Below, piece by piece: positions 1-64,000 of a stretch of DNA of 64,000 nt. Both the position numbers and the translations under genes were made by a program. The notes below the pieces were generated by a model. That model had not been told where the DNA came from and made no database searches. It was given only the letters and a program-made list of their open reading frames with translations. The stretch spans positions 973,615 to 1,037,614 of the forward strand of contig JAYQJO010000001.1 of assembly GCA_038142205.1 (NCBI GenBank), written 5' to 3'. This DNA is from Pseudomonadota bacterium (lineage in GTDB: Bacteria; Pseudomonadota; Gammaproteobacteria; Eutrophobiales; Eutrophobiaceae). Each line of letters begins with the position of its first letter. Positions within the stretch are counted from its first letter, which is position 1.

Positions 1-1667
1 ACCAAATTAATCCGTTTCTATTTCATGCTGAGTTCGTCGAATCCTGGAAAAGCCTGCTTAAACAAAATACTTCGTATATTAATAATAATATTGAATTATT
101 TAGTAATTTACTTCAGTTGTGTAATTACGCCGTTACGAAAAGTATAGGCTTGGAAACTGATCCCATTGTCACGCCAGATGGTGGTGACCGTCGATTCAAA
201 GATGAAAACTGGAACGACAATGCTGTTTTTGATTATCTTAAACAACTCTATTTGATTCTTTCTGATGCAATTATGAAATCAGCAGAACCAAATAAAAGTT
301 TGGGCGAGCAAACTAATCGCAAAATCAATTTTTATACAAAGCAATGGTTGGATGCGATGTCACCAACTAATTTTGCAACAACAAACCCAACAGTTATTAA
401 AGAAATATTTGATAGTAAGGGTGAAAACCTTATCCAGGGCACAAAAGCATTAATTGATGATATTGTCCGTGGCGAAGGTAAGTTACTAACGCCGCGCATG
501 ACCGATTACGCTGCTTTTGAAGTTGGTAAAGATGTCGCTTCGACACCTGGTAAGGTCATTTATCAAAATGATCTGATGCAACTTATTCAATATACCCCAA
601 CGACAAAAACAGTCTTTGAAACACCATTACTAATCGTACCGCCCTGGATTAATAAGTATTACATTCTTGATTTAAGAAAGGAAAACAGCTTTATCCATTG
701 GGCCGTTGCTCAGGGTCATACAGTGTTTGTTATTTCATGGAAGAATCCAGATGGATCTTATGCGGACACACGATTCGAGGATTATATGTTCGAAGGTGTT
801 ATCACCGCGTTGGTTAAGATAACGGAAGAAACCGGTGAAGACCAAATAAACACCATTGGTTACTGTATTGGCGGAACTTTGCTTGCAGCAACTAACGGTT
901 ATCTTGCTGCAAAACGTAAAAAACCAATTAAGTCTACGACCTATTTCACAACGATGGTTGATTTTACCGAACCGGGTGACCTTGGTGTTTTTATTGATAA
1001 AGAGCAACTTGATGCATTAGATATTACTATGGAAAAAGACGGTTACCTTGATGGCACATCAATGGCAACGGTTTTTAATATGTTACGCTCGAATGATTTA
1101 ATTTGGCCTTTTTTTATTAACAACTATTTGATGGGTAAAGAACCAACTGCATTTGATTTGCTCTATTGGAATTCTGATTCAACGCGTCTACCAGAAAAAA
1201 CACATAGCTTTTACTTACGCGAATGTTATTTAAATAATAAATTGTGTGAGCCAGGTGGCATTGAACTTGATGGAACGCCTATCGATTTGAGTAAGATTAA
1301 AGTTCCGACCTATTTTATTTCCACCAGAGAAGATCACATCACGCCCTGGATGTCGACTTATGAAGGCGCAAAACTAATGTCTGGTCCCGTTAAATTTGTC
1401 TTGGGTGGCTCTGGCCATATAGCTGGAATCATTAACCCGCCATTGAAAAACAAATACGGTTATTGGTCTAACGATAAAATTGAGGATCAGGCGGAAAAAT
1501 GGCTTGATGATGCAAATTATACGGAAGGTTCATGGTGGCCAAATTGGCAAAGTTGGGTCGAAACCAAAGCGGGCAAGAAAATAACTGCTCGTGAGCCTGG
1601 GCAGAATTTAAAACCTCTTGAAGATGCACCCGGTAGCTACGTAAAACACAGGATTGTACCGGATTAA
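1..1667 (+). CDS. phaC: Class I poly(3-hydroxyalkanoate) synthase (5' end outside window)
   Basis: Lipase box GYCIGG, PPWINKYYILDL, catalytic Asp (EDHI) and His (GHIAG); frame stays open from position 3 to the ORF-track start at 117. Confidence 0.95.
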   Translation, partial: QINPFLFHAEFVESWKSLLKQNTSYINNNIELFSNLLQLCNYAVTKSIGLETDPIVTPDGGDRRFKDENWNDNAVFDYLKQLYLILSDAIMKSAEPNKSLGEQTNRKINFYTKQWLDAMSPTNFATTNPTVIKEIFDSKGENLIQGTKALIDDIVRGEGKLLTPRMTDYAAFEVGKDVASTPGKVIYQNDLMQLIQYTPTTKTVFETPLLIVPPWINKYYILDLRKENSFIHWAVAQGHTVFVISWKNPDGSYADTRFEDYMFEGVITALVKITEETGEDQINTIGYCIGGTLLAATNGYLAAKRKKPIKSTTYFTTMVDFTEPGDLGVFIDKEQLDALDITMEKDGYLDGTSMATVFNMLRSNDLIWPFFINNYLMGKEPTAFDLLYWNSDSTRLPEKTHSFYLRECYLNNKLCEPGGIELDGTPIDLSKIKVPTYFISTREDHITPWMSTYEGAKLMSGPVKFVLGGSGHIAGIINPPLKNKYGYWSNDKIEDQAEKWLDDANYTEGSWWPNWQSWVETKAGKKITAREPGQNLKPLEDAPGSYVKHRIVPD

Positions 1668-1722
1668 ATAACCCCTTTTGTTCAGTAATAGTTCATCAAG
1701 AACTTGAACTGGACTTATTCTT

Positions 1723-1765
1723 AGTTCAGTATCGATAAATATCGGTACTGAACTTCTTTTTCTTT
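1723..1765 (+). terminator. Rho-independent terminator after phaC
   Basis: Stem AGTTCAGTATCGAT/ATCGGTACTGAACT with 4-nt loop, followed by TCTTTTTCTTT. Confidence 0.75.
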
Positions 1766-1844
1766 CCCCAATTTGTTTTCATCGACTTATAATAAATCCC
1801 TAACATTAATTACATTATTATTACAAACTATTAGGAGCACAATA

Positions 1845-2126
1845 ATGAGTACAGCAACTGCACGTCATATTTTAGTTAACACAGAAGAAGAGTGTGAATC
1901 ATTAAAAGAAAAAATTGAAAACGGAACTGACTTTGCTGAAGTAGCAAAAGAGCATTCAAGCTGTCCTTCAGGACGAAATGGCGGTGACCTAGGCGAGTTC
2001 GGTCCTGGGCAAATGGTCAAAGAATTTGATGAGGTTGTATTCAGCGGAGAACTAAACACCGTTCACGGCCCTGTTAAAACACAATTCGGTTATCACTTAC
2101 TGGAAATCACCAGTAGAGAAGATTAA
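1845..2126 (+). CDS. ppiC: Parvulin-type peptidyl-prolyl cis-trans isomerase
   Basis: ATARHILV, HSSCPSG, GGDLG, GPVKTQFGYH motifs; AGGAG RBS upstream of ATG 1845. Confidence 0.93.
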   Translation: MSTATARHILVNTEEECESLKEKIENGTDFAEVAKEHSSCPSGRNGGDLGEFGPGQMVKEFDEVVFSGELNTVHGPVKTQFGYHLLEITSRED

Positions 2127-2146
2127 TCTAAAGAAATGATTAAGCT

Positions 2147-2403
2147 ATGCCATTAAAAGAAACGCTCGTTGTCCTCGATTTTGATGGTTTATTAATTGAT
2201 TCCTACGATTTGTTAAAATAAACGTTTTCTAAATGCGGCCTTGACGTCGGTGACGAAGGCCGCTTTCAACATAGGCGTAAGTTCCTAAGGTACATTGGTG
2301 GTGGCAAAGAACTCCCGACAATTTGGTTAACCTGTCTTTACCGAAAAAGAAAAGAATACGAGAAGAACTAACAGAAACGTACAACAAGCGCCGATATCCT
2401 TGA
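2147..2403 (+). pseudogene. Truncated HAD-family hydrolase remnant
   Basis: MPLKETLVVLDFDGLLIDSY carries HAD motif I (DxDG..DS); in-frame TAA at 2219, frameshift near 2315, ends by about 2403. Confidence 0.65.
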
Positions 2404-2488
2404 AGGGATTATTTTTAGTACCCCAAAGAAACTGGATTAGGGACTAGAAAAATTTTTATTGAAATCGAGCGGACTACGTTAAGAAAAA

Positions 2489-2917
2489 TCAAAATAGCTT
2501 CACCATTTTTTTATGAGGAATACCTGCATCATCAAAGATGTCACCCTCTTCTTCAAAACCAAATTGCCTATAAAATCCTATCGCATCAATTTGTGAGTAG
2601 AGAAATACATAATTCATGTTTTTAGATTCCGCTATAGAAAGTAGCTGTTCAAGCACTTTGCTTCCGACACCTTGTTTTCTATAAGGCTTCAGCACCGCCA
2701 TACGACCTATCCGACCTGTTTCTAATAGACGCCCTGTTGCTAACGCTACATTATTATGCATTGCTAATACATGGATGCACTTATCATCATATTCATCCCA
2801 TTCCAATTCTATAGGGACGTGTTGTTCTTCGACAAACACCAGCGTTCGAATATGACGCAAATGACTTTCTTTATCTCGCCACCTAACCTGTTCTATTTTA
2901 AGTGCTTCGTTATTCAT
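2489..2917 (-). CDS. GNAT family N-acetyltransferase (YjcF/ElaA-like)
   Basis: IRTLVFVEEQ, IGRMAV, RKQGVG acetyl-CoA motif, DAGIPH; ATG 2917 overlaps the upstream stop. Confidence 0.85.
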   Translation of the reverse strand: MNNEALKIEQVRWRDKESHLRHIRTLVFVEEQHVPIELEWDEYDDKCIHVLAMHNNVALATGRLLETGRIGRMAVLKPYRKQGVGSKVLEQLLSIAESKNMNYVFLYSQIDAIGFYRQFGFEEEGDIFDDAGIPHKKMVKLF

Positions 2918-4055
2918 CAAAGTATAAGTAATTGCTGTCATATAACTTATATAACAATTCCACTGCCGCTGTTTCATCGCAACATTGAATGGCTTTATCA
3001 AAATCAACAATATGATTTGTTGTGATATATTGTAATAAATTCAAATAACTAGTAGACAAAACAAATTCTTCGCCCGCAATATATAAACTGAGTGACTCAT
3101 TATTCCTTATATAGGACAAACGAATATTGCCATTGCGTGTTAGTCTTTCAGTTTCTTTAAATCGAACTTGAAATTCCGACTCATCCAGCACTTCATTATC
3201 ATATTCCAGCTCATTCTTTTTTTCAGTTATAAAACAGCCGAACCAACTGTTGAACTCATCTTCCTTAACATTAGATAAGCGCATTAAATTTTGAATAGCA
3301 TTAATATGTTCTTTCTTAATTTCACCAGGAAATTCCTGTAAAGCCAAACTAGGATCAGTATAAAAAGCATCTGTAACGCCTTCATTATCATCATCCGTAT
3401 AGGCAGCCAATAACTCTATGCGCGTTGGCGCACGAAAACCAATCGAAAACGTTAAACAATCATCCAGTGCAATGCCATGATGAGCAACAGCCGGTGGCAA
3501 ATAAAGCATGTCGCCCGGCTCTAATATCCAGTCCTGTGTTGATTCAAAATTATTGAGTATCTTTAAATCAGTATTTGGCATTAAGTCATTATCAGAATAA
3601 TCGCTCTCACTAATATGCCAATGGCGTTTACCCTGAACTTGCAACAAAAATACATCGTAATTATCCAGATGCGGCCCAACACTGCCATAAGCTTGCGCAA
3701 AACTGACCATCAAGTCATCAACTCTCCAGGTGGGAATAAAATCAAATTTATCAAGCAAGACGGCTAATTTCGGAATATGGTGATCAACTGACTGAACTAG
3801 TAATGTCCAGTGTGAGTCTGGCAATGAAGTAAAATCACTTTCAACAAAAGGACCATGTCGAACTTGCCATGGTTTTTCACCGCCCTGCTCCTGAATTAAG
3901 CGTGATTCAATATCATCTTCACAAGCCAAACCGCCAAATTCTTCAACGGAGATTGGACTTTTATAATCAGGCATAGCTTGACGTATCAATAAAGGTTTTT
4001 TTTGCCAGTACTGTTTTAAAAAAACTTTGCGACTTATACCACCGAGCAGTTGCAT
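2910..4055 (-). CDS. roxA: JmjC/cupin ribosomal protein uL16 arginine 3-hydroxylase (YcfD/RoxA family)
   Basis: YWQKKPLLIR, WTLLVQ, WRVDDLMVS, GSVGPHLDNYDVFLLQ (HxD), LEPGDMLYLPP..AHHG. Confidence 0.88.
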   Translation of the reverse strand: MQLLGGISRKVFLKQYWQKKPLLIRQAMPDYKSPISVEEFGGLACEDDIESRLIQEQGGEKPWQVRHGPFVESDFTSLPDSHWTLLVQSVDHHIPKLAVLLDKFDFIPTWRVDDLMVSFAQAYGSVGPHLDNYDVFLLQVQGKRHWHISESDYSDNDLMPNTDLKILNNFESTQDWILEPGDMLYLPPAVAHHGIALDDCLTFSIGFRAPTRIELLAAYTDDDNEGVTDAFYTDPSLALQEFPGEIKKEHINAIQNLMRLSNVKEDEFNSWFGCFITEKKNELEYDNEVLDESEFQVRFKETERLTRNGNIRLSYIRNNESLSLYIAGEEFVLSTSYLNLLQYITTNHIVDFDKAIQCCDETAAVELLYKLYDSNYLYFDE

Positions 4056-4074
4056 AAAACCCTAAACCTTATTC

Positions 4075-4536
4075 TTAATTTTTATTCATTCTATCGTACA
4101 TGACAATACTGCCACTTACTGCCACATTCAAAGAATGTTCGCCGGGAAGTTTAATGACGGACTGACACTCTTTAATAGTTTGTTGTGGCAAACCACTAAT
4201 TTCATTACCTAATAAATAAACTGCTCTATCAGGGTGTTCAAACTCGTTTATCGATTTCGCTTCTTCACCCATCTCAACTGCAATAAGTTGCGTTGAAAAA
4301 GGCAGGTTTTCTTTTAGTTCTTCAAAGGTTTGATAATGATATAATGGGATTTTTGTCCATGCTTTAGTGACATCGCTGCCTTCTAACTGATATTTCTTGC
4401 CGACAGTAAAGATAAAGCTCGCACCTAATATATAAGCAGATCGCCAAAGCGTGCCAATGTTAATTTCATCTGTAGTATTTAAAATACCAATACCAAAGAA
4501 GCCATAATCATCTTTAATATTTTTTACCCGTGACAT
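4075..4536 (-). CDS. SpoU/TrmH-family RNA methyltransferase
   Basis: NIGTLWRSA, LLGNEISGL, SLNVAVSGSIVMYDR SPOUT motifs. Confidence 0.88.
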   Translation of the reverse strand: MSRVKNIKDDYGFFGIGILNTTDEINIGTLWRSAYILGASFIFTVGKKYQLEGSDVTKAWTKIPLYHYQTFEELKENLPFSTQLIAVEMGEEAKSINEFEHPDRAVYLLGNEISGLPQQTIKECQSVIKLPGEHSLNVAVSGSIVMYDRMNKN

Positions 4537-4543
4537 TTATTTC

Positions 4544-5089
4544 TTACTTTCTTTCTTCAGGCTTGAATTCAAGGGCATTACTTAAAAAAGCAACCTTATC
4601 ATTAAGGCGAACCAGGCCTGCTTCGCATACCCTTGCAGTAATACCGCCATGGCCACGCATCGCATTATAGCCTCCTGCGCCTAATTGGCGTTCCATTTTG
4701 CTACAAGGGTGACATAGCCCCGTAAACTCAAGTATTGCATCACCAATACGAAACACTTTATTTTTCAGCGCTAACAAGTTGACACCTGAAACAACGATGT
4801 TTCGCCGCAATAATTCAGGTGAGATTGATTCCATATTTAAACAGGAAGCAATAACTTTTAAATGCTCTTGTTGAATAAGCGTCACTTGTCTTCGACTTCC
4901 TGGCCTGCCTTTAAAACGATCGCCTTCAAGCCCTTTGTTCATGACGACTTGAACCTGATCAACAGCAAGCATTGACTCATCTTTCGAGGGTCTTAATCCA
5001 ATCCACTCTACACGTCCGACCTGTGGCAGTGTGTCTAATAAAACTTGAAGCGGTTTAGATTCGCTCAAAGACTCTTTATTATGCTTCAT
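4544..5089 (-). CDS. MOSC domain protein
   Basis: GLEGDRF, RQVTLI, LRRNIVVSG, CHPCSKM, RGHGGITA. Confidence 0.88.
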   Translation of the reverse strand: MKHNKESLSESKPLQVLLDTLPQVGRVEWIGLRPSKDESMLAVDQVQVVMNKGLEGDRFKGRPGSRRQVTLIQQEHLKVIASCLNMESISPELLRRNIVVSGVNLLALKNKVFRIGDAILEFTGLCHPCSKMERQLGAGGYNAMRGHGGITARVCEAGLVRLNDKVAFLSNALEFKPEERK

Positions 5090-5112
5090 GACTTTGCTCT
5101 TTATTAAAGCGT

Positions 5113-6225
5113 TTACTCTAGAGGCTTCAGTCGCAACAGCTTTCCATTCGTTTCGTCTGTGATGATATAAAGATAGCCATCCAAGCCTTGTTGCACATCT
5201 CTTATACGGCCTACTTTGCCGTTAATCAGTCGTTCTTCTTTAATGACTTTATTGTCTTTCATTCTCAGACGCGCTAATTGACCAAACCTAAGCGAGCTAA
5301 CAAAAGCATTACCTTTCCAGTTTGGAAATTTATCGCCCGTATAAAACAATAAACTTGAGGTTGCGATTGAAGGACTCCAATAATGAACAGGTTGTTCCAT
5401 TCCTTCTTTTTCAGTGCCTTCGCCTATTTTAAAGCCAAGACCATAACTCACACCATAGGTAATCACAGGCCAGCCATAATTCACGCCGGGTTTCATTAAG
5501 TTCAGTTCATCGCCACCTTGTGGCCCATGTTCAACAGTCCAGATTTCATCTGTATCCGGGTGCATCGCAATACCTTGCATGCTACGACTACCGTAAGTAT
5601 AAATTTCCGGTTTAGCACTTGGATTATTAACAAACGGATTATCTTCAGGCACAGATCCATCTTTATTAATTCTGACTAGTGTTCCCATGTGATCTCTTAA
5701 ATCCTGAGCGCGATCATCATCACCACGATCACCCAAAGTGATAAACAAGGTTCCATCTTTCGCAAACAACATTCGCGCGCCAAGGTGATAAGCGGGTTTA
5801 GTTTTAGGGTGTAGTTTAAAAATAACTTTCGATTCTTTTAATTCATTTCCTACAAGCTTTGCTTTAATAACTTCTGTGCCTATACCCCCTTTGCCTTTTG
5901 CCGAATAGGATAAGTAAATAATATTGTTTTTTACATAATCAGGGTCAAGTGCAATATCGAGTAAACCACTTTGATCTCTATGTTTTACTTCAGGAACACC
6001 TTTAATCGGCTCTGATAACTTTCCATTTTCAACAATACGTAAGCGCCCAGGCTTTTCTGTTACTAATATTCTTCCATCTGGTAAAAACTCAATAGACCAA
6101 GGATAGACCAAATCTTCAGCAACAGTTTCTATTTTGAAGTTATGCTTTTCTGATTGAAAAGTTTCCGCAAAGCTGGAAATACTGATGGATAATAAAGAAA
6201 TTAGAATGAGAGCTTTGTATTTCAT
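5113..6225 (-). CDS. Periplasmic PQQ-dependent sugar dehydrogenase (YliI/glucose-sorbosone dehydrogenase family)
   Basis: Signal peptide; PWSIEFLPDG, GLLDIALDP, EHGPQGGDELN, NYGWP, GRIRDV. Confidence 0.9.
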   Translation of the reverse strand: MKYKALILISLLSISISSFAETFQSEKHNFKIETVAEDLVYPWSIEFLPDGRILVTEKPGRLRIVENGKLSEPIKGVPEVKHRDQSGLLDIALDPDYVKNNIIYLSYSAKGKGGIGTEVIKAKLVGNELKESKVIFKLHPKTKPAYHLGARMLFAKDGTLFITLGDRGDDDRAQDLRDHMGTLVRINKDGSVPEDNPFVNNPSAKPEIYTYGSRSMQGIAMHPDTDEIWTVEHGPQGGDELNLMKPGVNYGWPVITYGVSYGLGFKIGEGTEKEGMEQPVHYWSPSIATSSLLFYTGDKFPNWKGNAFVSSLRFGQLARLRMKDNKVIKEERLINGKVGRIRDVQQGLDGYLYIITDETNGKLLRLKPLE

Positions 6226-6248
6226 AAAAAAATCCTGATGATTTACTG

Positions 6249-7220
6249 TTAGGGTTTATCTGCCAAAAGAATAGCACGTATTGGTGCCGGGTAACCTTCT
6301 GTTGTTCTGCTACTGTCTTCTTTATCCAGGAAGTCACTTAAGGATTCAAAGCGCATCCAATCTGTTTTTCTTTGTTCTTCCGTTGTCGTCGTTGTCACAT
6401 CAATGATTCGCGCATTAACAAAACCTGCCTGTTCCGCCCATTCAACAAGTAACTTTTGGCTTGGTATCGCCCAGACATTCTTCATCTTTGCATAACGATC
6501 TTCAGGCTTGAGTGCTATTGCCTTATCTGCTTCTACAATTAATGTCTCCAATACAAACTCACCACCTGGTTTTAAACAAGCCATTAATTGATGCATATGC
6601 TCAACAGGATCACGACGGTGATAAATAACACCCATGGAAAATACAGTATCGAAATTTAAAGGTGTATTTTGCAAAGACTGAATACCTAAAGGCACGATAT
6701 TAATATTGGCATCCGGCATGTATTTTTTAACCGCCAGAAATTGCATCAAAAATAATAAAGTGGGATCCATGCCGACAACATGCTTTGCTTTCTCCCCTAA
6801 CATGCGCCAACCGTAATAACCATTGCCGCAGCCTATATCCAGTACCATTTTGCCTTCTAATGGTTTGATTTTGTCTTTTAAACGATCCCATTTCCAATTG
6901 GAACGCCATTCTGTATCAATATCGATATCAAACAACTTAAACGGCCCTTTCCGCCAGGGGATGAATTGTTCCAGTTGTTTTCGTATAAAGGTTTGCTGCT
7001 CAGTAGAACATTCTGAAGCACTCCCAATAGTGACACTATCTGCATCTAGATCAAAAGAAACGTCATCAATATCAGGCAAAACATCAAGCGCGAACTTCCA
7101 TCTCGGATAATCGCCATGATTTAAGTTAGAAAAGTATTCAAACAATTGTGCGCCAAGCAAGCTCGACCACTCTTCCATACCATTTTCTTTAAGCGTATTA
7201 AGTAACTTTTTGTAATCCAT
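6249..7220 (-). CDS. cmoB: tRNA U34 carboxymethyltransferase
   Basis: PWRKGPF, IDTEWRSNWKW, VLDIGCGNGY, FDTVFSMGVIYH, DRYAKMKNVW. Confidence 0.95.
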   Translation of the reverse strand: MDYKKLLNTLKENGMEEWSSLLGAQLFEYFSNLNHGDYPRWKFALDVLPDIDDVSFDLDADSVTIGSASECSTEQQTFIRKQLEQFIPWRKGPFKLFDIDIDTEWRSNWKWDRLKDKIKPLEGKMVLDIGCGNGYYGWRMLGEKAKHVVGMDPTLLFLMQFLAVKKYMPDANINIVPLGIQSLQNTPLNFDTVFSMGVIYHRRDPVEHMHQLMACLKPGGEFVLETLIVEADKAIALKPEDRYAKMKNVWAIPSQKLLVEWAEQAGFVNARIIDVTTTTTEEQRKTDWMRFESLSDFLDKEDSSRTTEGYPAPIRAILLADKP

Positions 7221-7231
7221 CAAAAATACAA

Positions 7232-7942
7232 TTATTTAATCGCGACAAAAGAAACAAAGTTAAAACACTTCAGCCACATAAATACATTTTTAAAGCCGCT
7301 GTTATTTAAACGATTTTTATGCGCTTCAATAGATTCAGGAATTAACACATTTTCCAATGCATTACGCTTGCTGGCAATTTCCATTTGATCATAGCCATTT
7401 AATTCCTTCATATGATGATGCAACTGATTCATTGCTTCGTTTTCTTTTTCATCATCAAATATGATTTTTTCAGAAAGAATTAACACGCCACCCGGCAACA
7501 AACCCTGATATATTTTTTTGATTAATGCACTGCGTTGTTCTAAAGGGATAAACTGCAAGGTAAAATTCATAACAGTCAGAGACGCATTATTAATCTCTGT
7601 ATTTAAAACATCATCTAATACAAATTCAATATTTTCATCAGGGATTTTCTCAAGACATGCATCGATCATCGCCTGAGAATTGTCGACAGCAATAATGCTA
7701 CAGGACTTATTCTTTACCCCTTGCTGTATGGCAAGGCTTACTGCACCTAAGGAACACCCTAAATCATAAACATTTGTTCCTTCTTGCACATAATCGTCCG
7801 CCATGACGCTAATCATGGAAACGGTTAAGGGATAACCTGGCACAGATCGTTCTATCATATCAGGGAAGACTTCAACAACACGTTTGTTAAACTCAAAAGG
7901 TTTAACTCGCTCTGTTGTTGATTTATATAAAGTATCTTTCAT
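7232..7942 (-). CDS. cmoA: Carboxy-S-adenosyl-L-methionine synthase
   Basis: VFPDMIERSVPGY, YDLGCSLGA, NFTLQF, KRNALENV; adjacent to cmoB. Confidence 0.95.
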   Translation of the reverse strand: MKDTLYKSTTERVKPFEFNKRVVEVFPDMIERSVPGYPLTVSMISVMADDYVQEGTNVYDLGCSLGAVSLAIQQGVKNKSCSIIAVDNSQAMIDACLEKIPDENIEFVLDDVLNTEINNASLTVMNFTLQFIPLEQRSALIKKIYQGLLPGGVLILSEKIIFDDEKENEAMNQLHHHMKELNGYDQMEIASKRNALENVLIPESIEAHKNRLNNSGFKNVFMWLKCFNFVSFVAIK

Positions 7943-8590
7943 TCAAACAGGGAAATAAACAGGTTCGTGTCCAGGTAACCATTGCGCATACTTCTTCATG
8001 CAGTCTTTAAATAAATCAGACTCTTCAAATTTGTTTAACCATTGAATAATAGATTTATAAGGACTGGCCTGAAACCAGTCGAGGTCAACTCTGGCAAACT
8101 GACGAACAAAGGGGAATATAGCAATATCAACGAGACTTATTCGATCACTGAGTAATGCGACGCTGTTATTCTTAAACAGATTATTTTCAAGCACTTTAAT
8201 AAAGCTTTCTGCATTTTTTCGGTAGTACTCCTGCGAGTATTCGGGATAGCCAACATAGTATTTATAACGGTCAAGAAAGTGTTTAAATTCATTATCGTTA
8301 TAATCGATTAGATACTGGCTTTTTGATGCATCTTCATGCAACCAATTATCAGGATCATGCTGATTCAATGCCCAATGCATAACGTCGTTACTTTGTTCAA
8401 TCACCTTTTTATCCGGTGTTAATAAAACTGGCACCGTTCCTTTTTCCGATAACTGTAACATGGACTCAGGTTTGTCTTTTAAAACAACTTCACGAAGTTC
8501 ACATTTAATATTCGCTTTATAAAGCGCCATACGCGCACGCATGGCATATGGACAACGACGAAAAGAGTATAAGACGGGATAGCCTTCCAT
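7943..8590 (-). CDS. Glutathione S-transferase family protein
   Basis: LYSFRRCPYAMRAR, KGTVPVL, DIAIFPFVRQF. Confidence 0.9.
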   Translation of the reverse strand: MEGYPVLYSFRRCPYAMRARMALYKANIKCELREVVLKDKPESMLQLSEKGTVPVLLTPDKKVIEQSNDVMHWALNQHDPDNWLHEDASKSQYLIDYNDNEFKHFLDRYKYYVGYPEYSQEYYRKNAESFIKVLENNLFKNNSVALLSDRISLVDIAIFPFVRQFARVDLDWFQASPYKSIIQWLNKFEESDLFKDCMKKYAQWLPGHEPVYFPV

Positions 8591-8595
8591 TTTAA

Positions 8596-9519
8596 TTAAT
8601 TGTTTGCCTGAACTTTTTCACCAATATGTTTTTCGTTGCGTAATTCTGCTAACTCAACCTGTTTTTGGCGCTCCTGAAAATTAGATCGTTGTTGTTCTGT
8701 TGTGTCATCAATACAGCGCAAACAGGAAACACCTTTCACATAACTTTCTAATGCTTTTTCCTCTTTTGAAATAGGCCGCCTACAGGCAAAGCATTGATCG
8801 TAGCTGCCTTCGGCTAATTGATGATCGACTGACACGCGTGAATCAAAAACAAAACACTCGCCTTCCCAGAGGCTTTCATCCTCGTCGACTTCTTCTAGAT
8901 ACTTAAGAATACCGCCATTAAGTTGATACACTTCATCAAAGCCCTGTTCAATCATATACGCGCAAGCTTTTTCACAACGGATACCACCGGTGCAAAACAT
9001 CGCGACTTTTTTATTCTTGTCAGGATCTAATTCTTGTTTAACGTAATCCGGAAATTCACGAAAGTTAGTTGTCTCTGGAGACACAGCATTTTTGAATGAA
9101 CCGATTTGATATTCGTATTCGTTACGAGTATCGATGACCAATACATCAGGATCACCAATAAGCGCATTCCAGTCTTTCGGCTCAACTCGGACTTCCTGTG
9201 ACTCAATCGGTTTAATGTTCGGTTGCCCCATCGTCACTATTTCTTTTTTCAATTTCACTTTCATACGATGAAACGGTAGCTCATCGGAAATAGATTCCTT
9301 GTATTCAAAATCGCTGAGTCGTTCATCATTTTTCAAATAGCGAATAACCGCATCAATACCTTCTCGCGAACCGGCAATCGTGCCGTTAATACCTTCTTCT
9401 GCCAGTAATAATGTACCTTTGATATTCTGCTCGCGACAGTAAGCCAGCTAATCTGGTTGGATTGATTCAAAGTCAGGGAGGCGAACAAATTTATACATTG
9501 CCGCGATAACATAATTCAT
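8596..9519 (-). CDS. trhO: Rhodanese-family O2-dependent tRNA U34 hydroxylase (one in-frame TAG at 9448-9450)
   Basis: Manual translation from ATG 9519: [46 protein letters not shown], in frame with [25 protein letters not shown]. Confidence 0.88.
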
Positions 9520-9562
9520 ATTTATTACTCTATATATTCTTAACTATTAAAAAGATAATTAT

Positions 9563-12372
9563 TTAGACTGACTTATACGACTCTATAAATTGTATAACTT
9601 CTTCTTGCGAAAGAGGTTTGCTTAAAAAATACCCCTGCACTTCATCACAGTCAGTATTCTTAAGGTATTGAAATTGTGATTTTTTTCAACGCCTTCTGCT
9701 ACAACCCCCATATTCATACTATGAGCTAACGCTATTATAGCGCCAACTATGGAAGCAGCATTGTTATCATGCGGAATTTCATCAATAAAACACTTATCAA
9801 TTTTTAAATTATCGGCAGGAATGCTTTGTAAATAGGTCATTGAAGAATAACCTGTGCCAAAATCATCAATACATATTTTAAAACCCAGCTTTTTTAATTC
9901 AGCAAATAACTCTTCCACTTTCACAAAGTCATCGATTGTTACGGACTCTGTAACCTCTAGTTCAATATTTTGTACAGTTACTTTTGTTTCATCCAGAATT
10001 TCATTTAATTTTTTAAGAAAATCAGTATGTTTAAATTGCTCAGCAGAAACATTGATTGCGGTCGTTAGAAAAACACCATTATCTTGCCATGCTTTATTTA
10101 GCGCACAAGCTTCTTTTAAAACCCAATAACCAATGCTTTTTATTAGTCCGCTCTCTTCAGCGACTGGGATAAAGATGCCCGGCGTAATAACCCCCTTTGA
10201 AGGATGATTCCACCTGGCAAGAGCTTCAACACCAATAATTTTATTTTGCACCAAATTTATTTTAGGTTGAAAAACCAGTTCGAATTGATTTTCTTTTAAT
10301 GCATGTCTCAATTCAACTTCCATTTCCATTCTTTTCAAAACTTCACTGTTTTGAATAGGCTGATAAAACTCATAAGCACCAGAAGGTATTGTTTTTGCTT
10401 TATACATTGCTGAGTCAGAATTTTTAAGAAGATCATTAAAATTATTGGCATCTTTAGGAAAAACAGATATCCCTATGCTAGGTGAAATAAAAAACTCACG
10501 ATCATCGATTATGAAAGGCTCAGACATCTTTGAAAGAATGCGATCTGCTAATTGCTCCGCCTTCTCTTCCGCTTCATTTTTAGGGATGTCAGATAATACA
10601 ATAGTATATTCATCTCCACCAAAACGAGAAACCGAGTCATAGGCTCGAACACACGTTAACAACACTTCAGATACTTTTACTAACAATTCATCACCAACTG
10701 CGTGCCCTAATGAATCGTTAATACTTTTAAACCTATCTAAATCAAGAAATAAAACTGCAACACTTAAATCATTGCGTTTAGCACGTACTATTGACTGCTC
10801 TAGTCTATCTTTAAATAAATACCTATTGGGCAGATTAGTTAATGCTTCGAAATGAGCTTGATAACGTAATTTCTTTTCCCATTGCGCATTTGAAATAGCA
10901 ACGGCAGCACGATCTGACACTTCTTTCAAATCTTCAAAGAAGCCATGCTTTTCTTCAAACTCGCTTTTTGCCCCTATAAGAATAACGCCTAACATTCTTT
11001 CTTTGTCATGTATCGGATACGCTAAGAATGAAGTGCACCCCTTACTTTTTGCCAGGCTAAAATATGCTTTATCGCCAGCGTCACTTTTTATAATATCAAC
11101 AACTTGCCCAAGCTCCATATAGTCTTTTTCTTCAACAACCAGATTCGTTTTATTCATTTTTTTGTGCTGAGCATCTTCGAAATAGTACATTAGTCCTATA
11201 CGACTTAAGTCATTATTGAAGATCAATAGTGCGAAACTGTTGCCAGGTAGAATATTTGGCATATATTCAAGCAGTACTTCTGAAATATATTCAACGTCAG
11301 ACGCAGAGAGAATTAATCTATCAATCTTTGATAATGTATTGATTTTTAAAAACTGGACTTCAATCTGACTAGACATTTTGTTAAACGTTTTAGCCAGTGT
11401 TTGAAACTCATTATTGCTTTCAATTTCTATTTTGACGCCATAGTTGCCGGCCATAAGACTCTTTACGCCTTTAGTCAGCTTTTGTAATGGAACTAATGAT
11501 CGTCGCATTTGAACACTACTTAACAAATACACTATTAATAATGTAATCAATAATGATTTAGGAAAAACATTTTTATAAAAGTCATAACTAAAAAAAGCTT
11601 CGTTTTTTCCTATAAAATAGAGAATCGAAAAGCTTTCTACACCATATTGCGGCTCTAAAAACAAATCCCAGATATTACCAGCGTATTCTTTTTGGTTAAT
11701 TGAAATAGAATACGGTTCGTCTTTTGCGTTGTTTTTAAAATCTATAAGTTTTCCTGCTTCATCAAAAGCATTTTTATTTATGTCATTTTTACCATCAGAA
11801 CAAAACACCAATTTTGTTTTATCAATAACCACACAAAAGACATCATTGCCATTTACGTAAATAGACCAAAAATACGAAAGATTTACATTCCCGACAATAT
11901 ACTTATCTTCTTCAGCATTAATAGACACTAAAACCAATGGATAAAACCCTTTGTCTTTATTAACAATTGTTAATAAACCTTTACCTTTTAGATGTTTTTT
12001 TTGTTTTTCTGTTAAATCAATTTCAAAGGTATCTTGACCTAGAATAATTTTACCAGGCTTTCCTTTTTCGAGAATATAAATGCTGTCAAACATTTTTGTC
12101 AGCCAGTAATATTTATCTAAATCGGCTTTATTCATTATGTGCTGGCTTGTAAAAAATAAATTGCTTTCAATATTTAACAACCGATCAAACAATGTCAGCC
12201 CAACTGCACGGCTTTCAGAATAGATTTGCCGATTAGCATTTTTGTTTAACAAATCAGAAACAGACGTGTAAGCGAAATAACTTAAAACGATGACAGGTAC
12301 AACAGCAGAAATAAAATACTGAAGAAAAATCTCTCGAGAAAAAGTGACTTTTGATCTTTTAAAAAGAGACAA
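9563..12372 (-). CDS. Membrane-bound HAMP-GAF-GGDEF-EAL diguanylate cyclase/phosphodiesterase (frameshift at T7 9680-9686)
   Basis: Two TM helices around a periplasmic domain, HAMP, RFGGDEY with RxxD (RAYD), EAL, DDFGTGYSS; shifted frame gives CDEVQGYFLSKP ending at TAA 9563. Confidence 0.9.
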
Positions 12373-12374
12373 AA

Positions 12375-12845
12375 CTAATATTCCGTTGCCAGTCCGACAA
12401 AACTTCCGTTTCGGCCGCGAACTATATCGTCTTGACTTGTTGACGCAGTTAATGGACTAGCAGACTTACCGTCAGGCCCCATACTATACAAATCATAATC
12501 AGAATTAATGGGGACCAAGTTTTTATCTTTTCGTTTTTTTCCATTACCTTTAGCTTTGTCCATATTCAAATATTGATAAGGGTTCCCCCATTCATCCAGT
12601 GGCGCCTCACCAAATACTTCCTCAAGTGAATCGGGGTAACGACCATTTTCTTTATAAAAATTGTCAATATCAGCTTGTATTTCTTTCATAGCCTGTGTGG
12701 CAGTTGTGATTTTTGCTGATTCAACCATTTTTAATGCTGCAGGTGAAAACGTCATAAAAAATAAACTGACTATTATTACTACAACAGCAATTTCAATAGT
12801 AGTAAAAGCTTTATTTTTCTTTATATTAATTTCTTTATTATTCAA
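12375..12845 (-). CDS. Prepilin-type N-methylation domain protein (GspG-like pseudopilin)
   Basis: KKNKA|FTTIEIAVVVII class III signal with Glu5; GRYP, DEWGNPY, YDLYSMGPDG. Confidence 0.85.
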   Translation of the reverse strand: MNNKEINIKKNKAFTTIEIAVVVIIVSLFFMTFSPAALKMVESAKITTATQAMKEIQADIDNFYKENGRYPDSLEEVFGEAPLDEWGNPYQYLNMDKAKGNGKKRKDKNLVPINSDYDLYSMGPDGKSASPLTASTSQDDIVRGRNGSFVGLATEY

Positions 12846-12987
12846 TGGCTTAATAAAATACTTGTTTGTGATTAGCTATAACACTAATCTAATAAATTAG
12901 ATCAATTAGCTTTATCATTATAGGTTAATCGTTAAATAACGGTAATTAATTTATCATATAAATCAATGTTTTAACTAATAGTTTCCA

Positions 12988-14103
12988 ATGCTTAAAAACA
13001 ACAGTCCTAAAAATACAGAAAGACGGAATTATTATCGAACGCTTAATGTTCAGCCTGATGCTTCTTTAGAAATTATTAAAAATAATTATCGGACACTGTT
13101 GCAAAAATTAAAAATGCATCCAGATTTGGGCGGGGAAAACTGGAATGCGACAGTTATTAATGAAGCTTATAACACCTTGCGCGATCCGCTAAAACGGGCT
13201 GCTTATGATAAAAAATTATTAGAAAGTTATAACTTAAAGTCGCTGGCGCGTGGCAATCTTGATAACAATACCAATACTCAACAAACGAATTCATTCGACG
13301 GCAAAGACAAGCATGGTAACCAACGAAACTTCTACCGTATGTTTCATATACAACCAGATTCGCCGCAACATATTATAAAGACGAGTTACTTAACCTTATC
13401 GAAAGATCCTGATACGCCGAAAGAATTGTTAAACGAAGCCTATACCATACTAAGCAACCCGGAAAAGCGAGCTATCTATGACAAGCTATTGTCACAACGC
13501 AGTCATACTTATGCTGTAAACAAATTAACGAACAAACAATCTAACGAATCACATCGCGTTAAAAGTAAAACCGTCACCGTTAAAACAGAGCAATCAAGCA
13601 ATCTAAATAAAGTGGCGTTAAACACTGCTTATGGCATTCAGAAAAACAATTACTACAACCCGGTCATTACGCAGTATTGTACATTTTGTAAAACACCACA
13701 TAACCAAAGCCCGTGTAGAGATACCGCGCCTTTGTGTAATGATTGCAGTAGCCCTTTGTTTCCACCGCCAATTGAATTACTTGAACAAAACAGGCGCGAC
13801 ATCGTTCGCTTAAACCAAAACAGTGTGATTAATTATTACACACACTGGCCGCAAGAAAAACAATCAGGCTTAATCTCGGATATTTCGCCAACAGGCATAC
13901 AACTAAATACTTTTATTTCTTTAAGCAAGGATCAAATTATTAAACTTGATGGCAAGAACTTTAAAGCAGTAGGCGTTGTTTGTTATCAAAATAAGAATGA
14001 AGATAAAGAAACTCAGGAAATCCACTTCTACACAAGCGGCATTCAATTTCTAACGGTTAACTTCAACAAGAGTAAAGGCCAGTTTTTTTCAGGCTCTGCA
14101 TAA
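12988..14103 (+). CDS. Tandem J-domain, Cys-rich, C-terminal PilZ-like protein
   Basis: J1 NYYRTL..HPD..INEAY..R.AYD; J2 NFYRMF..LNEAY..RAIYD without HPD; CTFC/CNDC; RRDIVR and DISPTG PilZ motifs. Confidence 0.8.
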   Translation: MLKNNSPKNTERRNYYRTLNVQPDASLEIIKNNYRTLLQKLKMHPDLGGENWNATVINEAYNTLRDPLKRAAYDKKLLESYNLKSLARGNLDNNTNTQQTNSFDGKDKHGNQRNFYRMFHIQPDSPQHIIKTSYLTLSKDPDTPKELLNEAYTILSNPEKRAIYDKLLSQRSHTYAVNKLTNKQSNESHRVKSKTVTVKTEQSSNLNKVALNTAYGIQKNNYYNPVITQYCTFCKTPHNQSPCRDTAPLCNDCSSPLFPPPIELLEQNRRDIVRLNQNSVINYYTHWPQEKQSGLISDISPTGIQLNTFISLSKDQIIKLDGKNFKAVGVVCYQNKNEDKETQEIHFYTSGIQFLTVNFNKSKGQFFSGSA

Positions 14104-14117
14104 TCTTTGCTTTTTTT

Positions 14118-14134
14118 TGAACTAATATAGTGCA
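14118..14134. promoter_or_regulatory. Possible NtrC-type operator
   Basis: TGAACTAATATAGTGCA versus TGCAC-N7-GTGCA (1 mismatch); no sigma54 site seen downstream. Confidence 0.35.
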
Positions 14135-14279
14135 TTCTACTGATCACGTTGTGCTATTAAAATAATAATAGTACTAATCATTTAAAGTAAATAAGTTTTC
14201 TTATTAGATCGCATCTTAATTTAAAGACTAATCCTGTAATTTATGTTTGAATACTATAAATTATTATTAGATATTGTCG

Positions 14280-15725
14280 ATGAACTTTAAGAATTACAAG
14301 GTAGACGGCTTATACGATGAATTACTTACATCCCGTCTTCAAGCACGCTCCAGTACAGGTCGCTTGTTAAAACACCTGAAAAGCCTCAGTAAAGATGAAA
14401 TAAAAAAGCGTAAGCACGCAGCTGAACTTGCTATCAAAACAATGGGGATCACTTTCACTATTTATAGTGAAGGCGAAAACATTGATCGCGAATGGCCTTA
14501 CGATATCATTCCACGCATTATTCCTTCACGCGAATGGATACGAATAGAACAAGGTTTGCAACAGCGTATGATCGCTATCAATCAATTCATTGATGATATC
14601 TACAACAATCAAAACATTATTAAAGATAAGATCATTCCGAAAGAAGTATTAAAAGGTTCAAAAAACTTTCGTAAGGAATGCGTTGGCATGAAACCGGTAT
14701 TCGGCGCATGGGCACATATTTGCGGCAGTGATTTAATTCGCGACAACGATGGCACAATCTATGTTCTAGAAGATAACTTACGCGTCCCTTCCGGTGTTTC
14801 CTATATGCTGGAAAACCGAAAAGTAACCAAACGTGTTTTTCCTGAATTATTCGAAGACTACAACATCGTGCCATTAGGCGAATACCCGACTAACCTGTTC
14901 GATACACTAAGTTCGATATCGCCTCGCCCTATGGATTACCCGGAGGTCGTTGTTTTAACACCAGGTATTTATAACTCGGCTTATTTTGAACATGCATTTC
15001 TGGCACAACAAATGGGTGCAGAGCTGGTAGAAGGTTCTGATTTAGTTGTTGCCGATGATGATTGTGTTTACATGAAAACTACAAATGGCTTATCGCGTGT
15101 CGATGTTATTTATCGTCGTATAGACGATCTATTTCTCGATCCAGAAGTCTTCAATAAAAATTCTGCGCTTGGTGTACCCGGTTTAATGCGCGCATGGAAA
15201 AAAGGCAATGTTGCATTAGCGAATGCACCTGGCGCAGGTGTTGCAGATGATAAAGTTGTTTATACCTACGTCCCGGATATGATTAAATATTATCTTGATC
15301 AAGACCCGATTATTCCTAACGTACCCAGTTACTCTTCTGATAAAGAAAAAGAACTGAAACACGTATTAGCGAATATTGCTGATCTGGTCGTCAAACAGGC
15401 AAATGAATCTGGTGGCTATGGCATGTTAGTTGGGCCACATTCTACAAAAAAAGAACAACAAGAAATGGCAAAACTGGTTAAAGCCAACCCACGAAACTAT
15501 ATTGCGCAACCAGTTATTACGCTTTCAACGGTGCCGACTATTTGTGATAACACGATAGAACCAAGGCATGTTGACTTACGACCTTTTACCTTGCAAAGCG
15601 ATCGTACTCTCGTCACAGCAGGTGGTTTAACACGTGTTGCAATGGAAAGAGGCTCCCTGATTGTAAACTCTTCTCAGGGCGGTGGCAGTAAAGACACCTG
15701 GGTTATTTCTCCGGATAAGGATTAG
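14280..15725 (+). CDS. Circularly permuted type 2 ATP-grasp protein (DUF404/407)
   Basis: VLEDNLRVPSGVSY, YNSAYFEH, YRRIDD, ESGGYGM, HVDLRPF, VNSSQGGGSKDTW. Confidence 0.93.
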   Translation: MNFKNYKVDGLYDELLTSRLQARSSTGRLLKHLKSLSKDEIKKRKHAAELAIKTMGITFTIYSEGENIDREWPYDIIPRIIPSREWIRIEQGLQQRMIAINQFIDDIYNNQNIIKDKIIPKEVLKGSKNFRKECVGMKPVFGAWAHICGSDLIRDNDGTIYVLEDNLRVPSGVSYMLENRKVTKRVFPELFEDYNIVPLGEYPTNLFDTLSSISPRPMDYPEVVVLTPGIYNSAYFEHAFLAQQMGAELVEGSDLVVADDDCVYMKTTNGLSRVDVIYRRIDDLFLDPEVFNKNSALGVPGLMRAWKKGNVALANAPGAGVADDKVVYTYVPDMIKYYLDQDPIIPNVPSYSSDKEKELKHVLANIADLVVKQANESGGYGMLVGPHSTKKEQQEMAKLVKANPRNYIAQPVITLSTVPTICDNTIEPRHVDLRPFTLQSDRTLVTAGGLTRVAMERGSLIVNSSQGGGSKDTWVISPDKD

Positions 15726-15727
15726 AT

Positions 15728-16681
15728 ATGTTATCTCGCGTAGCTGAAAGAATGTACTGGTTTGGGCGCTATATGGAACGTATCGAAAACACGGCGCATT
15801 TAATCAATATCAATTCTGAGTTATTACTCGATCTACCAAAAGTGAACAAAGTCATCTGGAGTGGCTTAATCGATATAACAGGAACAAATGAATCCTTTTA
15901 TGAAAAGCACACTAATGCAGATGAACGTAATGTCATACGTTTCATGCTAGCGAATGAGAAAAACCCAAGTTCTATTCTTTCTGCCACCAGAATGGTCAAG
16001 GAAAACGCTCGAATCACACGCGAGATTATGCCAAGCGAAGCATGGGAACAAATTAATGAATTTAATATATACGTCAAACAAAATGTAGATAACGCGTTAA
16101 AACGCGATAATCGTCATGAGTTTCTTGATGATGTTGTGCATTACTGCCATCAAACAACTGGATTACTATTGAGTAATATGAGCCATGGCACAGCATATAA
16201 CTTTATACGTATAGGTCGTAATGTCGAACGTGCTGATATGACAACGCGTATTACCGATATAGGTTGTATGGCTTTACTTAGCGGTCACGATGATATTCCG
16301 GAAGCGTATGACAATATCTTGTGGATGCATGTGTTACGCTCACTTAATGCTTATCAAATGTATCGCCAACACGTACATGATCGAGTTAATGGCGAAGACG
16401 TTGTCGACTTTTTAATGCGTGACATAGAATTCCCACGTGCAATTGCACATTGTCTTGAAGGTTTAAGTTTCTGCATACAAAAACTACCTCACAACGATCA
16501 TGCTTTGCGAATTATTTCTCGCGTACAAAGATTGATCAATGAAATGGACTCTTCAAAGTTAATCGAATCACAATTACATGAGTTCATCGATGAACTGCAA
16601 ATTGATCTGGCAGAAATCCACAGGCAAGTAAGTAATACCTGGTTTGATTATTCCGATCTCGTATCAGAGCAGGAACAATAA
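15728..16681 (+). CDS. Alpha-E domain protein (DUF403)
   Basis: MLSRVAERMYWFGRYMERIEN and second GRNVERAD ER motif; follows the ATP-grasp gene. Confidence 0.92.
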   Translation: MLSRVAERMYWFGRYMERIENTAHLININSELLLDLPKVNKVIWSGLIDITGTNESFYEKHTNADERNVIRFMLANEKNPSSILSATRMVKENARITREIMPSEAWEQINEFNIYVKQNVDNALKRDNRHEFLDDVVHYCHQTTGLLLSNMSHGTAYNFIRIGRNVERADMTTRITDIGCMALLSGHDDIPEAYDNILWMHVLRSLNAYQMYRQHVHDRVNGEDVVDFLMRDIEFPRAIAHCLEGLSFCIQKLPHNDHALRIISRVQRLINEMDSSKLIESQLHEFIDELQIDLAEIHRQVSNTWFDYSDLVSEQEQ

Positions 16682-16690
16682 GCCTTATCG

Positions 16691-19600
16691 TTAAATATAA
16701 GACGGTCTTCTCAGATCCAGACTGTAAGGCTGTTCAGCAGGCGGCGATTCCTGAGAAACCTGCAAAATTCCTTGAGTATGCCCCATTGGTAAGAAGCGAT
16801 TATTTCTTCTAGATTCAGCTTCGCTGGCATTAATGGGAAAAGATTCGTAGCTAAGCCCGCCCGGGTGCGATACATGATAAGTACAACCGGCTATTGAACG
16901 TTGATTAGCCGTATCAACAATATCAAACACCAATGGCGTCTGAATATGTATCGTAGGATGTAATGCCGAATAAGGGTCCCATGCTTTATAGCGACCGCCG
17001 GCAACATAACTGCCTCGAATACCTGTCGGTCTTAATGGCACTTTACGGCCATTACAAGTGACGATATAGCGATCGCCTGCCATACCATTAATACTCACTT
17101 GTAATCGCTCTACAGAAGAATCGACATAACGAGACGTACCCTGCCCTGAACTCTCTTCTCCTAATACATGCCACGGTTCAAGAGCGGAATGTAAATCCAG
17201 TTGCATGCTATTGGTAAATAACGTACCAATATGTGGAAAACGAAATTCTTTAAACGGTGCAAACCATTCTATTTCAAAGTTGTAACCGGCTTCACGTTGA
17301 TCATCAATCACCTGTTTAAAGTCTTCCCAGATGTAATGCGACAACATGAAGCGATCATGTAATTCAGTACCCCAACGTACTAGTGGTTTCTTATAAGGCT
17401 CACGCCAGAAGCGCGCAACCAGACTTCGAATTAACAAAACCTGCAATAAGCTCATACGCTCATGTGGTGGCATTTCGAAACCACGAAATTCAACAATACC
17501 TTTACGACCACTCGCACTGTCGGGCGAATAAAGTTTATCAATGCAAAATTCTGCACGATGTGTATTACCAGTTAAATCAGTCAGAAAGTTTCTCAATACA
17601 CGATCAACTAACCACGGTTGATGCCAATCACCATCCGGCAATTCACTCATGGCAATTTCTAGTTCGTATAAATTATCATCACGCGCTTCATCTATTCTCG
17701 GCGCTTGACTGGTCGGACCAATGAACATGCCTGAAAATAAATAAGATAGCGATGGATGATGTTGCCAATAGGTAATTAAGCTGCGCAACAGATCGGGGCG
17801 TCTTAAAAATGGACTGTCTGCTGGCGTTACCCCACCGAGCGTTATGTGATTACCACCGCATGTACCTGTATGCTTTCCATCGAGCATAAACTTTTCAGTA
17901 CCTAATCGTGTCTGCCGTGCTTGGTCATAAATCGTTTCGGTATTTTTAACTAATTCTTTCCAATTACTTGCAGGATGAATATTAACTTCAATCACACCCG
18001 GATCAGGCGTGACTTGTAACATCTGTATACGTGGATCCCATGGCGGTGTATAGCCTTCGAGAACAACTGGTAATTTTAATGCACTGGCTGTTTCTTCTAT
18101 GTAATGAATTAACTCAAGATAATCCTCAATGAGAGATATAGGTGGCATAAAGATATAAAGACAGCCTTCCCGTACTTCAACACATAAAGCGGTGTGAACA
18201 ACTTCGCGATCAGGCTCATCAACATCATTCGTTTTGTTTTCAGAAACTTTAACGCCAGATATAGGATCATTAACGGATATCTTTTTGTCTTCTTCCGCCT
18301 CTTCAGCCAGGTTTTTAGCGACAGCATCAGGATGTAGACGAACAACCTTATCTGAATTCTTCCCATCAACTTTCTTTTTAAGTGTTTTGGCTAATTCAGG
18401 CAATGAACTCTCTTCTTCAAATGGATCACGCTCAGGTGTGACCTCAACATCTTCAGGCAACGTCCACGGCAATGATTCCAGAGGCAAACGATAACCCATA
18501 GACGAATCACCCGGTGTTAATAGCATATGATCACCACGTATAGGCCAAACGCTACTTTTCCAAAATCTTTTATCACTCTCTTCTTTATGTTTTAAAGGCA
18601 AAATGTATCCGGTCACATTATTTAAGCCAATTTTAAATTTCTTTTGTAACCGCGCGCGTTCTAAAGGATCTTTTAACTTATTGTTTTCAGGTTGCACACC
18701 TTTAGGCAGCTTTCCTTCTTTCCATAAGTAATAACCTGTATCTTCATAAGCCGGAATTATATAGTCCGGTCTGAGCTTAAGTTTGTTTGCTAAAGTTTTT
18801 ATAAAACTGGACGCTTCTTTATCACCAAACTTATAGTTCTTGTTTTCATCGGCTAACCACTGATAATCATGCCAGATAGCTTTGCCGTCTTTACGCCAGA
18901 ACATAGACAACGCCCAACGGGGTAAAGGCTCACCCGGATACCATTTTCCTTGTCCGTAATGCAGCATTGCACCTGGTGCAAATTTTTCTTTAAGTTTTAA
19001 AAATAACTTGCCTGCCAATTCACGTTTCTTATCGCCCAATGCCGCATCATTCCATTCTGCCCCTTCCATATCATCAATAGAAACAAATGTCGGTTCACCA
19101 CCAACCGTTAAACGCACATCACTTTTCTCAAGATCTAAATCTGTTTTTTCACCTAACGCTAAAATACTTTTCCATTGCGCATCGGTATAAGGTTTTGTAA
19201 CACGCGGATCTTCATGAATACGAAATACCTGGTTCGAATGGGTAAATTCAACTTCACATGGATCCATCGCGCCGGTGATAGGCGCAGCACTAACAGGATC
19301 AGGTGTGCACGCTAAAGGAATATGCCCTTCACTGACAAACATACCCGAAGTTGGATCAAGACCAACCCAACCTGCTCCTGGCAAATACACTTCTGCCCAG
19401 GCATGCAAATCAGTAAAATCCTTTTCAGGCCCTGATGGTCCATCAAGTGGTTTCATGTCAGCGGTTAATTGCACCAGATAACCGGAAACAAAACGCGATG
19501 CCAATCCTAAGTGTCGAAGTATTTGCACTAATAACCAGGCAGTATCGCGACAAGAACCTTTTTGTATCGTCAATGTTTCTTCACATGTTTGCACACCCGG

Positions 19601-20088
19601 TTCCATTCGGATGTTATAACCAATGTCCTTTTGTAAGCGCGTGTTTATATCAACAAGAAAGTCAATCGTTCTTCTTTTTTAAGATCAACTTCACTGAGCC
19701 ATTTTTTTAATTTTAGACCGTGCTCATTCAACTCAAGATAAGGAATCAAATCTTCTGCAAGTTGGTCATTATATTTAAATGGAAACTCTTCACCTTCTTC
19801 TTCCAGAAAAAAATCAAACGGATTAATGACTGTCATTTCTGCAACTACTTCGACATGAACTTTTAGCGTTCTTGTTTTCTCTGGAAAAACCAAACGGGCT
19901 AAATAATTACCATAAGGATCCTGTTGCCAGTTAATAAAATGCTTTTTTGGCTCAATATTTAAGGAATAAGAATGTATTGGAGTGCGCGAATGTGGTGCAG
20001 GGCGTAACCTAATTACGTGCGGCGCAAGTGATATTAACTTATCGAAGTGATATTCAGTGTTATGTTTTAGTGCAACTCGGATTGCCAT
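16691..20088 (-). CDS. Transglutaminase-like + DUF2126 putative amidoligase fusion (frameshift at T6 19675-19680)
   Basis: N-terminal RLRPAPHSRT/NWQQDP; triad GSCRD, DLHAW, GLDPT; GGEPTFVS, GGNH, NTHRAEFCIDK; restoring one A joins the two ORFs (..KRRTIDFLV..IRMEPG). Confidence 0.9.
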
Positions 20089-20195
20089 GAAAAACTCTCT
20101 AATAAATAAGGATTAAGCTACACGTTTTGATAACGTACGGCAAATATTAGACAGGAAACAAATATTACTTTTATATTTAAAAAATAATATTTCGA

Positions 20196-21005
20196 TTATT
20201 GATGCTGTGGATTCTGTGGCTGATATTGTTGTTGTTGCTCTGACGATTCGTTTGAGTCTTCATCATCAGGTTTATCCCAATTACTGCTCCAGGCAACAGG
20301 TGGTAAGTTTTTAAATGCTTCTTTAAGTGATTTATCCCAGGCTTTCGTTAAACCTCTTAGATACTCACTGTCTTCATCAAAACGATAATAACGTCCCGGT
20401 TGGAAGCTATCATTATCATAAATTCGTAATTCAATCGGTGGCCCTACCGTTAAGTTACTACGCATGGTGGAATCCATAGAAACTAATGAACACATCGCAG
20501 CTGTTTCAATACTGGAGTCACGCGAGATGATGCGATCAAGAATCGGCTTACCGTAACTACTCTCACCGATTTGCAAATACGGCGTGTCGTTTGAAGTCGT
20601 AATGTAATTTCCTTGTGGATAAACCATATAACATGCTGGTTGATGGCCTCTAACCTGACCGCCAATAATAAAACTTGATTCAAAGCTGGTTGTACCTCCA
20701 ACGTCACTGTTTTTTTCCTGCTGCGCACGGCTAACATTGCCAACATACTCAGCAGCGTCAATGACATTTTCGGTGTTTAATAAATTCTCTGCTGCACCAT
20801 GTTTTATATCGCGTTTAATTTGAGCAATAACTGCTTGTGATGTGGCCAGATTACCCGAGCTCATCACAACAAACTGACGTTCACCAGGAATGCCAAGATT
20901 ATACATTTTGCTATAGGTGCTGACGTTATTGACACCCGCATTGGTACGTGAATCAGAAACAAACACAATTCCGTCTTTTAATGCTGTAGCAACACAATAA
21001 GTCAT
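20196..21005 (-). CDS. Anbu proteasome-type Ntn protease
   Basis: MTYCV (Thr1), SDSRTNAG, SGNLATSQ, QIGESSYGKPILDR, SMDSTMRSNLTVGPP. Confidence 0.93.
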   Translation of the reverse strand: MTYCVATALKDGIVFVSDSRTNAGVNNVSTYSKMYNLGIPGERQFVVMSSGNLATSQAVIAQIKRDIKHGAAENLLNTENVIDAAEYVGNVSRAQQEKNSDVGGTTSFESSFIIGGQVRGHQPACYMVYPQGNYITTSNDTPYLQIGESSYGKPILDRIISRDSSIETAAMCSLVSMDSTMRSNLTVGPPIELRIYDNDSFQPGRYYRFDEDSEYLRGLTKAWDKSLKEAFKNLPPVAWSSNWDKPDDEDSNESSEQQQQYQPQNPQHQ

Positions 21006-21323
21006 AATGAGAAAGTATTTATATCTTTGGATTGATGAATCTATAAAGAAGATTATTAATCAATTGGAGATAAGGTCAAGGTTGACAAAAAAATAAATAA
21101 GAGAAACCAGATTAACATACATGACTATTTTGTTAAATAACAATATATTAGATACTATTTCTAATATTAAAAATAGTATTTTTACATTAATTTAATAGAG
21201 TGCTTTAGAACCAGCTATTTTTACCTTTGCAACATAAAGACAACCTACGGTCGATTACTTTCAGGATTCAACATAGCAAACACCAATTTGGTTCTCATAG
21301 CAAAACATCTATTTTAAACCCAT

Positions 21324-21360
21324 AAAAAAGCCGCAGTGATTCATAACCACTGCGGCTTTT
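21324..21360 (-). terminator. Rho-independent terminator after the molybdoenzyme gene
   Basis: AAAAAAGCCGCAGTG-loop-CACTGCGGCTTTT. Confidence 0.85.
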
Positions 21361-21381
21361 ATTTTGTCGTCCTTAATTTAA

Positions 21382-23502
21382 CTAACTAGCAGCTTCTACC
21401 TGCACTAAGTTATCGAAGAACGTCGGACAATGTCCCATTTCGCCAAACTCAGCAGAGCTAGTCATATTCACTGTGCCATTGTTGAGTTGTCGCCAGTAGC
21501 CCAGCGTTGCTACACACACACCTGCGTTTACATCATCAGAGACTTGCGCAACACCATCGAACGCACCGCGATCGTTAAACACTTTTACTGAATCGCCATC
21601 ATTAATACTACGTGACTGTGCATCAGCCGGATTAATAATAACGAACTGTTCACCCTGGTCTTTTTGTTTCATGTTTTCATAACAAGAGTTCAGAAATGCA
21701 TGACTCTTTGGTGTAACAATGTTTAGTGGATATTTCTTTGCCATTTCCGGGTTCGTTTCGGGGCGTTCATTTGCTCCCATATAATCCGGTAGTTCTGGGA
21801 GATCTTCGCCTGGCTGGAAACCTTCGTACATTTGTCTGAACGGTGCAGCGACAAAGTTCTTTGCACCTTCGATTTTGAAGTTACATTTGCCATTCGGTGT
21901 TGGGAAGTTACCTTCTTTATGTGGACAACGATCATCTTTAGTACCGACGTTCAAACGGGCAAAACCATTTTTGCGCAGGTATTCCAAATCGATGCCATCA
22001 CACGCTGGCGAATCCCAATCGACAAAATTTTCCAGGCATTCTGAATCAGACCAATGTAAACGCTCATCCTCATAACCCATTTTTTCAGCGAGACGGCGGA
22101 AGATTTCATTATTCGGAATTGCTTCTCCCGGAGACTCAACGCTCTTAGCGTTATACGTTAAATATAGATGTCCCCATGAAAGGATGATGTCTTCCATCTC
22201 TGCACCCATTGATGCAGGCAGAAGAATATCTGCATAGGATGCGGTATCAGTTATAAAGTGCTCTGCGGCAACATGGAAGAGATCTTCTTGTTCAAGTCCT
22301 GCAACAACTTTATCTGCTTCCGGTGATTGTGTAACTGGATTGGTATTCCATGTCATGACCGACTTAATCGGTGTTTTCAGATTTTGTTCGCCCGTCAATG
22401 CACGACCCAATTGCAGAATACTGACCACTTGCGTGCCTTCAGGAATTAATTCAGGTGCGCAGATAACATCAAACTTGTAAGGATGTTCCCAAACAGGAAA
22501 TTGCGTCACACCACCGCCAACATGACGCCAGGCACCGGTTAATGCTGGAATGCTGGATACTGCACGAATAGTTTGGCCGCCACCATAATGACGTTCTAAG
22601 CCCACGCCCATACGAATTGCAGCAGGTTGTTCGGTTGCCAGTTCTTTTGCCAGTTTGCGAATATCATCTGCTGGCACACCCGTGATTTTTTCTGCCCATT
22701 CCGGTGTATGTATCTTGGAATGTTCCTTCAGATCCTCATAACCTTCGGTATAGTTATCAACGTAATCTTGATCAACCAAACCTTGCTCGATAATACTGTG
22801 GATGACTGCCATAGCTAATGCGCCATCAGTAGCGGGTTTCGGTGCAATATGCCAATCGGCCTGTTTAGCTGTTTTTGATTTATACGCATCAATAACAACG
22901 ACTTTCGCACCTTTTTGTTGTGCCTCTTTAACTATCGCCCAGTGATGTAGATTAGTGCTAACGCTGTTACAAGCCCAGATAACGATATATTTCGAATGAA
23001 TATAACTCTCGACATCGACACCAGCTGTTGGGCCAACAGTTAATAACCACGCGGTACAAGAACCTTCTCCACAATAAGTACGTTCGCATACTGTCGCGCC
23101 CATTCGATTAAAGAAGGCATCGCCGCCATTTAAACCGTGGACTAAACCTTGATGGCCTAAATAACTTACGGGAAGAATAGATTGCGGACCGTATTCTTCA
23201 ATTAGAGCTTTCCATTTATCGGCAATGGTATCGAAGGCTTCGTCCCAGGTAATTTGTTCAAATTGCTTGCTGCCTTTAGGGCCAACACGCTTCATTGGGT
23301 GGAGTAAACGATCTGGATGATAATGCCGTTTTTCGTAGTCTTTGAGTTTAACGCAGAGTCCGCCTCTGGTCATAGGATGTTCTTTGTTTCCTCTTACACC
23401 GATGACTTTACCGTCTTCAATATCGAATACCATCGCGCAGGTATCCGGACAATCATGAGGACAACCACCAAATGCGGTCTCCACTTTTGGGTTCGCAGCC
23501 AT
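21382..23502 (-). CDS. DMSO-reductase-family molybdopterin oxidoreductase (YoaE-like, substrate unknown)
   Basis: CPHDCPDTC..GGLC Fe-S motif, RTYC putative metal ligand, T..ADILLP, C-terminal MGD-binding domain; GAGGTG RBS; no Tat signal. Confidence 0.88.
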   Translation of the reverse strand: MAANPKVETAFGGCPHDCPDTCAMVFDIEDGKVIGVRGNKEHPMTRGGLCVKLKDYEKRHYHPDRLLHPMKRVGPKGSKQFEQITWDEAFDTIADKWKALIEEYGPQSILPVSYLGHQGLVHGLNGGDAFFNRMGATVCERTYCGEGSCTAWLLTVGPTAGVDVESYIHSKYIVIWACNSVSTNLHHWAIVKEAQQKGAKVVVIDAYKSKTAKQADWHIAPKPATDGALAMAVIHSIIEQGLVDQDYVDNYTEGYEDLKEHSKIHTPEWAEKITGVPADDIRKLAKELATEQPAAIRMGVGLERHYGGGQTIRAVSSIPALTGAWRHVGGGVTQFPVWEHPYKFDVICAPELIPEGTQVVSILQLGRALTGEQNLKTPIKSVMTWNTNPVTQSPEADKVVAGLEQEDLFHVAAEHFITDTASYADILLPASMGAEMEDIILSWGHLYLTYNAKSVESPGEAIPNNEIFRRLAEKMGYEDERLHWSDSECLENFVDWDSPACDGIDLEYLRKNGFARLNVGTKDDRCPHKEGNFPTPNGKCNFKIEGAKNFVAAPFRQMYEGFQPGEDLPELPDYMGANERPETNPEMAKKYPLNIVTPKSHAFLNSCYENMKQKDQGEQFVIINPADAQSRSINDGDSVKVFNDRGAFDGVAQVSDDVNAGVCVATLGYWRQLNNGTVNMTSSAEFGEMGHCPTFFDNLVQVEAAS

Positions 23503-23636
23503 ATGACACACCTCTTTAGGTTTTATAATTGTATTCTTTAAGTATGTCGATGATACGCCTAAAAATACAAAATAATAACCATGTTTATAACAAGGTTAAT
23601 TCAAGAAGTGCTTTTATACTGCTACTTTTAGCAAAT

Positions 23637-24212
23637 TTAATGTAATTTCACTTTGTTCGTTGGTTCTGAGCAATGTACTAACCTTGAACGCCAGTAATTT
23701 ATTGATTGGCTGTAAATATATTGTTGTGCGGGCAATAACTCGATGTGCGGGTGATGGCAGACATTATTTAATTCTTTAACAATATTAGCGGCCAAATGTG
23801 CACAGGGCCGCTGGCTATATTGCGTTATTAAATAAAATATCCTTGCCTGTAAACGATCAAGTGATGTCGGCTCTTTTTCTTTAAGTATGGTCACTTCTTC
23901 GCGGATAGCTTGCTCTTCTTTTTCATTCACGCTATTTCTCCTGAATAAATATTCATAATCTTTACTAATTTGTCTTAATGATTTGGCATATGAACGTAAT
24001 AAAACAGACTCTTTATTATCTTTTTCCATAGAAATTAAAGAAGCCGCACATGCCAATAAAAAGAGTTCTTTAATCAATTTATTCGTAGTTATTTTATTTG
24101 CCTGTATAAGCACGTCTGGCTTTATTGCCTTTGATTCAAATAATTTACAGACATCAGCTGATGTCCAATTTACATAATAAGTTTTATTCAAAGCTATAAT
24201 TTTTCTTAGCAT
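23637..24212 (-). CDS. Hypothetical protein with Cys/His-rich C-terminal domain
   Basis: 191-codon ORF fills the intergenic gap; RPCAHLA..VCHHPH..YWRSR; start uncertain. Confidence 0.6.
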   Translation of the reverse strand: MLRKIIALNKTYYVNWTSADVCKLFESKAIKPDVLIQANKITTNKLIKELFLLACAASLISMEKDNKESVLLRSYAKSLRQISKDYEYLFRRNSVNEKEEQAIREEVTILKEKEPTSLDRLQARIFYLITQYSQRPCAHLAANIVKELNNVCHHPHIELLPAQQYIYSQSINYWRSRLVHCSEPTNKVKLH

Positions 24213-24264
24213 TATTTTTTATCTAATTGAATATATTAGTTAATCTTATTTCTTTATAAATACG

Positions 24265-24283
24265 AATGATAACGATTATCATT
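24265..24283. promoter_or_regulatory. Fur box
   Basis: AATGATAACGATTATCATT, a 9-1-9 inverted repeat with one mismatch to AATGATAATnATTATCATT. Confidence 0.75.
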
Positions 24284-24369
24284 TAATTAAATATTTATGT
24301 CAACAAACTTTGAATTTGTTAATGAATGCGATGTAATCTACATATCGATATAAATGTTTAATTAAATGA

Positions 24370-25233
24370 ATGACTGATCCAACTTCAAAATTACAGGCAA
24401 ATGGTTATGTAGCAGATGCACCGCTAACCACAACGCTTGAGCTAATGGAAAAACTGCAACGCCCTCTCCTATTAGAAGGCGAAGCCGGTGTCGGCAAAAC
24501 AACGATTGCTAATACACTGACTAAAATTTATCAATGCGAGCTGATTCGTTTGCAATGCTATGAAGGTCTCGATGTGCAGTCTTCTGTTTATGAATGGAAT
24601 TACTCAAAACAATTATTGTGGATAAATTTGCAGAAAAATCAGAATGCCGAGCTGGATATAGAGCATATCTTTACCCGGGACTTTTTACTCGAACGCCCCC
24701 TGTTAAAAGCAATCAATCAACAAAAACCTGTAATTTTATTAATCGACGAGATTGATCGGGCCGATGAGGCTTTTGAGGCCTACTTATTGGAATTACTATC
24801 GGAATATCAGATTAGTATCCCGGAACTAGGGACAGTTAAAGCTCAAACCATACCGCGCGTAATATTAACCTCTAACGGTACGCGTGAATTAAGCGATGCG
24901 CTTCGCCGTCGCTGTTTATATCATTACCTTGATTACCCGGATAGTCAGCGTGAATATTTAATTCTTGAACAATCTATTCCACAATTAAATGAAAAATTGA
25001 ATCATCAGATTGTTAATTTTATTCAGACCTTACGTCAACAAGACTTGCAGAAATGTCCAGGCGTCGCTGAAACACTGGATTGGGCAGCCGCATTAATCGG
25101 CATGGGAGTTAAAGATTTGTATGAATCTAAGGAGTTGATTACAAAAACATTCAGTTGTTTATTAAAAACACAGGAAGATATTGAATTAATTGATGCAGAG
25201 ATACTGGATACGTTACTAACGTCGACAGCATGA
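24370..25233 (+). CDS. MoxR-family AAA+ ATPase (CoxD-like)
   Basis: LLEGEAGVGKT, RLQCYEGLD, LLIDEIDRAD, TSNGTRELSDALRRRC, PGVAETLDW. Confidence 0.92.
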   Translation: MTDPTSKLQANGYVADAPLTTTLELMEKLQRPLLLEGEAGVGKTTIANTLTKIYQCELIRLQCYEGLDVQSSVYEWNYSKQLLWINLQKNQNAELDIEHIFTRDFLLERPLLKAINQQKPVILLIDEIDRADEAFEAYLLELLSEYQISIPELGTVKAQTIPRVILTSNGTRELSDALRRRCLYHYLDYPDSQREYLILEQSIPQLNEKLNHQIVNFIQTLRQQDLQKCPGVAETLDWAAALIGMGVKDLYESKELITKTFSCLLKTQEDIELIDAEILDTLLTSTA

Positions 25234-26354
25234 ACAATGCTCAATTCAGTAAGCGCATTACCAACTTTGTTCATCATCTGCGTGATAATGGACACACCAT
25301 TGGCATCAAAGAACTCGCTGATAGCATGCAAATCATTAGCGAGCCCAATCACCCTGATAAAGAATTAACCAAGCATTGTTTACGTTCTTTATGTTGTCGC
25401 AGTAAGGAAGAATGGCAACAATTCGAGCATTTATTCAACATATATTGGTATCAGGAAACGCTCGAAGAGAAAACTAATACTAAGAAAATAAATACACCCG
25501 TTATAAATAAAAGTGGCGGACTGGTCAGTGGCATGGCTGGCACAACATCGTATTTTGAAACCTTATCCAACTCAGCAGCAAAAGGCGGCGGAAAACAAAA
25601 AACAATTGCAAAAGCTGATTTTCGTTTTCTGAATAACCATCATGCCATGCGCGAAGCCGAAGCACTTGCAGAAAAACTGGCAATACAACTCAAGGCTCGC
25701 ACGCGTATGCATCGAAAAATCCAGTCCACGGGGAATAGGATGGATATGCGTCATACTCTTAGACGTAGCATGTCCAGTGGTGGCGTACCGCTTAAACCAA
25801 TGTTCAGCGTTAAATATAAAAAGCCGCCACATCTGGTTTTACTGCATGATGTTTCTCATTCCATGAACTGGAACAATCCATTGCTGTTTCGATTTGCCCG
25901 TGGTTTGATTCGAGCTTGTCCTGATAGTGAGGCCTTTGTCTTTCACACGCACTTGTTTTGTGTCACCGATATTTATCGTGAAAAGTCGATTACACAGATG
26001 CGGGAAAAACTGGAGTCAAATAATCACCTCTGGTTGGGCGGCACTTGCATCGCTGAATCACTAGAGTTTTTTAACAAACAACATTCACAAGCAACACTAC
26101 GCAAAGACAGTATAGTTATCATAATCAGTGATGGTTTTGATACGGACGCGCCGGACTTTCTAGTTGAGCAGTTAAAAAAGATCAAAAGCAACTGCAAACA
26201 AATCCTTTGGCTAAACCCAATGCTAGGTCGAGAAGGTATTACTATCGACGATGATGAAACTATGTTGGCGGCGAAACCTTTTGTTGATCAATTTGCAGCG
26301 GCACATAGTGTCGATGCCTTACGTCATGTCATTTACAAAATAAGACTGAAATAA
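25230..26354 (+). CDS. VWA domain CoxE-like protein
   Basis: DVSHSM MIDAS, GGTCIA, IISDGFD, WLNP; 4-bp overlap with the MoxR gene. Confidence 0.9.
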   Translation: MNNAQFSKRITNFVHHLRDNGHTIGIKELADSMQIISEPNHPDKELTKHCLRSLCCRSKEEWQQFEHLFNIYWYQETLEEKTNTKKINTPVINKSGGLVSGMAGTTSYFETLSNSAAKGGGKQKTIAKADFRFLNNHHAMREAEALAEKLAIQLKARTRMHRKIQSTGNRMDMRHTLRRSMSSGGVPLKPMFSVKYKKPPHLVLLHDVSHSMNWNNPLLFRFARGLIRACPDSEAFVFHTHLFCVTDIYREKSITQMREKLESNNHLWLGGTCIAESLEFFNKQHSQATLRKDSIVIIISDGFDTDAPDFLVEQLKKIKSNCKQILWLNPMLGREGITIDDDETMLAAKPFVDQFAAAHSVDALRHVIYKIRLK

Positions 26355-26430
26355 TTACTAAAAACCATACCTCGCTCTCCTAAACGTCTGTTATTTCTTA
26401 ATTTAACTCGTAATAAATCACAACTTTTCC

Positions 26431-26458
26431 TAAAGAATATAGTGAAAAGCGTCGATAA
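26431..26458 (+). promoter_or_regulatory. Possible sigma28 (FliA) promoter
   Basis: TAAA-N16-GTCGATAA, near the consensus TAAA-N15-GCCGATAA. Confidence 0.4.
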
Positions 26459-26503
26459 AAAGCATGTATACACATATTCTAAATATTAATGTAAGGAAAT
26501 ATT

Positions 26504-28127
26504 ATGGCTCTCTGGAGTTTGAAAGGTAAAAAAGTTCTGATTATTGATGATTTTCAGGAAATGCGTGCCTTGCTTAAGTCAATGGTTGTATCACTTATGC
26601 CAGACTTAATCGAGTTAGCACAAAATGGCGAAGAAGCGATTGAGTTTATGGAAAATAACGCTTTCGATATCGTCTTTTGTGATTACAACCTGGGCAAAGG
26701 TAAAGACGGACAACAAGTTTTAGAAGAGGCAAAGCACAGAAAACTGCTGCCCTATTCTGCTATTTATATTATGACGACGGCAGAAAACTCATCAGACATG
26801 GTCATGGGTGCGATCGATTACACCCCAGATGATTATATTTCCAAACCATTTAATCGTTCGCTTATCCACTCTCGTTTAAAGAAGCAATTAGATAAAAAAG
26901 ACAATCTGGGTAAAGTATCCGCCGCCTTATCAAATAATAATTACAACAAAGCGATTCAACTTTGTGATGCATTACTGATAAATAAACCGTCCAATCGTCT
27001 GGATATTTAAAAAGTGAAAGGCGAACAACTCAGTAAAACCGGTGAATACGATAAAGCCGCAGGCTTATATGAAAGCATCATCGAAGAAACGGATATACCT
27101 TGGGCCTATCTGGCATTAGGTAAAGTTCGCTGTTTTCAGAAGAAATATGAGGAAGCAATCGAAGTATTTGAAGGTTTAATAAAAGAAAATGCATCCAATG
27201 TTGCTGCTTATGATTGGTTGGCTAAATGTTACGAGGAAACAGGTGAACTGAAAAAGCCCAGGAAATGCTAAAGATAGGTGCGTTAAAATCACCAAAGTCA
27301 TTAGTCAGACAAAAAAATTAGCAGAAGTCGCTTATGAAAACAATGATCTTGAGACATCGGAGTCGGCTTATGAAAATGCTATTCAAGTTGGTCAACATTC
27401 GTGTCACAAGCAAGCGGATATTTATAATGGTCTGGCAAAAACATTAGTCGATTCCGGTAAAACGGATGCGGCATTAAATATCGCTAATAAAATATCAGAA
27501 GATTTCCGTAATGACTCAAATGCTGAAATGGTAGCCTCAGTAACCAAAGGCATTATAAACACATCTACGGGAGATAAAGCAGCTGCAGAAGAAAACTTGG
27601 AAATGGCTATGGGGCTGTTTAAACAAGATCCGCAAGGACTATCAAATGACATCGCACTTGAACTTACCGATTTATGCCTGACATCTGGCAAAGATGACGA
27701 AGCGAATGAAATCTGTAAAAACCTGATCGCAAACAATCACGATAATGAAATGCTTTTAGAAAAAACAAAGAAAGTTTACAGCGATGCGGGCAAGAAAAAT
27801 ATTGGCGAAGAATTAATCAAGCAAACTACTTCTGAAATTGTTGATATTAATAATAAAGGAGCGCTTTTACTCAGAGAAGGAAAGCTGGAAGAGTCTATAG
27901 AGTTATTTATGCGCGCTGCACGTGGTATGCCGGACAATATAATTGTCAACCTGAATGCCGCTTTCTCAATAATGCAACAGATGCAAAAAACAGGTCAAAT
28001 TAAAAAATATTCTCCTCGCGTTGAGAATTACCTGGAACGAGTACACAAACTCGACCCATCAAACAAGAAGTATCATGAACTGATGGGGATGCTACATCAC
28101 ATTAATCTGGACTCACAAGCAGCATAA
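26504..28127 (+). CDS. Response regulator receiver + TPR-repeat protein (three lesions: TAA 27008, A5 27251, A7 27311)
   Basis: LIIDD, FCDYNL, TTAE, YISKPF receiver motifs; TPR helices; ORF pieces join after correcting homopolymer-associated lesions. Confidence 0.82.
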
Positions 28128-28155
28128 AACAGAAACAAGACATAAGGGAAATATT

Positions 28156-28851
28156 ATGAGTGCCGTGCCAAAATTCGATTACTCCACCCTTCTTGCTCAT
28201 TCTATTCATGAAGTGAAGAACTCACTTAACATGTTATTAAATTCCGTCGATCATGTGTTATCTACTTCTGAACATTACGATGCTGACGCAAATAAAATAC
28301 TGTCGAAAATACAATATGAAGGCAAACGTGTTAATGATGATCTTGTTGGCTTGTTGGCTATTTATCGAATTAATAACAAGCAATATAACGCTAATATTGA
28401 TGAGCATAATGTATATGACTTCCTTCAGGAAAATATTGCACAGCATGAAGTTATGCTGAGACACAGAGGTATAAAAAAGAGACTCGAATGCGATGAAAGC
28501 TTATATGGTTTTTTTGATCGTGATTTAATCACCGGGATTCTCAGCAATGTGATTAATAACCTTTATAAATACACCAAGGATCAATTATTCATTTCTGCTT
28601 TTGAAGAAGACGAGTTTCTCGTAATTAAAATAAAAGACAACGGCCCCGGATATCCTGAGCACATGATTATTTCAAATAAGGAGATTACTAATGAAAATAA
28701 CATCAGTTTTGAAAATGCAAATACAGGCTTAGGCTTATACTTTTCCAAACTGGCCGCCGAGATTCATAAAAACAAAGGCAGACATGGTTATATCACAACA
28801 ACAAATGAAGGCGTTAACGGTGGCAGCTGTTTTTCTATTTACTTACCGTAA
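28156..28851 (+). CDS. Cytoplasmic sensorless histidine kinase
   Basis: H-box SIHEVKNSL, N-box NVINN, DNGPGY, TGLGLYF; no TM or sensor domain. Confidence 0.88.
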   Translation: MSAVPKFDYSTLLAHSIHEVKNSLNMLLNSVDHVLSTSEHYDADANKILSKIQYEGKRVNDDLVGLLAIYRINNKQYNANIDEHNVYDFLQENIAQHEVMLRHRGIKKRLECDESLYGFFDRDLITGILSNVINNLYKYTKDQLFISAFEEDEFLVIKIKDNGPGYPEHMIISNKEITNENNISFENANTGLGLYFSKLAAEIHKNKGRHGYITTTNEGVNGGSCFSIYLP

Positions 28852-28916
28852 AAAAAATTGAAACTTTTTTAAAACAAGAGGTCAATAAGCGTAAATAATA
28901 TCTATTTCCGATAAAA

Positions 28917-29718
28917 ATGCGCCAATTACTTACTTTACTATTACTCTGTATTTCCCTACCTACTTTTTCTTTTGATCTTTCACACAGTGCTTTTGATGTA
29001 ATATTAGATAAATCTGTTATAGAAAAAGGTCCGCAAACAGCAGTCGATTATGATTATCTGTATAATAATCCGGACCCGCTAAACAAATACCTTGCAAGCC
29101 TTGAAGCTGTTTCCAAAAAGCAATTTGATAACTGGAGTAAAAATAATCAAATGGCTTTTCTGATCAATGCGTATAACGCTTTTACAATAAAATTGATTCT
29201 CAATAATTATCCTGGCATCGAATCTATACGTGAACTGGGCGGTTTTTTCTTCAATAGCCCTTGGGATATTGAGTTTTTTAAACTGTTTGGTAAAGATGCA
29301 AACCTGGGATATATCGAACACAAGATATTGCGTAAGAAATACAATGATCCACGTATTCATTTCGCAGTAAACTGCGCATCTAAAGGCTGCCCAGCATTAC
29401 AGAAAAAGGCTTATGTTGGTGAAAAGCTTGATGCGCAGCTTGAAAATGCCTCTATACAATTTTTACGTGACCCGGAGCGTAACCGCTTCAATAAAGAAAA
29501 AACAGCTCGAAATTTCATCCATCTTTAAATGGTTTGAAGCTGACTTCATCAAAAATGGTTCTCTACAAAATTTTATTGCACCCTATATTAGTGACGATCC
29601 TGAAGTTCTCGCATTATTAAAAGATAAAAGTAGTAACAAAGGTATAGGCAGTGTGCTAAATAGAAGTTCGGTCAACATCAAATACCTTAATTACGATTGG
29701 GAGTTAAATAAAAAATGA
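28917..29718 (+). CDS. Exported DUF547 domain protein (frameshift at A6 29497-29502)
   Basis: Signal peptide, AFLINAYNA, IEHKILR, DPRIHFAVNCASKGCP; second frame SSIFKWF..YDWELN. Confidence 0.85.
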
Positions 29719-31052
29719 CAGCCCTTCTTGAGAAACAATGGCTTGAATCGAAAGAAAAAGCCAAAAATGCCATGATAAATGCAGATTGTTGGTCGAAACA
29801 ACAACAAATGGGACGTCGCTGGGCAATTGGTTGTGTCGCGCTTGAAATAACACAACGTTGTAATCTTGATTGCACGCTATGTTATCTATCAGAACATTCT
29901 GAAGCTGTTGCTGATATTCCTATTGAAGAGATATATCGACGTATTGATGAAATCTATACTTTATACGGCCCCAAAACAGATATTCAGGTGACAGGAGGCG
30001 ATCCAACACTAAGAAAGCGTGATGAGTTAATTGACATCATTCGCTATATCAAACAAAAGAATATGCGTTCGACCATGATGACAAATGGTATACGCGCAAG
30101 CCGCTCCTTATTAACTGATCTGGCTCAAGCAGGGTTAAATGATGTCGCCTTCCATGTTGATACAACACAAAATATTAAAAACGCGACTGATGAAAAATCC
30201 TTAAATGAAAAACGTGAAAAGTATATTAATAATACAAAAGGCTTGGGCCTTTCTGTAATGTTTAATACCACTATCCATAAAGATAATTTTCATGAAATAC
30301 CTGATTTAATAAACTTCTTTATTAAACATGCAGGCTCTATCAGAACAGTATCATTTCAGTCACAAGCAGACACAGGACGCGGCGTAGCCGGCAAGCGTGA
30401 TGCAGTAATCAATCAGGAAACAGTCTGGAATAAAATTGAAGAAGGCCTTGGTACGACGCTTAATCACGAAGCAATAAGAACAGGACATAAGCACTGTAAT
30501 CGTTATGGCATGAGTGTTATTACAAATAATAAAGCCTACGACCTACTAGCAGATTCGAACCTAATCGGTGAATTACAAGAAAGTACTGCGCATATTACAC
30601 TTGATAGAAAGTACAAACTGAAAACGGCCGCTAAACTTATTCGTTGGTATATGACTCACCCCAAATATTTTTTTACTATTGCTGCTTACTTGTCAGGTTT
30701 ATTAAACAAAATCAAAAAAGATTTTATACTTGCTAAAGGTAAAGTACATACGCTCTCGTTCTTTACTCATAACTTTATGGATGCATGTGAACTTGATGAA
30801 GAAAGAATTGATGCGTGTGTATTTAAAACAATGACCAAAGATGGACCCGTAAGCATGTGTGCTCATAATGCAAAACGTGATGATTATATCTTGCAGCCTA
30901 TCCCAATTGTAAAAGAACAGGAAATTCAATTCTGGCACCCGCTTGACGCAAAACTTTATAAAAATAATCCCGAAATTTTAATAACAAATCCGAAAAAATA
31001 CCCACAAAAAAAGCAAAAAGGCAAAACCCGGCTATCTAACTGTTCTAATTAA
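29715..31052 (+). CDS. Radical SAM protein (COG1964/MJ0619-like C-terminus)
   Basis: CNLDCTLC, TGGDPT, TNG; C-terminal HKHC, HNFMD..ERIDAC..DG..SMCAHN. Confidence 0.85.
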   Translation: MTALLEKQWLESKEKAKNAMINADCWSKQQQMGRRWAIGCVALEITQRCNLDCTLCYLSEHSEAVADIPIEEIYRRIDEIYTLYGPKTDIQVTGGDPTLRKRDELIDIIRYIKQKNMRSTMMTNGIRASRSLLTDLAQAGLNDVAFHVDTTQNIKNATDEKSLNEKREKYINNTKGLGLSVMFNTTIHKDNFHEIPDLINFFIKHAGSIRTVSFQSQADTGRGVAGKRDAVINQETVWNKIEEGLGTTLNHEAIRTGHKHCNRYGMSVITNNKAYDLLADSNLIGELQESTAHITLDRKYKLKTAAKLIRWYMTHPKYFFTIAAYLSGLLNKIKKDFILAKGKVHTLSFFTHNFMDACELDEERIDACVFKTMTKDGPVSMCAHNAKRDDYILQPIPIVKEQEIQFWHPLDAKLYKNNPEILITNPKKYPQKKQKGKTRLSNCSN

Positions 31053-31195
31053 AGAAACGCCTATTCCGGCTAATTTTCATCTTATTTCATCCACTTTTTC
31101 ACAGCGAACTCATTTTAATTTTGTTGCTTAGTTAAGATCCTGAATTATTTCGCTTTTTTAATTTCTTACCTCAATTTTTAATTTTTTTACCCAAG

Positions 31196-31204
31196 TTATC
31201 CACA
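31196..31204 (+). promoter_or_regulatory. DnaA box upstream of nrdA
   Basis: Perfect TTATCCACA. Confidence 0.65.
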
Positions 31205-31233
31205 GCTAATACTAAGCTAAGGCACAGGGAAAT

Positions 31234-31281
31234 ACACATTATCTTGTGGTTGAGTGAGCACTTGACCACATGTTATTGTGG
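31234..31281. promoter_or_regulatory. Tandem NrdR boxes
   Basis: ACACATTATCTTGTGG (31234) and CCACATGTTATTGTGG (31266), 32 bp apart, upstream of nrdA. Confidence 0.8.
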
Positions 31282-31371
31282 TGATATACATTCTTTTACA
31301 AAATAAACATAAACAAGTTTCGAGCTGTTTTTCTTAAATCTTGTAACAAAAATATAACTGGAGGGGTGTAA

Positions 31372-34260
31372 ATGGAGGCGGAAGGTTCTGCAAACACAAT
31401 ATCGGCGAGTGTCGACAATAACTTAAATACCAACGTTAATGACACAAATTCAGAACTTTATAAGACCGATCATTTAAACAATCAGCTTAGTCATTATCGT
31501 GTTATTCGTCGTAACGGTAAGGTCACTACTTTTGATCTATCCAAGATCTCGGTTGCAATGACTAAAGCCTTTATTAACGTTGAAGGTGGTACAGCTGCGG
31601 CATCTACCCGCATACATCAAACAGTAGAAGCCCTGACAGCACAAGTTGTTAGTGCTCTGACCCGCCGTATGCCAGATGGTGGCACATTACATATTGAAGA
31701 TATTCAGGATCAGGTTGAGTTATCTTTAATGCGTACAGGCGCACAAAAAGTTGCCCGTGCTTATGTTATCTATCGTGAAGAACGTAGCCGTGAACGACTT
31801 GCCGCTGAAGAAGCATCAACAACTTCTGAAAAAACCGAAGAAGCACCTGTAGCACAAATTAACGTTAAACGAACCGATGGCAGTAAAGCACCGTTGGATA
31901 TGGTTCGTTTGCAATCAATCATCGATGAATCTTGCGAAAGCCTATCCGAAGTTGATGCTTCGTTAATTACAAAAGAAACCATGAATAACTTATTCGATGG
32001 TATTGATGAAGAAGATGTCAATAATGCCCTGGTAATGAGTGCCCGTACCTTGATCGAAAAAGATCCAGATTACAGTTATGCTGCAGCCGGCTTATTACTG
32101 GATAAATTACGTCAGGAAGCGTTGACATTTATTAACGGCAATCTGACTCAGGCAACACATCAGGAAATGAAAAAGTTTTATCCTGATTACTTTAAGTCTT
32201 TCATACAACGTGGTGCTGATTTAGAGCTGCTTGATCAGGAACTGGTGAAATACGATCTGGAAAAGTTAGGTAATGCATTAAAAATTGAACGTGACCATCA
32301 GTTTACTTATCTGAGTTTACAAACACTTTATGACCGTTACTTTATTCATTCCGAAGATGATATTCGTTTTGAATTACCGCAAGCGTTTTTTATGCGCGTC
32401 GCTATGGGCTTAGCGATTAACGAACTGGATCGTGAAGCGCGCGCTATTGAATTTTATGAGCTTTTATCCTCATTTGATTTTATGAGCTCGACCCCTACAC
32501 TATTTAACTCAGGCACACGCCGACCTCAACTTTCAAGCTGTTATTTAACGACTGTACCGGACGATCTTGATGGTATTTTCTGCGCTATTAAAGACGATGC
32601 GATGCTGTCCAAATACGCTGGTGGTTTGGGTAATGACTGGACGCCTGTACGGGCTTTAGGCGCGCATATCAAAGGCACTAATGGTAAATCACAAGGCGTT
32701 GTACCTTTTCTTAAGGTAGCCAATGACACTGCTGTTGCGGTAAATCAGGGTGGTAAGCGTAAAGGCGCAATGTGTGCGTATCTTGAAACATGGCATTTAG
32801 ATATTGAAGAGTTTCTTGATTTACGTAAGAACACAGGTGATGACCGTCGCCGAACACATGACATGAATACTGCGAACTGGATTCCTGATCTTTTCATGAA
32901 ACGTGTTGCAGAAGAAGGTAGCTGGACTTTATTTTCACCACATGACGCGCCTGACTTGCATGATCTTTATGGCATTGATTTTGAAAACCGTTATGTTGAA
33001 TACGAGCAAAAAGCAGTCGAAGGTAAAATTAATAACTTCAAAGTCATTCCTGCTAATGATCTGTGGCGCAGAATGTTATCTATGCTATTTGAAACAGGTC
33101 ACCCCTGGATTACATTTAAAGATCCTTGCAACATTCGTTCACCACAATCACATTCCGGTGTCGTACACTCATCAAACCTTTGTACCGAGATCACGCTGAA
33201 CACAAACGAAGATGAAATTGCAGTATGTAATTTAGGCTCAGTGAACTTACCCCAACATATTGATGATGATGGCACTTTAAACACAGAGAAACTTGAAAAA
33301 ACAGTTAATACTGCTATCCGCATGCTGGATAACGTGATTGATTACAACTATTACAGCGTACCCAAAGCAAGACGCTCTAACCTACGTCACCGTCCTATTG
33401 GCTTGGGTGTTATGGGCTTTCAGGATGCGTTGTATAAAAAGCGCCTGGCTTACGGCTCCGAGCCTGCTGTTGAGTTTGCTGACACAAGTATGGAAGCCAT
33501 TAGCTACTATGCGATTAAAGCATCAACCGATCTGGCAGAAGAACGAGGTTCTTACTCTACTTATAGCGGTTCCTTATGGAGTAAAGGCATCTTGCCGATT
33601 GATTCAATGCAACGTTTAGCTGATGAACGTGGCGATTATCTACAGGCTGATTATTCACAAACTTTAAATTGGGATGATTTACGTAAACGCGTTATGAATG
33701 TCGGTATGCGTAACTCAAACTGTATGGCAATTGCCCCTACTGCAACGATATCAAATATATGTGGTGTCAGTCAGTCAATCGAACCGACTTATCAAAACCT
33801 ATTCGTTAAATCGAACTTATCAGGTGAATTTACTGTTGTTAATCCCTATCTCGCAAAGGATATGAAAGAGCTTGGTATTTGGGATGATGTCATGGTGAAC
33901 GACCTGAAATACTTTGATGGCAGCGTACAAAAAATTGATCGCGTGCCAGATGAAATAAAACAAATTTATGCCACGGCTTTTGAAATGGATCCACGTTGGC
34001 TTGTTGAAGCAGCGTCCCGCAGACAAAAATGGATTGACCAAGGGCAATCCTTAAACCTTTATATGGCTGAGCCCAGTGGCACCAAACTCGATAACTTGTA
34101 CAAGCTTGCATGGGTAAGAGGTTTAAAAACCACTTATTACTTACGCTCTCTTGGTGCAACACATATGGAAAAAAGCACAGCAAACGACAACCAGAATGAA
34201 GTCGCTGAAGAACCCAAGGTTTGTTCAATACTAGACCCTGACTGTGAAGCATGTCAGTAA
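31372..34260 (+). CDS. nrdA: Class Ia ribonucleoside-diphosphate reductase alpha subunit with two ATP cones
   Basis: VIRRNG and VKRTDG cones, TPTLFNSG, SSCYL, SNLCTEI, APTATIS, KTTYYLR, C-terminal CEACQ. Confidence 0.97.
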   Translation: MEAEGSANTISASVDNNLNTNVNDTNSELYKTDHLNNQLSHYRVIRRNGKVTTFDLSKISVAMTKAFINVEGGTAAASTRIHQTVEALTAQVVSALTRRMPDGGTLHIEDIQDQVELSLMRTGAQKVARAYVIYREERSRERLAAEEASTTSEKTEEAPVAQINVKRTDGSKAPLDMVRLQSIIDESCESLSEVDASLITKETMNNLFDGIDEEDVNNALVMSARTLIEKDPDYSYAAAGLLLDKLRQEALTFINGNLTQATHQEMKKFYPDYFKSFIQRGADLELLDQELVKYDLEKLGNALKIERDHQFTYLSLQTLYDRYFIHSEDDIRFELPQAFFMRVAMGLAINELDREARAIEFYELLSSFDFMSSTPTLFNSGTRRPQLSSCYLTTVPDDLDGIFCAIKDDAMLSKYAGGLGNDWTPVRALGAHIKGTNGKSQGVVPFLKVANDTAVAVNQGGKRKGAMCAYLETWHLDIEEFLDLRKNTGDDRRRTHDMNTANWIPDLFMKRVAEEGSWTLFSPHDAPDLHDLYGIDFENRYVEYEQKAVEGKINNFKVIPANDLWRRMLSMLFETGHPWITFKDPCNIRSPQSHSGVVHSSNLCTEITLNTNEDEIAVCNLGSVNLPQHIDDDGTLNTEKLEKTVNTAIRMLDNVIDYNYYSVPKARRSNLRHRPIGLGVMGFQDALYKKRLAYGSEPAVEFADTSMEAISYYAIKASTDLAEERGSYSTYSGSLWSKGILPIDSMQRLADERGDYLQADYSQTLNWDDLRKRVMNVGMRNSNCMAIAPTATISNICGVSQSIEPTYQNLFVKSNLSGEFTVVNPYLAKDMKELGIWDDVMVNDLKYFDGSVQKIDRVPDEIKQIYATAFEMDPRWLVEAASRRQKWIDQGQSLNLYMAEPSGTKLDNLYKLAWVRGLKTTYYLRSLGATHMEKSTANDNQNEVAEEPKVCSILDPDCEACQ

Positions 34261-34281
34261 ATAATAACACGAGGAAAAAGA

Positions 34282-35421
34282 ATGTTAGATTGGAATGACC
34301 CTTTATCAAAACCGACCCTAATTGAGGAGGTTGAGCCTGCTGTTGTTGAAAGCGCATTAAATAAACCGGCAGTTGAAATAACCTCTACACCTGAAACAGC
34401 CACGTTTACCAGTAAACTGGATCCAGTTAATGCTGATGACAAACGTGTTATTAATGGTCAAACCGATATTAATCAATTAGCCCCCTTTAAGTATCCCTGG
34501 GCATGGAATTTTTTCCTTAACGCCAACAAAAACCATTGGACGCCATTAGATATTAATATGGCTCAGGATGTTGCTGACTATAGAAATAAATTGACCGATG
34601 AAGAAAAACACGTTTATGAAAATGTGCTTTCATACTTAACAACATCCGATATTTTAGCCATGCGTAATATCGGCCTAGCTGTAATGGAAAAAATGTCTGC
34701 GCCTGAATTACAGATTTATCAGGCAAGACAGGTTTATGAAGAGTCATTACATACATGGACTTATCAACACTGTATTGAAAGCATTGGTTTGGATCAGAGT
34801 GAAATTTATAACCGCTATCGTGTTGTACCAGAAATACATCAAAAAATTTCTGTCGCAAACCGTCGCTTAAACTCTGTATTGCGTTCAGATATAGACTTAA
34901 CTGATCGTGATGAACTAAATAATTTTGTGATCTCTTATATGTTTTTCGCCGGCATCTTTGAAGGCTGCTGGTTTTACAATGGCTTTAGCCCTATTTTTGC
35001 CTTACAACGTCGCGGATTAATGAAAGGCACAGCAGAACAACTCCAATACATCATGCGTGATGAAGTCATGCACGCTGCTTTTGGTATTCGTGTTGTCAAA
35101 CAGATCATGCAAGAAGAAAAAGTAACGCTCGATCCTAAAGAAGTTCGTGATATGTGGGATGAAGCCTATGAAGCTGAAAAAGCTTATACGAGCTACATTT
35201 TAAGAGATCCTATTCTTGGCTATTCTGCGGAAACTCACCTTGCACAGTTTAAATATATTGCTAACAGGCGTGCTAATCAGTTAGGACTTAGTGATCCTTT
35301 CCCTGGTGCTGAATCAGCGTTACCTTGGTTAGACGAGCAGGCAAACTTGAGAAAAGAGAAAAACTTTTTTGAAACACGGGTGACGGAATACCAAACCGGT
35401 GGTGCATTAACATGGGATTAA
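34282..35421 (+). CDS. nrdB: Ribonucleotide reductase beta subunit
   Basis: TTSD, EESLHTWTY (radical Tyr), FEGCWFY, RDEVMH, NFFETRVTEY. Confidence 0.96.
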   Translation: MLDWNDPLSKPTLIEEVEPAVVESALNKPAVEITSTPETATFTSKLDPVNADDKRVINGQTDINQLAPFKYPWAWNFFLNANKNHWTPLDINMAQDVADYRNKLTDEEKHVYENVLSYLTTSDILAMRNIGLAVMEKMSAPELQIYQARQVYEESLHTWTYQHCIESIGLDQSEIYNRYRVVPEIHQKISVANRRLNSVLRSDIDLTDRDELNNFVISYMFFAGIFEGCWFYNGFSPIFALQRRGLMKGTAEQLQYIMRDEVMHAAFGIRVVKQIMQEEKVTLDPKEVRDMWDEAYEAEKAYTSYILRDPILGYSAETHLAQFKYIANRRANQLGLSDPFPGAESALPWLDEQANLRKEKNFFETRVTEYQTGGALTWD

Positions 35422-35473
35422 TTGAGAGCTTTTATCAGAAAGCTTTAGAAAATAAATTACTGTTTTACCGTGA

Positions 35474-35555
35474 CCGCCTCAGCGGGAACCGAGAGGGATG
35501 CTCGGTTATTGCCTGGTATCTCCAGCCTCTTCCGGATACCAGGCCTTCTTATTCT
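35474..35555 (+). ncRNA. Candidate structured RNA / terminator (three GC-rich hairpins)
   Basis: CCGC/GCGG, AACCGAG/CTCGGTT, GCCTGGTATC/GATACCAGGC followed by a pyrimidine tract. Confidence 0.4.
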
Positions 35556-35615
35556 ACGAACAAACCTTATTAGGTTTGTTTCATTAGTAATTATAGCTAA
35601 AAAAGGAGCTAAAAA

Positions 35616-35789
35616 GTGCAACAGCATGATAAAAATGTTGCCGTTGAAGAAACGGAGGATTCAAATTTGCTGGACTGTTACCGTATCGCTGTTGATTTCG
35701 GCATGTCAGCGGCTCTCAAAGCTTATGAAAAACTAGCAACGGACACACCTGAAAAACTCGATCACGAAAATAACACTAATTCTATTTAG
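35616..35789 (+). CDS. Small acidic hypothetical protein (57 aa)
   Basis: AAGGAG RBS 7 nt before GTG; MQQHDKNVAVEETEDSNLLDCYRIAVDFGMSAALKAYEKLATDTPEKLDHENNTNSI; below the ORF-track cutoff. Confidence 0.6.
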   Translation: MQQHDKNVAVEETEDSNLLDCYRIAVDFGMSAALKAYEKLATDTPEKLDHENNTNSI

Positions 35790-35794
35790 CACTA

Positions 35795-36973
35795 TTAAGC
35801 GACTTTAAATTTACCAACTTGGGTTTGCAGGCTTGATGCTAATTTAGCTAGTTGATCACTTGCGCTTGCTGTTTGTTGTGAGCCATCAGCAGTATCCTGT
35901 GCCACTTCACTAATATTTACGATATTGCGATTAATCTCTTCAGCAGTTGAACTTTGCTCTTCTGCCGCGCTTGCTATTTGCATATTCATGCTCTTAATAT
36001 TATCAACAACACTGGTGATAGACTGTAATGCTTTACCTGCTTTTGCTGCTTGCTCAACACTTTCTTCAGCTTTTGAGCGTCCCATTTCCATGACGCTGAC
36101 AGCCTGATTGGCGCCATTTTGTAAACGCTCAATCATGTTATTAATTTCACATGTCGATTGCTGTGTACGGCTTGCTAATGTTCTGACTTCATCGGCAACA
36201 ACAGCAAAACCTCGTCCCTGCTCACCTGCTCGAGCTGCTTCAATTGCTGCGTTTAATGCCAATAAATTTGTTTGTTCTGCGATATCTCGAATAACATCAA
36301 GCACCGTTCCAATACTGATACTGTCTCCTTTCAGGTTCTCAATGACTTCAGAGGTACGCTCAACTTCAGAAGCGAGATTATTAATCGTCTCAATAGTTGT
36401 ATTTACCACTTGCCAGCCATCTTTTGCACTGTCGTCCGCTTCCTGCGCTTCATTAGCCGCGTTGGCTGCATTATTTGATACTTCTGAAACCGTCGCAGAC
36501 ATTTCGTTCATTGCTGTTGCAACCTGATCTATTTCACCTTGCTGACGTAGAACACCGCTATTACTCTGTTCCGTAATTGCTGAAAGCTCTTCAGCTGCAG
36601 CGGCTAGTTGCCCTGCACTACCTAAGATTTCTTTTACAAGACTTGAGAAACCTTTTCGGCCTTGAGAGTATTCCCAGCACATCCAGGCAAATTCATCCTT
36701 CCCCGGGATATTAATTTTATATGTTAGATCGCCTTGAGACATGGCATGCATGGCGTTCACCATCATTTCTGCCCGTTTAGCATTTATTTTGCCTACATAA
36801 TGCCCAAAACAAAATGTCGCTAGCGCGGCTATCAACAACATGACGAGACTTCCAGTCAAGCCCAAGCTACCAAAATAATGCACACACTCGTAAATAATTA
36901 ACCAAGCGCAAACATATGCAGTAAACAAGTAAAACTGTTTACGTATACTTAGTGCCGTAATTAACTTTTCCAT
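35795..36973 (-). CDS. Methyl-accepting chemotaxis protein without periplasmic ligand domain
   Basis: Two adjacent TM helices, [38 protein letters not shown]. Confidence 0.95.
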
Positions 36974-37047
36974 CTTCAGTACTCCAGCTATTTATTAAAA
37001 TTTGACCTTATGCGCTTTAGGTCAATAGTTAACTGTCTTGCCTGATT

Positions 37048-37074
37048 ATTTCGGCTGAATTTACTTTTTCTTTA
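37048..37074 (-). promoter_or_regulatory. Sigma28 (FliA) promoter of the MCP gene
   Basis: Minus strand TAAA-N15-GCCGAAAT. Confidence 0.7.
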
Positions 37075-37205
37075 CATTTTTTTAATACTTCCACTGAATT
37101 TTAGGCTCGTAGTATAAAAAAAGGAGAGTAAACAGAACGAATCAGGTCTGAAGTACCATAAAATATTGATTAGAAAAGATTGCGGACAGCAATAAGGTTT
37201 TGCTG

Positions 37206-37778
37206 TTACAACTGAGAATATTGTTGCTTACTATAAAATAGAAGCTCTCCTGAAAAACGTGCAGCATATTTCAGAAAGGCTTTGTCTAAATTATCGTTTT
37301 CAACATGATTTATAATGTGTTCTCTATCATTACTCAATTCTTTCGATTTGATCAAAACCAATTTTTTAGCATCTAATTTCGTTGCTAACCATAAAGAAAT
37401 ACTATCAGAAGTCACATCCCAACTTGATTCTAGATCCGAGTCATTTCCAATTAAACAATAAGGCATCCACAGCAAAGGGTATTTTTTGTCTAAATTAACT
37501 TTGATTTCTTCATTATTTCTAATGACTATCAGTTCTGGTTTAATCTGTTTAAGGTAATAGCCATACTGACACATTGCCAACAAGGCCATCTGATGTGCAG
37601 CGATATCATCAAACAGATATTGCTTTTGCAATTGACGAATTGAATCAGCAAACTTTCCACCTCCAGGAACGATGAGATAATTAGTCTCTTTCGATGCTGA
37701 TTCAATTTTATCTAGGCAGAGAGGTAATTCAGAAGTCCCTATTAAACTTCCACCGAGCTTCACTATGGTTAGGTTCAA
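37206..37778 (-). CDS. Amino-acid-kinase family protein, Orf21/MfnE-like (furan cofactor biosynthesis)
   Basis: IVKLGGSL, IVPGGGKFAD, AAHQMA, SWDVTSDSI; C1-cluster context. Confidence 0.82.
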   Translation of the reverse strand: MNLTIVKLGGSLIGTSELPLCLDKIESASKETNYLIVPGGGKFADSIRQLQKQYLFDDIAAHQMALLAMCQYGYYLKQIKPELIVIRNNEEIKVNLDKKYPLLWMPYCLIGNDSDLESSWDVTSDSISLWLATKLDAKKLVLIKSKELSNDREHIINHVENDNLDKAFLKYAARFSGELLFYSKQQYSQL

Positions 37779-39147
37779 AGAGTTCCCTCATGTTCAAACA
37801 ATTTCATCATGGCTGCCGCCTTATGAAAACATTCCTTATATTCTGAATCGACTTCTGAATCCCAGACTATTCCACCACCGGCATGAAAATAAAGTTTATT
37901 TTCATATTTCACCAATGTCCTGATAGAAATATTACTGTCCATATTGCCATCAAAACCAATATAAGCAATTGAACCGCAATAAACAGAACGCCGATGCGGC
38001 TCAAGTTCTTCGATAATTTCCATTGATCGGTATTTAGGCGCGCCTGTAATCGATCCACCTGGAAAGCAATTGCGTAATAAATCTATAGCATGTTTTTCTT
38101 TGGTTAAACGACCTGAAACTGTACTTACAAGATGATGTACTGAGGCATATGTTTCCAAAGCAAATAATTTTGGAACTGATACTGAACCTGTTTCACAGGA
38201 TTTACTGATATCATTTCTTAACAAATCAACAATCATTAAGTTTTCAGCACGATCTTTTTCGCTTTCTAGTAAGGAACCTGCCAGCGCTTTATCCTCATAA
38301 GCAAAGTTCGAACGTGGCCGAGTTCCTTTAATCGGTTTTGTTTCAACCTGATCGCCTGTAACAAGTAAGAAGCGTTCCGGTGAAGAGCTTAAAACACAAC
38401 CCATTGGAATATGAATATAGGCTGCATACGGTGCGGGATTTAATTGTCTCAATTTCAAATATGCACTCCAACTATTGCCATCAAAATCAGCTGAAAAACG
38501 TTGTGCTAAGTTAACTTGATAACAATCCCCTTCAAGAATATATTTTTTTATTCGATCAAATGCTTTTGCATAGTCTTCTTTAGACATATTTGATAGAACA
38601 TCTGTTTTAATCTTGAATTCTTTTTCAATGTCTTTGGATATTGAAGAAAATAATGTCTGTAATTCACCCCATTTTTCCTGCGTCCGTTCAAACCGGCAAT
38701 GACTTGCAAGCCAACTACGTCTTTGATGATGGTCAACAATAACAGCCCAATCATAAATACCTATTGCCATATCTGGCATATGTACATCCTGTTTTGCAAC
38801 TTCAGGTAATATCTCTATTTTTCTTCCCAGGTCATAAGAAAAATAACCGACGGCACCACCACAAAAAGGCAAGCTGCTCAGGTTTTGCTCCTTTTTACCT
38901 AAGTATCTTTTAATCAGTAAAAAGGATCTTCGTTAGAACTGGTTTCCTTGCTATTAAATAACTCAGTAATATGAGTAGTATCACCGTTTGTTTCAAAAGT
39001 AACCATCGGACGACCAACAATAATATCGTAACGCCCCAAATCTATTTCCGGGTAAGCACTATCAAGAAACATACTCCAAGGCTCATCTGCAATTTTTGCA
39101 AATAATGCAGCAGAATCACGATAATAAGGTAATTCAGAAACTTTCAT
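37775..39147 (-). CDS. pabB: Aminodeoxychorismate synthase component I (frameshift at A5 38919-38923)
   Basis: FLDS..GRYDI, PFCGGAVGYFSYD, GDCYQVNL, SPERF, PIKGT, AENLMIVDLLRND, FPGGSITGAPK. Confidence 0.92.
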
Positions 39148-40192
39148 CAGCTAATGATAACTGTCTATTTAATTGCGCTACAGCAACAGCAGGTGCACAA
39201 ACGTTACATTTATCTAAATATTTTGCATCGCTACTACATAAACTACTAAACTTGATATATGGAATATTTGCTCTGCGTGCAATTTCCTTGATCAAGAATT
39301 GGCCTGTTCCAGCCGAGATTATTTTTATATCGTTAGTTGGCATATTTGATAAAACTCTTAATAAGGCATTGCTAATTAACTGCAATTGTCTTTCTCTAAA
39401 ATATTCAGCAAGTTTATGCCAGCACTCAATATCAACGGCACCATTATTGTCAGCACCTATCATTCTTGCCAGACGTTGCACACTACCTTGTATATCCTTG
39501 CTTTCCCCATCTGCCGCATCCATTAAGTCATCTTCTTCCTGTATACAGGATAGAACCCGGTAAACATCTGCTGTTGTCGCAAAGTTTTCAGCAGCTATAT
39601 TTTGCCACTCCCCTTTAAAAGGAGCTTTATTCGCTAAGGCCATTAATGACGTTCTTATCACACCAGTATAAACAAGCTCATCAAAACGTAATCTTGTTTG
39701 ATCGTTATATCCTTTATTGATTAATTTGTTTTTATAAAATGGAATAATGTCTGTTGTTGTACTGCCTATATCAATAAAAACACCTGATTCGATTATAGAA
39801 GCAGCATAACTGGAACTGGCATGCCAGTTTGCTGAAGCTATTTGCATTGGTTTACTCCTAACCGATTCCAAATTTAATAAGCCATTATCTAAAGCGTATA
39901 AACTAATATCCTTGCCTAAGCTTTTTTCAAAGACATTAATTAATGACGCCACACCCTGCTCTCTATTCTCAAAAACATCAGCAAGCTCCGCTGTAATAGT
40001 TAAGGCATGAACATGTTTCGACTTTGGTAATTCTTTTATTGCTTTCGGAAACAGCGCTTCAAGACAATCAACTCCCTGCCATAAAGGAGAGGCATATTGA
40101 TTAACAAAATTAATATTACCTGAATTATCGACACTGGCGATCTTGAGGTGTGCGCCACCTATATCCCAGCCTATAAAATTCTTATGACTCAT
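39134..40192 (-). CDS. Hydantoinase/oxoprolinase-like Orf9 (MfnF-like) H4MPT-linked C1 protein
   Basis: GWDIGGAHLK, TAELAD, SANW, DIGSTTTDI, ELVYTG, RLARMIGAD. Confidence 0.85.
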   Translation of the reverse strand: MSHKNFIGWDIGGAHLKIASVDNSGNINFVNQYASPLWQGVDCLEALFPKAIKELPKSKHVHALTITAELADVFENREQGVASLINVFEKSLGKDISLYALDNGLLNLESVRSKPMQIASANWHASSSYAASIIESGVFIDIGSTTTDIIPFYKNKLINKGYNDQTRLRFDELVYTGVIRTSLMALANKAPFKGEWQNIAAENFATTADVYRVLSCIQEEDDLMDAADGESKDIQGSVQRLARMIGADNNGAVDIECWHKLAEYFRERQLQLISNALLRVLSNMPTNDIKIISAGTGQFLIKEIARRANIPYIKFSSLCSSDAKYLDKCNVCAPAVAVAQLNRQLSLADESF

Positions 40193-40200
40193 AAACAGTA

Positions 40201-41175
40201 TTATACATTTACGACAACTGATTTTGCCGAATCTAGGTTAATATCAGGAAGTTTTTTGAAAACAAAAGTATCCAGTATTTTAGCTGCAACATTACAACCG
40301 AGAGACTCTGAAAGTCCAGCATAAGCTGTAGTCAAACGAGGATTAATTTCAAGAACAAATAACTTACCATCCTCTTCTATCAAATCTACACCAATATAAC
40401 CGGCGAGACCTGATACAGTTAAAACTATTTCTTTAGCCAGGCTTAGCATTTCATCTTTATAAGACAGGCATTCATTAACACCTATTCTTTCTAATTTAAC
40501 ACCCTCTTCATTAATATCGACATACTGTTTATTACATCCTAATAAACAAACATCGCCATTGTAAACAAGCAAAGACATGCTCATATGATTACCTTTTATA
40601 TAAGGTTGAGTGATAAAGTTATTGTTACATTGACTAATGATGAATGAATCCAGTTTTTCTTTATTCGGCATTAACTGCGCACCTTCCGCCCCTGCTCCAT
40701 CATCAGGCTTAACAATCCAACCGGTATTACTTTCAGGAATTATTTGATCTATTTTTTTCGTTTCTACTACATTTATAGTATTTTCAAGCAATATTTTATT
40801 CGTTAAATACTTGCTGCTGCTTAGTCTAATCGCTTCAACTCTTGATCCAATAAAAACTGACTTACTGTCAGAGAATATTTGTGCATAACGCTCCAGACAC
40901 TGTTCAGTTTCAGGTGCAATTAACCAACAAACATCCATATTTTTAATATGCCCGCGTAATTCCTTATCTATATTCTTAACGACAGTGTATTGCTTAATAT
41001 TGTCATCCAATTTTTCAAGACGACTGTCTCTACTCACAAACAACTCAATGTTTAACTCTCTCAACTCACTTATCAAAGATTGCAACATAAGCTCGGCTTC
41101 AATAAGTAAGCTTTCTGGCAAGTCCTGTCCGGTAAGGCCTCCTCCTGTGATAAACTCAAATATAAAATGACGCAT
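40201..41175 (-). CDS. ATP-grasp protein Orf1 (MfnD tyramine-glutamate ligase-like)
   Basis: FEFITGGG, LIAPE, KPDDGAG, GYIGVD, EINPRLTTAY. Confidence 0.82.
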   Translation of the reverse strand: MRHFIFEFITGGGLTGQDLPESLLIEAELMLQSLISELRELNIELFVSRDSRLEKLDDNIKQYTVVKNIDKELRGHIKNMDVCWLIAPETEQCLERYAQIFSDSKSVFIGSRVEAIRLSSSKYLTNKILLENTINVVETKKIDQIIPESNTGWIVKPDDGAGAEGAQLMPNKEKLDSFIISQCNNNFITQPYIKGNHMSMSLLVYNGDVCLLGCNKQYVDINEEGVKLERIGVNECLSYKDEMLSLAKEIVLTVSGLAGYIGVDLIEEDGKLFVLEINPRLTTAYAGLSESLGCNVAAKILDTFVFKKLPDINLDSAKSVVVNV

Positions 41176-41185
41176 AAATTAAAGT

Positions 41186-41890
41186 ATGTTAATTATTCCT
41201 GTAATTGATTTAATGCACGGTCAGGTTGTTCATGCAAAACAAGGTTTGCGGAATCAATACCAACCAATACATTCAATGATATCAAGCAGTACAGTTCCTA
41301 AAGCTGTCCTTTCTGGTTTTCTGGAATTATACCCTTTCAAGATCATTTATATTGCCGATCTTGATGCTATTCAAAAAAAAGGAACAAACCAGCAAGTTAT
41401 TTTAGAATTGGCACTTCAAAATCAACAATGTGACTTCTGGATAGACGCAGGTCTTGATTCAATAATAGGAAAAGAACCTGATAACAAACCCGATAATATT
41501 AAGCTTGTGCTGGGTTCAGAAAACAAACTTCCTGAAAATGAATTTTATCAGTTATTAACTGATAAACCTGAACTCATACTATCCCTTGATTTCGTTGAAA
41601 GTAAATTAAAAGAAAATCACTATTTACTAGAAGACTCAGTCTTATGGCCTAATCAGATTATTACAATGATGCTATCAAGAGTCGGTTCAGACAAAGGAAT
41701 CGATATAGGCTGTCTTAATACAGTGATAAAACTAGCAAAAGATAAAAGTGTTTATGCTGCAGGTGGTGTAAGAAACAAACAAGATTTGATACAACTTAAA
41801 TCAATCGGTATAAAAGGGGTATTGTTAGCAACAGCGCTACATAACGGCGCAATTACAAAAGAAGATCTGAAAGTTATTAATGAAATTTAA
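41186..41890 (+). CDS. HisA/HisF-related TIM-barrel protein Orf17
   Basis: IIPVIDLMHGQVVHA, YIADLDAI, WIDAG, RVGS, AAGGVR, LATALH. Confidence 0.85.
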   Translation: MLIIPVIDLMHGQVVHAKQGLRNQYQPIHSMISSSTVPKAVLSGFLELYPFKIIYIADLDAIQKKGTNQQVILELALQNQQCDFWIDAGLDSIIGKEPDNKPDNIKLVLGSENKLPENEFYQLLTDKPELILSLDFVESKLKENHYLLEDSVLWPNQIITMMLSRVGSDKGIDIGCLNTVIKLAKDKSVYAAGGVRNKQDLIQLKSIGIKGVLLATALHNGAITKEDLKVINEI

Positions 41891-42070
41891 GCTCTTAGAG
41901 CGAAGGTTATCGAGGCAAAAAATTTCAAACAACTGAGTTTATTCAATCATCGCTTCTGACTTCATTGATATTAGATACATCTTTATAGCTTAATATCTTC
42001 AACAGCTTGCACTCAAGAGTAGGCTACGCACTTCCTGACGCTGTCTATCGCCTACTTCCGTGTAGGCAAT

Positions 42071-42098
42071 AAAAAAGCCCCGATAAATCGGGGCTTCT
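42071..42098 (-). terminator. Rho-independent terminator after fae
   Basis: AAAAAAGCCCCGAT-AA-ATCGGGGCTT. Confidence 0.85.
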
Positions 42099-42155
42099 AA
42101 TACTTTGCTGAAATCTAATTCAGTAACAAACTTACTTAGTTCGATAAAGAAATAA

Positions 42156-42716
42156 TTAGTTTGCTGCGAATGGATGTTCAGCTGAACCTTTTTTGCTTAC
42201 AACTTCAGCAGCTTTTGGTTCACGAGCAACTGCACGTTTGATTGAAAGCTTGGTTGCTTCATAGTTGTATTCCTGAATTTTAGCATCGTCATCTGCTAAC
42301 CAGTGAATGAATACACCTACAGAGATGAATACATCATCTGCTTCATCAGCTGGGATAGTGCCATCTTCAACGCAATCCATAACAGCCATAGCAACACCAC
42401 GCTGTGCAGGACCAAACATTTGTACAGCTTGTTTTGCTCCTTTAATGGTTACTTTGTTGAAAAGAATAGTTGCAGGCTTACAAACCAAGTTAGGAGCAAC
42501 AACAGCTAATAAAGTACTGAAACCATCTTTGTTGTTACATAATGCGTTAGCGAAAGCTGTTTCAGCCGCACTACCTCGTGGTCCCATCATTAAATCGATA
42601 TGAGCGACTTCGTTACCGTCACCTACTAATGCTTCACCAATTAAAGTTCTATCAATGACTGCCATTTTACTGTCTCCTCCACCTAGAAAGCCTAAGAGTT
42701 TTTTTAATATAGACAT
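42156..42716 (-). CDS. fae: Formaldehyde-activating enzyme (canonical start 42665; possible upstream start 42716)
   Basis: [44 protein letters not shown]. Confidence 0.96.
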
Positions 42717-42820
42717 CGCCGCCTTCCTATTGTGTATATAGTTAAATTAAAGGGAAAAATCCCCATTTTGTTTTACTTACAGAAAGATTAAGCCTCTCTG
42801 TCCGCATTCTTCTTAAAATA

Positions 42821-43660
42821 TTATTTTACTAAATTATGAACCAGGAGGCTTGCTGCCGTTAAATCAGCACATGTTCCTGGGTTATAATTTTTTGCTTTTA
42901 ATTCTTCGTCAAACCTTTGTATCAAATTTAATTGCGTTTCCGGATTTGAAGCACTGAAAAAACTTTCAGCAACCACCCCGCTTTTTATTTTTATTTTTTT
43001 AGCAGCCTTCACCCCGTATTTTCTCTGAATATGTGAGTCCAAAATTGATGACATAAACATCAAATAGCAGGAAACGGTCGACCATTTTACACTATTCCAC
43101 AGTTTCTCAAAACTTTTGATTGCGGAAAAACCAGTCTCAAATACATCTTTAAAATTATTTGTATATTGCAATGCAATATAATCCCGGTGGCTGGCTAATT
43201 GCATAGCATCAATCAAGCTGCATTGTGGCGAATCGTTTACATCTTCAGATTCCACTTTGCCGAGTCCCCCAGGGTTAGCAATACGAATTGCATCATAGAC
43301 TTGCGCTGCATCTTCATCTGTTTGTCTATTGAGTATCTTTTTTATATTGCGGCGTAGCTCATTTTCATTTTTAAAACTTGATTCTGCTGCCATAATAACC
43401 GGCGCAAACAGCAATAACATGCCGAGGTTCGTATTACAGCCAACAGCTTTTTGTGTCGCCTGCACACTTTCTAAAACGCGTTGCCCCAAACTTGCTTCGG
43501 TGTTACACAATAAAGGCGTAGATACTTCTGCGCTGCGTAAAAAATCTTTAACCGTCATATCATGCCCTTCGGCATAAACACTGACATTACCGGGCTTGAA
43601 TGCTTCAATCTCGCCAACGAAACTAGCTATTACAGCGGCTTCTAATGATTCTTTATCCAT
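42821..43660 (-). CDS. CitG-like triphosphoribosyl-dephospho-CoA synthase family, Orf7
   Basis: KPGNV, NTNLGMLLL, NPGGLG, DSHIQRKYG, NPGTCAD. Confidence 0.87.
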   Translation of the reverse strand: MDKESLEAAVIASFVGEIEAFKPGNVSVYAEGHDMTVKDFLRSAEVSTPLLCNTEASLGQRVLESVQATQKAVGCNTNLGMLLLFAPVIMAAESSFKNENELRRNIKKILNRQTDEDAAQVYDAIRIANPGGLGKVESEDVNDSPQCSLIDAMQLASHRDYIALQYTNNFKDVFETGFSAIKSFEKLWNSVKWSTVSCYLMFMSSILDSHIQRKYGVKAAKKIKIKSGVVAESFFSASNPETQLNLIQRFDEELKAKNYNPGTCADLTAASLLVHNLVK

Positions 43661-43664
43661 AAAA

Positions 43665-44606
43665 CTAATTAGAGATAACTTTTAGCGGTTTATTATTAAT
43701 ATCAATGCTATTACTAACATGCTTAACAAATGAATCAATCAAACATGATGCAATATTAAAGTCGACCACTTTTTGTAAGCCATACCAGGCAGGAATACTG
43801 TTCACTTCAATAATATAAAAGTTACCGTGTTTATCTTGCATAAGATCAACGCCAGCATAATCTATATCAAGCACTTTACAGGCGGATACTGCAAGGCTCG
43901 CAATCTGTTTATCCATTTTAATGACTTCACAAGTTGCCCCCTGCGCACGATTTGTTAACCAGTCTGTACCTCGGCGCAACATTGCTGCTGCAGTTGCAAC
44001 ACCATCTATCACTAACACCCTAATGTCAGTAAATTCATTATTTTTCCGCTCAATAAAACGCTGCAAATAATAAATTCCGGCGAATTTTTCATCGTGTATC
44101 AGTCCTGTTTCTTTATCAACCAGATGAACGCCTATCCCCTGCGAACCAAACAACGGTTTCAATACGAGTTTGCTGTCGTTTTTCGTTTCTCTATTCAAAA
44201 TAGAATTAGCCTGTTCTATAGATTCACAAATCCATGTGGTTGGAGTAGGCAAACCCGCGCGACTGAGTAACAAACTCGTTAGCGGTTTATCGACGGTACG
44301 TTCTATTGATCGTGGCGAGTTATAAACGGTAATACCGGAGTCTTTTAGAGCGTGTAAAATATCGAGCCGAAAGATTACCTGCTCTAGCGTACCTCCGGGG
44401 ACTCCTCTTATAAAAAAACCAAGCGGCATTTGTTCGAAGCCAGGAAATGAAAGTTCTTTTCCTTGCCCGCCAATTTCAACTGCACAATCTGATAAAGAAA
44501 GATATTGACTCTTCAGACCGTGCTCTTTTAATGCCGAGGTTAACTGTCTTCCATGCCAGCCCGGATCATCAGTGATAATAGCTACTTTTCTTTTTCCATC
44601 TTTCAT
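43665..44606 (-). CDS. RimK-family ATP-grasp glutamate ligase Orf5
   Basis: GWHG, GTLEQVIFRLDILH, IERTVDK, KPLFGSQG, YAGVDL, EVNSIPAW. Confidence 0.88.
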   Translation of the reverse strand: MKDGKRKVAIITDDPGWHGRQLTSALKEHGLKSQYLSLSDCAVEIGGQGKELSFPGFEQMPLGFFIRGVPGGTLEQVIFRLDILHALKDSGITVYNSPRSIERTVDKPLTSLLLSRAGLPTPTTWICESIEQANSILNRETKNDSKLVLKPLFGSQGIGVHLVDKETGLIHDEKFAGIYYLQRFIERKNNEFTDIRVLVIDGVATAAAMLRRGTDWLTNRAQGATCEVIKMDKQIASLAVSACKVLDIDYAGVDLMQDKHGNFYIIEVNSIPAWYGLQKVVDFNIASCLIDSFVKHVSNSIDINNKPLKVISN

Positions 44607-44618
44607 CAAGTAAGTGTT

Positions 44619-45595
44619 TTACATATTGAAAGACTTGTTTAACAACGCCAAGTCAATTTTTCCAGCATGAAAAGTATTACCCGTTGTCAATGAACTCACA
44701 GCAACGCGGGCTGGACTGAATAACATGGCATCAATCTGGTAAAAATCGTAATTTACCGCTTTGAATATTTCACCAAAGGGTTGGCCATAATCATTTGATG
44801 CACTACTTGGCAACTTATTTGCCAATTCTTTAGCATCATCATCACTGGCTTCTACAAACAAGTGGATTTGACCCGCGAACAATATGGAGTCATTAGTACG
44901 GCTCATAGCAATCAAAAAGTCTTTCGATGGTGGACATACAGGTGCACTACCCGCGCCATCTATAATTTTGTCTAATGGAAAATGTAATGCATGTGCTTTA
45001 TGTAACGCTGTTTCCAATACACGACCTACAACCTGTATGGAGCCAGCCAAACTTGAGGTAGGCGTTAGAATAATAGTTAATGCGGATGGTTTAATACCGC
45101 ATTTTTCAGCAATTTTTTCTGAAATTTCAACAGGCGGAACTTTATCCGCTTCGATAACAATATAGGCTTCATCAGCAGAGTCGCGATAAGCTAGTTCATC
45201 ATAAAGCTCTTCACTACTGCCCATTGCGCGTGCTGGCCCGGAACCTAGCGCATTAAACGCAGCTTTTCCTTCGCCATGATTCAAGCTCCACCCCGCATAC
45301 TGACTACCCAAACAGGATAAAACAGGATTTGAACTGTGCACATCGAGATGCCATGACCAGTTTTCAAAATTTGTCGATGCTCTTAGCTTCACAGTCCCTA
45401 AGCCACCCATGCATATCTCGGCAACAATACGTCCTGCTTCTAATCCTCCGGAGAAATTGATCCCCGCATCAATAATGCGACAACCATTTCAAGCTTGGAA
45501 ACACCTACTCTTAATGCATCAGCATTTGATACTAAATGCTCAACTAAAGGCCGTGTTAATTGGTTAATACTGGGCAAAGATAATTCTTGATTCAC
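44619..45595 (-). CDS. mch: Methenyl-H4MPT cyclohydrolase (frameshift at T3 45487-45489)
   Basis: GTG 45595 with GAGGA RBS: [11 protein letters not shown]..; then [50 protein letters not shown]. Confidence 0.94.
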
Positions 45596-45679
45596 GCTAG
45601 ACTTTCCTCAAATAGGATTCGTTAAATAACTGTATTTATTATAATTTTTATTTTTGTTTTTATAGTTTACTACATCACT

Positions 45680-46801
45680 TTAACTATCTGTTTTTAGCAT
45701 AGTTTCTATTTGTGATAAGTAATTAAATAGCAAGGCTTTGGTTTTGTCTATTGAATTTTCACTGGCATGAACAGTACAAACAGGAGATTTTATTTGAATT
45801 TTGCTTCCAGCTTGCAGTCTGTCTTTGCTCCATTCCGGCCACTCAAACCTATCGTTGATAATCAGGTTTTCTTTCGCATATAAAATTGCATAACCATCAT
45901 ATTGTATGTTTTTCGCATCCTGTGCTCCAACACACGGTAATCTCCCGTCAAAAGCCGCTAAGTGGAGATCAAACAATGATTGCTGTGTTTCATGTAATTC
46001 AAATGTTGCTGGAGGCCTCGGGTTAACTTCCAGTACAACAACCTCTCCATTTTCTTTCACAATATAATCAAGCCCGCAAAGACCTTTTAAACCGCTTTCT
46101 TTTGTTATGATATTTATTATATTTTCAATAATTTCCTTATTATTTATATTTTTTTTATTTAATTTAATTGCACCTTTATATAGAAAAGGTAGCTCTTCAA
46201 AATCACCTGATTTTAATTGTTGATTGAAACCAAGTACTTTCGCTTCTTTTCCATTTGCTAGAAACAAGGCACTTAATACATCACCAGCGACAAACTCTTG
46301 ATAATAGTGAGCATCAGTAATATTTGAATTTGAATTTTTTAGGTAATTTATGTGCGTACCTCCCTGACTCGCAGTTTTTTTAATTAGGAAGCCTTTCGAC
46401 GTATTCGGTTTATGAAATTGAGTAACGGGGTGCGCTATTTTATGCTTCTCTAATAGTTTGGATAAAACGAAAGGATCTTTTATACCAGATACAGTTTCTT
46501 TCGTATTACTGAAAGTCGGGGCCAGCAGGTTTAGTTTATCGATTAATTCTGGGGCTGATTCAAAACCTGTGCCCAAAATAATTCTGGCACTGGATAAGAT
46601 TGCTAGAGTTTCTTGCGTTCTGGAAATTAACTCACTTTCAATAAACCCGTCTTCTCTGTATGCAACTTGATGAACAATATTGCAAACAGACTTTGTATCA
46701 CTATCAGCAAAACAATCTATAACGTTAACCTTATAGCCTGCGCGACTAGCTGATTCAGCCAAAGCTCTAGCAGAGGTTGAAATTATTATAATTTCAATCA
46801 C
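45680..46801 (-). CDS. ATP-grasp protein OrfY (methylofuran biosynthesis)
   Basis: SARALAESA, DCFADSD, GLCGLDY, LEVNPRP, PVCTV; lies between mtdB and mch. Confidence 0.85.
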   Translation of the reverse strand: MIEIIIISTSARALAESASRAGYKVNVIDCFADSDTKSVCNIVHQVAYREDGFIESELISRTQETLAILSSARIILGTGFESAPELIDKLNLLAPTFSNTKETVSGIKDPFVLSKLLEKHKIAHPVTQFHKPNTSKGFLIKKTASQGGTHINYLKNSNSNITDAHYYQEFVAGDVLSALFLANGKEAKVLGFNQQLKSGDFEELPFLYKGAIKLNKKNINNKEIIENIINIITKESGLKGLCGLDYIVKENGEVVVLEVNPRPPATFELHETQQSLFDLHLAAFDGRLPCVGAQDAKNIQYDGYAILYAKENLIINDRFEWPEWSKDRLQAGSKIQIKSPVCTVHASENSIDKTKALLFNYLSQIETMLKTDS

Positions 46802-46816
46802 TTAACATAAAATCTT

Positions 46817-46844
46817 AAAGTATTATAACAACTTATAATACTTT
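46817..46844. repeat. Perfect 12-bp inverted repeat between mtdB and orfY
   Basis: AAAGTATTATAA-CAAC-TTATAATACTTT. Confidence 0.6.
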
Positions 46845-46863
46845 GACTTAATTAAAGAAAAAA

Positions 46864-47772
46864 TCAAATTTTAGTAGCAAACTCTCTGGCAACTTCAAAT
46901 GCTTTTTCATGGTCAAGATAAAGTGGCTCATCTGTCTTCTTCATCATTTCAAACATGGTAAAGTGAACTTTATATTTAACATCACCAATTGCTAACGCCC
47001 CAAGTCCCCAGGTATTTTGGGGTGTATCAGATAACTCTTTTCCCATATCAAAAACATCAACTCCTTCAATCCCTAATGGAGGTACAGCATTTACATCCGC
47101 TGCAATATGTAAGTTTGATGCTTGTTTCAATTGTTTTTTGGAAAGCACCTGAATACCCGCTTTTGCCGCACCAATGACAATATGAGTTTCAGGTAGATAT
47201 TCCATTACTTTTTCCTCGGTACTACTGTCAGCTCCATACATTTCAACACCAAAACGGGCGTTGTACTCGTTAGCGTATTCAGTTGCGACCTTCGTGCCTC
47301 GACGGCTAGTCAAATATACTTTTGCGCCACAGTTCGCAGCCAAAATACCTGCACAGACACCGACAGGACCTGTACCGCCAATAATATCGATACGCTTTCC
47401 TTCCAGTGACTCACCTGATTTTCTTTTTAACTGCTCTTCAATGCATGCCATTAATGCTGCTGCAGTGGTAATCGCACCACTAGGATCAGCAAAAACTGAA
47501 ACTTCGAATGGTGGAACCATTGCTATTTTGGCACGATTAAGCATATCGATTGCTAAACCAAATTCCCTGCCACCGATGAATATACCCGTACGTTTAACGC
47601 CTTTTTTACCACGAGAAAAAATCGTGTCCTGAGTTAATGCGTGAATATCATCTAAAGCAACTTCTGAATATGGGATAACGCCATCAAACTCAGCTTCATA
47701 TGCCATATTCACATCAAAAGGACTCACGTTTTTAGTAGGATTGAACATGTGTAATAAATAGGGGTCTTTCAT
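46864..47772 (-). CDS. mtdB: NAD(P)-dependent methylene-H4MPT dehydrogenase
   Basis: NVSPFDVNMAY, QDTIFSRG, ADPSGAITTAAA, GGTGPVG, DVNAVPP, GALAIG. Confidence 0.93.
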   Translation of the reverse strand: MKDPYLLHMFNPTKNVSPFDVNMAYEAEFDGVIPYSEVALDDIHALTQDTIFSRGKKGVKRTGIFIGGREFGLAIDMLNRAKIAMVPPFEVSVFADPSGAITTAAALMACIEEQLKRKSGESLEGKRIDIIGGTGPVGVCAGILAANCGAKVYLTSRRGTKVATEYANEYNARFGVEMYGADSSTEEKVMEYLPETHIVIGAAKAGIQVLSKKQLKQASNLHIAADVNAVPPLGIEGVDVFDMGKELSDTPQNTWGLGALAIGDVKYKVHFTMFEMMKKTDEPLYLDHEKAFEVAREFATKI

Positions 47773-47849
47773 TCTTCTTTCTTCCTCATTTTAATTTTTA
47801 TAGTTTGTTTTATTACAAACTTTTTTTAAAATTGATCCGGATTCTATTT

Positions 47850-48878
47850 TTATTGATTGTTTGCTATTAAACTTTCGTTATGTTTGTCCGGTTTAGTATT
47901 ATTAACAGAAATAGTTGCGCTGTTGTTACAAGCTTTACTCATAACAAACCTTAGTCTTGATTCAGTTTGCCATTCTTCGCGATGTTTCTTCATAGACTGG
48001 AATGCCAGCGTTTCATCGGGGAATATAGCAAAGCCAGTTGGTCCCCATGAGCTTTGGCCAATGCCTGTCGCACCATCCTCAACCATAGCGTCCAATATGG
48101 GCTTAAGTAAAGGCGAAGTGTAACGCCCCCCCTGCGCTTCGGCAAAATAATCACCAATAATATTCTGTATTTGAGTGATCGCCTGCCCGAATCTGACACA
48201 ATCATTTTCTGTAATAGCGGGTAAAGCTTGCATCAATGTTAGGCGACTCAAAAAACCAGCCACATCTTTCGGCATAGGCGGCAAAGTATTAAATGCACGT
48301 CGCTCAGGTCCTCCGTTAATTCCTTCAGCTTCATCATCAAATATCAATACAATACGCCAATGTTCTGGAAATGTTAGATGACTGATTACAGGAGGCACTT
48401 CCGTATTCTCACCTCTACCACCGTCAACGATAAAACCACCGTGCATAAATGTACCAATACCTATTCCTGAGCGGGCACCACGATGTAATATTGCTGCTAG
48501 ATGTGCTGTTTTTTGTTCTGGTAAGTCATACAAGTTTACAATAGCAGAAGCAACAGCAAGCGATAATTGTGTGCCTGACCCCAGGCCAGCATGCTCAGGA
48601 ATGGCGGAATTTATTGTGATTTTCACACCACCATCAATACCGAAATGAGATAAAACTTGCTCAGCATAATTTTCAGCTCTTTTAGACGAAGGCCCAGTGA
48701 TATTTATATCATCAGCATATTCAGCACATAGAGATACTTTTACTTCAGAAATAGATAGACCTAAGCTTCCAAATTTTCTACCTAATCCACCATGCATATC
48801 AAGAAATCCCAGATGCAGGCGCGCGGGCGCATCGACACTGATACATCTTAAATTTGCATTTGATTTAATATCCTTCAT
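47850..48878 (-). CDS. mptG: Beta-ribofuranosylaminobenzene 5'-phosphate synthase
   Basis: PARLHLGF, PEHAGLGSGTQ, RGARSGIG, GGFIVDGG, GQSSWGPT. Confidence 0.93.
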   Translation of the reverse strand: MKDIKSNANLRCISVDAPARLHLGFLDMHGGLGRKFGSLGLSISEVKVSLCAEYADDINITGPSSKRAENYAEQVLSHFGIDGGVKITINSAIPEHAGLGSGTQLSLAVASAIVNLYDLPEQKTAHLAAILHRGARSGIGIGTFMHGGFIVDGGRGENTEVPPVISHLTFPEHWRIVLIFDDEAEGINGGPERRAFNTLPPMPKDVAGFLSRLTLMQALPAITENDCVRFGQAITQIQNIIGDYFAEAQGGRYTSPLLKPILDAMVEDGATGIGQSSWGPTGFAIFPDETLAFQSMKKHREEWQTESRLRFVMSKACNNSATISVNNTKPDKHNESLIANNQ

Positions 48879-48949
48879 TTGACCTTTGAAGATTTAATCT
48901 GACTTGGATTAACGAAAAGCAGAACATTATACTGTAAGCTATTAATTTG

Positions 48950-48969
48950 AGATAGTATTTTGACTATCT
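48950..48969. promoter_or_regulatory. Palindrome in the divergent mptG/fwdD promoter region
   Basis: AGATAGT-N6-ACTATCT. Confidence 0.35.
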
Positions 48970-49038
48970 TTTATTCTTTCTTAAATAGAATTTGTCCTTA
49001 ATCAATAGACCAGACTATAATCAACGACAATTTAGAAT

Positions 49039-49398
49039 TTGGGGAAATCTGTGGCGGTAAAAATGATTCTTGTTCCTGTTCGCTCAAGTAAGCAAGGCAC
49101 TTCTTTAAATGAGGGTAAACTCAAAGAAGAATATATCAAAGTAACTTCTACTCTTGAGATGAACCCTGATGACATGTCAAAACTTAAATTAGTTGATGGC
49201 GATGAAGTTCGTTTAAAAAACGAAATTGGAGAAACAATTGTTCGCTGCATTGCAAAGAAACCAGAAGAATTACCAGCTGGGACACTCTTTCTCCCCTATG
49301 GCCCACCATCTAGTCAACTAATGGATAGTGATACTGCTGGTAGCGGCATGCCCCTATCCAAGCATATGGAAGTAGAAATTGAGAAAATAGTCAGTTAA
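49039..49398 (+). CDS. fwdD: Formylmethanofuran dehydrogenase subunit D (molybdopterin dinucleotide-binding)
   Basis: RSSKQG, MNPDDM..GDEV, LFLPYGP, T.GSGMPLSK..VEIE; directly upstream of fwdB; exact start uncertain. Confidence 0.85.
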   Translation: MGKSVAVKMILVPVRSSKQGTSLNEGKLKEEYIKVTSTLEMNPDDMSKLKLVDGDEVRLKNEIGETIVRCIAKKPEELPAGTLFLPYGPPSSQLMDSDTAGSGMPLSKHMEVEIEKIVS

Positions 49399-49438
49399 AC
49401 GCATACTATGGGCCTGGATTACACTGAGGTGAGTTCGA

Positions 49439-50798
49439 ATGAGTGAAAATATCAAGATTGTTAAAGATGCCACATGTACCTTTTGTGGCTGTGTTTGTGA
49501 CGATATGGAGCTTCATGTCGATGTTGAAGAAAAACGTATCGTTAAAGCTAAAAAGGCCTGTATTCTCGGAAAGGCTTGGTTTTTAGAACACACAATCGAA
49601 GACGCTCCAGCAGCAATGATTGACGGAAAAGAAGTCTCTGTTGAAGAAGCCATTGAAGAAGCCGCTCAAACTCTGGTAAATGCAAAGTTTCCTATTACCT
49701 ATGGACTTAGTGACACAACAAGTGAAGCTCAGCGACAAGCAGTAGCAATTACCGACTACATTCATGGAAGTATTGATACCACTACATCCGTCTGCCATGG
49801 TCCATCTGGTCTGGCATTCCAGGGAATTGGTGAAAGTACCAGTACCCTTGGAGAGGTCAAAAATAGAGCGGATTTGGTCATCTATTGGGGGGGGAATCCT
49901 GCAGAATCTCATCCTCGCCACTTTGGACGCTATGCCGTTACAGCCAAAGGTATGTTTACTCCTGGCGGTAAGAAAGACAGAACGATTGTAATGGTGGATG
50001 TACGCAAAACGAAAAGTTCTCCGGTTGCTGATATTAATAACACCAAAATTAGGTAAAGATTTTGAAGTGTTGTGGGCACTTCGAGCATTAGTAAAAGGTA
50101 AAAAATTAGCAGATAATATTGAAGAAGTGACAGGCGTTCCTCTTGAAACATTAGAAGATCTCGCTGATCGTATGAAAAACTGTAAGTTTGGTGTTTTATT
50201 CTTTGGTATGGGCCTTACTATGACCCGAGGCCGTCACTTCAATTCAGGCGCCCTTCTCGCATTAGCGACTGATTTAAATGAATTTACACATTTTGTTGCT
50301 AAACCTGTTCGTGGTCATGGAAATGTAACCGGAGCAGATAACGTTGTTTCATGGCAAACAGGCTATCCATTTGGCGTTAATTTTAGCCGTGGTTACCCTC
50401 GTTTTAATCCAGGCGAATTTACCACTGTAGACACCTTATCTAACGGTCATGCTGATGCCGCATTAATTATTGCGTCCGACCCTGGTTCTAATTTCCCGAA
50501 AAAAGCGATTGACCATCTGAAGAGTATTCCTGTGGTAGCGCTAGATACCAAACGTACCGAAACAACGAAAGACGCGCACGTTGCATTCAAAACATCAACT
50601 TATGGTATTAATACTGCTGGTACCGCATACCGTATGGATGATGTTCCTATAACACTGAGACCGGCATTTGAATCACCTTTTCCAGATGATGAATCCATTT
50701 TGATAGGTATTAAAAAACGCGTGCAAGAACTAATGCTGGCTAAGCATCAGGCAAGTGGAGCAAGCGGCGAAGCAAAAGTCGCTGCAAAAGTACTTTAA
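49439..50798 (+). CDS. fwdB: Formylmethanofuran dehydrogenase Mo/W catalytic subunit B (frameshift near 50035)
   Basis: CTFCGCVCDD..C Fe-S motif, TTSVCHGPS, TLGEVKNRAD, WGGNPAESHPRH, RGHGNV, WQTGYPF, GTAYRMD. Confidence 0.9.
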
Positions 50799-50996
50799 TT
50801 TGACGCTACTTTAATTTTAATTACGACATAATCGTGATAGATTTATAGAATAATTTTTTTGAATTACTGAGACCATTTACGAGAATTACAAACTAAACTT
50901 AATAGTTATTATTTAATACTATTTTGGTTAGAGAACTTCAATAAACAGTCATCGTAAAATTACTCAAAATATAACTAGAATATTTAGGGGTATTTG

Positions 50997-52637
50997 ATGG
51001 CAGCTTCAATGCGCATCATCAATGGCAAGGTTTATGACCCTGCTAATGGTATCGATGGCAAGATAAAAGAAATTTGCATTAAAGACGGTAAGATCGTCGA
51101 GTCAGCTGCAGATGATGCAACAGTCATTGATGCACAAGGTATGGTCATTATGCCTGGTGCAGTAGACATTCATTGCCACATTGCCGGCACCAAAGTAAAC
51201 GCTTCAAGAAAACTGCAACCCGAGGATCATCGGCATGATGTTCATCCTGGAACACCATTTACACGTTCAGGTACGGGCGGCACTGTTCCGTCAACATTTG
51301 CTACTGGTTATCGTTACGCTACTTTAGGTTATACAACCGCAATGGAAGCTGCTGCTACGCCTATCGGCGCACGTCATACCTTAGAAGAATTTCATGACAC
51401 ACCTGTCATAGATAAAGGCTTTTATGTTTTACTTGCTAACAATATTTTCTTGCAGCAGCTACTCCGTGATAAGCGAACTGAAGAATTTGATCAAGCACTT
51501 GCCTGGTGGATTAATGCGACAAAGGCCTACACGGTAAAATTGGTTAACCCAGGTGGCGATGAACCATGGAAAGGTAAAAAGAATTCCAACGTCGCTGATA
51601 TCGATGAAAAAAACGATGAAGATCTATCGCCTCGTCAAATTATCGAAGCCTTTATCACTTCAGCTAACAAACAAGGTTTCCCAAAGCCACCTCATATTCA
51701 CTGTAATAACTTGGGACACAGTGGCAATTACATTACAACACTAGAAACAATGAAAACTGCGGGGGACCAACGTGTTCATCTTGCACATATTCAGTTCCAC
51801 AGTTACGGCGGCGAATTAGGTAAGAATCCAAATTCAAAAGCAAAAGAAATCATTGAATATATAAATGAACATCCCAATATCACCTGCGATGTAGGCCAAG
51901 TTATGTTTGGTAAAGCAACCATCATGACGGCGGATGCACCATTAGCTTATGTATTGAAAGGTCATACCAAAGGTAAATGGATAAATGCAGATACAGAGTG
52001 TGAAAGTGGTTGCGGCATCGTACCTTTCAATTATCAAGAGCACATTTTCATACATACACTCCAATGGGCAATTGGCTTGGAATTATTCCTGATGTCAAAA
52101 GATCCCTGGCGCGTACTTTTATCAACCGATCATCCTAATGGCGGTTCGTTTATGAGTTATCCAAAATTGATTAAATTGTTAATGGATAAGTCATTCAGAC
52201 GCGAAGAAATGAAACGCGTTAATCAAAGCGCACTAGACCACTGTTCGCTACGAGATTTGGAACGTGAATATACATTGAATGAAATCGCGATTATTACCCG
52301 TGCTGGACCAGCTAAAGTACTGGGCTTGAAAAACAAAGGTCATTTAGGTGCAGGAGCGGATGCAGACATTACCATTTATGATGAAATGGAAGATAAGGAA
52401 ATGATGTTTAATGCGCCGCGCTATGTCATTAAATCTGGTCATACTATTATTGCAAACCATGAATTCGTAACTGACTTTATCGGCAAACAACTACATATAG
52501 AACCTGAGTATGACAATAAAATCGAAGAAGTGTTGAAACCTTTCTTCGAAAGTTACTATTCCATTGAATTTTCCAATTATGCTGTTAACGATAGTTACTT
52601 GCATGATCATGAAATTATTCCGTGTAAGAAAGTATAA
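50997..52637 (+). CDS. fwdA: Formylmethanofuran dehydrogenase amidohydrolase subunit A (copy 1)
   Basis: DIHCH, KLVNPGG, HIHCNNLG, HLAHIQF, QWAIGLE, STDHPNGG. Confidence 0.92.
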   Translation: MAASMRIINGKVYDPANGIDGKIKEICIKDGKIVESAADDATVIDAQGMVIMPGAVDIHCHIAGTKVNASRKLQPEDHRHDVHPGTPFTRSGTGGTVPSTFATGYRYATLGYTTAMEAAATPIGARHTLEEFHDTPVIDKGFYVLLANNIFLQQLLRDKRTEEFDQALAWWINATKAYTVKLVNPGGDEPWKGKKNSNVADIDEKNDEDLSPRQIIEAFITSANKQGFPKPPHIHCNNLGHSGNYITTLETMKTAGDQRVHLAHIQFHSYGGELGKNPNSKAKEIIEYINEHPNITCDVGQVMFGKATIMTADAPLAYVLKGHTKGKWINADTECESGCGIVPFNYQEHIFIHTLQWAIGLELFLMSKDPWRVLLSTDHPNGGSFMSYPKLIKLLMDKSFRREEMKRVNQSALDHCSLRDLEREYTLNEIAIITRAGPAKVLGLKNKGHLGAGADADITIYDEMEDKEMMFNAPRYVIKSGHTIIANHEFVTDFIGKQLHIEPEYDNKIEEVLKPFFESYYSIEFSNYAVNDSYLHDHEIIPCKKV

Positions 52638-52639
52638 GC

Positions 52640-53533
52640 ATGAAAATTAAATCAACCGAAATAGTCGATACATTTGCCGAAGCATTCAAAATGTATGGCA
52701 GCCGAATTATTATCACGGCGGAAACGAAAGAATGGGCAATGGCTGCCGCTCAATCAATAACCGGGTTTGCGACTTCAGTTATTGGTTGTAAATGTGAAGC
52801 AGGCATAGAAACAGAGATTTCTGCTGATGACTCACCTGACTTAAGACCCGGTGTTAGCGTTTTAATGTTTGCCATGGATGCAGAAAGCTTAGGCAAACGT
52901 TTAATGGAACGCATAGGCCAATGTGTCATGACCTGCCCTAGTACGGCCTGTTATAACGGATTAAATGAAGGGATGCCTGTCACTGTTGGTGGACAATTAC
53001 GCTACTTTGGCGACGGTAATCAAAGCAGTAAAGTCATGGGAGACAATAAATTTTGGCGTATACCCGTTATGGATGGCGAATTCCTTATTGAGGATTCTTT
53101 TAAGGTTCAGGAATCTGTCGGTGGCGGAAATATTTTAATTCTCGGTAAAAACCAAAAGGCCACACTCAAGGCTGCCAGTGCGGCAACCAAAGCCATGCGT
53201 ACTTTACCTGATATTATCCTACCCTTTCCGAATGGCGTTGTTCGAATCGGTAGTAAAGTCGGTTCAAGATATAAATCATTAATCGCTTCGACCAACCATG
53301 CATATTGTCCAACTCTGCGTGGCGTTGTTAAAAAATCAGAGTTAGGCGGTGACATTAATAGCGTCCTTGAAATCGTTATTGATGGTTTAAGTCCTGAAGC
53401 CGTTGAAGAAGCCATGCGTGTCGGTATGAATGCAGCTTCAAAACCGGGTATCAAACAGATATCTGCAGGTAATTATGGTGGCGATCTTGGTCAATACCAT
53501 TTGAAATTACATCAAATATTAGGAGCTGCATAA
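52640..53533 (+). CDS. ftr: Formylmethanofuran:H4MPT formyltransferase (copy 1)
   Basis: DTFAEAF, GFATSVIGC, RIGQCVMTCP, GSKVGS, EIVIDG, SAGNYGG. Confidence 0.93.
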   Translation: MKIKSTEIVDTFAEAFKMYGSRIIITAETKEWAMAAAQSITGFATSVIGCKCEAGIETEISADDSPDLRPGVSVLMFAMDAESLGKRLMERIGQCVMTCPSTACYNGLNEGMPVTVGGQLRYFGDGNQSSKVMGDNKFWRIPVMDGEFLIEDSFKVQESVGGGNILILGKNQKATLKAASAATKAMRTLPDIILPFPNGVVRIGSKVGSRYKSLIASTNHAYCPTLRGVVKKSELGGDINSVLEIVIDGLSPEAVEEAMRVGMNAASKPGIKQISAGNYGGDLGQYHLKLHQILGAA

Positions 53534-54345
53534 TGGCTCTAACACTCAAGTTACACACGCAACCGGATGTGCCGCTAGAAGCAGACTGCATTAGCCCTGA
53601 TCGACTTCAATCTTTAAGTCATTCAGAAGTTGCTTCTCAAACCGTATTCCATGGTAATCGTCAGGTGCCACTGGGTGAATTCTTTGATTGCTCAGGTAAG
53701 TTTGATGGTGAAATTGTTATTGATGGTGACTGTAACAAGATAAAACACATCGGTTCTGTTATGTCATTTGGCAAAATAACGGTTGAAGGTAATGTCGGCG
53801 TGCATACTGGCGCAGTGATGCGTGGCGGAGAGATTCTTATTAATGGTGATGCCAGTGATTGGGTTGGGCCTGAAATGCTGGGAGGAAGAATAACTGTCAA
53901 AGGTAATGCCGGGCACATGATAGGCAGCGGTTACCGAGGTAGCACAGTGGGTATGCAAGGCGGTGAAATTATTGTTCACGGCAATGTAAAAAATGAAACC
54001 GGCCATGTCATGCGACGCGGTTTGATTGTCGTTGGTGGTGACTCAGGTGATTTTACCGGCGTTAACATGCTTGCAGGTACTATTATTGTCCTGGGGCAAA
54101 TGGGCATTAGAACAGGCGCTGGAATGAAACGAGGCACTGTTATTAGTCTTCAAAAAGCGGAAATGATCCCGACCTTTAGTCATAGCTGCCAATATCACCC
54201 CTCTTTTATTCGTTATTATTATAGATACTTAAAAACGTTGGGACTCAATATCGATGAAACATTTCTGAATGGAATGTTTGAGCGTTGGTGTGGAGATTCA
54301 ATTGAATTAAATCGAGGAGAAATTCTTTTATACGCAGGAAAATAA
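53533..54345 (+). CDS. fwdC: Formylmethanofuran dehydrogenase subunit C (copy 1)
   Basis: ISPDRL, GxGxG beta-helix repeats, MRRG, GAGMKRGT, GEIL. Confidence 0.92.
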   Translation: MALTLKLHTQPDVPLEADCISPDRLQSLSHSEVASQTVFHGNRQVPLGEFFDCSGKFDGEIVIDGDCNKIKHIGSVMSFGKITVEGNVGVHTGAVMRGGEILINGDASDWVGPEMLGGRITVKGNAGHMIGSGYRGSTVGMQGGEIIVHGNVKNETGHVMRRGLIVVGGDSGDFTGVNMLAGTIIVLGQMGIRTGAGMKRGTVISLQKAEMIPTFSHSCQYHPSFIRYYYRYLKTLGLNIDETFLNGMFERWCGDSIELNRGEILLYAGK

Positions 54346-54392
54346 ACATCATCACCAGAGAATGCCTTTAAAGGCAATGAGGAGACAAAACG

Positions 54393-54698
54393 ATGACTAC
54401 AATCGTAACTGAAAACTGTAAAAACTGCCGTTTTACTGACTGTGTAACCGTATGCCCGGTCGCTTGCTTCCATTATGACGATGAAATGTTATATATCGAT
54501 CCAGATACATGTATCGATTGCAGCGCTTGTATTCCGGAATGCCCTGTTCAGGCAATTTTTGAGGGTGATGATATTCCAGAAGATCAAGAACATTGGATTG
54601 AAATTAATGCTGAGAAAGCAGCTTCACTGCCGGTTTGTGAAGAGCAAATGGAACCCTTAGCTGGAGCCGAAGAACGTAAAGCTGAATTAGGTTTTTAA
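54393..54698 (+). CDS. fdxA: Dicluster FdI/FdxA-type ferredoxin
   Basis: CKNCRFTDCVTVCP and CIDCSACIPECP; GAGGAG RBS. Confidence 0.9.
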   Translation: MTTIVTENCKNCRFTDCVTVCPVACFHYDDEMLYIDPDTCIDCSACIPECPVQAIFEGDDIPEDQEHWIEINAEKAASLPVCEEQMEPLAGAEERKAELGF

Positions 54699-54721
54699 CT
54701 TAACAATAAAATTAAAATAAT

Positions 54722-56104
54722 ATGTCAACTTTAGGAACAAATGAGAACCCTTTATTAATTGCAATAGTAGGTAGTGGCCCAAGCGGTTTCTATGCAGCAG
54801 AAGCGCTCATAAAATCAGACATTAAAACAAAAGTAGACATGTTAGAGCGTCTTCCCTCTCCTTATGGGCTTGTCAGAAGTGGAGTCGCACCTGACCATCA
54901 AAAGTTAAAACAAGTGATAGCGCTTTATCAAAAGACATCTAGTTCACCGGATTTTAATTTAATTGCTAACGTTAATGTTGGCGAAGATATTTCAGTCGAA
55001 GAACTTTGCCAATCACATCATGCTGTGATTATGACTTCAGGTGCAGAGACAGATAGAAAATTAGGTGTGCGTGGAGAAGATTTATCTGGAAGTTATACCG
55101 CAACGGAATTTGTCGGTTGGTATAACGGTCACCCAGATTATAGAGATCGTCAATTTGATCTCTCTCATGACGTTGCTGTAATTATTGGCCAAGGTAATGT
55201 TGCAGCAGACGTAAGTCGTATATTGGCAAAAACAGTTGATGAATTAAAACATACAGACATAGCACAACATGCACTTGATGCTCTGGCAGAAAGTAAAATA
55301 AAGGAAATTCATGTCATTGGGCGGCGTGGTCCAGCACAAGCCAAATTTACACCAAAAGAATTACGTGAATTTGGTGAACTCTCCGACTGTAATTCTATTG
55401 TTCGAGAAGAAGATATGCCTCTTAATCCCGAAAGCGAAACAGAGTTGCTGGAAAAAAGTAACATTGCAAGTAAAAAAATCTATGATCAATTTTGCGATTT
55501 TTCTAAACGTGAAATTGACACCTCAAAATCAAGAAATTGTCATTTTAGTTTTCTTATGGGGCCAAAAGAATTGGTAGGTGAATCAAAACTGGAAAAAGTA
55601 ATCCTGGAAAAAAATCAATTATCAGGTAATGCATTTAAACAATCGGCACGAGGAACAGGAGAAACGGTAGAACTTGAAACTGGAATACTATTTCGAAGTA
55701 TCGGTTATCGTGGCGTTCCTATAAGTGGTGTTCCATTTCATGATAGCTGGGGAACTATTCCTAATGAAAAAGGAAGAATTACCGATAACGATGGTAACCT
55801 AGTACCAAAACTTTATACCGCAGGCTGGATAAAACGCGGACCAAGTGGAATTATTGGTACTAATCGTGCGTGCAGTGTTGAAACAGTAGAAAGCTTACTG
55901 GAAGATTTAAATAAATTAGATGATGGCACAAGTAAAGCTGGTGCGGCAAAAATTTATTCAATACTAGATGACAAACAGATACAACATGTTAGTTTTAATG
56001 ATTGGGAAAAAATAGATAGAAAAGAAATTGAAGCTGGAGAGTCTAAAGATAAACCTCGCGAAAAATTCACATATATTAATGAGATGTTATCAATTATCAA
56101 GTAA
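54722..56104 (+). CDS. Ferredoxin-NADP+ reductase, adrenodoxin-reductase/FprA type
   Basis: GSGPSG, PYGLVRSGVAPDH, FVGWYNGHP, GQGNVAAD, GRRGP, GWIKRGPSGIIGTN. Confidence 0.92.
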   Translation: MSTLGTNENPLLIAIVGSGPSGFYAAEALIKSDIKTKVDMLERLPSPYGLVRSGVAPDHQKLKQVIALYQKTSSSPDFNLIANVNVGEDISVEELCQSHHAVIMTSGAETDRKLGVRGEDLSGSYTATEFVGWYNGHPDYRDRQFDLSHDVAVIIGQGNVAADVSRILAKTVDELKHTDIAQHALDALAESKIKEIHVIGRRGPAQAKFTPKELREFGELSDCNSIVREEDMPLNPESETELLEKSNIASKKIYDQFCDFSKREIDTSKSRNCHFSFLMGPKELVGESKLEKVILEKNQLSGNAFKQSARGTGETVELETGILFRSIGYRGVPISGVPFHDSWGTIPNEKGRITDNDGNLVPKLYTAGWIKRGPSGIIGTNRACSVETVESLLEDLNKLDDGTSKAGAAKIYSILDDKQIQHVSFNDWEKIDRKEIEAGESKDKPREKFTYINEMLSIIK

Positions 56105-56134
56105 AGTGATTTAATCTAAATCATTCTCTTTTTT
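56105..56134 (+). terminator. Weak terminator-like hairpin after the reductase
   Basis: AGTGATTTA-ATC-TAAATCATT followed by CTCTTTTTT. Confidence 0.4.
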
Positions 56135-56253
56135 AGACTAAAATAATAATAAGAACAGTGAAGCGGCTAATAATAATTGGCGCAAACTAATTTTTGTTGT
56201 AACGCGTTTTGCAACACTTTAATTATAAAAAATTAAAAACCTAGGATTTATCG

Positions 56254-57531
56254 TTGGAAGAAAATACAAACTATAACGGCACTGTCACGAAAAATGTTTC
56301 TTGTCCATTTTGCGGGATACTGTGCGATGATCTTGTCATTCAAAATGAAGAAAACCATTTAAAAGTTTTAAAAAATGGTTGCCTAAAGTCAAAAGCGATT
56401 ATTCAAAAAGATATAGCAAAAGCTTCTGCTCAGCTTAAAGGTAAAAATGTTTCTCTTGATGAGGCAATTGATCATGCTTCTAATATTTTGAAAAAATCAC
56501 ATGCGCCTCTTTTTGCAGGTTTAGGTACTGAAGTTTCAGGTATGCGTAAAGTCATGGAATTAGCAGATAAAACAGGGGCGATTCTTGATCATATGCACGG
56601 TGATGGTTTAATTCGTAACATACTAGTACTACAAGATCTTGGCTGGTTAACTACAACTATGGCCGAAATCAAAAACCGGGCTGATCTAGTTATTTTTGCG
56701 GGCACCGATGCAACAAACTTCCCAAGGTTCTATGAACGCGTTATTTGGAATAAAAATTCAATGTTCATAAAAAATAGTGAAGAAAAAGATATCGTTTATA
56801 TAGGAGACAATCTGGATAGCAAACCAGGCATCAGTCCAAATGGAAAACGCCCGATACATTTAAAATGCAAAACAGAAGAAATTGGTGAAATTATTTCAAG
56901 CTTACACGCACTTGCTTCCGAAGCGACATTGGATGTTAAAGAAGTTGCCGGAATTAAAATAAGCACACTGAAAGCATTAGCAGAAAAGATGAAAACTACT
57001 AAGTACGGCGTTATAGTCTGGGCACCAAGCGAACTCGATATTCCTCATGCAGAGCTTACCATTCAAAACTTCTGTGAAACGGTTAAGTATCTAACTCGTT
57101 TTACTCGCTTTGCCGGTTTTTCCTTAGGTGGCAATGATGGCGGCATGAGTGCTATTGGTGTTAGTGCATGGCAAAGCGGCTACCCTTTACGTGTTAATTT
57201 TAATAAAGGTTACCCAGACTATGATGCGCATCGATATTCAACAAAAAATGTATTAAGGAATAAAGAAGTTGACGCCCTGCTCTGGGTATCCAGTTTTGAA
57301 TCAGAAAAAACACCTCCTAAAGCCTCTATACCAACAATTGTGCTAGGCAACCCTGGATACAAATTAGGTTTTAAACCAGATGTTTTTATTCCTGTTGCGA
57401 CCCCAGGCGTTGATCATACTGGACAAATAATCCGTACAGACAGTGTTGTATCACTTCCATTAAAACAACTAAGACACTCCCCTTATGAAAGTGTTCATTC
57501 AATACTCAAACAAATTATAGTCAGGCTCTAG
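56254..57531 (+). CDS. fhcB: Formyltransferase/hydrolase complex subunit B (non-catalytic FwdB homologue)
   Basis: CPFCGILCDD retained, but ILDHMHGDG replaces the Cys-His ligand motif and LGGNDG replaces RGHxNV; EIKNRAD, WQSGYP. Confidence 0.9.
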   Translation: MEENTNYNGTVTKNVSCPFCGILCDDLVIQNEENHLKVLKNGCLKSKAIIQKDIAKASAQLKGKNVSLDEAIDHASNILKKSHAPLFAGLGTEVSGMRKVMELADKTGAILDHMHGDGLIRNILVLQDLGWLTTTMAEIKNRADLVIFAGTDATNFPRFYERVIWNKNSMFIKNSEEKDIVYIGDNLDSKPGISPNGKRPIHLKCKTEEIGEIISSLHALASEATLDVKEVAGIKISTLKALAEKMKTTKYGVIVWAPSELDIPHAELTIQNFCETVKYLTRFTRFAGFSLGGNDGGMSAIGVSAWQSGYPLRVNFNKGYPDYDAHRYSTKNVLRNKEVDALLWVSSFESEKTPPKASIPTIVLGNPGYKLGFKPDVFIPVATPGVDHTGQIIRTDSVVSLPLKQLRHSPYESVHSILKQIIVRL

Positions 57532-57540
57532 GTTGAATTA

Positions 57541-59195
57541 ATGTATACAAAATTAACAAACGGAAAAATCTACGATCCTGTTCACGGGATAAACGGAGAA
57601 CACCGGGATATTTATATTCGTGATGGTTACATCACACGAAAACCTTCTGCTAATGTAAAAATAGATCAAACCTTTGACATGAAAGGTAAGATTATTATGG
57701 CTGGAGCTATCGATATACACACTCATATTGGTGGCGGCAAAGTTAATATCGCCCGAATGATGTTACCTGAAGATCACGAAGCTGACTTGGTAAGCAAAAC
57801 AAACATAACGCGTTCTGGCTGTGGCAATGCTGCACCTTCTACCTTGACCGCTGGCTATCGCTATGCCGAGATGGGATACACTGCTTGTTTTGAACCGGCG
57901 ATGTTACCAACAAATGCACGTCAAACACATATGGAAATGGCAGATACCCCAATGGTTGATAAAGGCGCCTATGCCTTGATTGGTAGCGATGATTTTTTCT
58001 TACGCATGATGGCTTCAAAAAAAGAGCAAGCCGCAATCAGCGACTATGTTGGTTGGATAATTAACGCAACACAAGCATTAGGTATAAAGGTTGTTAACCC
58101 TGGTGGAATCAATGCATTCAAATTTAATCAACGTAAACTTGATTTGGATGAACAAAACTCGCATTACGGCGTATCACCTCGACAAATTTTAATCGCATTA
58201 GCTAGAGCTGTAACAGAATTAGGTATTCCCCATCCATTACATGTACATGGCTGTAACCTAGGTGTGCCCGGCAATGTAGAAACTACACTAGAAACTATTC
58301 GGGCGGCAGAAGGCATGCGCATGCATATAACACATATTCAGTTCCACAGTTACGGAATTGAAGGGGACAGAAAGTTTTCATCTGGCGCAGCTGAAATTGC
58401 AGAGGCAATTAATAAAAACCCGAATATTTCTGTCGATGTTGGCCAAATTCTATTTGGGCAGACTGTTACTGCTTCTGGTGATGCTATGCACCAATATGAA
58501 AGTCATTGGCATGCTCATCCAAAAAATGGGTGGTGATGGATATTGAATGTGATGCGGGTTGTGGTGTTGTTCCATTTAAATATCGCGACAAAAACTTTGT
58601 TAATGCATTGCAGTGGGCTATTGGCCTTGAGTTATTTTTACTTATTGATGATCCATGGCGAGTTTTCCTGACGACCGATCATCCTAATGGCGCCCCTTTT
58701 ACCAGCTATCCACACTTAATTCGCTTGCTGATGGATAAAAGCTTTAGAAACGATATGCTTTCTACAATTAACAAAGATTCAGCTGCGAGCAGTACACTTG
58801 CAAGTATAGATAGAGAATATTCCCTGTATGAAATTGCTATCATGACTCGAGCTGCACCAGCAAGAAGCCTGGGTTTAAAAAATCGCGGTCATTTAGGTTC
58901 TGGCGCGATAGCTGATATCACGGTTTACACTGAACAAAAAAATAAAGAAAAAATGTTCAGTACGCCTGACTATGTTTTCAAAGATGGTGAAGTCATTGTG
59001 AAAAAAGGGAAAATTAGCAAAGTTGTTCATGGTGGAACACATACTTTAAGGCCTGAATTTGATATGGGAATTGAAAAATCACTAAAACGTTATTTCGATC
59101 AATATCAAACAATGAGCCTTGGAAATTTTAAAATAGATGATGATGAAATTGTTGAACATGGCAATAGTAAAATTATTGTTCAACCTTGCATGTAA
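57541..59195 (+). CDS. fhcA: Formyltransferase/hydrolase complex subunit A (frameshift at A6 58521-58526)
   Basis: DIHTHIGGGK, KVVNPGG, HVHGCNLG, HITHIQF, then ECDAGCG, QWAIGLE, TTDHPNG. Confidence 0.93.
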
Positions 59196-59204
59196 AATAA
59201 AGTC

Positions 59205-60104
59205 ATGAAAATTAACGGTGTAGAAATTGTAGATACGTTTGCGGAAGCTTTCCCTATGAAAGCAACTCGCATAATCATAACGGCTATGACATTAAAGTGG
59301 GCCTACCAAGCAGCGAACGCAATTCGCGGCTTTGCCTCTTCTGTTATTGCTTGTGGTATTGAGGCAGATATAGAACGGGAACTGACTCCATCAGAAACTC
59401 CTGATGGGCGCCCAGGTATTTCGGTCATGATATTCGCCATGTCGCTTAAAGAACTGGAAAAACATGTCCCGACACGCGTGGGACAATCCGTTATGACTAC
59501 AGCAACAACAGCTTGTTTTTCTGGGATAGACGATGCTACTCAAAAAGTATCAATGGGAAAAAGTTTACGTTTTTTTGGAGATGGTTATCAGATTTCAAAG
59601 ACAATAGGTAATAAACGTTTTTGGAGAATTCCTGTAATGCATGGCGAATTTATCTGTGAAGAAACATCAGGCGTAACTAAAGCTATTGGTAGTGGTAATT
59701 TTCTTGTTTTTGCGAAAACAGCACGTCAGGGGCTGGCCGCATGCGAAAAAGCAGTCGATGAAATTCAAAAGCTCCCGGGTGTCATCACCGCTTTTCCTGG
59801 TGGTGTCGTAGGTTCCGGCTCAAAAGTGGGTTCGAAATATAGCTATCTAACAGCGTCAACAAATGAAGCATACTGCCCTACTTTAAAAGGCCAAGTTAAT
59901 TCGGCATTAAGTGATGATGTTGGCTCTGTCCTGGAAATTGTTATTGATGGTTTATCTGAAGAATCAATTAATGAAGCAATGCGCATCGGTATTAAAGCAG
60001 CGTGCTCATTCGGTGCAGTGAAAGGTATCTGTAGCATCAGTGCCGGCAACTACGGTGGTAATCTGGGGCCTCATTTATTTCATTTAAGGAAGCTATTGAA
60101 ATGA
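59205..60104 (+). CDS. fhcD: Formyltransferase/hydrolase complex subunit D (formyltransferase copy 2)
   Basis: DTFAEAF, TPDGRPG, GSKVGSKY, EIVIDG, SAGNYGG. Confidence 0.93.
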   Translation: MKINGVEIVDTFAEAFPMKATRIIITAMTLKWAYQAANAIRGFASSVIACGIEADIERELTPSETPDGRPGISVMIFAMSLKELEKHVPTRVGQSVMTTATTACFSGIDDATQKVSMGKSLRFFGDGYQISKTIGNKRFWRIPVMHGEFICEETSGVTKAIGSGNFLVFAKTARQGLAACEKAVDEIQKLPGVITAFPGGVVGSGSKVGSKYSYLTASTNEAYCPTLKGQVNSALSDDVGSVLEIVIDGLSEESINEAMRIGIKAACSFGAVKGICSISAGNYGGNLGPHLFHLRKLLK

Positions 60105-60934
60105 GCGCATTGACACTGACATTAAAGTCTCACCCTAAATTCACGCTAGACATGTCTCCTATTACGCCAGACAAGTTGCAGGATTTATCACTCGAAAAAA
60201 TTAAAAAATTAAAATTGGGCTATGGCAAGAAAACAGTAAAAGTAGAAGCATTGTTTGCTGTAAAAGGTCGTGATAAAAATAATATTGTCATTAATAAAAG
60301 TCATAGCCAGCTTATATGTATTGGCAAAGAAATGAGCATGGGAAAAATTACAGTGAAGGGTGATGTTGGTGACTTTCTGGGACAGTTGATGAAAAAAAAT
60401 GGTGAAATCACAGTGCACGGCAATGCTGGCTCATGGGCTGGAAATGGAATGTCCGGTGGCCGCATTAACGTAATTGGTAATGTGCTCGATTATGCAGGTG
60501 GAGGTTTACCCGGCAACGCATTCGGTATGACTAATGGCTTAATTAATATTACCGGTAATGCTGGTGATCGAGTTGGCGATCGTATGCGACGTGGCATTAT
60601 TGTTATTCAAGGGAAATCAGGGGACTTTTGTGGAAGTCGAATCCATGCCGGAACCATTATCGCTTTGGGTAAAGTAGGAAAAAACCCCGGTGAAGGTATG
60701 CGACGAGGAACAGTCATACTCGCTAAAAAACCCGCGCATATCTCTTCTACATTTAAAAGTTGTGGTAATCTTAAAATGCAGTTTTTACGCTTACTTTTTA
60801 CACAATTGTCAAAAATAGATGATTGTTTTCAGTTTTTTAGTAAGTACGGACCTGAAGCCCATCGCTTTGCAGGCGATATAGCAAGAAATGGCAAAGGTGA
60901 AATATTAATTTTACAAACTATGAATAAAAGATAA
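60101..60934 (+). CDS. fhcC: Formyltransferase/hydrolase complex subunit C
   Basis: LDMSPITPD, GDRMRRG, GMRRGT, GD..GKGEI. Confidence 0.92.
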   Translation: MSALTLTLKSHPKFTLDMSPITPDKLQDLSLEKIKKLKLGYGKKTVKVEALFAVKGRDKNNIVINKSHSQLICIGKEMSMGKITVKGDVGDFLGQLMKKNGEITVHGNAGSWAGNGMSGGRINVIGNVLDYAGGGLPGNAFGMTNGLINITGNAGDRVGDRMRRGIIVIQGKSGDFCGSRIHAGTIIALGKVGKNPGEGMRRGTVILAKKPAHISSTFKSCGNLKMQFLRLLFTQLSKIDDCFQFFSKYGPEAHRFAGDIARNGKGEILILQTMNKR

Positions 60935-60937
60935 GCA

Positions 60938-62605
60938 ATGAAACGTACTCGTGGTAAGAAAGGCCGAATACTTGGCAGGGTCATGGATCAACATGCACTA
61001 TTACAAGTGCAGGAACTGATAGGTGACGAAGCAAAAACTCGTGATATGTTGATAGAGCACCTGCATAAGATACAGGATAAGTATCATCATATTTCCAACA
61101 GACATATTCTTGCACTGGCTAAGGAAATGAACTTACCAATGGCAGAAGTTTATGAGACAGCCACGTTTTATCATCACTTTGATGTTACGAAAGAAGGTGA
61201 AATTCCACCACCATCTATAACATTGCGCGTTTGTGAGTCAGTAAGTTGTGAAATGTTTGGTGCGAAAAAACTCATTGAAGAGTTGGGACCAGAAATAGAC
61301 AAGAAAAAAGTTCGAATCCAGCCTGTTCCTTGTGTAGGTCGTTGTGCAGCAGCGCCTGTTGCTGTGTTGGGCACTAACCCTATCGAAAAAGCAAATAAAG
61401 AATCGGTTATAGCGGCTATAGAAAATAAAAAATTAACTGATTCACTCCCTGAAAACTATATTGATTACAACACCTATAAAGAACAAAGCGGATATAAAAC
61501 ACTTGTTGATTGCATCAATGGCAAATATCAGCCAGAAGACATAATCGCTACTTTGGAAGACTCAAACATACGTGGTTTAGGTGGAGCAGGCTTTCCTATT
61601 GGTCGTAAATGGCAAATATTAAGTAAGCAAAAAGAACCTAAGATGATTGCAATAAATATTGATGAAGGAGAACCCGGCACATTTAAAGATCGATATTATC
61701 TGGAAACCGATCCTCATCGTTTTATTGAAGGGACTTTAATTGCACATTGGGCAATAAAAGCCAAAGATGTTTATATCTATCTACGCGATGAATATGCCGG
61801 TTGTCGAATGATGTTAGAAAAAGAACTAAAAGCACTTAAGAGTAATCCGCCTTGTGAATTACCGGAGATACATCTGCGTCGTGGTGCAGGCGCTTATATC
61901 TGTGGTGAAGAGTCGGCCATGATTGAATCAATTGAAGGTAAACGCGGCATGCCACGCCTGCGGCCACCTTATCTAGCAGAAGTAGGATTATTTGGTCATC
62001 CTACACTTGAGCAAAACATGGAGAGTATGCACTGGATAAGAGACATCATAGAAAAAGGTGCTGATTGGTTTTCATCTAACGGTCGACGCGATAGAAAAGG
62101 CCTCCGTTCATTCTCTGTTAGCGGCCGTGTAAATAAACCAGGCGTTCATCTAGCACCTGCAGGTATTAGCATGCGTGAATTAATTGATGAGTATTGCGAT
62201 GGCATGATAAATGGGCACGAATTCTACGGTTATTTTCCTGGGGGCGCTTCTGGTGGAATATTACCGGCTTCTCTTGGAGATGAACCATTAGATTTCGATA
62301 CATTACAAAAACACGGTTGTTTTATTGGTTCTGCCGCAATCGTCGTGTTATCTAACAAAGATAGTGCTAAAGAAATGGCATTAAATTCAATGCGTTTCTT
62401 TGAAGATGAATCTTGTGGTCAATGTACACCATGTCGTGTTGGTACAGAAAAGGCCGTAAAGCTCATGGAAAAAGATGAATGGGATCAACCTCTATTAGAA
62501 GAATTATCTTCTGCCATGATCGATGCTTCTATTTGTGGCCTTGGTCAAGCTGCCCCGAATCCATTACGTTGCGCAATGAAATATTTTCCAGAGGAATTTG
62601 AATAA
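60938..62605 (+). CDS. NAD-dependent formate dehydrogenase beta subunit (NuoE/NuoF-like, Fdh1B type)
   Basis: LIEHLHKIQD, CESVSC..CVGRC 2Fe-2S, GLGGAGFP, DEGEPGTFKD, GAYICGEE, ESCGQCTPCR..SICGLG. Confidence 0.92.
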   Translation: MKRTRGKKGRILGRVMDQHALLQVQELIGDEAKTRDMLIEHLHKIQDKYHHISNRHILALAKEMNLPMAEVYETATFYHHFDVTKEGEIPPPSITLRVCESVSCEMFGAKKLIEELGPEIDKKKVRIQPVPCVGRCAAAPVAVLGTNPIEKANKESVIAAIENKKLTDSLPENYIDYNTYKEQSGYKTLVDCINGKYQPEDIIATLEDSNIRGLGGAGFPIGRKWQILSKQKEPKMIAINIDEGEPGTFKDRYYLETDPHRFIEGTLIAHWAIKAKDVYIYLRDEYAGCRMMLEKELKALKSNPPCELPEIHLRRGAGAYICGEESAMIESIEGKRGMPRLRPPYLAEVGLFGHPTLEQNMESMHWIRDIIEKGADWFSSNGRRDRKGLRSFSVSGRVNKPGVHLAPAGISMRELIDEYCDGMINGHEFYGYFPGGASGGILPASLGDEPLDFDTLQKHGCFIGSAAIVVLSNKDSAKEMALNSMRFFEDESCGQCTPCRVGTEKAVKLMEKDEWDQPLLEELSSAMIDASICGLGQAAPNPLRCAMKYFPEEFE

Positions 62606-64000
62606 TGGCTGCGAATCCTAAGCTCATGAATGAAAAATCAATCAGTTTCAAACTTAATGGTGAAGAAGTTGAAGCATACGGCGACGAAACTATTCTCCAA
62701 GCAGCAAAACGTAATGATGTAGAAATTCCTCACCTTTGTTTTAAAGAAGGATATCGACCGGATGGGAACTGTCGAGCATGTATGGTTGAAATTAATGATG
62801 AACGTGTTTTAGCACCCTCCTGTTGTCGTCAACCAACAGAAGGCATGGAAGTTAAAAGTGATAGTGAGAGAGCACAAAATTCTCAAAAAATGATTTTAGA
62901 ATTACTACTCGCAGATATGCCTCAACAAGGGAAGTCTCCGTATAAATTAGATTCTGAGCTGGATTACTGGGTTGATAAAATGGGTATTTATAATCCACGT
63001 TTTGAAGCAAATAAAGATCAACCAAGCCCAGATCTATCTCACCCTGCAATAGCTGTTAATTTAGATGCGTGTATTCAATGTACGCGATGTGTCAGAGCCT
63101 GCCGTGAAGAACAGGTTAACGATGTTATTGGTTACGCTTTTCGAGGAAAACATTCAGAAATTGTTTTTGATATGGCGGAACCTATGGGTGAAAGCACCTG
63201 TGTCGCTTGCGGCGAATGTGTGCAAGCCTGCCCTACTGGCGCATTGATGCCCGCTAAAAATGTTGGGCTTATTGAGCCAGATAAAGTCGTTGACTCAGTT
63301 TGTCCATACTGCGGTGTTGGTTGTCTACTAAGCTTCAATGTTAAGAACAATCATATTCAATATGTAGAAGGTCGTGATGGCCCATCAAATAAAGGCCGAT
63401 TGTGTGTTAAGGGTCGATATGGTTTTGATTACATCCATCATCCAGATCGATTAACTAAACCATTAATTCGTCGAGAAGGTGTAGAGAAGACAGCCGCTTT
63501 AATTGATCCACTGGAAATGCACAAATATTTTCGTGAAACAACCTGGGAAGAAGCTTTAGAGTTTGCCGCCGAAGGCTTGAATAAGATTAAAAATGAAAAA
63601 GGTTCACAGGCGCTTGCTGGACTTGGTTGTGCAAAAGGCAGTAACGAAGAAGCTTATTTAGTACAAAAATTAGTACGAACCGGTTTTGGCACAAATAACA
63701 TTGATCATTGCACCCGGCTTTGTCATGCATCTTCAGTAGCGGCCTTATTGGAAACAATTGGATCTGGGGCTGTTTCAAATCAAGTCTCTGATGGTTCATT
63801 CGCCGAAGTAATAATTGTTATTGGCGCCCGACCTAATGATAACCATCCTGTAGCAGCTACCTTCATCAAGAATGCAGCTGAACGCGGCAGTAAATTAATC
63901 GTAATAGAACCCTATGGCTCTGATATGTCTTTACATGCCTCTCATTTCATGCAGTTACGTCCTGGCACGGATGTTTTGTTATTAAATGCCATGATGCATG
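62605..64000 (+). CDS. Mo/W formate dehydrogenase alpha subunit (Fdh1A type; runs off window)
   Basis: Manual translation from ATG 62605: IPHLC..GNCRACMVE..C, CIQCTRCVRAC, CVACGECVQACP, CPYCGVGC, NNIDHCTRLCHASS (Cys ligand). Confidence 0.93.
   Translation, partial: MAANPKLMNEKSISFKLNGEEVEAYGDETILQAAKRNDVEIPHLCFKEGYRPDGNCRACMVEINDERVLAPSCCRQPTEGMEVKSDSERAQNSQKMILELLLADMPQQGKSPYKLDSELDYWVDKMGIYNPRFEANKDQPSPDLSHPAIAVNLDACIQCTRCVRACREEQVNDVIGYAFRGKHSEIVFDMAEPMGESTCVACGECVQACPTGALMPAKNVGLIEPDKVVDSVCPYCGVGCLLSFNVKNNHIQYVEGRDGPSNKGRLCVKGRYGFDYIHHPDRLTKPLIRREGVEKTAALIDPLEMHKYFRETTWEEALEFAAEGLNKIKNEKGSQALAGLGCAKGSNEEAYLVQKLVRTGFGTNNIDHCTRLCHASSVAALLETIGSGAVSNQVSDGSFAEVIIVIGARPNDNHPVAATFIKNAAERGSKLIVIEPYGSDMSLHASHFMQLRPGTDVLLLNAMMH

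What the first reader, a model, noticed from the sequence alone, without database searches (positions are those of the whole stretch)
49039..60934. Two formyl-furan complexes in tandem: an apparently redox-competent archaeal-style Fwd next to the canonical Fhc
Seen: complete duplicate B/A/formyltransferase/C sets. Copy 1 includes fwdD, and its B subunit keeps the [4Fe-4S] motif, TTSVCHG (Cys-His) and RGHGNV. Copy 2 has no fwdD, and its B subunit has lost these catalytic residues. Established: Fhc of proteobacterial methylotrophs only hydrolyses formyl-furan to formate, whereas archaeal FwdBD bind Mo/W-bis-pterin and interconvert formate and CO2. Inference: this bacterium may run two alternative terminal routes. 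One oxidises formyl-methylofuran to CO2 inside the complex, yielding low-potential electrons. The other releases formate for the adjacent NAD-linked Fdh. FwdD-bearing clusters are known from some other bacterial lineages, so the novelty lies in this dual, co-located arrangement.
Basis: partly seen in the sequence, partly recalled or inferred. Interest (0 to 1): 0.88.

Follow-up and report, generated by a model that had tools for sequence, protein, structure and literature searches.

The report
Bacterial formyl-methanofuran dehydrogenase beside Fhc hydrolase
This marine bacterium carries, side by side, the usual bacterial enzyme that releases formate at the end of formaldehyde oxidation and an archaeal-style version that keeps all its redox residues and always travels with its own ferredoxin and NADPH-ferredoxin reductase genes, which suggests a second, so far undescribed route straight to CO2.

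Summary
The two tandem gene sets are real. Set 1 is fwdD-fwdB-fwdA-ftr-fwdC. Its B subunit keeps the four [4Fe-4S] cysteines, the Cys-His pair and the Arg of archaeal FwdB.

In related loci this pair follows the fwd set in 59 of 63 cases. It lies beside an fhc set in only 1 of 12 Fhc-only genomes.

The dual layout is not special to this bacterium. It occurs in 6 of 6 relatives fetched and in 24 of 55 loci from other metagenome-assembled genomes. Five of five complete genomes without the tandem set have only the Fwd-type B.

The breaks in fwdB, fhcA and also mch are most likely assembly indels. Fifteen of 137 orthologues are split genome-wide, mostly at homopolymers, and an independent metagenome contig carries both genes intact.

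Best reading: set 1 is a formyl-methanofuran dehydrogenase that passes electrons through ferredoxin and FprA to NADP+, and set 2 plus the NAD-linked formate dehydrogenase is the classical formate route. No biochemistry exists. I rate it a new variant of a known kind.

The parts
49039..49398 (+). fwdD: small subunit equivalent to domain IV of molybdopterin enzymes, which caps the pterin site
   Evidence: Pfam Molydop_binding, E 4e-12. NCBIfam FwdD 74 bits, below its archaeal cut-off of 175. All 5 PDB hits are FwdD/FmdD chains. It is the only strong copy in the genome.
49439..50798 (+). fwdB: catalytic Mo/W-pterin subunit. In this assembly it is read in two frames (49439-50056 and 49998-50798), with two bases missing after 50033.
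   Evidence: TIGR03129 matches both halves, profile positions 2-193 and 198-421. The intact orthologue scores 380 bits against 5t5i_B with Cys-His and Arg aligned. The gene is intact in 9 of 9 relatives. An independent contig from run X5 has TT behind 50033.
50994..52637 (+). fwdA: amidohydrolase subunit that interconverts formyl-methanofuran and formate
   Evidence: TIGR03121 694 bits. The best PDB hits are archaeal FwdA/FmdA at 476-399 bits, against 343 bits for FhcA.
52640..53533 (+). ftr copy 1: formylmethanofuran:H4MPT formyltransferase
   Evidence: Pfam FTR and FTR_C. NF002554 429 bits. It is 52-55% identical to the copy 2 formyltransferase of relatives.
53533..54345 (+). fwdC: beta-helix (GXGXG) subunit
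   Evidence: TIGR03122 269 bits. Pfam GXGXG.
54393..54698 (+). 7Fe-type ferredoxin, the proposed electron acceptor of FwdB
   Evidence: 102 bits against A. vinelandii ferredoxin I with the same Cys pattern. It follows fwdC in 60 of 63 loci.
54722..56104 (+). FprA / adrenodoxin-reductase-type NADPH:ferredoxin reductase
   Evidence: 345 bits against M. tuberculosis FprA (1lqt) and 311 bits against adrenodoxin reductase. It occurs with the ferredoxin in 59 of 63 loci.
56254..57531 (+). fhcB: scaffold B subunit without Cys-His-Arg but with the four N-terminal Cys
   Evidence: TIGR03129 308 bits, below the cut-off. 131 bits against FwdB and 100 bits against FhcB 6s6y_B. Residue string CCCCGLG.
57541..59195 (+). 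fhcA: formyl-methanofuran hydrolase. In this assembly it is read in two frames (57541-58536 and 58506-59195), with A6 where relatives have seven bases (A7, or T+A6 in one).
   Evidence: TIGR03121. Alignment to relatives. The gene is intact in the 7 relative loci that span it. Run X5 and the RNA run X16 carry an extra A behind 58520. The orthologue's best PDB hit is FhcA 6s6y_A at 443 bits.
59205..60104 (+). fhcD: formyltransferase copy 2
   Evidence: NF002554 441 bits.
60101..60934 (+). fhcC
   Evidence: TIGR03122 249 bits.
60938..63999 (+). NAD-linked formate dehydrogenase, beta subunit (60938-62605) and alpha subunit (62605 onward, running off the window)
   Evidence: Pfam Complex1_51K, 2Fe-2S_thioredx, Molybdopterin and Molybdop_Fe4S4. 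It follows the fhc set in relatives and stays with fhc where the two sets are separated.

Best explanation
The window holds two alternative terminal modules of the H4MPT/methanofuran pathway of formaldehyde oxidation.

Module 1 is fwdD-fwdB-fwdA-ftr-fwdC-fdx-fprA. I read it as a true formyl-methanofuran dehydrogenase.
1. Ftr moves the formyl group from H4MPT to methanofuran.
2. FwdA hydrolyses it.
3. FwdB/FwdD oxidise the formate to CO2 at a Mo- or W-bis-pterin site.
4. The electrons leave through the FwdB [4Fe-4S] cluster to the adjacent 7Fe ferredoxin.
5. The FprA-type reductase passes them to NADP+, giving NADPH without free formate.

Module 2 is fhcB-A-D-C followed by fdhB-fdhA. It is the classical formyltransferase/hydrolase, which releases formate for the NAD-linked formate dehydrogenase.

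Shown here: gene content, the conserved residues, the linkage patterns, and an intact allele in other data. Inferred: cofactor binding, direction of the reaction, and the ferredoxin to FprA to NADP+ path. My rough odds are 0.8 that FwdBD is redox-active, 0.7 that the neighbouring ferredoxin is its partner, and 0.55 for the whole chain.

The frame breaks in fwdB, fhcA and mch are read as assembly indels.
For: Residues and similarity:
- The intact orthologue of copy 1 B aligns over residues 7-433 with solved M. wolfei FwdB (380 bits), with the four Cys, Cys-His and Arg in register.
- These seven residues are kept in 89 of 90 Fwd-type sequences and are invariant in alignments of 9 and 26 sequences.
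- FwdD matches only FwdD/FmdD chains in the PDB.
- FwdA is closest to archaeal FwdA, 476-399 bits against 343 for FhcA.

Linkage in the best 80 loci:
- fwdD lies upstream in 75 of 78.
- fwdA+ftr+fwdC are present in 65 of 66.
- fdx+fprA lie downstream in 59 of 63.

Controls and partners:
- fdx+fprA lie beside fhc in 1 of 12 Fhc-only genomes and beside fwd in 3 of 3 further Fwd loci. In G179, where the sets are apart, fdx-fprA stays with fwd and fdhBA stays with fhc.
- Five of 5 complete genomes without a tandem fhc set have the Fwd-type B as their only B, so the module can stand alone.
- The ferredoxin is of the A. vinelandii 7Fe type and the reductase is FprA-like.

Thermodynamics and precedent:
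- Formyl-MFR/CO2 is put at about -0.53 V (passage in PMC11656701), far below NADP+. The NADP+ value is recalled.
- An archaeal FMD coupled to F420 instead of ferredoxin is a precedent (passages in PMC11656701; search-listing abstract of PMC11493965).

Intactness:
- Run X5 has an 8161-base contig with 2 other letters that carries TT behind 50033, and a separate 697-base contig that carries A behind 58520.
- 15 of 137 orthologues are split genome-wide, and 13 of 15 junctions lie at homopolymers.
Against: - No metal, pterin or activity data exist for any bacterial member.
- No FwdF/FwdG-type polyferredoxin is in the cluster, so the electron exit differs from every solved FMD.
- Gene linkage does not prove that the ferredoxin docks on FwdB.
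- The AU test does not reject a tree in which the Fwd-type and FhcB-type of these bacteria are one clade (p 0.347). An 'archaeal-style' origin is therefore not shown, and the representatives in the trees carry no taxon names.
- Among 70 full-length family representatives, 57 lack Cys-His-Arg. Loss of redox function is thus frequent in this family.
- The five Fwd-only genomes all have other molybdopterin enzymes and mobA. Their cofactor pathway therefore says nothing about FwdB.
- In this very assembly fwdB, fhcA and mch are broken. The assembly's likely source run gave no laid contigs (X3), so real breaks in this strain are not excluded.
- RNA contigs over both sets come from a metatranscriptome and may hold DNA.
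Confidence: 0.55

Rival explanations
1. Module 1 is only a second formyltransferase/hydrolase isoenzyme. FwdB/FwdD keep ancestral motifs but no longer bind pterin or carry out redox chemistry. The ferredoxin and FprA genes serve some other process.
For: - Loss of Cys-His-Arg with retention of the four Cys is common in the family: 57 of 70 representatives and 56 of 64 FhcB-type sequences keep the Cys motif. Motif retention alone is therefore weak evidence.
- The AU test allows a sister relation to FhcB.
- No polyferredoxin subunit is present.
Against: - All seven residues are kept in 89 of 90 sequences that are down to about 71% identical.
- A separate fwdD gene is kept in 75 of 78 loci. It has no role in a scaffold protein and is absent from Fhc (PMC6926001).
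- fdx-fprA is linked in 59 of 63 loci, against 1 of 12 beside fhc.
Confidence: 0.13
2. Module 1 is redox-active but runs the other way or with another partner. Either it reduces CO2 to formyl-methanofuran with reduced ferredoxin, or it hands electrons to a carrier other than the neighbouring ferredoxin and FprA.
For: - Archaeal FMDs are reversible and use ferredoxin (passages in PMC11656701).
- Linkage does not give a direction.
- Some loci lack fprA (L054).
Against: - NADPH through FprA cannot drive a -0.53 V couple (potential from PMC11656701; the NADP+ value is recalled).
- The genome has PQQ-alcohol dehydrogenase genes and the full fae-mch oxidative island next door, which fits oxidation.
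- fprA is present in 59 of 63 loci.
Confidence: 0.15
3. In this particular strain the pathway is decaying. The breaks in mch, fwdB and fhcA are real mutations and neither complex is made.
For: - There are three breaks within 16 kb of one pathway.
- The fwdB break is a two-base loss, less typical of a read error.
Against: - 15 of 137 orthologues over 400 kb of comparison are split, in many unrelated genes.
- 13 of 15 junction windows hold a homopolymer of 4 or more bases, against 0.51 of random windows.
- Contigs of an independent run that are near-identical (2 other letters in 8161 bases) carry both genes intact. An RNA-library contig carries the intact fhcA site.
- 9 of 9 relatives are intact.
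Confidence: 0.1

Closest known systems
Archaeal tungsten/molybdenum formylmethanofuran dehydrogenase FwdABCD(FG) / Fmd (M. wolfei 5T5I; Ca. Ethanoperedens 8RJA)
   Same: - The A, B, C and D subunits are all present.
- B is collinear with solved FwdB and keeps the four Fe-S Cys, the Cys-His pair and the Arg.
- D matches FwdD chains.
- A is closest to archaeal FwdA.
- Like the Ethanoperedens enzyme, it seems wired to an acceptor of higher potential than ferredoxin alone (passages in PMC11656701).
   Different: - There are no FwdF/FwdG polyferredoxin genes in the cluster.
- A formyltransferase gene is embedded between A and C, as in bacterial fhc.
- A 101-residue 7Fe ferredoxin and an FprA-type NADPH reductase are linked instead.
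- The host is a bacterium with PQQ-alcohol dehydrogenase genes.
- About half of the B residues differ; the closest family representatives are 52% identical or less.
Formyltransferase/hydrolase complex FhcABCD of Methylorubrum extorquens (6S6Y; PMC6926001)
   Same: - Set 2 has the same gene order, fhcB-A-D-C.
- There is no fwdD.
- B lacks Cys-His-Arg.
- A is closest to FhcA.
- A formate dehydrogenase lies next to it.
   Different: - Set 2 B is 425 residues and keeps the N-terminal four-Cys motif. M. extorquens FhcB lacks that domain (passage in PMC6926001). The motif is kept in 56 of 64 FhcB-type sequences here.
- Set 1 differs from Fhc in every defining point.
fwdD-bearing bacterial H4MPT clusters (NC10, Firmicutes, Synergistetes) and the 'bacterial FwdB' of MopB surveys
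   Same: - Bacterial clusters with fwdD are on record (PMC5020050).
- Bacterial FwdB homologues are on record: 149 bacterial representatives in PMC10100899.
   Different: [quoted passage not shown] Here 67 of 80 loci are labelled Gammaproteobacteria.
- Neither paper's passages mention the ferredoxin-FprA linkage or the tandem with fhc. I could not see their supplements.
M. tuberculosis FprA with 7Fe ferredoxin (NADPH:ferredoxin oxidoreductase pair)
   Same: The reductase is full-length similar to FprA, 345 bits. The ferredoxin is of the 7Fe type.
   Different: Here the pair is embedded in a C1-oxidation operon. It would run from ferredoxin to NADP+, not from NADPH to ferredoxin. That FprA pairs with a 7Fe ferredoxin is recalled and comes from no call.

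Membership tests
FwdB/FmdB (catalytic subunit of formylmethanofuran dehydrogenase) | N-terminal four-Cys [4Fe-4S] motif | tested here: met
   C13, C16, C20 and C41 align with the motif of 5t5i_B. They are invariant in 26 of 26 sequences and kept in 90 of 90.
FwdB/FmdB (catalytic subunit of formylmethanofuran dehydrogenase) | Cys/Sec metal ligand followed by His, plus the catalytic Arg | tested here: met
   TSVCHGPS and RGHGNVTG align with ASVCHGPS and RGHYNVTG of M. wolfei FwdB. Kept in 89 of 90 sequences.
FwdB/FmdB (catalytic subunit of formylmethanofuran dehydrogenase) | Domain IV supplied by a FwdD subunit | tested here: met
   fwdD lies 40 bases upstream. PDB hits are FwdD only. It lies upstream in 75 of 78 loci.
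FwdB/FmdB (catalytic subunit of formylmethanofuran dehydrogenase) | Placement with Cys-His-Arg-bearing FwdB-like proteins, outside the FhcB clade | tested here: met
   FastTree and IQ-TREE each give the Fwd-type and FhcB-type groups 100* support. A sister relation of the two is not rejected (AU p 0.347). The representatives carry no taxon labels.
FwdB/FmdB (catalytic subunit of formylmethanofuran dehydrogenase) | Polyferredoxin electron module (FwdF/FwdG) in the complex | tested here: not met
   No such gene lies in 49039-56104. The only Fe-S protein is the 101-residue ferredoxin. The rest of the genome was not searched for FwdF/G.
FwdB/FmdB (catalytic subunit of formylmethanofuran dehydrogenase) | Mo or W bis-pterin content and formyl-methanofuran dehydrogenase activity | not testable with these tools
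   This needs purified protein.
Fhc formyltransferase/hydrolase complex (set 2) | B subunit without Cys-His-Arg and no FwdD | tested here: met
   The three positions are Gly, Leu and Gly. 0 of 64 FhcB-type sequences keep them. The genome has a single fwdD.
Fhc formyltransferase/hydrolase complex (set 2) | B subunit lacking the N-terminal Fe-S domain, as in the solved M. extorquens complex | tested here: not met
   All four Cys are kept and the protein is full length at 425 residues. PMC6926001 describes the domain as missing in M. extorquens.
Fhc formyltransferase/hydrolase complex (set 2) | A subunit and formyltransferase encoded in the cluster, with A closest to FhcA | tested here: met
   6s6y_A is the best PDB hit of the intact orthologue at 443 bits. 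fhcD scores 441 bits against NF002554.
FprA / adrenodoxin reductase family | Full-length similarity to solved FprA | tested here: met
   345 bits over residues 10-458 against 1lqt_A. Nucleotide specificity was not tested.
7Fe ferredoxin (A. vinelandii FdI type) | Cys pattern of one [3Fe-4S] and one [4Fe-4S] cluster | tested here: met
   Cys at 9, 12, 17, 21, 25, 40, 43, 46 and 50 align with FdI. All but C25 are invariant in 26 sequences; C25 is kept in at least 90%. The assignment of each Cys to a cluster is recalled.

The most novel reading that the evidence does not exclude
A widespread but undescribed bacterial enzyme system exists: an NADP-linked formyl-methanofuran dehydrogenase made of FwdABCD, Ftr, a dedicated 7Fe ferredoxin and FprA. 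It oxidises the formyl group to CO2 without free formate. In many Gammaproteobacteria it is the only terminal enzyme of H4MPT-linked C1 oxidation. The textbook rule that bacteria end this pathway with the Fhc hydrolase would then hold for only part of them.
Probability: 0.5. Interest if true: 0.75.

Novelty: new variant of a known kind. Interest (0 to 1): 0.62.

Why it matters
Bacterial methylotrophy is described as ending the H4MPT route with Fhc, a hydrolase that has lost redox function and releases formate (PMC6926001). A 2016 overview states that Proteobacteria have no fwdD (PMC5020050).

This window and its relatives show a seven-gene module with every sequence hallmark of a working dehydrogenase. 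It has its own electron chain, and it occurs mostly in uncultured Gammaproteobacteria; all 80 loci examined are metagenome-assembled genomes.

If the module is active, three things follow.
- It changes carbon and reductant budgets: NADPH instead of NADH, and no formate branch point for assimilation or excretion.
- It offers an oxygen-exposed, soluble FMD with a simple electron partner for CO2-conversion work.
- It gives an intermediate stage for the proposed evolutionary path from Fwd to Fhc.

It also shows that annotation as 'formylmethanofuran dehydrogenase subunit B' hides two functionally different proteins.

Tried and rejected
**Complex prediction.** FwdB (alignment A4) with the ferredoxin (A5) gave score 0.24 against a mark of 0.32. 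The verdict was 'no answer'. It counts neither for nor against binding.

**Taxon names for the family representatives.** PDB searches with P0004, P0005 and P0007 found no near-identical archaeal chain, only 350-462 bits. The trees therefore cannot say whether the nearest kin of the Fwd-type are archaeal.

**Wider FhcB diversity.** The search for homologous proteins with copy 2 B returned only close relatives of 61% identity or more. I used loci from the genome search instead.

**Cofactor-pathway argument.** All five Fwd-only genomes have other molybdopterin-family genes and mobA, so this is uninformative.

**RNA elements.** There are no Rfam matches in 48500-61500 at E up to 1.

**Promoter and terminator scan.** It found no more sites than shuffles give: 28 against a mean of 36.6, and 8 against 9.4. 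The best promoter-like site, 48992-49021, lies just upstream of fwdD.

**Reads.** Run X3, the likely source, gave 0 laid contigs, and X1 gave only short pieces. The break in the source strain itself was not checked.

**Literature.** Searches found no paper that describes the fwd-ferredoxin-FprA module or fwdD in Proteobacteria. This covers only the held library. Supplements of PMC6926001 and PMC10100899 were closed and may list such sequences.
- Papers read as passages only: PMC6926001, PMC5020050, PMC6548844, PMC13108547, PMC13322032, PMC10100899 and PMC11656701.
- PMC11493965 was seen only as a search-listing abstract.
- The M. capsulatus CRISPRi paper lists FMD subunits A and B, Rnf and a ferredoxin among fitness genes but draws no link. 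I did not use it.

**Methylophaga.** I first guessed the organism was Methylophaga. The record titles of relatives do not support this and I dropped it.

**Rows dropped or thinned.**
- Locus tallies count only loci long enough on the relevant side.
- The trees used sequences thinned at 78% identity (58 of 154). They took the first 70 of the 122 representatives of 400 residues or more. The IQ-TREE set was hand-picked, 51 rows.
- The clade for the AU test was named after the tree was seen.

**Unpublished genomes.**
- G068, G170 and G324 are among the 37 B-bearing and the 12 dual genomes. Without them the counts are 34 and 9.
- L132, L134 and L145 are rows of the FastTree and of the 64 FhcB-type sequences.
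- No other claim rests on these genomes.

Full report
**What is there**

On the + strand the window carries thirteen co-directional genes with short gaps.
- Set 1:
  - fwdD (49039-49398)
  - fwdB (49439-50798, in two frames)
  - fwdA (50994-52637)
  - a formyltransferase (52640-53533)
  - fwdC (53533-54345)
- Between the sets: a 101-residue ferredoxin (54393-54698) and a 460-residue flavoprotein (54722-56104).
- Set 2:
  - fhcB (56254-57531)
  - fhcA (57541-59195, in two frames)
  - fhcD (59205-60104)
  - fhcC (60101-60934)
- Downstream: the beta and alpha subunits of an NAD-type formate dehydrogenase (60938 onward).

Pfam and NCBIfam name each part. Upstream on the other strand lies the usual H4MPT/methanofuran island: fae, mch, beta-RFAP synthase, and MptN-, MfnD- and MfnF-like genes. 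The genome is one contig of 2.66 Mb. It holds only these two B genes and one strong fwdD.

**The residues**

The intact orthologue from the closest relative is 95-98% identical to the window's two halves. It aligns over residues 7-433 with the solved M. wolfei FwdB at 380 bits. The four N-terminal Cys, the Cys-His pair and the Arg are all in register. Against M. extorquens FhcB it reaches only 51 bits.

Copy 2 B scores 131 bits against FwdB and 100 bits against FhcB. It has Gly and Leu in place of Cys-His and no Arg. This also differs from M. extorquens FhcB, where that domain is missing (passage in PMC6926001).

FwdD hits only FwdD/FmdD chains in the PDB. Copy 1 A is closest to archaeal FwdA (476-399 bits, against 343 for FhcA). 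The copy 2 A orthologue is closest to FhcA at 443 bits.

**The breaks**

- fwdB lacks two bases after 50033 compared with four relatives.
- fhcA has A6 where three relatives have A7 and the fourth T plus A6.
- mch has a further one-base loss near 45490.

All nine relatives fetched have an intact fwdB, and the seven whose loci span fhcA have it intact.

Contigs of an independent marine metagenome (run X5) cover the region. One contig of 8161 bases differs by 2 other letters and carries TT behind 50033. A separate 697-base contig carries an A behind 58520. A contig of an RNA library (X16) also carries that A. With these bases both frames read like the relatives.

Genome-wide, 15 of 137 orthologous ORFs of 200 residues or more are split across frames when compared over 400 kb with a congener. 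Thirteen of the 15 junction windows hold a homopolymer of 4 or more bases, against 0.51 of random windows.

I therefore read the breaks as assembly indels, with odds of about 0.85-0.9.

**How common it is**

- fwdD is found in 19 of 22 genomes of the genus. The three without it are 80-87% complete.
- The whole thirteen-gene order recurs in 5 of 6 relatives fetched, among them one from another genus. The sixth, G013, has the same order but lacks the reductase gene.
- It also recurs in another family (G038).

A scan of one genome per species found at least 584 stretches that encode a relative of copy 1 B. I examined only the best 80 of these. All 80 are metagenome-assembled genomes by their titles, and 67 are labelled Gammaproteobacteria.

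Among those 80 loci, counting only loci long enough on the relevant side:
- fwdD lies directly upstream in 75 of 78.
- fwdA+ftr+fwdC follow in 65 of 66.
- The ferredoxin and the flavoprotein follow in 59 of 63.
- A tandem fhc set follows in 24 of 55.

Five of five complete genomes without the tandem set have the Fwd-type B as their only B homologue.

In an even sample of 301 genomes of the class, 37 have a B gene. By identity to the copy 2 query, 12 carry both types, 3 only the Fwd type and 22 only the Fhc type. The type was checked by locus inspection in 7 of the 15 Fwd-bearing genomes. Three of the dual genomes are unpublished records.

The dual, co-located layout is therefore a lineage trait shared by many uncultured Gammaproteobacteria, not a peculiarity of this genome.

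**The conserved unit and its electron chain**

- The flavoprotein is full-length similar to M. tuberculosis FprA (345 bits) and to adrenodoxin reductase (311 bits).
- The ferredoxin is of the A. vinelandii 7Fe type, with the same Cys pattern.

As a control I fetched about 20 kb around fhcB in 12 Fhc-only genomes. The pair is there in 1 of 12. It follows fwdC in 3 of 3 further Fwd-bearing loci. In G179 the two sets lie about 8 kb apart and diverge. There the pair stays with fwd and fdhBA stays with fhc.

This linkage is the main new evidence. It suggests that formyl-methanofuran is oxidised within the complex and that the electrons go from the FwdB cluster to the ferredoxin and on to NADP+ through FprA. 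The couple is put at about -0.53 V (passage in PMC11656701), so the reaction would be strongly downhill. It resembles the F420-coupled FMD of an ethane-oxidising archaeon (PMC11656701 passages; PMC11493965 abstract in a search listing). The set 2 route gives free formate and NADH through the neighbouring formate dehydrogenase.

Why keep both? I can only infer.
- One route yields NADPH and the other NADH.
- One route keeps a formate pool for assimilation and the other bypasses it.

The genome has PQQ-alcohol dehydrogenase genes over the family cut-off. It has no hexulose-phosphate synthase over its cut-off and no pmoA match.

**Conservation and trees**

All seven key residues are kept in 89 of 90 Fwd-type sequences from 89 loci. 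Nine of those loci re-sample genomes already present. Cys-His-Arg is kept in 0 of 64 FhcB-type sequences, of which 56 keep the four Cys.

- FastTree, 131 rows: the FhcB-type sequences form one clade (100*). The window's copy 1 sits in a separate clade of Fwd-type sequences (100*), inside a 26-row group rich in Cys-His-Arg bearers (97*).
- IQ-TREE, 51 hand-picked rows rooted on a formate dehydrogenase: Cys-His-Arg bearers lie at the base, then the Fwd-type clade, and the long-stemmed FhcB clade is nested further in.

However, an AU test does not reject a tree in which the two bacterial groups form one clade (p 0.347; the group was named after the tree was seen). The representatives also carry no taxon names. 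'Archaeal-style' thus describes the residues, not a shown origin.

**What is known**

- Hemmann et al. 2019 describe Fhc as having lost pterin, the Fe-S domain and FwdD (passages).
- Chistoserdova 2016 lists fwdD in Archaea, Synergistetes, Firmicutes and NC10, and says it is not present in Planctomycetes or Proteobacteria (passage).
- Wells et al. 2023 count 149 bacterial FwdB representatives and infer transfer from Archaea. They also note that part of their FwdB set lacks the Cys (passages).

None of the passages I saw mentions the ferredoxin-FprA linkage or the tandem with fhc. Five searches found no other paper on it. Supplements were closed.

**Verdict**

The novelty lies not in the tandem but in a conserved seven-gene module that looks like an NADP-linked bacterial formyl-methanofuran dehydrogenase. 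No biochemistry exists, so the mechanism stays an inference at about 0.55. I rate it a new variant of a known kind, with interest 0.62.

Noticed in passing
window 44619-45600 (- strand): mch (methenyl-H4MPT cyclohydrolase) is also split. The first ~35 residues read in another frame, and one base is missing near 45490 compared with a relative.
   Followed up: partly
whole genome G000; e.g. G000:C1:1038117 (about 500 bases past the window's end): 15 of 137 orthologous ORFs are split across frames compared with a congener. Among them is the formate dehydrogenase alpha subunit just beyond the window. 13 of the 15 junction windows hold a homopolymer, which suggests an assembly rich in indel errors.
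   Followed up: yes
window 56254-57531 and FhcB-type genes in L009-L153: FhcB of these bacteria keeps the four N-terminal [4Fe-4S] cysteines (56 of 64 sequences), although Cys-His-Arg is gone. This differs from the solved M. extorquens FhcB and may mean that a cluster is retained in a 'scaffold' subunit.
   Followed up: partly
window 50799-50993: A spacer of about 195 bases lies between fwdB and fwdA. It has sequence blocks conserved within the genus. The spacer is short (30-40 bases) in two other genera, and the closest relative has a further insert of about 150 bases. There is no Rfam match and no ORF of note.
   Followed up: partly
L026, L029, L030: In these close relatives the fwd-ferredoxin-FprA module is followed directly by fdhB-fdhA with no fhc set between, as if the fhc set had been lost or never inserted.
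   Followed up: no
L094, L097 (MAGs labelled Gemmatimonadota): These loci have other layouts with two sets. In L094 a second B has Ala-Ala in place of Cys-His. In L097 an fhc-like set and the ferredoxin-FprA pair precede the fwd set.
   Followed up: no
L158 (G232): This is the one Fhc-only genome with the ferredoxin-FprA pair just upstream of fhcB. It may be a remnant of a lost fwd set.
   Followed up: no
P0001, P0003, P0005, P0008, P0019, P0024, P0134: These family representatives are 570-606 residues long and the FwdB match starts at about residue 140-165. They are apparently fused FwdD-FwdB proteins, and most carry Cys-His-Arg.
   Followed up: no
G000:C1:1041620-1043389 (about 4 kb past the window) and 1547182-1548753: Two PQQ-dependent alcohol (methanol/ethanol family) dehydrogenase genes score over the family cut-off. 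No hexulose-phosphate synthase scores over its cut-off and there is no pmoA match. This points to a methanol oxidiser without the RuMP marker.
   Followed up: partly
window 2489-4055 (- strand): Two overlapping same-strand ORFs (2489-3010 and 2910-4055) look like another split gene.
   Followed up: no

What the first reader, a model, noticed from the sequence alone, without database searches (positions are those of the whole stretch)
54393..56104. Ferredoxin + FprA-type NADP+ reductase standing in for FwdF/FwdG
Seen: directly after fwdC (47- and 23-bp gaps) lie an FdI-type ferredoxin and an adrenodoxin-reductase-like flavoprotein with the NADP-type GxGxxA and GRRG motifs. No polyferredoxin gene is present in the cluster. 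Established: archaeal Fwd uses FwdF/G as its electron wire, and mycobacterial FprB fuses these same two domain types. Inference: electrons flow FwdB to Fd to FNR to NADPH, giving an NADPH-producing C1 oxidation branch beside the NADH-producing Fdh. NADPH-driven CO2 reduction is thermodynamically less plausible.
Basis: partly seen in the sequence, partly recalled or inferred. Interest (0 to 1): 0.75.

Follow-up and report, generated by a model that had tools for sequence, protein, structure and literature searches.

The report
Ferredoxin/NADP-reductase partners of bacterial Fwd
A methanol-oxidising gammaproteobacterium carries an archaeal-style, metal-dependent formyl-methanofuran dehydrogenase whose usual iron-sulfur wire is replaced by a small ferredoxin and an NADP-linked flavoprotein, a gene partnership kept in many related bacteria that probably lets them oxidise the last bound C1 intermediate straight to CO2 while making NADPH.

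Summary
Directly after fwdC (gaps of 47 and 23 bp) lie a 101-aa FdI-type 7Fe ferredoxin and a 460-aa FprA/adrenodoxin-reductase-type flavoprotein. The cluster has no polyferredoxin gene.

The upstream fwdD-fwdB-fwdA-ftr-fwdC set is a true redox-type Fwd. FwdB keeps the [4Fe-4S] cysteines, the Cys-His active site and the Arg, and FwdD is present. The second set downstream (fhcBADC) has lost Cys-His and Arg.

- All 11 same-genus loci keep fwdC-fdx-fpr.
- 39 of 80 Fpr-centred genome loci are Fwd-linked, in two different gene orders.
- Of 20 FwdB-bearing genomes in a 400-genome class sample, 19 have the Fpr orthologue.
- 35 of 43 informative FwdB-centred metagenome loci have fdx-fpr adjacent.
- Four complete genomes show only this FwdB and no separate FhcB.

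The link is separable, though. One congener keeps Fwd and Fdx without Fpr, four records keep fdx-fpr without Fwd, and seven metagenome loci have Fwd without either nearby.

Electron flow from Fwd to Fd to Fpr to NADP+ remains inferred. In this assembly fwdB is frameshifted, as are fhcA and mch.

I found no paper describing this pairing. I rate it a new variant of a known kind.

The parts
49039..49398 (+). fwdD, the molybdopterin 'fourth domain' subunit
   Evidence: PF01568 at E 4e-12. NF042908 FwdD at E 1.1e-20, 74 bits, which is below the curated cut-off of 175. Orthologues sit directly before fwdB in relatives.
49439..50798 (+). fwdB, the catalytic W/Mo-pterin subunit. It is read in two frames as assembled (49439-50056 and 49998-50798), with the frameshift near 50030.
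   Evidence: TIGR03129 covers positions 2-193 (228.8 bits) and 198-421 (258.5 bits). The translation has CTFCGCVCDD, SVCHGPS and PVRGHGNVTG. An orthologue aligns to M. wolfeii FwdB (5t5i_B) at E 4.9e-109. The break is a 2-nt loss relative to 4 relatives.
50994..52637 (+). fwdA, the amidohydrolase subunit
   Evidence: TIGR03121 at 694.5 bits, cut-off 392.75.
52640..53533 (+). ftr, formyl-MFR:H4MPT formyltransferase, encoded inside the fwd operon
   Evidence: NF002554 at 429.2 bits, cut-off 297; PF01913 and PF02741.
53533..54345 (+). fwdC
   Evidence: TIGR03122 at 269.4 bits, cut-off 130.65.
54393..54698 (+). fdx, a dedicated FdI-type 7Fe ferredoxin paralogue
   Evidence: PDB 1frk at E 1.4e-28. 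FdI cysteine pattern. NF045490 at 114.3 bits, below the cut-off of 135. The genome's other FdxA, at G000:C1:305450-305737, scores 160.9 bits and is 48% identical.
54722..56104 (+). fpr, an FprA/adrenodoxin-reductase-type NADP(H):ferredoxin oxidoreductase
   Evidence: PDB 1lqt at E 3.9e-102 and 1cjc at E 9.2e-92. GxGxxG, GxGxxA and GRRG motifs. It is the only FprA-type match in the genome; the second hit is GltD-like at E 6.7e-10.
56254..60934 (+). Context: fhcB (56254-57531), fhcA (57541-59195, frameshift near 58520), fhcD (59205-60104) and fhcC (60101-60934), the hydrolytic formate-releasing set
   Evidence: FhcB lacks the Cys-His and Arg but keeps the N-terminal cysteine motif. The fhcA break is a 1-nt loss in a poly-A run relative to 6 relatives.
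60938..63999 (+). Context: NuoE-NuoF fusion (60938-62605) and FdhA (62605 to the window end), an NAD-type formate dehydrogenase
   Evidence: PF01512, PF01257 and PF10589 for the fusion; TIGR01591 at E 4.8e-73 for FdhA.

Best explanation
The first cluster encodes a redox-active bacterial formyl-methanofuran dehydrogenase with its own formyltransferase (FwdD, FwdB, FwdA, Ftr, FwdC). It takes the formyl group from formyl-H4MPT onto methanofuran/methylofuran and oxidises it to CO2 at the W/Mo-pterin of FwdBD.

The two electrons leave through the N-terminal [4Fe-4S] cluster of FwdB to the dedicated 7Fe ferredoxin. That ferredoxin takes the place of the archaeal FwdG/FwdF polyferredoxins. The FprA-type flavoprotein then reoxidises it and reduces NADP+ to NADPH.

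This gives a formate-free, NADPH-yielding end to the H4MPT pathway. It runs in parallel with the neighbouring Fhc (hydrolysis to formate) plus NAD-type formate dehydrogenase.

Shown here: gene identities, cofactor motifs, and conserved linkage and co-occurrence. Inferred: that Fd docks on FwdB, the oxidative direction, and NADP+ as the final acceptor.
For: 1. Anatomy. The genes are tightly spaced on one strand, and fdx and fpr follow fwdC by 47 and 23 bp.

2. FwdB is redox-competent. It has the four [4Fe-4S] cysteines, the Cys-His and the Arg aligned to M. wolfeii FwdB, and FwdD is present. The paralogous FhcB lacks Cys-His and Arg.

3. No other Fe-S carrier gene is in the cluster.

4. Fpr-centred view. 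All 11 same-genus loci (L002-L012) show fwdC-fdx-fpr. Of 80 genome-contig loci, 36 have fwdC-fdx-fpr and 3 have fdx-fpr-fwdD-B-A, among them one titled Gemmatimonadales and one 'beta proteobacterium'. Twenty-eight more distant Fprs stand alone.

5. Tree of 75 Fprs. All Fdx-adjacent Fprs form one clade (SH-aLRT 99, 47 rows). A 35-row subclade (SH-aLRT 98) is Fwd-linked apart from L042 and two loci cut at a contig end.

6. FwdB-centred view, class sample of 400 scored genomes. True FwdB is in 20 genomes of 12 families besides G000. The Fpr orthologue is in 19 of those 20. The two genes lie on one contig within about 7 kb in 15 of 20, 13 with fpr downstream and 2 upstream. Without the four unpublished genomes the figures are 15 of 16 and 12 of 16.

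7. Metagenome contigs, 80 FwdB-centred loci. Twenty-seven have fdx/fpr directly downstream, 8 directly upstream, 1 at 4.6 kb, and 7 have none with both sides assessable. The other 37 are not fully assessable.

8. Four complete single-contig genomes (G076, G277, G340, G423) gave only the true FwdB and no separate FhcB with the FhcB query, so this complex would be their only formyl-MFR enzyme.

9. The ferredoxin is a dedicated paralogue beside a canonical FdxA.

10. G013 keeps fwdDBA-ftr-fwdC-fdx but has no fpr. This points to Fd as the primary partner.

11. One 423-nt contig from an RNA library (X2, no differing letters over its 423 nt) spans the fwdC-fdx junction. This is weak: it is a contig only, and DNA carry-over is not excluded.

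12. Precedent. The Fwd of Ca. Ethanoperedens is wired to an F420 reductase for the oxidative direction (PMC11493965, abstract read).

13. Thermodynamics, recalled and not from any call. CO2/formyl-MFR is about -0.5 V, the FdI [3Fe-4S] about -0.42 V and NADP+/NADPH -0.32 V, so flow is downhill in the oxidative direction.
Against: No result here shows binding, electron transfer, direction or nucleotide specificity.

The link is separable:
- fdx-fpr is kept intact without a true FwdB in G404, G227 (L179), G143 (L180, with only fwdA remnants between fdx and fpr) and L042.
- fdx-fpr pairs with no C1 genes nearby occur in L046, L052, L055, L067 and L080.
- 7 of 43 informative metagenome loci, plus L166 on its assessable side, have Fwd with no fdx or fpr in the flanks. 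No substitute carrier is seen there.
- G034 has FwdB and no Fpr was found, but that genome is 75% complete and FwdB is near a contig end.

Characterised FprA and adrenodoxin reductase work in the opposite sense, from NADPH to Fd (review passages).

In this assembly fwdB is frameshifted, so the enzyme may not be made in this strain if the break is real.
Confidence: 0.6

Rival explanations
1. fdx-fpr is a general NADPH-to-ferredoxin electron-supply cassette, as FprA/Fd is for P450s in mycobacteria. It serves some other reaction of the H4MPT/methanofuran island, such as cofactor biosynthesis or repair. On this reading Fwd uses another acceptor, for example the housekeeping FdxA.
For: fdx-fpr persists intact in the C1 island after loss of Fwd in G404, G227, G143 and L042. 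fdx-fpr pairs also exist without any C1 genes (L046, L052, L055, L067, L080). Known FprA enzymes act from NADPH to Fd. A canonical FdxA exists elsewhere in the genome. Seven informative Fwd loci lack the pair.
Against: The pair abuts the fwd genes in two different orders rather than any biosynthesis gene. 19 of 20 FwdB genomes carry the Fpr orthologue. No Afp/DmrB-type flavoprotein that might need such a donor was found in the genome; the only PF02441 hit is a 408-aa frame. In the Fwd-less cases the pair sits where deleting fwdD-to-fwdC would leave it.
Confidence: 0.15
2. The reverse direction, or maintenance. NADPH, Fpr and Fd deliver electrons to Fwd, either to reduce CO2 to formyl-MFR or to keep the oxygen-sensitive W/Mo centre reduced and activated in an aerobe.
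For: This is the usual direction of FprA-type enzymes. The linkage data do not distinguish direction.
Against: NADPH-driven CO2 reduction to formyl-MFR is about 0.2 V uphill (recalled values), and no bifurcating module is encoded in the cluster. The organism has PQQ methanol-dehydrogenase-family genes and the oxidative H4MPT set (fae, mch). G013 does without Fpr.
Confidence: 0.12
3. In this particular genome the Fwd branch is a decaying pseudogene cluster, so the fdx-fpr pair is a leftover here.
For: fwdB carries a 2-nt deletion relative to 4 relatives, and not in a long homopolymer.
Against: Breaks also hit fhcA (a 1-nt loss in a poly-A run), mch and trhO (an in-frame stop) within the same 64 kb. 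That fits assembly error or genome-wide damage better than selective loss of Fwd. Both fwdB halves keep all their motifs. RNA-library contigs at 99% identity or more cover ftr, fwdC, fdx and fpr.
Confidence: 0.15

Closest known systems
Archaeal tungsten formyl-methanofuran dehydrogenase FwdABCDFG (Methanothermobacter wolfeii, PDB 5T5I)
   Same: FwdA, FwdB, FwdC and FwdD are homologous. FwdB aligns over its full length (E 4.9e-109) with the same [4Fe-4S] cysteines, Cys-His and Arg.
   Different: There is no FwdF or FwdG polyferredoxin. An FdI-type 7Fe ferredoxin and an FprA-type flavoprotein are encoded instead. An ftr gene lies inside the operon. The organism is bacterial and presumably works in the oxidative direction.
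Formyltransferase/hydrolase complex Fhc of Methylorubrum extorquens (PDB 6S6Y; PMC6926001, passages read)
   Same: The subunit logic of A, B, C and formyltransferase in one operon is the same, within the H4MPT pathway of methylotrophs. A true Fhc-like set lies directly downstream in the window.
   Different: The paper says FhcB lacks the pterin and Fe-S motifs and that FwdD is absent, so the complex releases formate. Here FwdB keeps all redox motifs and FwdD is present.
F420-reducing Fwd of Ca. Ethanoperedens thermophilum (PDB 8RJA; PMC11493965, abstract read)
   Same: It is an Fwd used for formyl-MFR oxidation whose electron outlet has been exchanged for a flavoprotein that reduces a two-electron hydride carrier. 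FwdB is similar at E 1.5e-106.
   Different: That system is archaeal and anaerobic, with a bound F420 reductase reached through an Fe-S bridge. Here a separate small ferredoxin and an NADP-type FprA-family enzyme are proposed, and the coupling is not demonstrated.
Mycobacterial FprA with 7Fe ferredoxins, and the Fd-FNR fusion FprB (Rv0886)
   Same: The same two protein families act as redox partners, and the natural fusion shows they work together.
   Different: In mycobacteria the flow is from NADPH to Fd to P450s. Here the proposed flow is the reverse, from a low-potential dehydrogenase to NADP+.

Membership tests
Redox-active formyl-methanofuran dehydrogenase (Fwd/Fmd) | FwdB N-terminal [4Fe-4S] cysteine motif | tested here: met
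   CTFCGCVCDD plus a later Cys in the window. C13, C16, C20 and C41 are invariant in 32 orthologues and align to 5t5i_B.
Redox-active formyl-methanofuran dehydrogenase (Fwd/Fmd) | Metal-ligand Cys (or Sec) followed by His, and the conserved Arg | tested here: met
   SVCHGPS and PVRGHGNVTG. C120, H121 and R293 are invariant. The residue roles are taken from passages of PMC6926001.
Redox-active formyl-methanofuran dehydrogenase (Fwd/Fmd) | FwdD subunit present | tested here: met
   PF01568 at E 4e-12. NF042908 at E 1.1e-20, though below the curated cut-off (74 against 175 bits).
Redox-active formyl-methanofuran dehydrogenase (Fwd/Fmd) | FwdA and FwdC subunits | tested here: met
   TIGR03121 at 694.5 bits (cut-off 392.75) and TIGR03122 at 269.4 bits (cut-off 130.65).
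Redox-active formyl-methanofuran dehydrogenase (Fwd/Fmd) | FwdF/FwdG polyferredoxin electron wire | tested here: not met
   No such ORF lies between 49039 and 56104. The only Fe-S protein there is the FdI-type ferredoxin.
Redox-active formyl-methanofuran dehydrogenase (Fwd/Fmd) | Intact fwdB reading frame in this genome | tested here: not met
   Two frames, from a 2-nt loss relative to 4 relatives. Whether this is an error or a real mutation is undecided.
Redox-active formyl-methanofuran dehydrogenase (Fwd/Fmd) | Formyl-MFR dehydrogenase activity and the metal used (W or Mo) | not testable with these tools
   Needs biochemistry.
FdI-type 7Fe ferredoxin (FdxA) | Cysteine pattern for one [3Fe-4S] and one [4Fe-4S] cluster, with the C-terminal extension | tested here: met
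   C9, C12, C17, C21, C25, C40, C43, C46 and C50. Aligned over residues 4-94 to A. vinelandii FdI structures at E 1.4e-28. Which cysteine binds which cluster is recalled from the FdI literature.
FdI-type 7Fe ferredoxin (FdxA) | Reaches the NCBIfam equivalog cut-off for proteobacterial FdxA (NF045490) | tested here: not met
   114.3 bits against a cut-off of 135. The genome's other copy reaches 160.9 bits. This one is a divergent paralogue.
FprA / adrenodoxin-reductase-type NADPH:ferredoxin reductase | Full-length similarity to solved FprA and AdR | tested here: met
   1lqt at E 3.9e-102 over residues 10-458; 1cjc at E 9.2e-92.
FprA / adrenodoxin-reductase-type NADPH:ferredoxin reductase | FAD GxGxxG, NADP GxGxxA and GRRG motifs | tested here: met
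   GSGPSG, GQGNVA and GRRG, aligned to the same motifs of FprA. The reading of these as NADP-type is recalled.
FprA / adrenodoxin-reductase-type NADPH:ferredoxin reductase | NADP(H)-specific ferredoxin reductase activity | not testable with these tools
   Needs an assay.
Fhc (formyltransferase/hydrolase complex), considered for the first cluster | B subunit without catalytic Cys-His and Arg, and no D subunit | tested here: not met
   The first cluster has both, so it is not an Fhc. The second cluster (56254-60934) fits: it has HGDGLIRN in place of SVCHGPS and no Arg.

The most novel reading that the evidence does not exclude
Ftr-FwdABCD, the 7Fe ferredoxin and Fpr form one self-contained formyl-H4MPT:NADP+ oxidoreductase (CO2-forming). 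This would be a bacterial counterpart of the F420-wired archaeal Fwd. In several small-genome gammaproteobacteria it has fully replaced Fhc plus formate dehydrogenase, so that C1 oxidation runs to CO2 without free formate. Its reduced ferredoxin (about -0.4 V or lower) would also give aerobic methylotrophs a source of low-potential electrons that they were not known to have.
Probability: 0.3. Interest if true: 0.85.

Novelty: new variant of a known kind. Interest (0 to 1): 0.72.

Why it matters
Textbook bacterial methylotrophy ends the H4MPT pathway with the hydrolytic Fhc complex and free formate. Three papers bear on how unexpected a true Fwd in Proteobacteria is:
- A 2016 review states that fwdD is not present in Proteobacteria (PMC5020050, passage).
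- A 2020 phylogeny speaks of the absence of bacterial FwdB (PMC7331816, passage).
- A 2023 survey lists 149 bacterial FwdB hits but assigns them no function or partner (PMC10100899, passages).

A widespread proteobacterial Fwd with its own ferredoxin and NADP reductase would add several things. It would be a second, redox-conserving exit from the pathway, yielding NADPH or reduced ferredoxin instead of NADH. It would change carbon and redox budgets for marine methylotrophs and some symbiont-like small genomes. It would give a tractable, oxygen-exposed relative of the CO2-fixing archaeal enzyme for biochemistry. The hypothesis can be tested directly with three purified components.

Tried and rejected
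1. Complex prediction with FwdB, FwdD and Fdx, each given as an alignment. The result was no verdict: scores 0.19 and 0.12 against a mark of 0.32, and the controls were not run. It says nothing for or against binding.

3. Promoter and terminator scan of 48700-57000. Twenty-two promoter-like and 4 terminator-like sites were found, not above the shuffles (24.9 and 6.3). None lies between fwdC and the end of fpr on the + strand. Uninformative.

4. RNA-library contigs. They give only patchy cover. The parts of 52600-57600 without cover say nothing. No record spans fdx-fpr or the whole operon. The frameshift sites were outside the stretch laid.

5. The idea that Fdx/Fpr feeds an Afp/DmrB-type dihydromethanopterin reductase. 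The genome's only PF02441 hit is a 408-aa frame elsewhere, so there is no support.

6. A search for a substitute electron carrier beside Fwd clusters that lack fdx-fpr (35 flanking ORFs of 8 loci). No polyferredoxin or NuoEF-type module turned up. The only candidate is a convergent 1183-aa Pyr_redox_2 protein in L175.

7. Ten full-text literature searches. None returned a paper linking a bacterial Fwd to a ferredoxin/FprA pair. The 'FprA' hits were not opened; from recall, FprA in methanogens is the F420H2 oxidase, a different protein. Subscription journals and supplements were not searched.

8. Hps (TIGR03128) and PmoA (TIGR03080) were not found over the cut-off in the genome. The PmoA control rang nowhere, so that search is uninformative.
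Full report
**What is there**

The window is part of a 2.66-Mb single-contig genome of about 40% G+C. From 49039 to the window end, one strand carries the following:
- fwdD 49039-49398
- fwdB 49439-50798, in two frames
- fwdA 50994-52637
- ftr 52640-53533
- fwdC 53533-54345
- fdx 54393-54698
- fpr 54722-56104
- fhcB 56254-57531
- fhcA 57541-59195, in two frames
- fhcD 59205-60104
- fhcC 60101-60934
- a NuoE-NuoF fusion 60938-62605
- FdhA from 62605

Upstream on the other strand lie H4MPT/methanofuran biosynthesis genes, mch and fae.

The gaps before fdx and fpr are 47 and 23 bp. The ferredoxin matches Azotobacter FdI structures (E 1.4e-28) and has the FdI cysteine pattern. Fpr matches M. tuberculosis FprA (E 3.9e-102, residues 10-458) and adrenodoxin reductase (E 9.2e-92), with the GxGxxG, GxGxxA and GRRG motifs.

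**The first cluster is a true dehydrogenase and the second is not**

FwdB has CTFCGCVCDD, SVCHGPS and PVRGHGNVTG. In an intact orthologue these align to the [4Fe-4S] cysteines, Cys-His and Arg of M. wolfeii FwdB (E 4.9e-109), and they are invariant in 32 orthologues. FwdD is present.

The Fhc structure paper (PMC6926001, passages) names exactly these features (Cys118, His119, Arg288, FwdD) as what M. extorquens Fhc has lost. The window's FhcB has lost Cys-His and Arg. Unlike the description of M. extorquens FhcB, however, it keeps the N-terminal cysteine motif.

**Is the fdx-fpr pair tied to Fwd?**

Fpr-centred view. All 11 same-genus loci (L002-L012) have fwdC-fdx-fpr. The 80 genome-contig loci break down as follows:
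- 36 have fwdC-fdx-fpr.
- 3 have the other order, fdx-fpr-fwdD-B-A (L057 titled Gemmatimonadales, L058, L059).
- 8 have fdx-fpr without fwd in the locus. Of these, L047 and L054 are cut by contig ends and L042 has fhc only.
- 3 have a ferredoxin some kb away.
- 2 begin inside fpr.
- 28 more distant Fprs stand alone.

I built an Fpr tree of 75 rows. Six of 81 rows were dropped (L032, L047, L060, L061, L071, L075) because the match was split or shorter than 400 residues. The tree puts all Fdx-adjacent Fprs in one clade (SH-aLRT 99). A 35-row subclade (SH-aLRT 98) is Fwd-linked apart from L042 and two contig-cut loci. This was a quick search with no bootstrap.

FwdB-centred view, class sample. 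In an evenly drawn sample of the class (401 genomes, 400 scored), a true FwdB (72% identity or more to the N-terminal part) occurs in 20 genomes of 12 families besides G000. The Fpr orthologue (57% identity or more, or a fragment) occurs in 19 of those 20. The exception, G034, is 75% complete and has FwdB near a contig end. The two genes lie on one contig within about 7 kb in 15 of 20, 13 with fpr downstream and 2 upstream. In 4 they are on different contigs of fragmented assemblies. Four of these genomes (G063, G165, G319, G331) are unpublished. Without them the figures are 15 of 16 and 12 of 16. Kin are not independent, so I give no test statistic.

FwdB-centred view, metagenome contigs. Of 80 loci:
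- 27 have fdx/fpr directly downstream.
- 8 have it directly upstream.
- 1 has it 4.6 kb away.
- 7 have none although both sides are assessable.
- 1 has none downstream only.
- 17 have none upstream and are cut downstream.
- 19 are not assessable.

That is 35 of 43 fully informative loci with direct adjacency.

**Further pointers**

Four complete single-contig genomes (G076, G277, G340, G423) returned only the true FwdB when searched with the window's FhcB. There the Fwd-Fdx-Fpr set would be the only formyl-MFR enzyme.

The cluster ferredoxin is a divergent paralogue: NF045490 at 114.3 bits, below the 135 cut-off. A canonical FdxA scoring 160.9 bits lies elsewhere in the genome, and the two are 48% identical.

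Contigs of metatranscriptome libraries at 99% identity or more cover parts of ftr, fwdC, fdx, fpr and fhcB. One 423-nt contig spans the fwdC-fdx junction. This shows neither a single transcript nor the absence of DNA carry-over.

**Results against a strict coupling**

- G013, a 98%-complete congener, has fwdD-B-A-ftr-fwdC-fdx followed after about 380 bp by fhcB, and no Fpr orthologue anywhere.
- Conversely, G404, G227, G143 and L042 keep intact fdx and fpr without a true FwdB. In G143 only fwdA remnants lie between them.
- fdx-fpr pairs also occur with no C1 genes, for example in a Bradyrhizobium record.
- The flanks of Fwd loci without the pair show no substitute carrier.

My reading is that fdx-fpr is an older two-gene cassette that was recruited to Fwd. 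The ferredoxin is the core partner, and Fpr is a common but replaceable outlet.

**Mechanism proposed**

The formyl group passes from H4MPT to methanofuran/methylofuran through Ftr. It is released and oxidised to CO2 at FwdA and FwdBD. The electrons go through the FwdB [4Fe-4S] cluster to the 7Fe ferredoxin, then to the FAD of Fpr, then to NADP+.

The direction rests on recalled potentials: about -0.5 V for CO2/formyl-MFR, about -0.42 V for an FdI [3Fe-4S] and -0.32 V for NADP+. It also rests on the oxidative gene context (PQQ methanol-dehydrogenase-family genes, fae, mch).

The nearest precedent is the F420-wired Fwd of Ca. Ethanoperedens (PMC11493965, abstract). That FprA-type enzymes and 7Fe ferredoxins are partners, and occur fused as FprB, is stated in a review (PMC6469627, passages).

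**State of this genome**

fwdB has a 2-nt loss relative to 4 relatives, fhcA has a 1-nt loss in a poly-A run relative to 6 relatives, mch is frameshifted, and trhO has an in-frame stop. Four breaks in 64 kb, including in genes the pathway needs, fit assembly error or general damage better than selective decay of Fwd. I could not decide between these.

**Novelty**

Ten full-text searches found no description of this pairing. Earlier papers state that fwdD is not in Proteobacteria (PMC5020050) and that bacterial FwdB is absent (PMC7331816). A 2023 survey counts 149 bacterial FwdB hits without context (PMC10100899). Supplements and subscription journals were not seen.

**Verdict**

It is a new variant of a known kind, with interest 0.72.

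Noticed in passing
window 56254-57531 (fhcB); L014:9556-10830, L022:9688-10914, L020:9427-10665: FhcB of this lineage keeps the N-terminal CxFCxxxCDD...C motif shared with FwdB, while it has lost the Cys-His and Arg. The M. extorquens FhcB is described as lacking the whole Fe-S domain. This FhcB may therefore still bind a [4Fe-4S] cluster.
   Followed up: partly
window about 50030 (fwdB), about 58520 (fhcA), about 45470-45490 (mch), 9448-9450 (trhO): Three frameshifts and one in-frame stop fall in otherwise conserved genes within 64 kb. The fhcA break is a 1-nt loss in a poly-A run and the fwdB break is a 2-nt loss. Whether these are assembly errors or real damage is undecided.
   Followed up: partly
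L178 (G013:C15:8000-22000): A same-genus genome has fwdD-B-A-ftr-fwdC-fdx, then fhcB after about 380 bp. fpr is missing at the locus, and the genome is 98% complete with no Fpr orthologue.
   Followed up: yes
L180 (G143:C80:1-12000), L179 (G227:C4): fdx and fpr are intact without fwdB. In L180 two short fwdA C-terminal remnants lie between fdx and fpr. In L179 the order is mch, RFAP synthase, fdx, fpr, a 1.3-kb gap, then fhcBADC.
   Followed up: partly
L133, L153, L155, L161 (metagenome contigs): Merged clusters run fhcB-fhcA-fhcD-fwdD-fwdB-fwdA-(ftr)-fwdC-fhcC, with no fdx or fpr in the part held.
   Followed up: no
L131:4951-5250, L154:6314-6613: A second, more distant ferredoxin (50% identical to the window's Fdx) lies directly upstream of fwdD. 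L154 also has the usual fdx-fpr after fwdC.
   Followed up: no
L175:11395-14946 (-): A 1183-aa protein with a Pyr_redox_2 domain lies convergent to an Fwd cluster that has no fdx-fpr nearby. It could be another electron outlet.
   Followed up: no
G340:C1:738389-739285, G174:C1:154365-155261, G076:C1:1742335-1743213, G423:C1:599108-599989, G277:C1:1584881-1585777: Each of these genomes has a distant Ftr paralogue (36-37% identity) far from the fwd cluster.
   Followed up: no
G000 whole genome; G000:C1:1041620-1043389: Two PQQ methanol/ethanol-dehydrogenase-family genes score over the cut-off, one of them about 4 kb past the window end. No hexulose-phosphate synthase scores over the cut-off. The route of C1 assimilation is unclear.
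   Followed up: partly
window 21382-23511 (-), 24370-25233 (+), 29715-31052 (+), 3-1667 (+): Other genes in the window include a 709-aa molybdopterin oxidoreductase of the DMSO-reductase/Fdh superfamily, a MadB-family AAA ATPase, a radical SAM protein and a class I PHA synthase.
   Followed up: no
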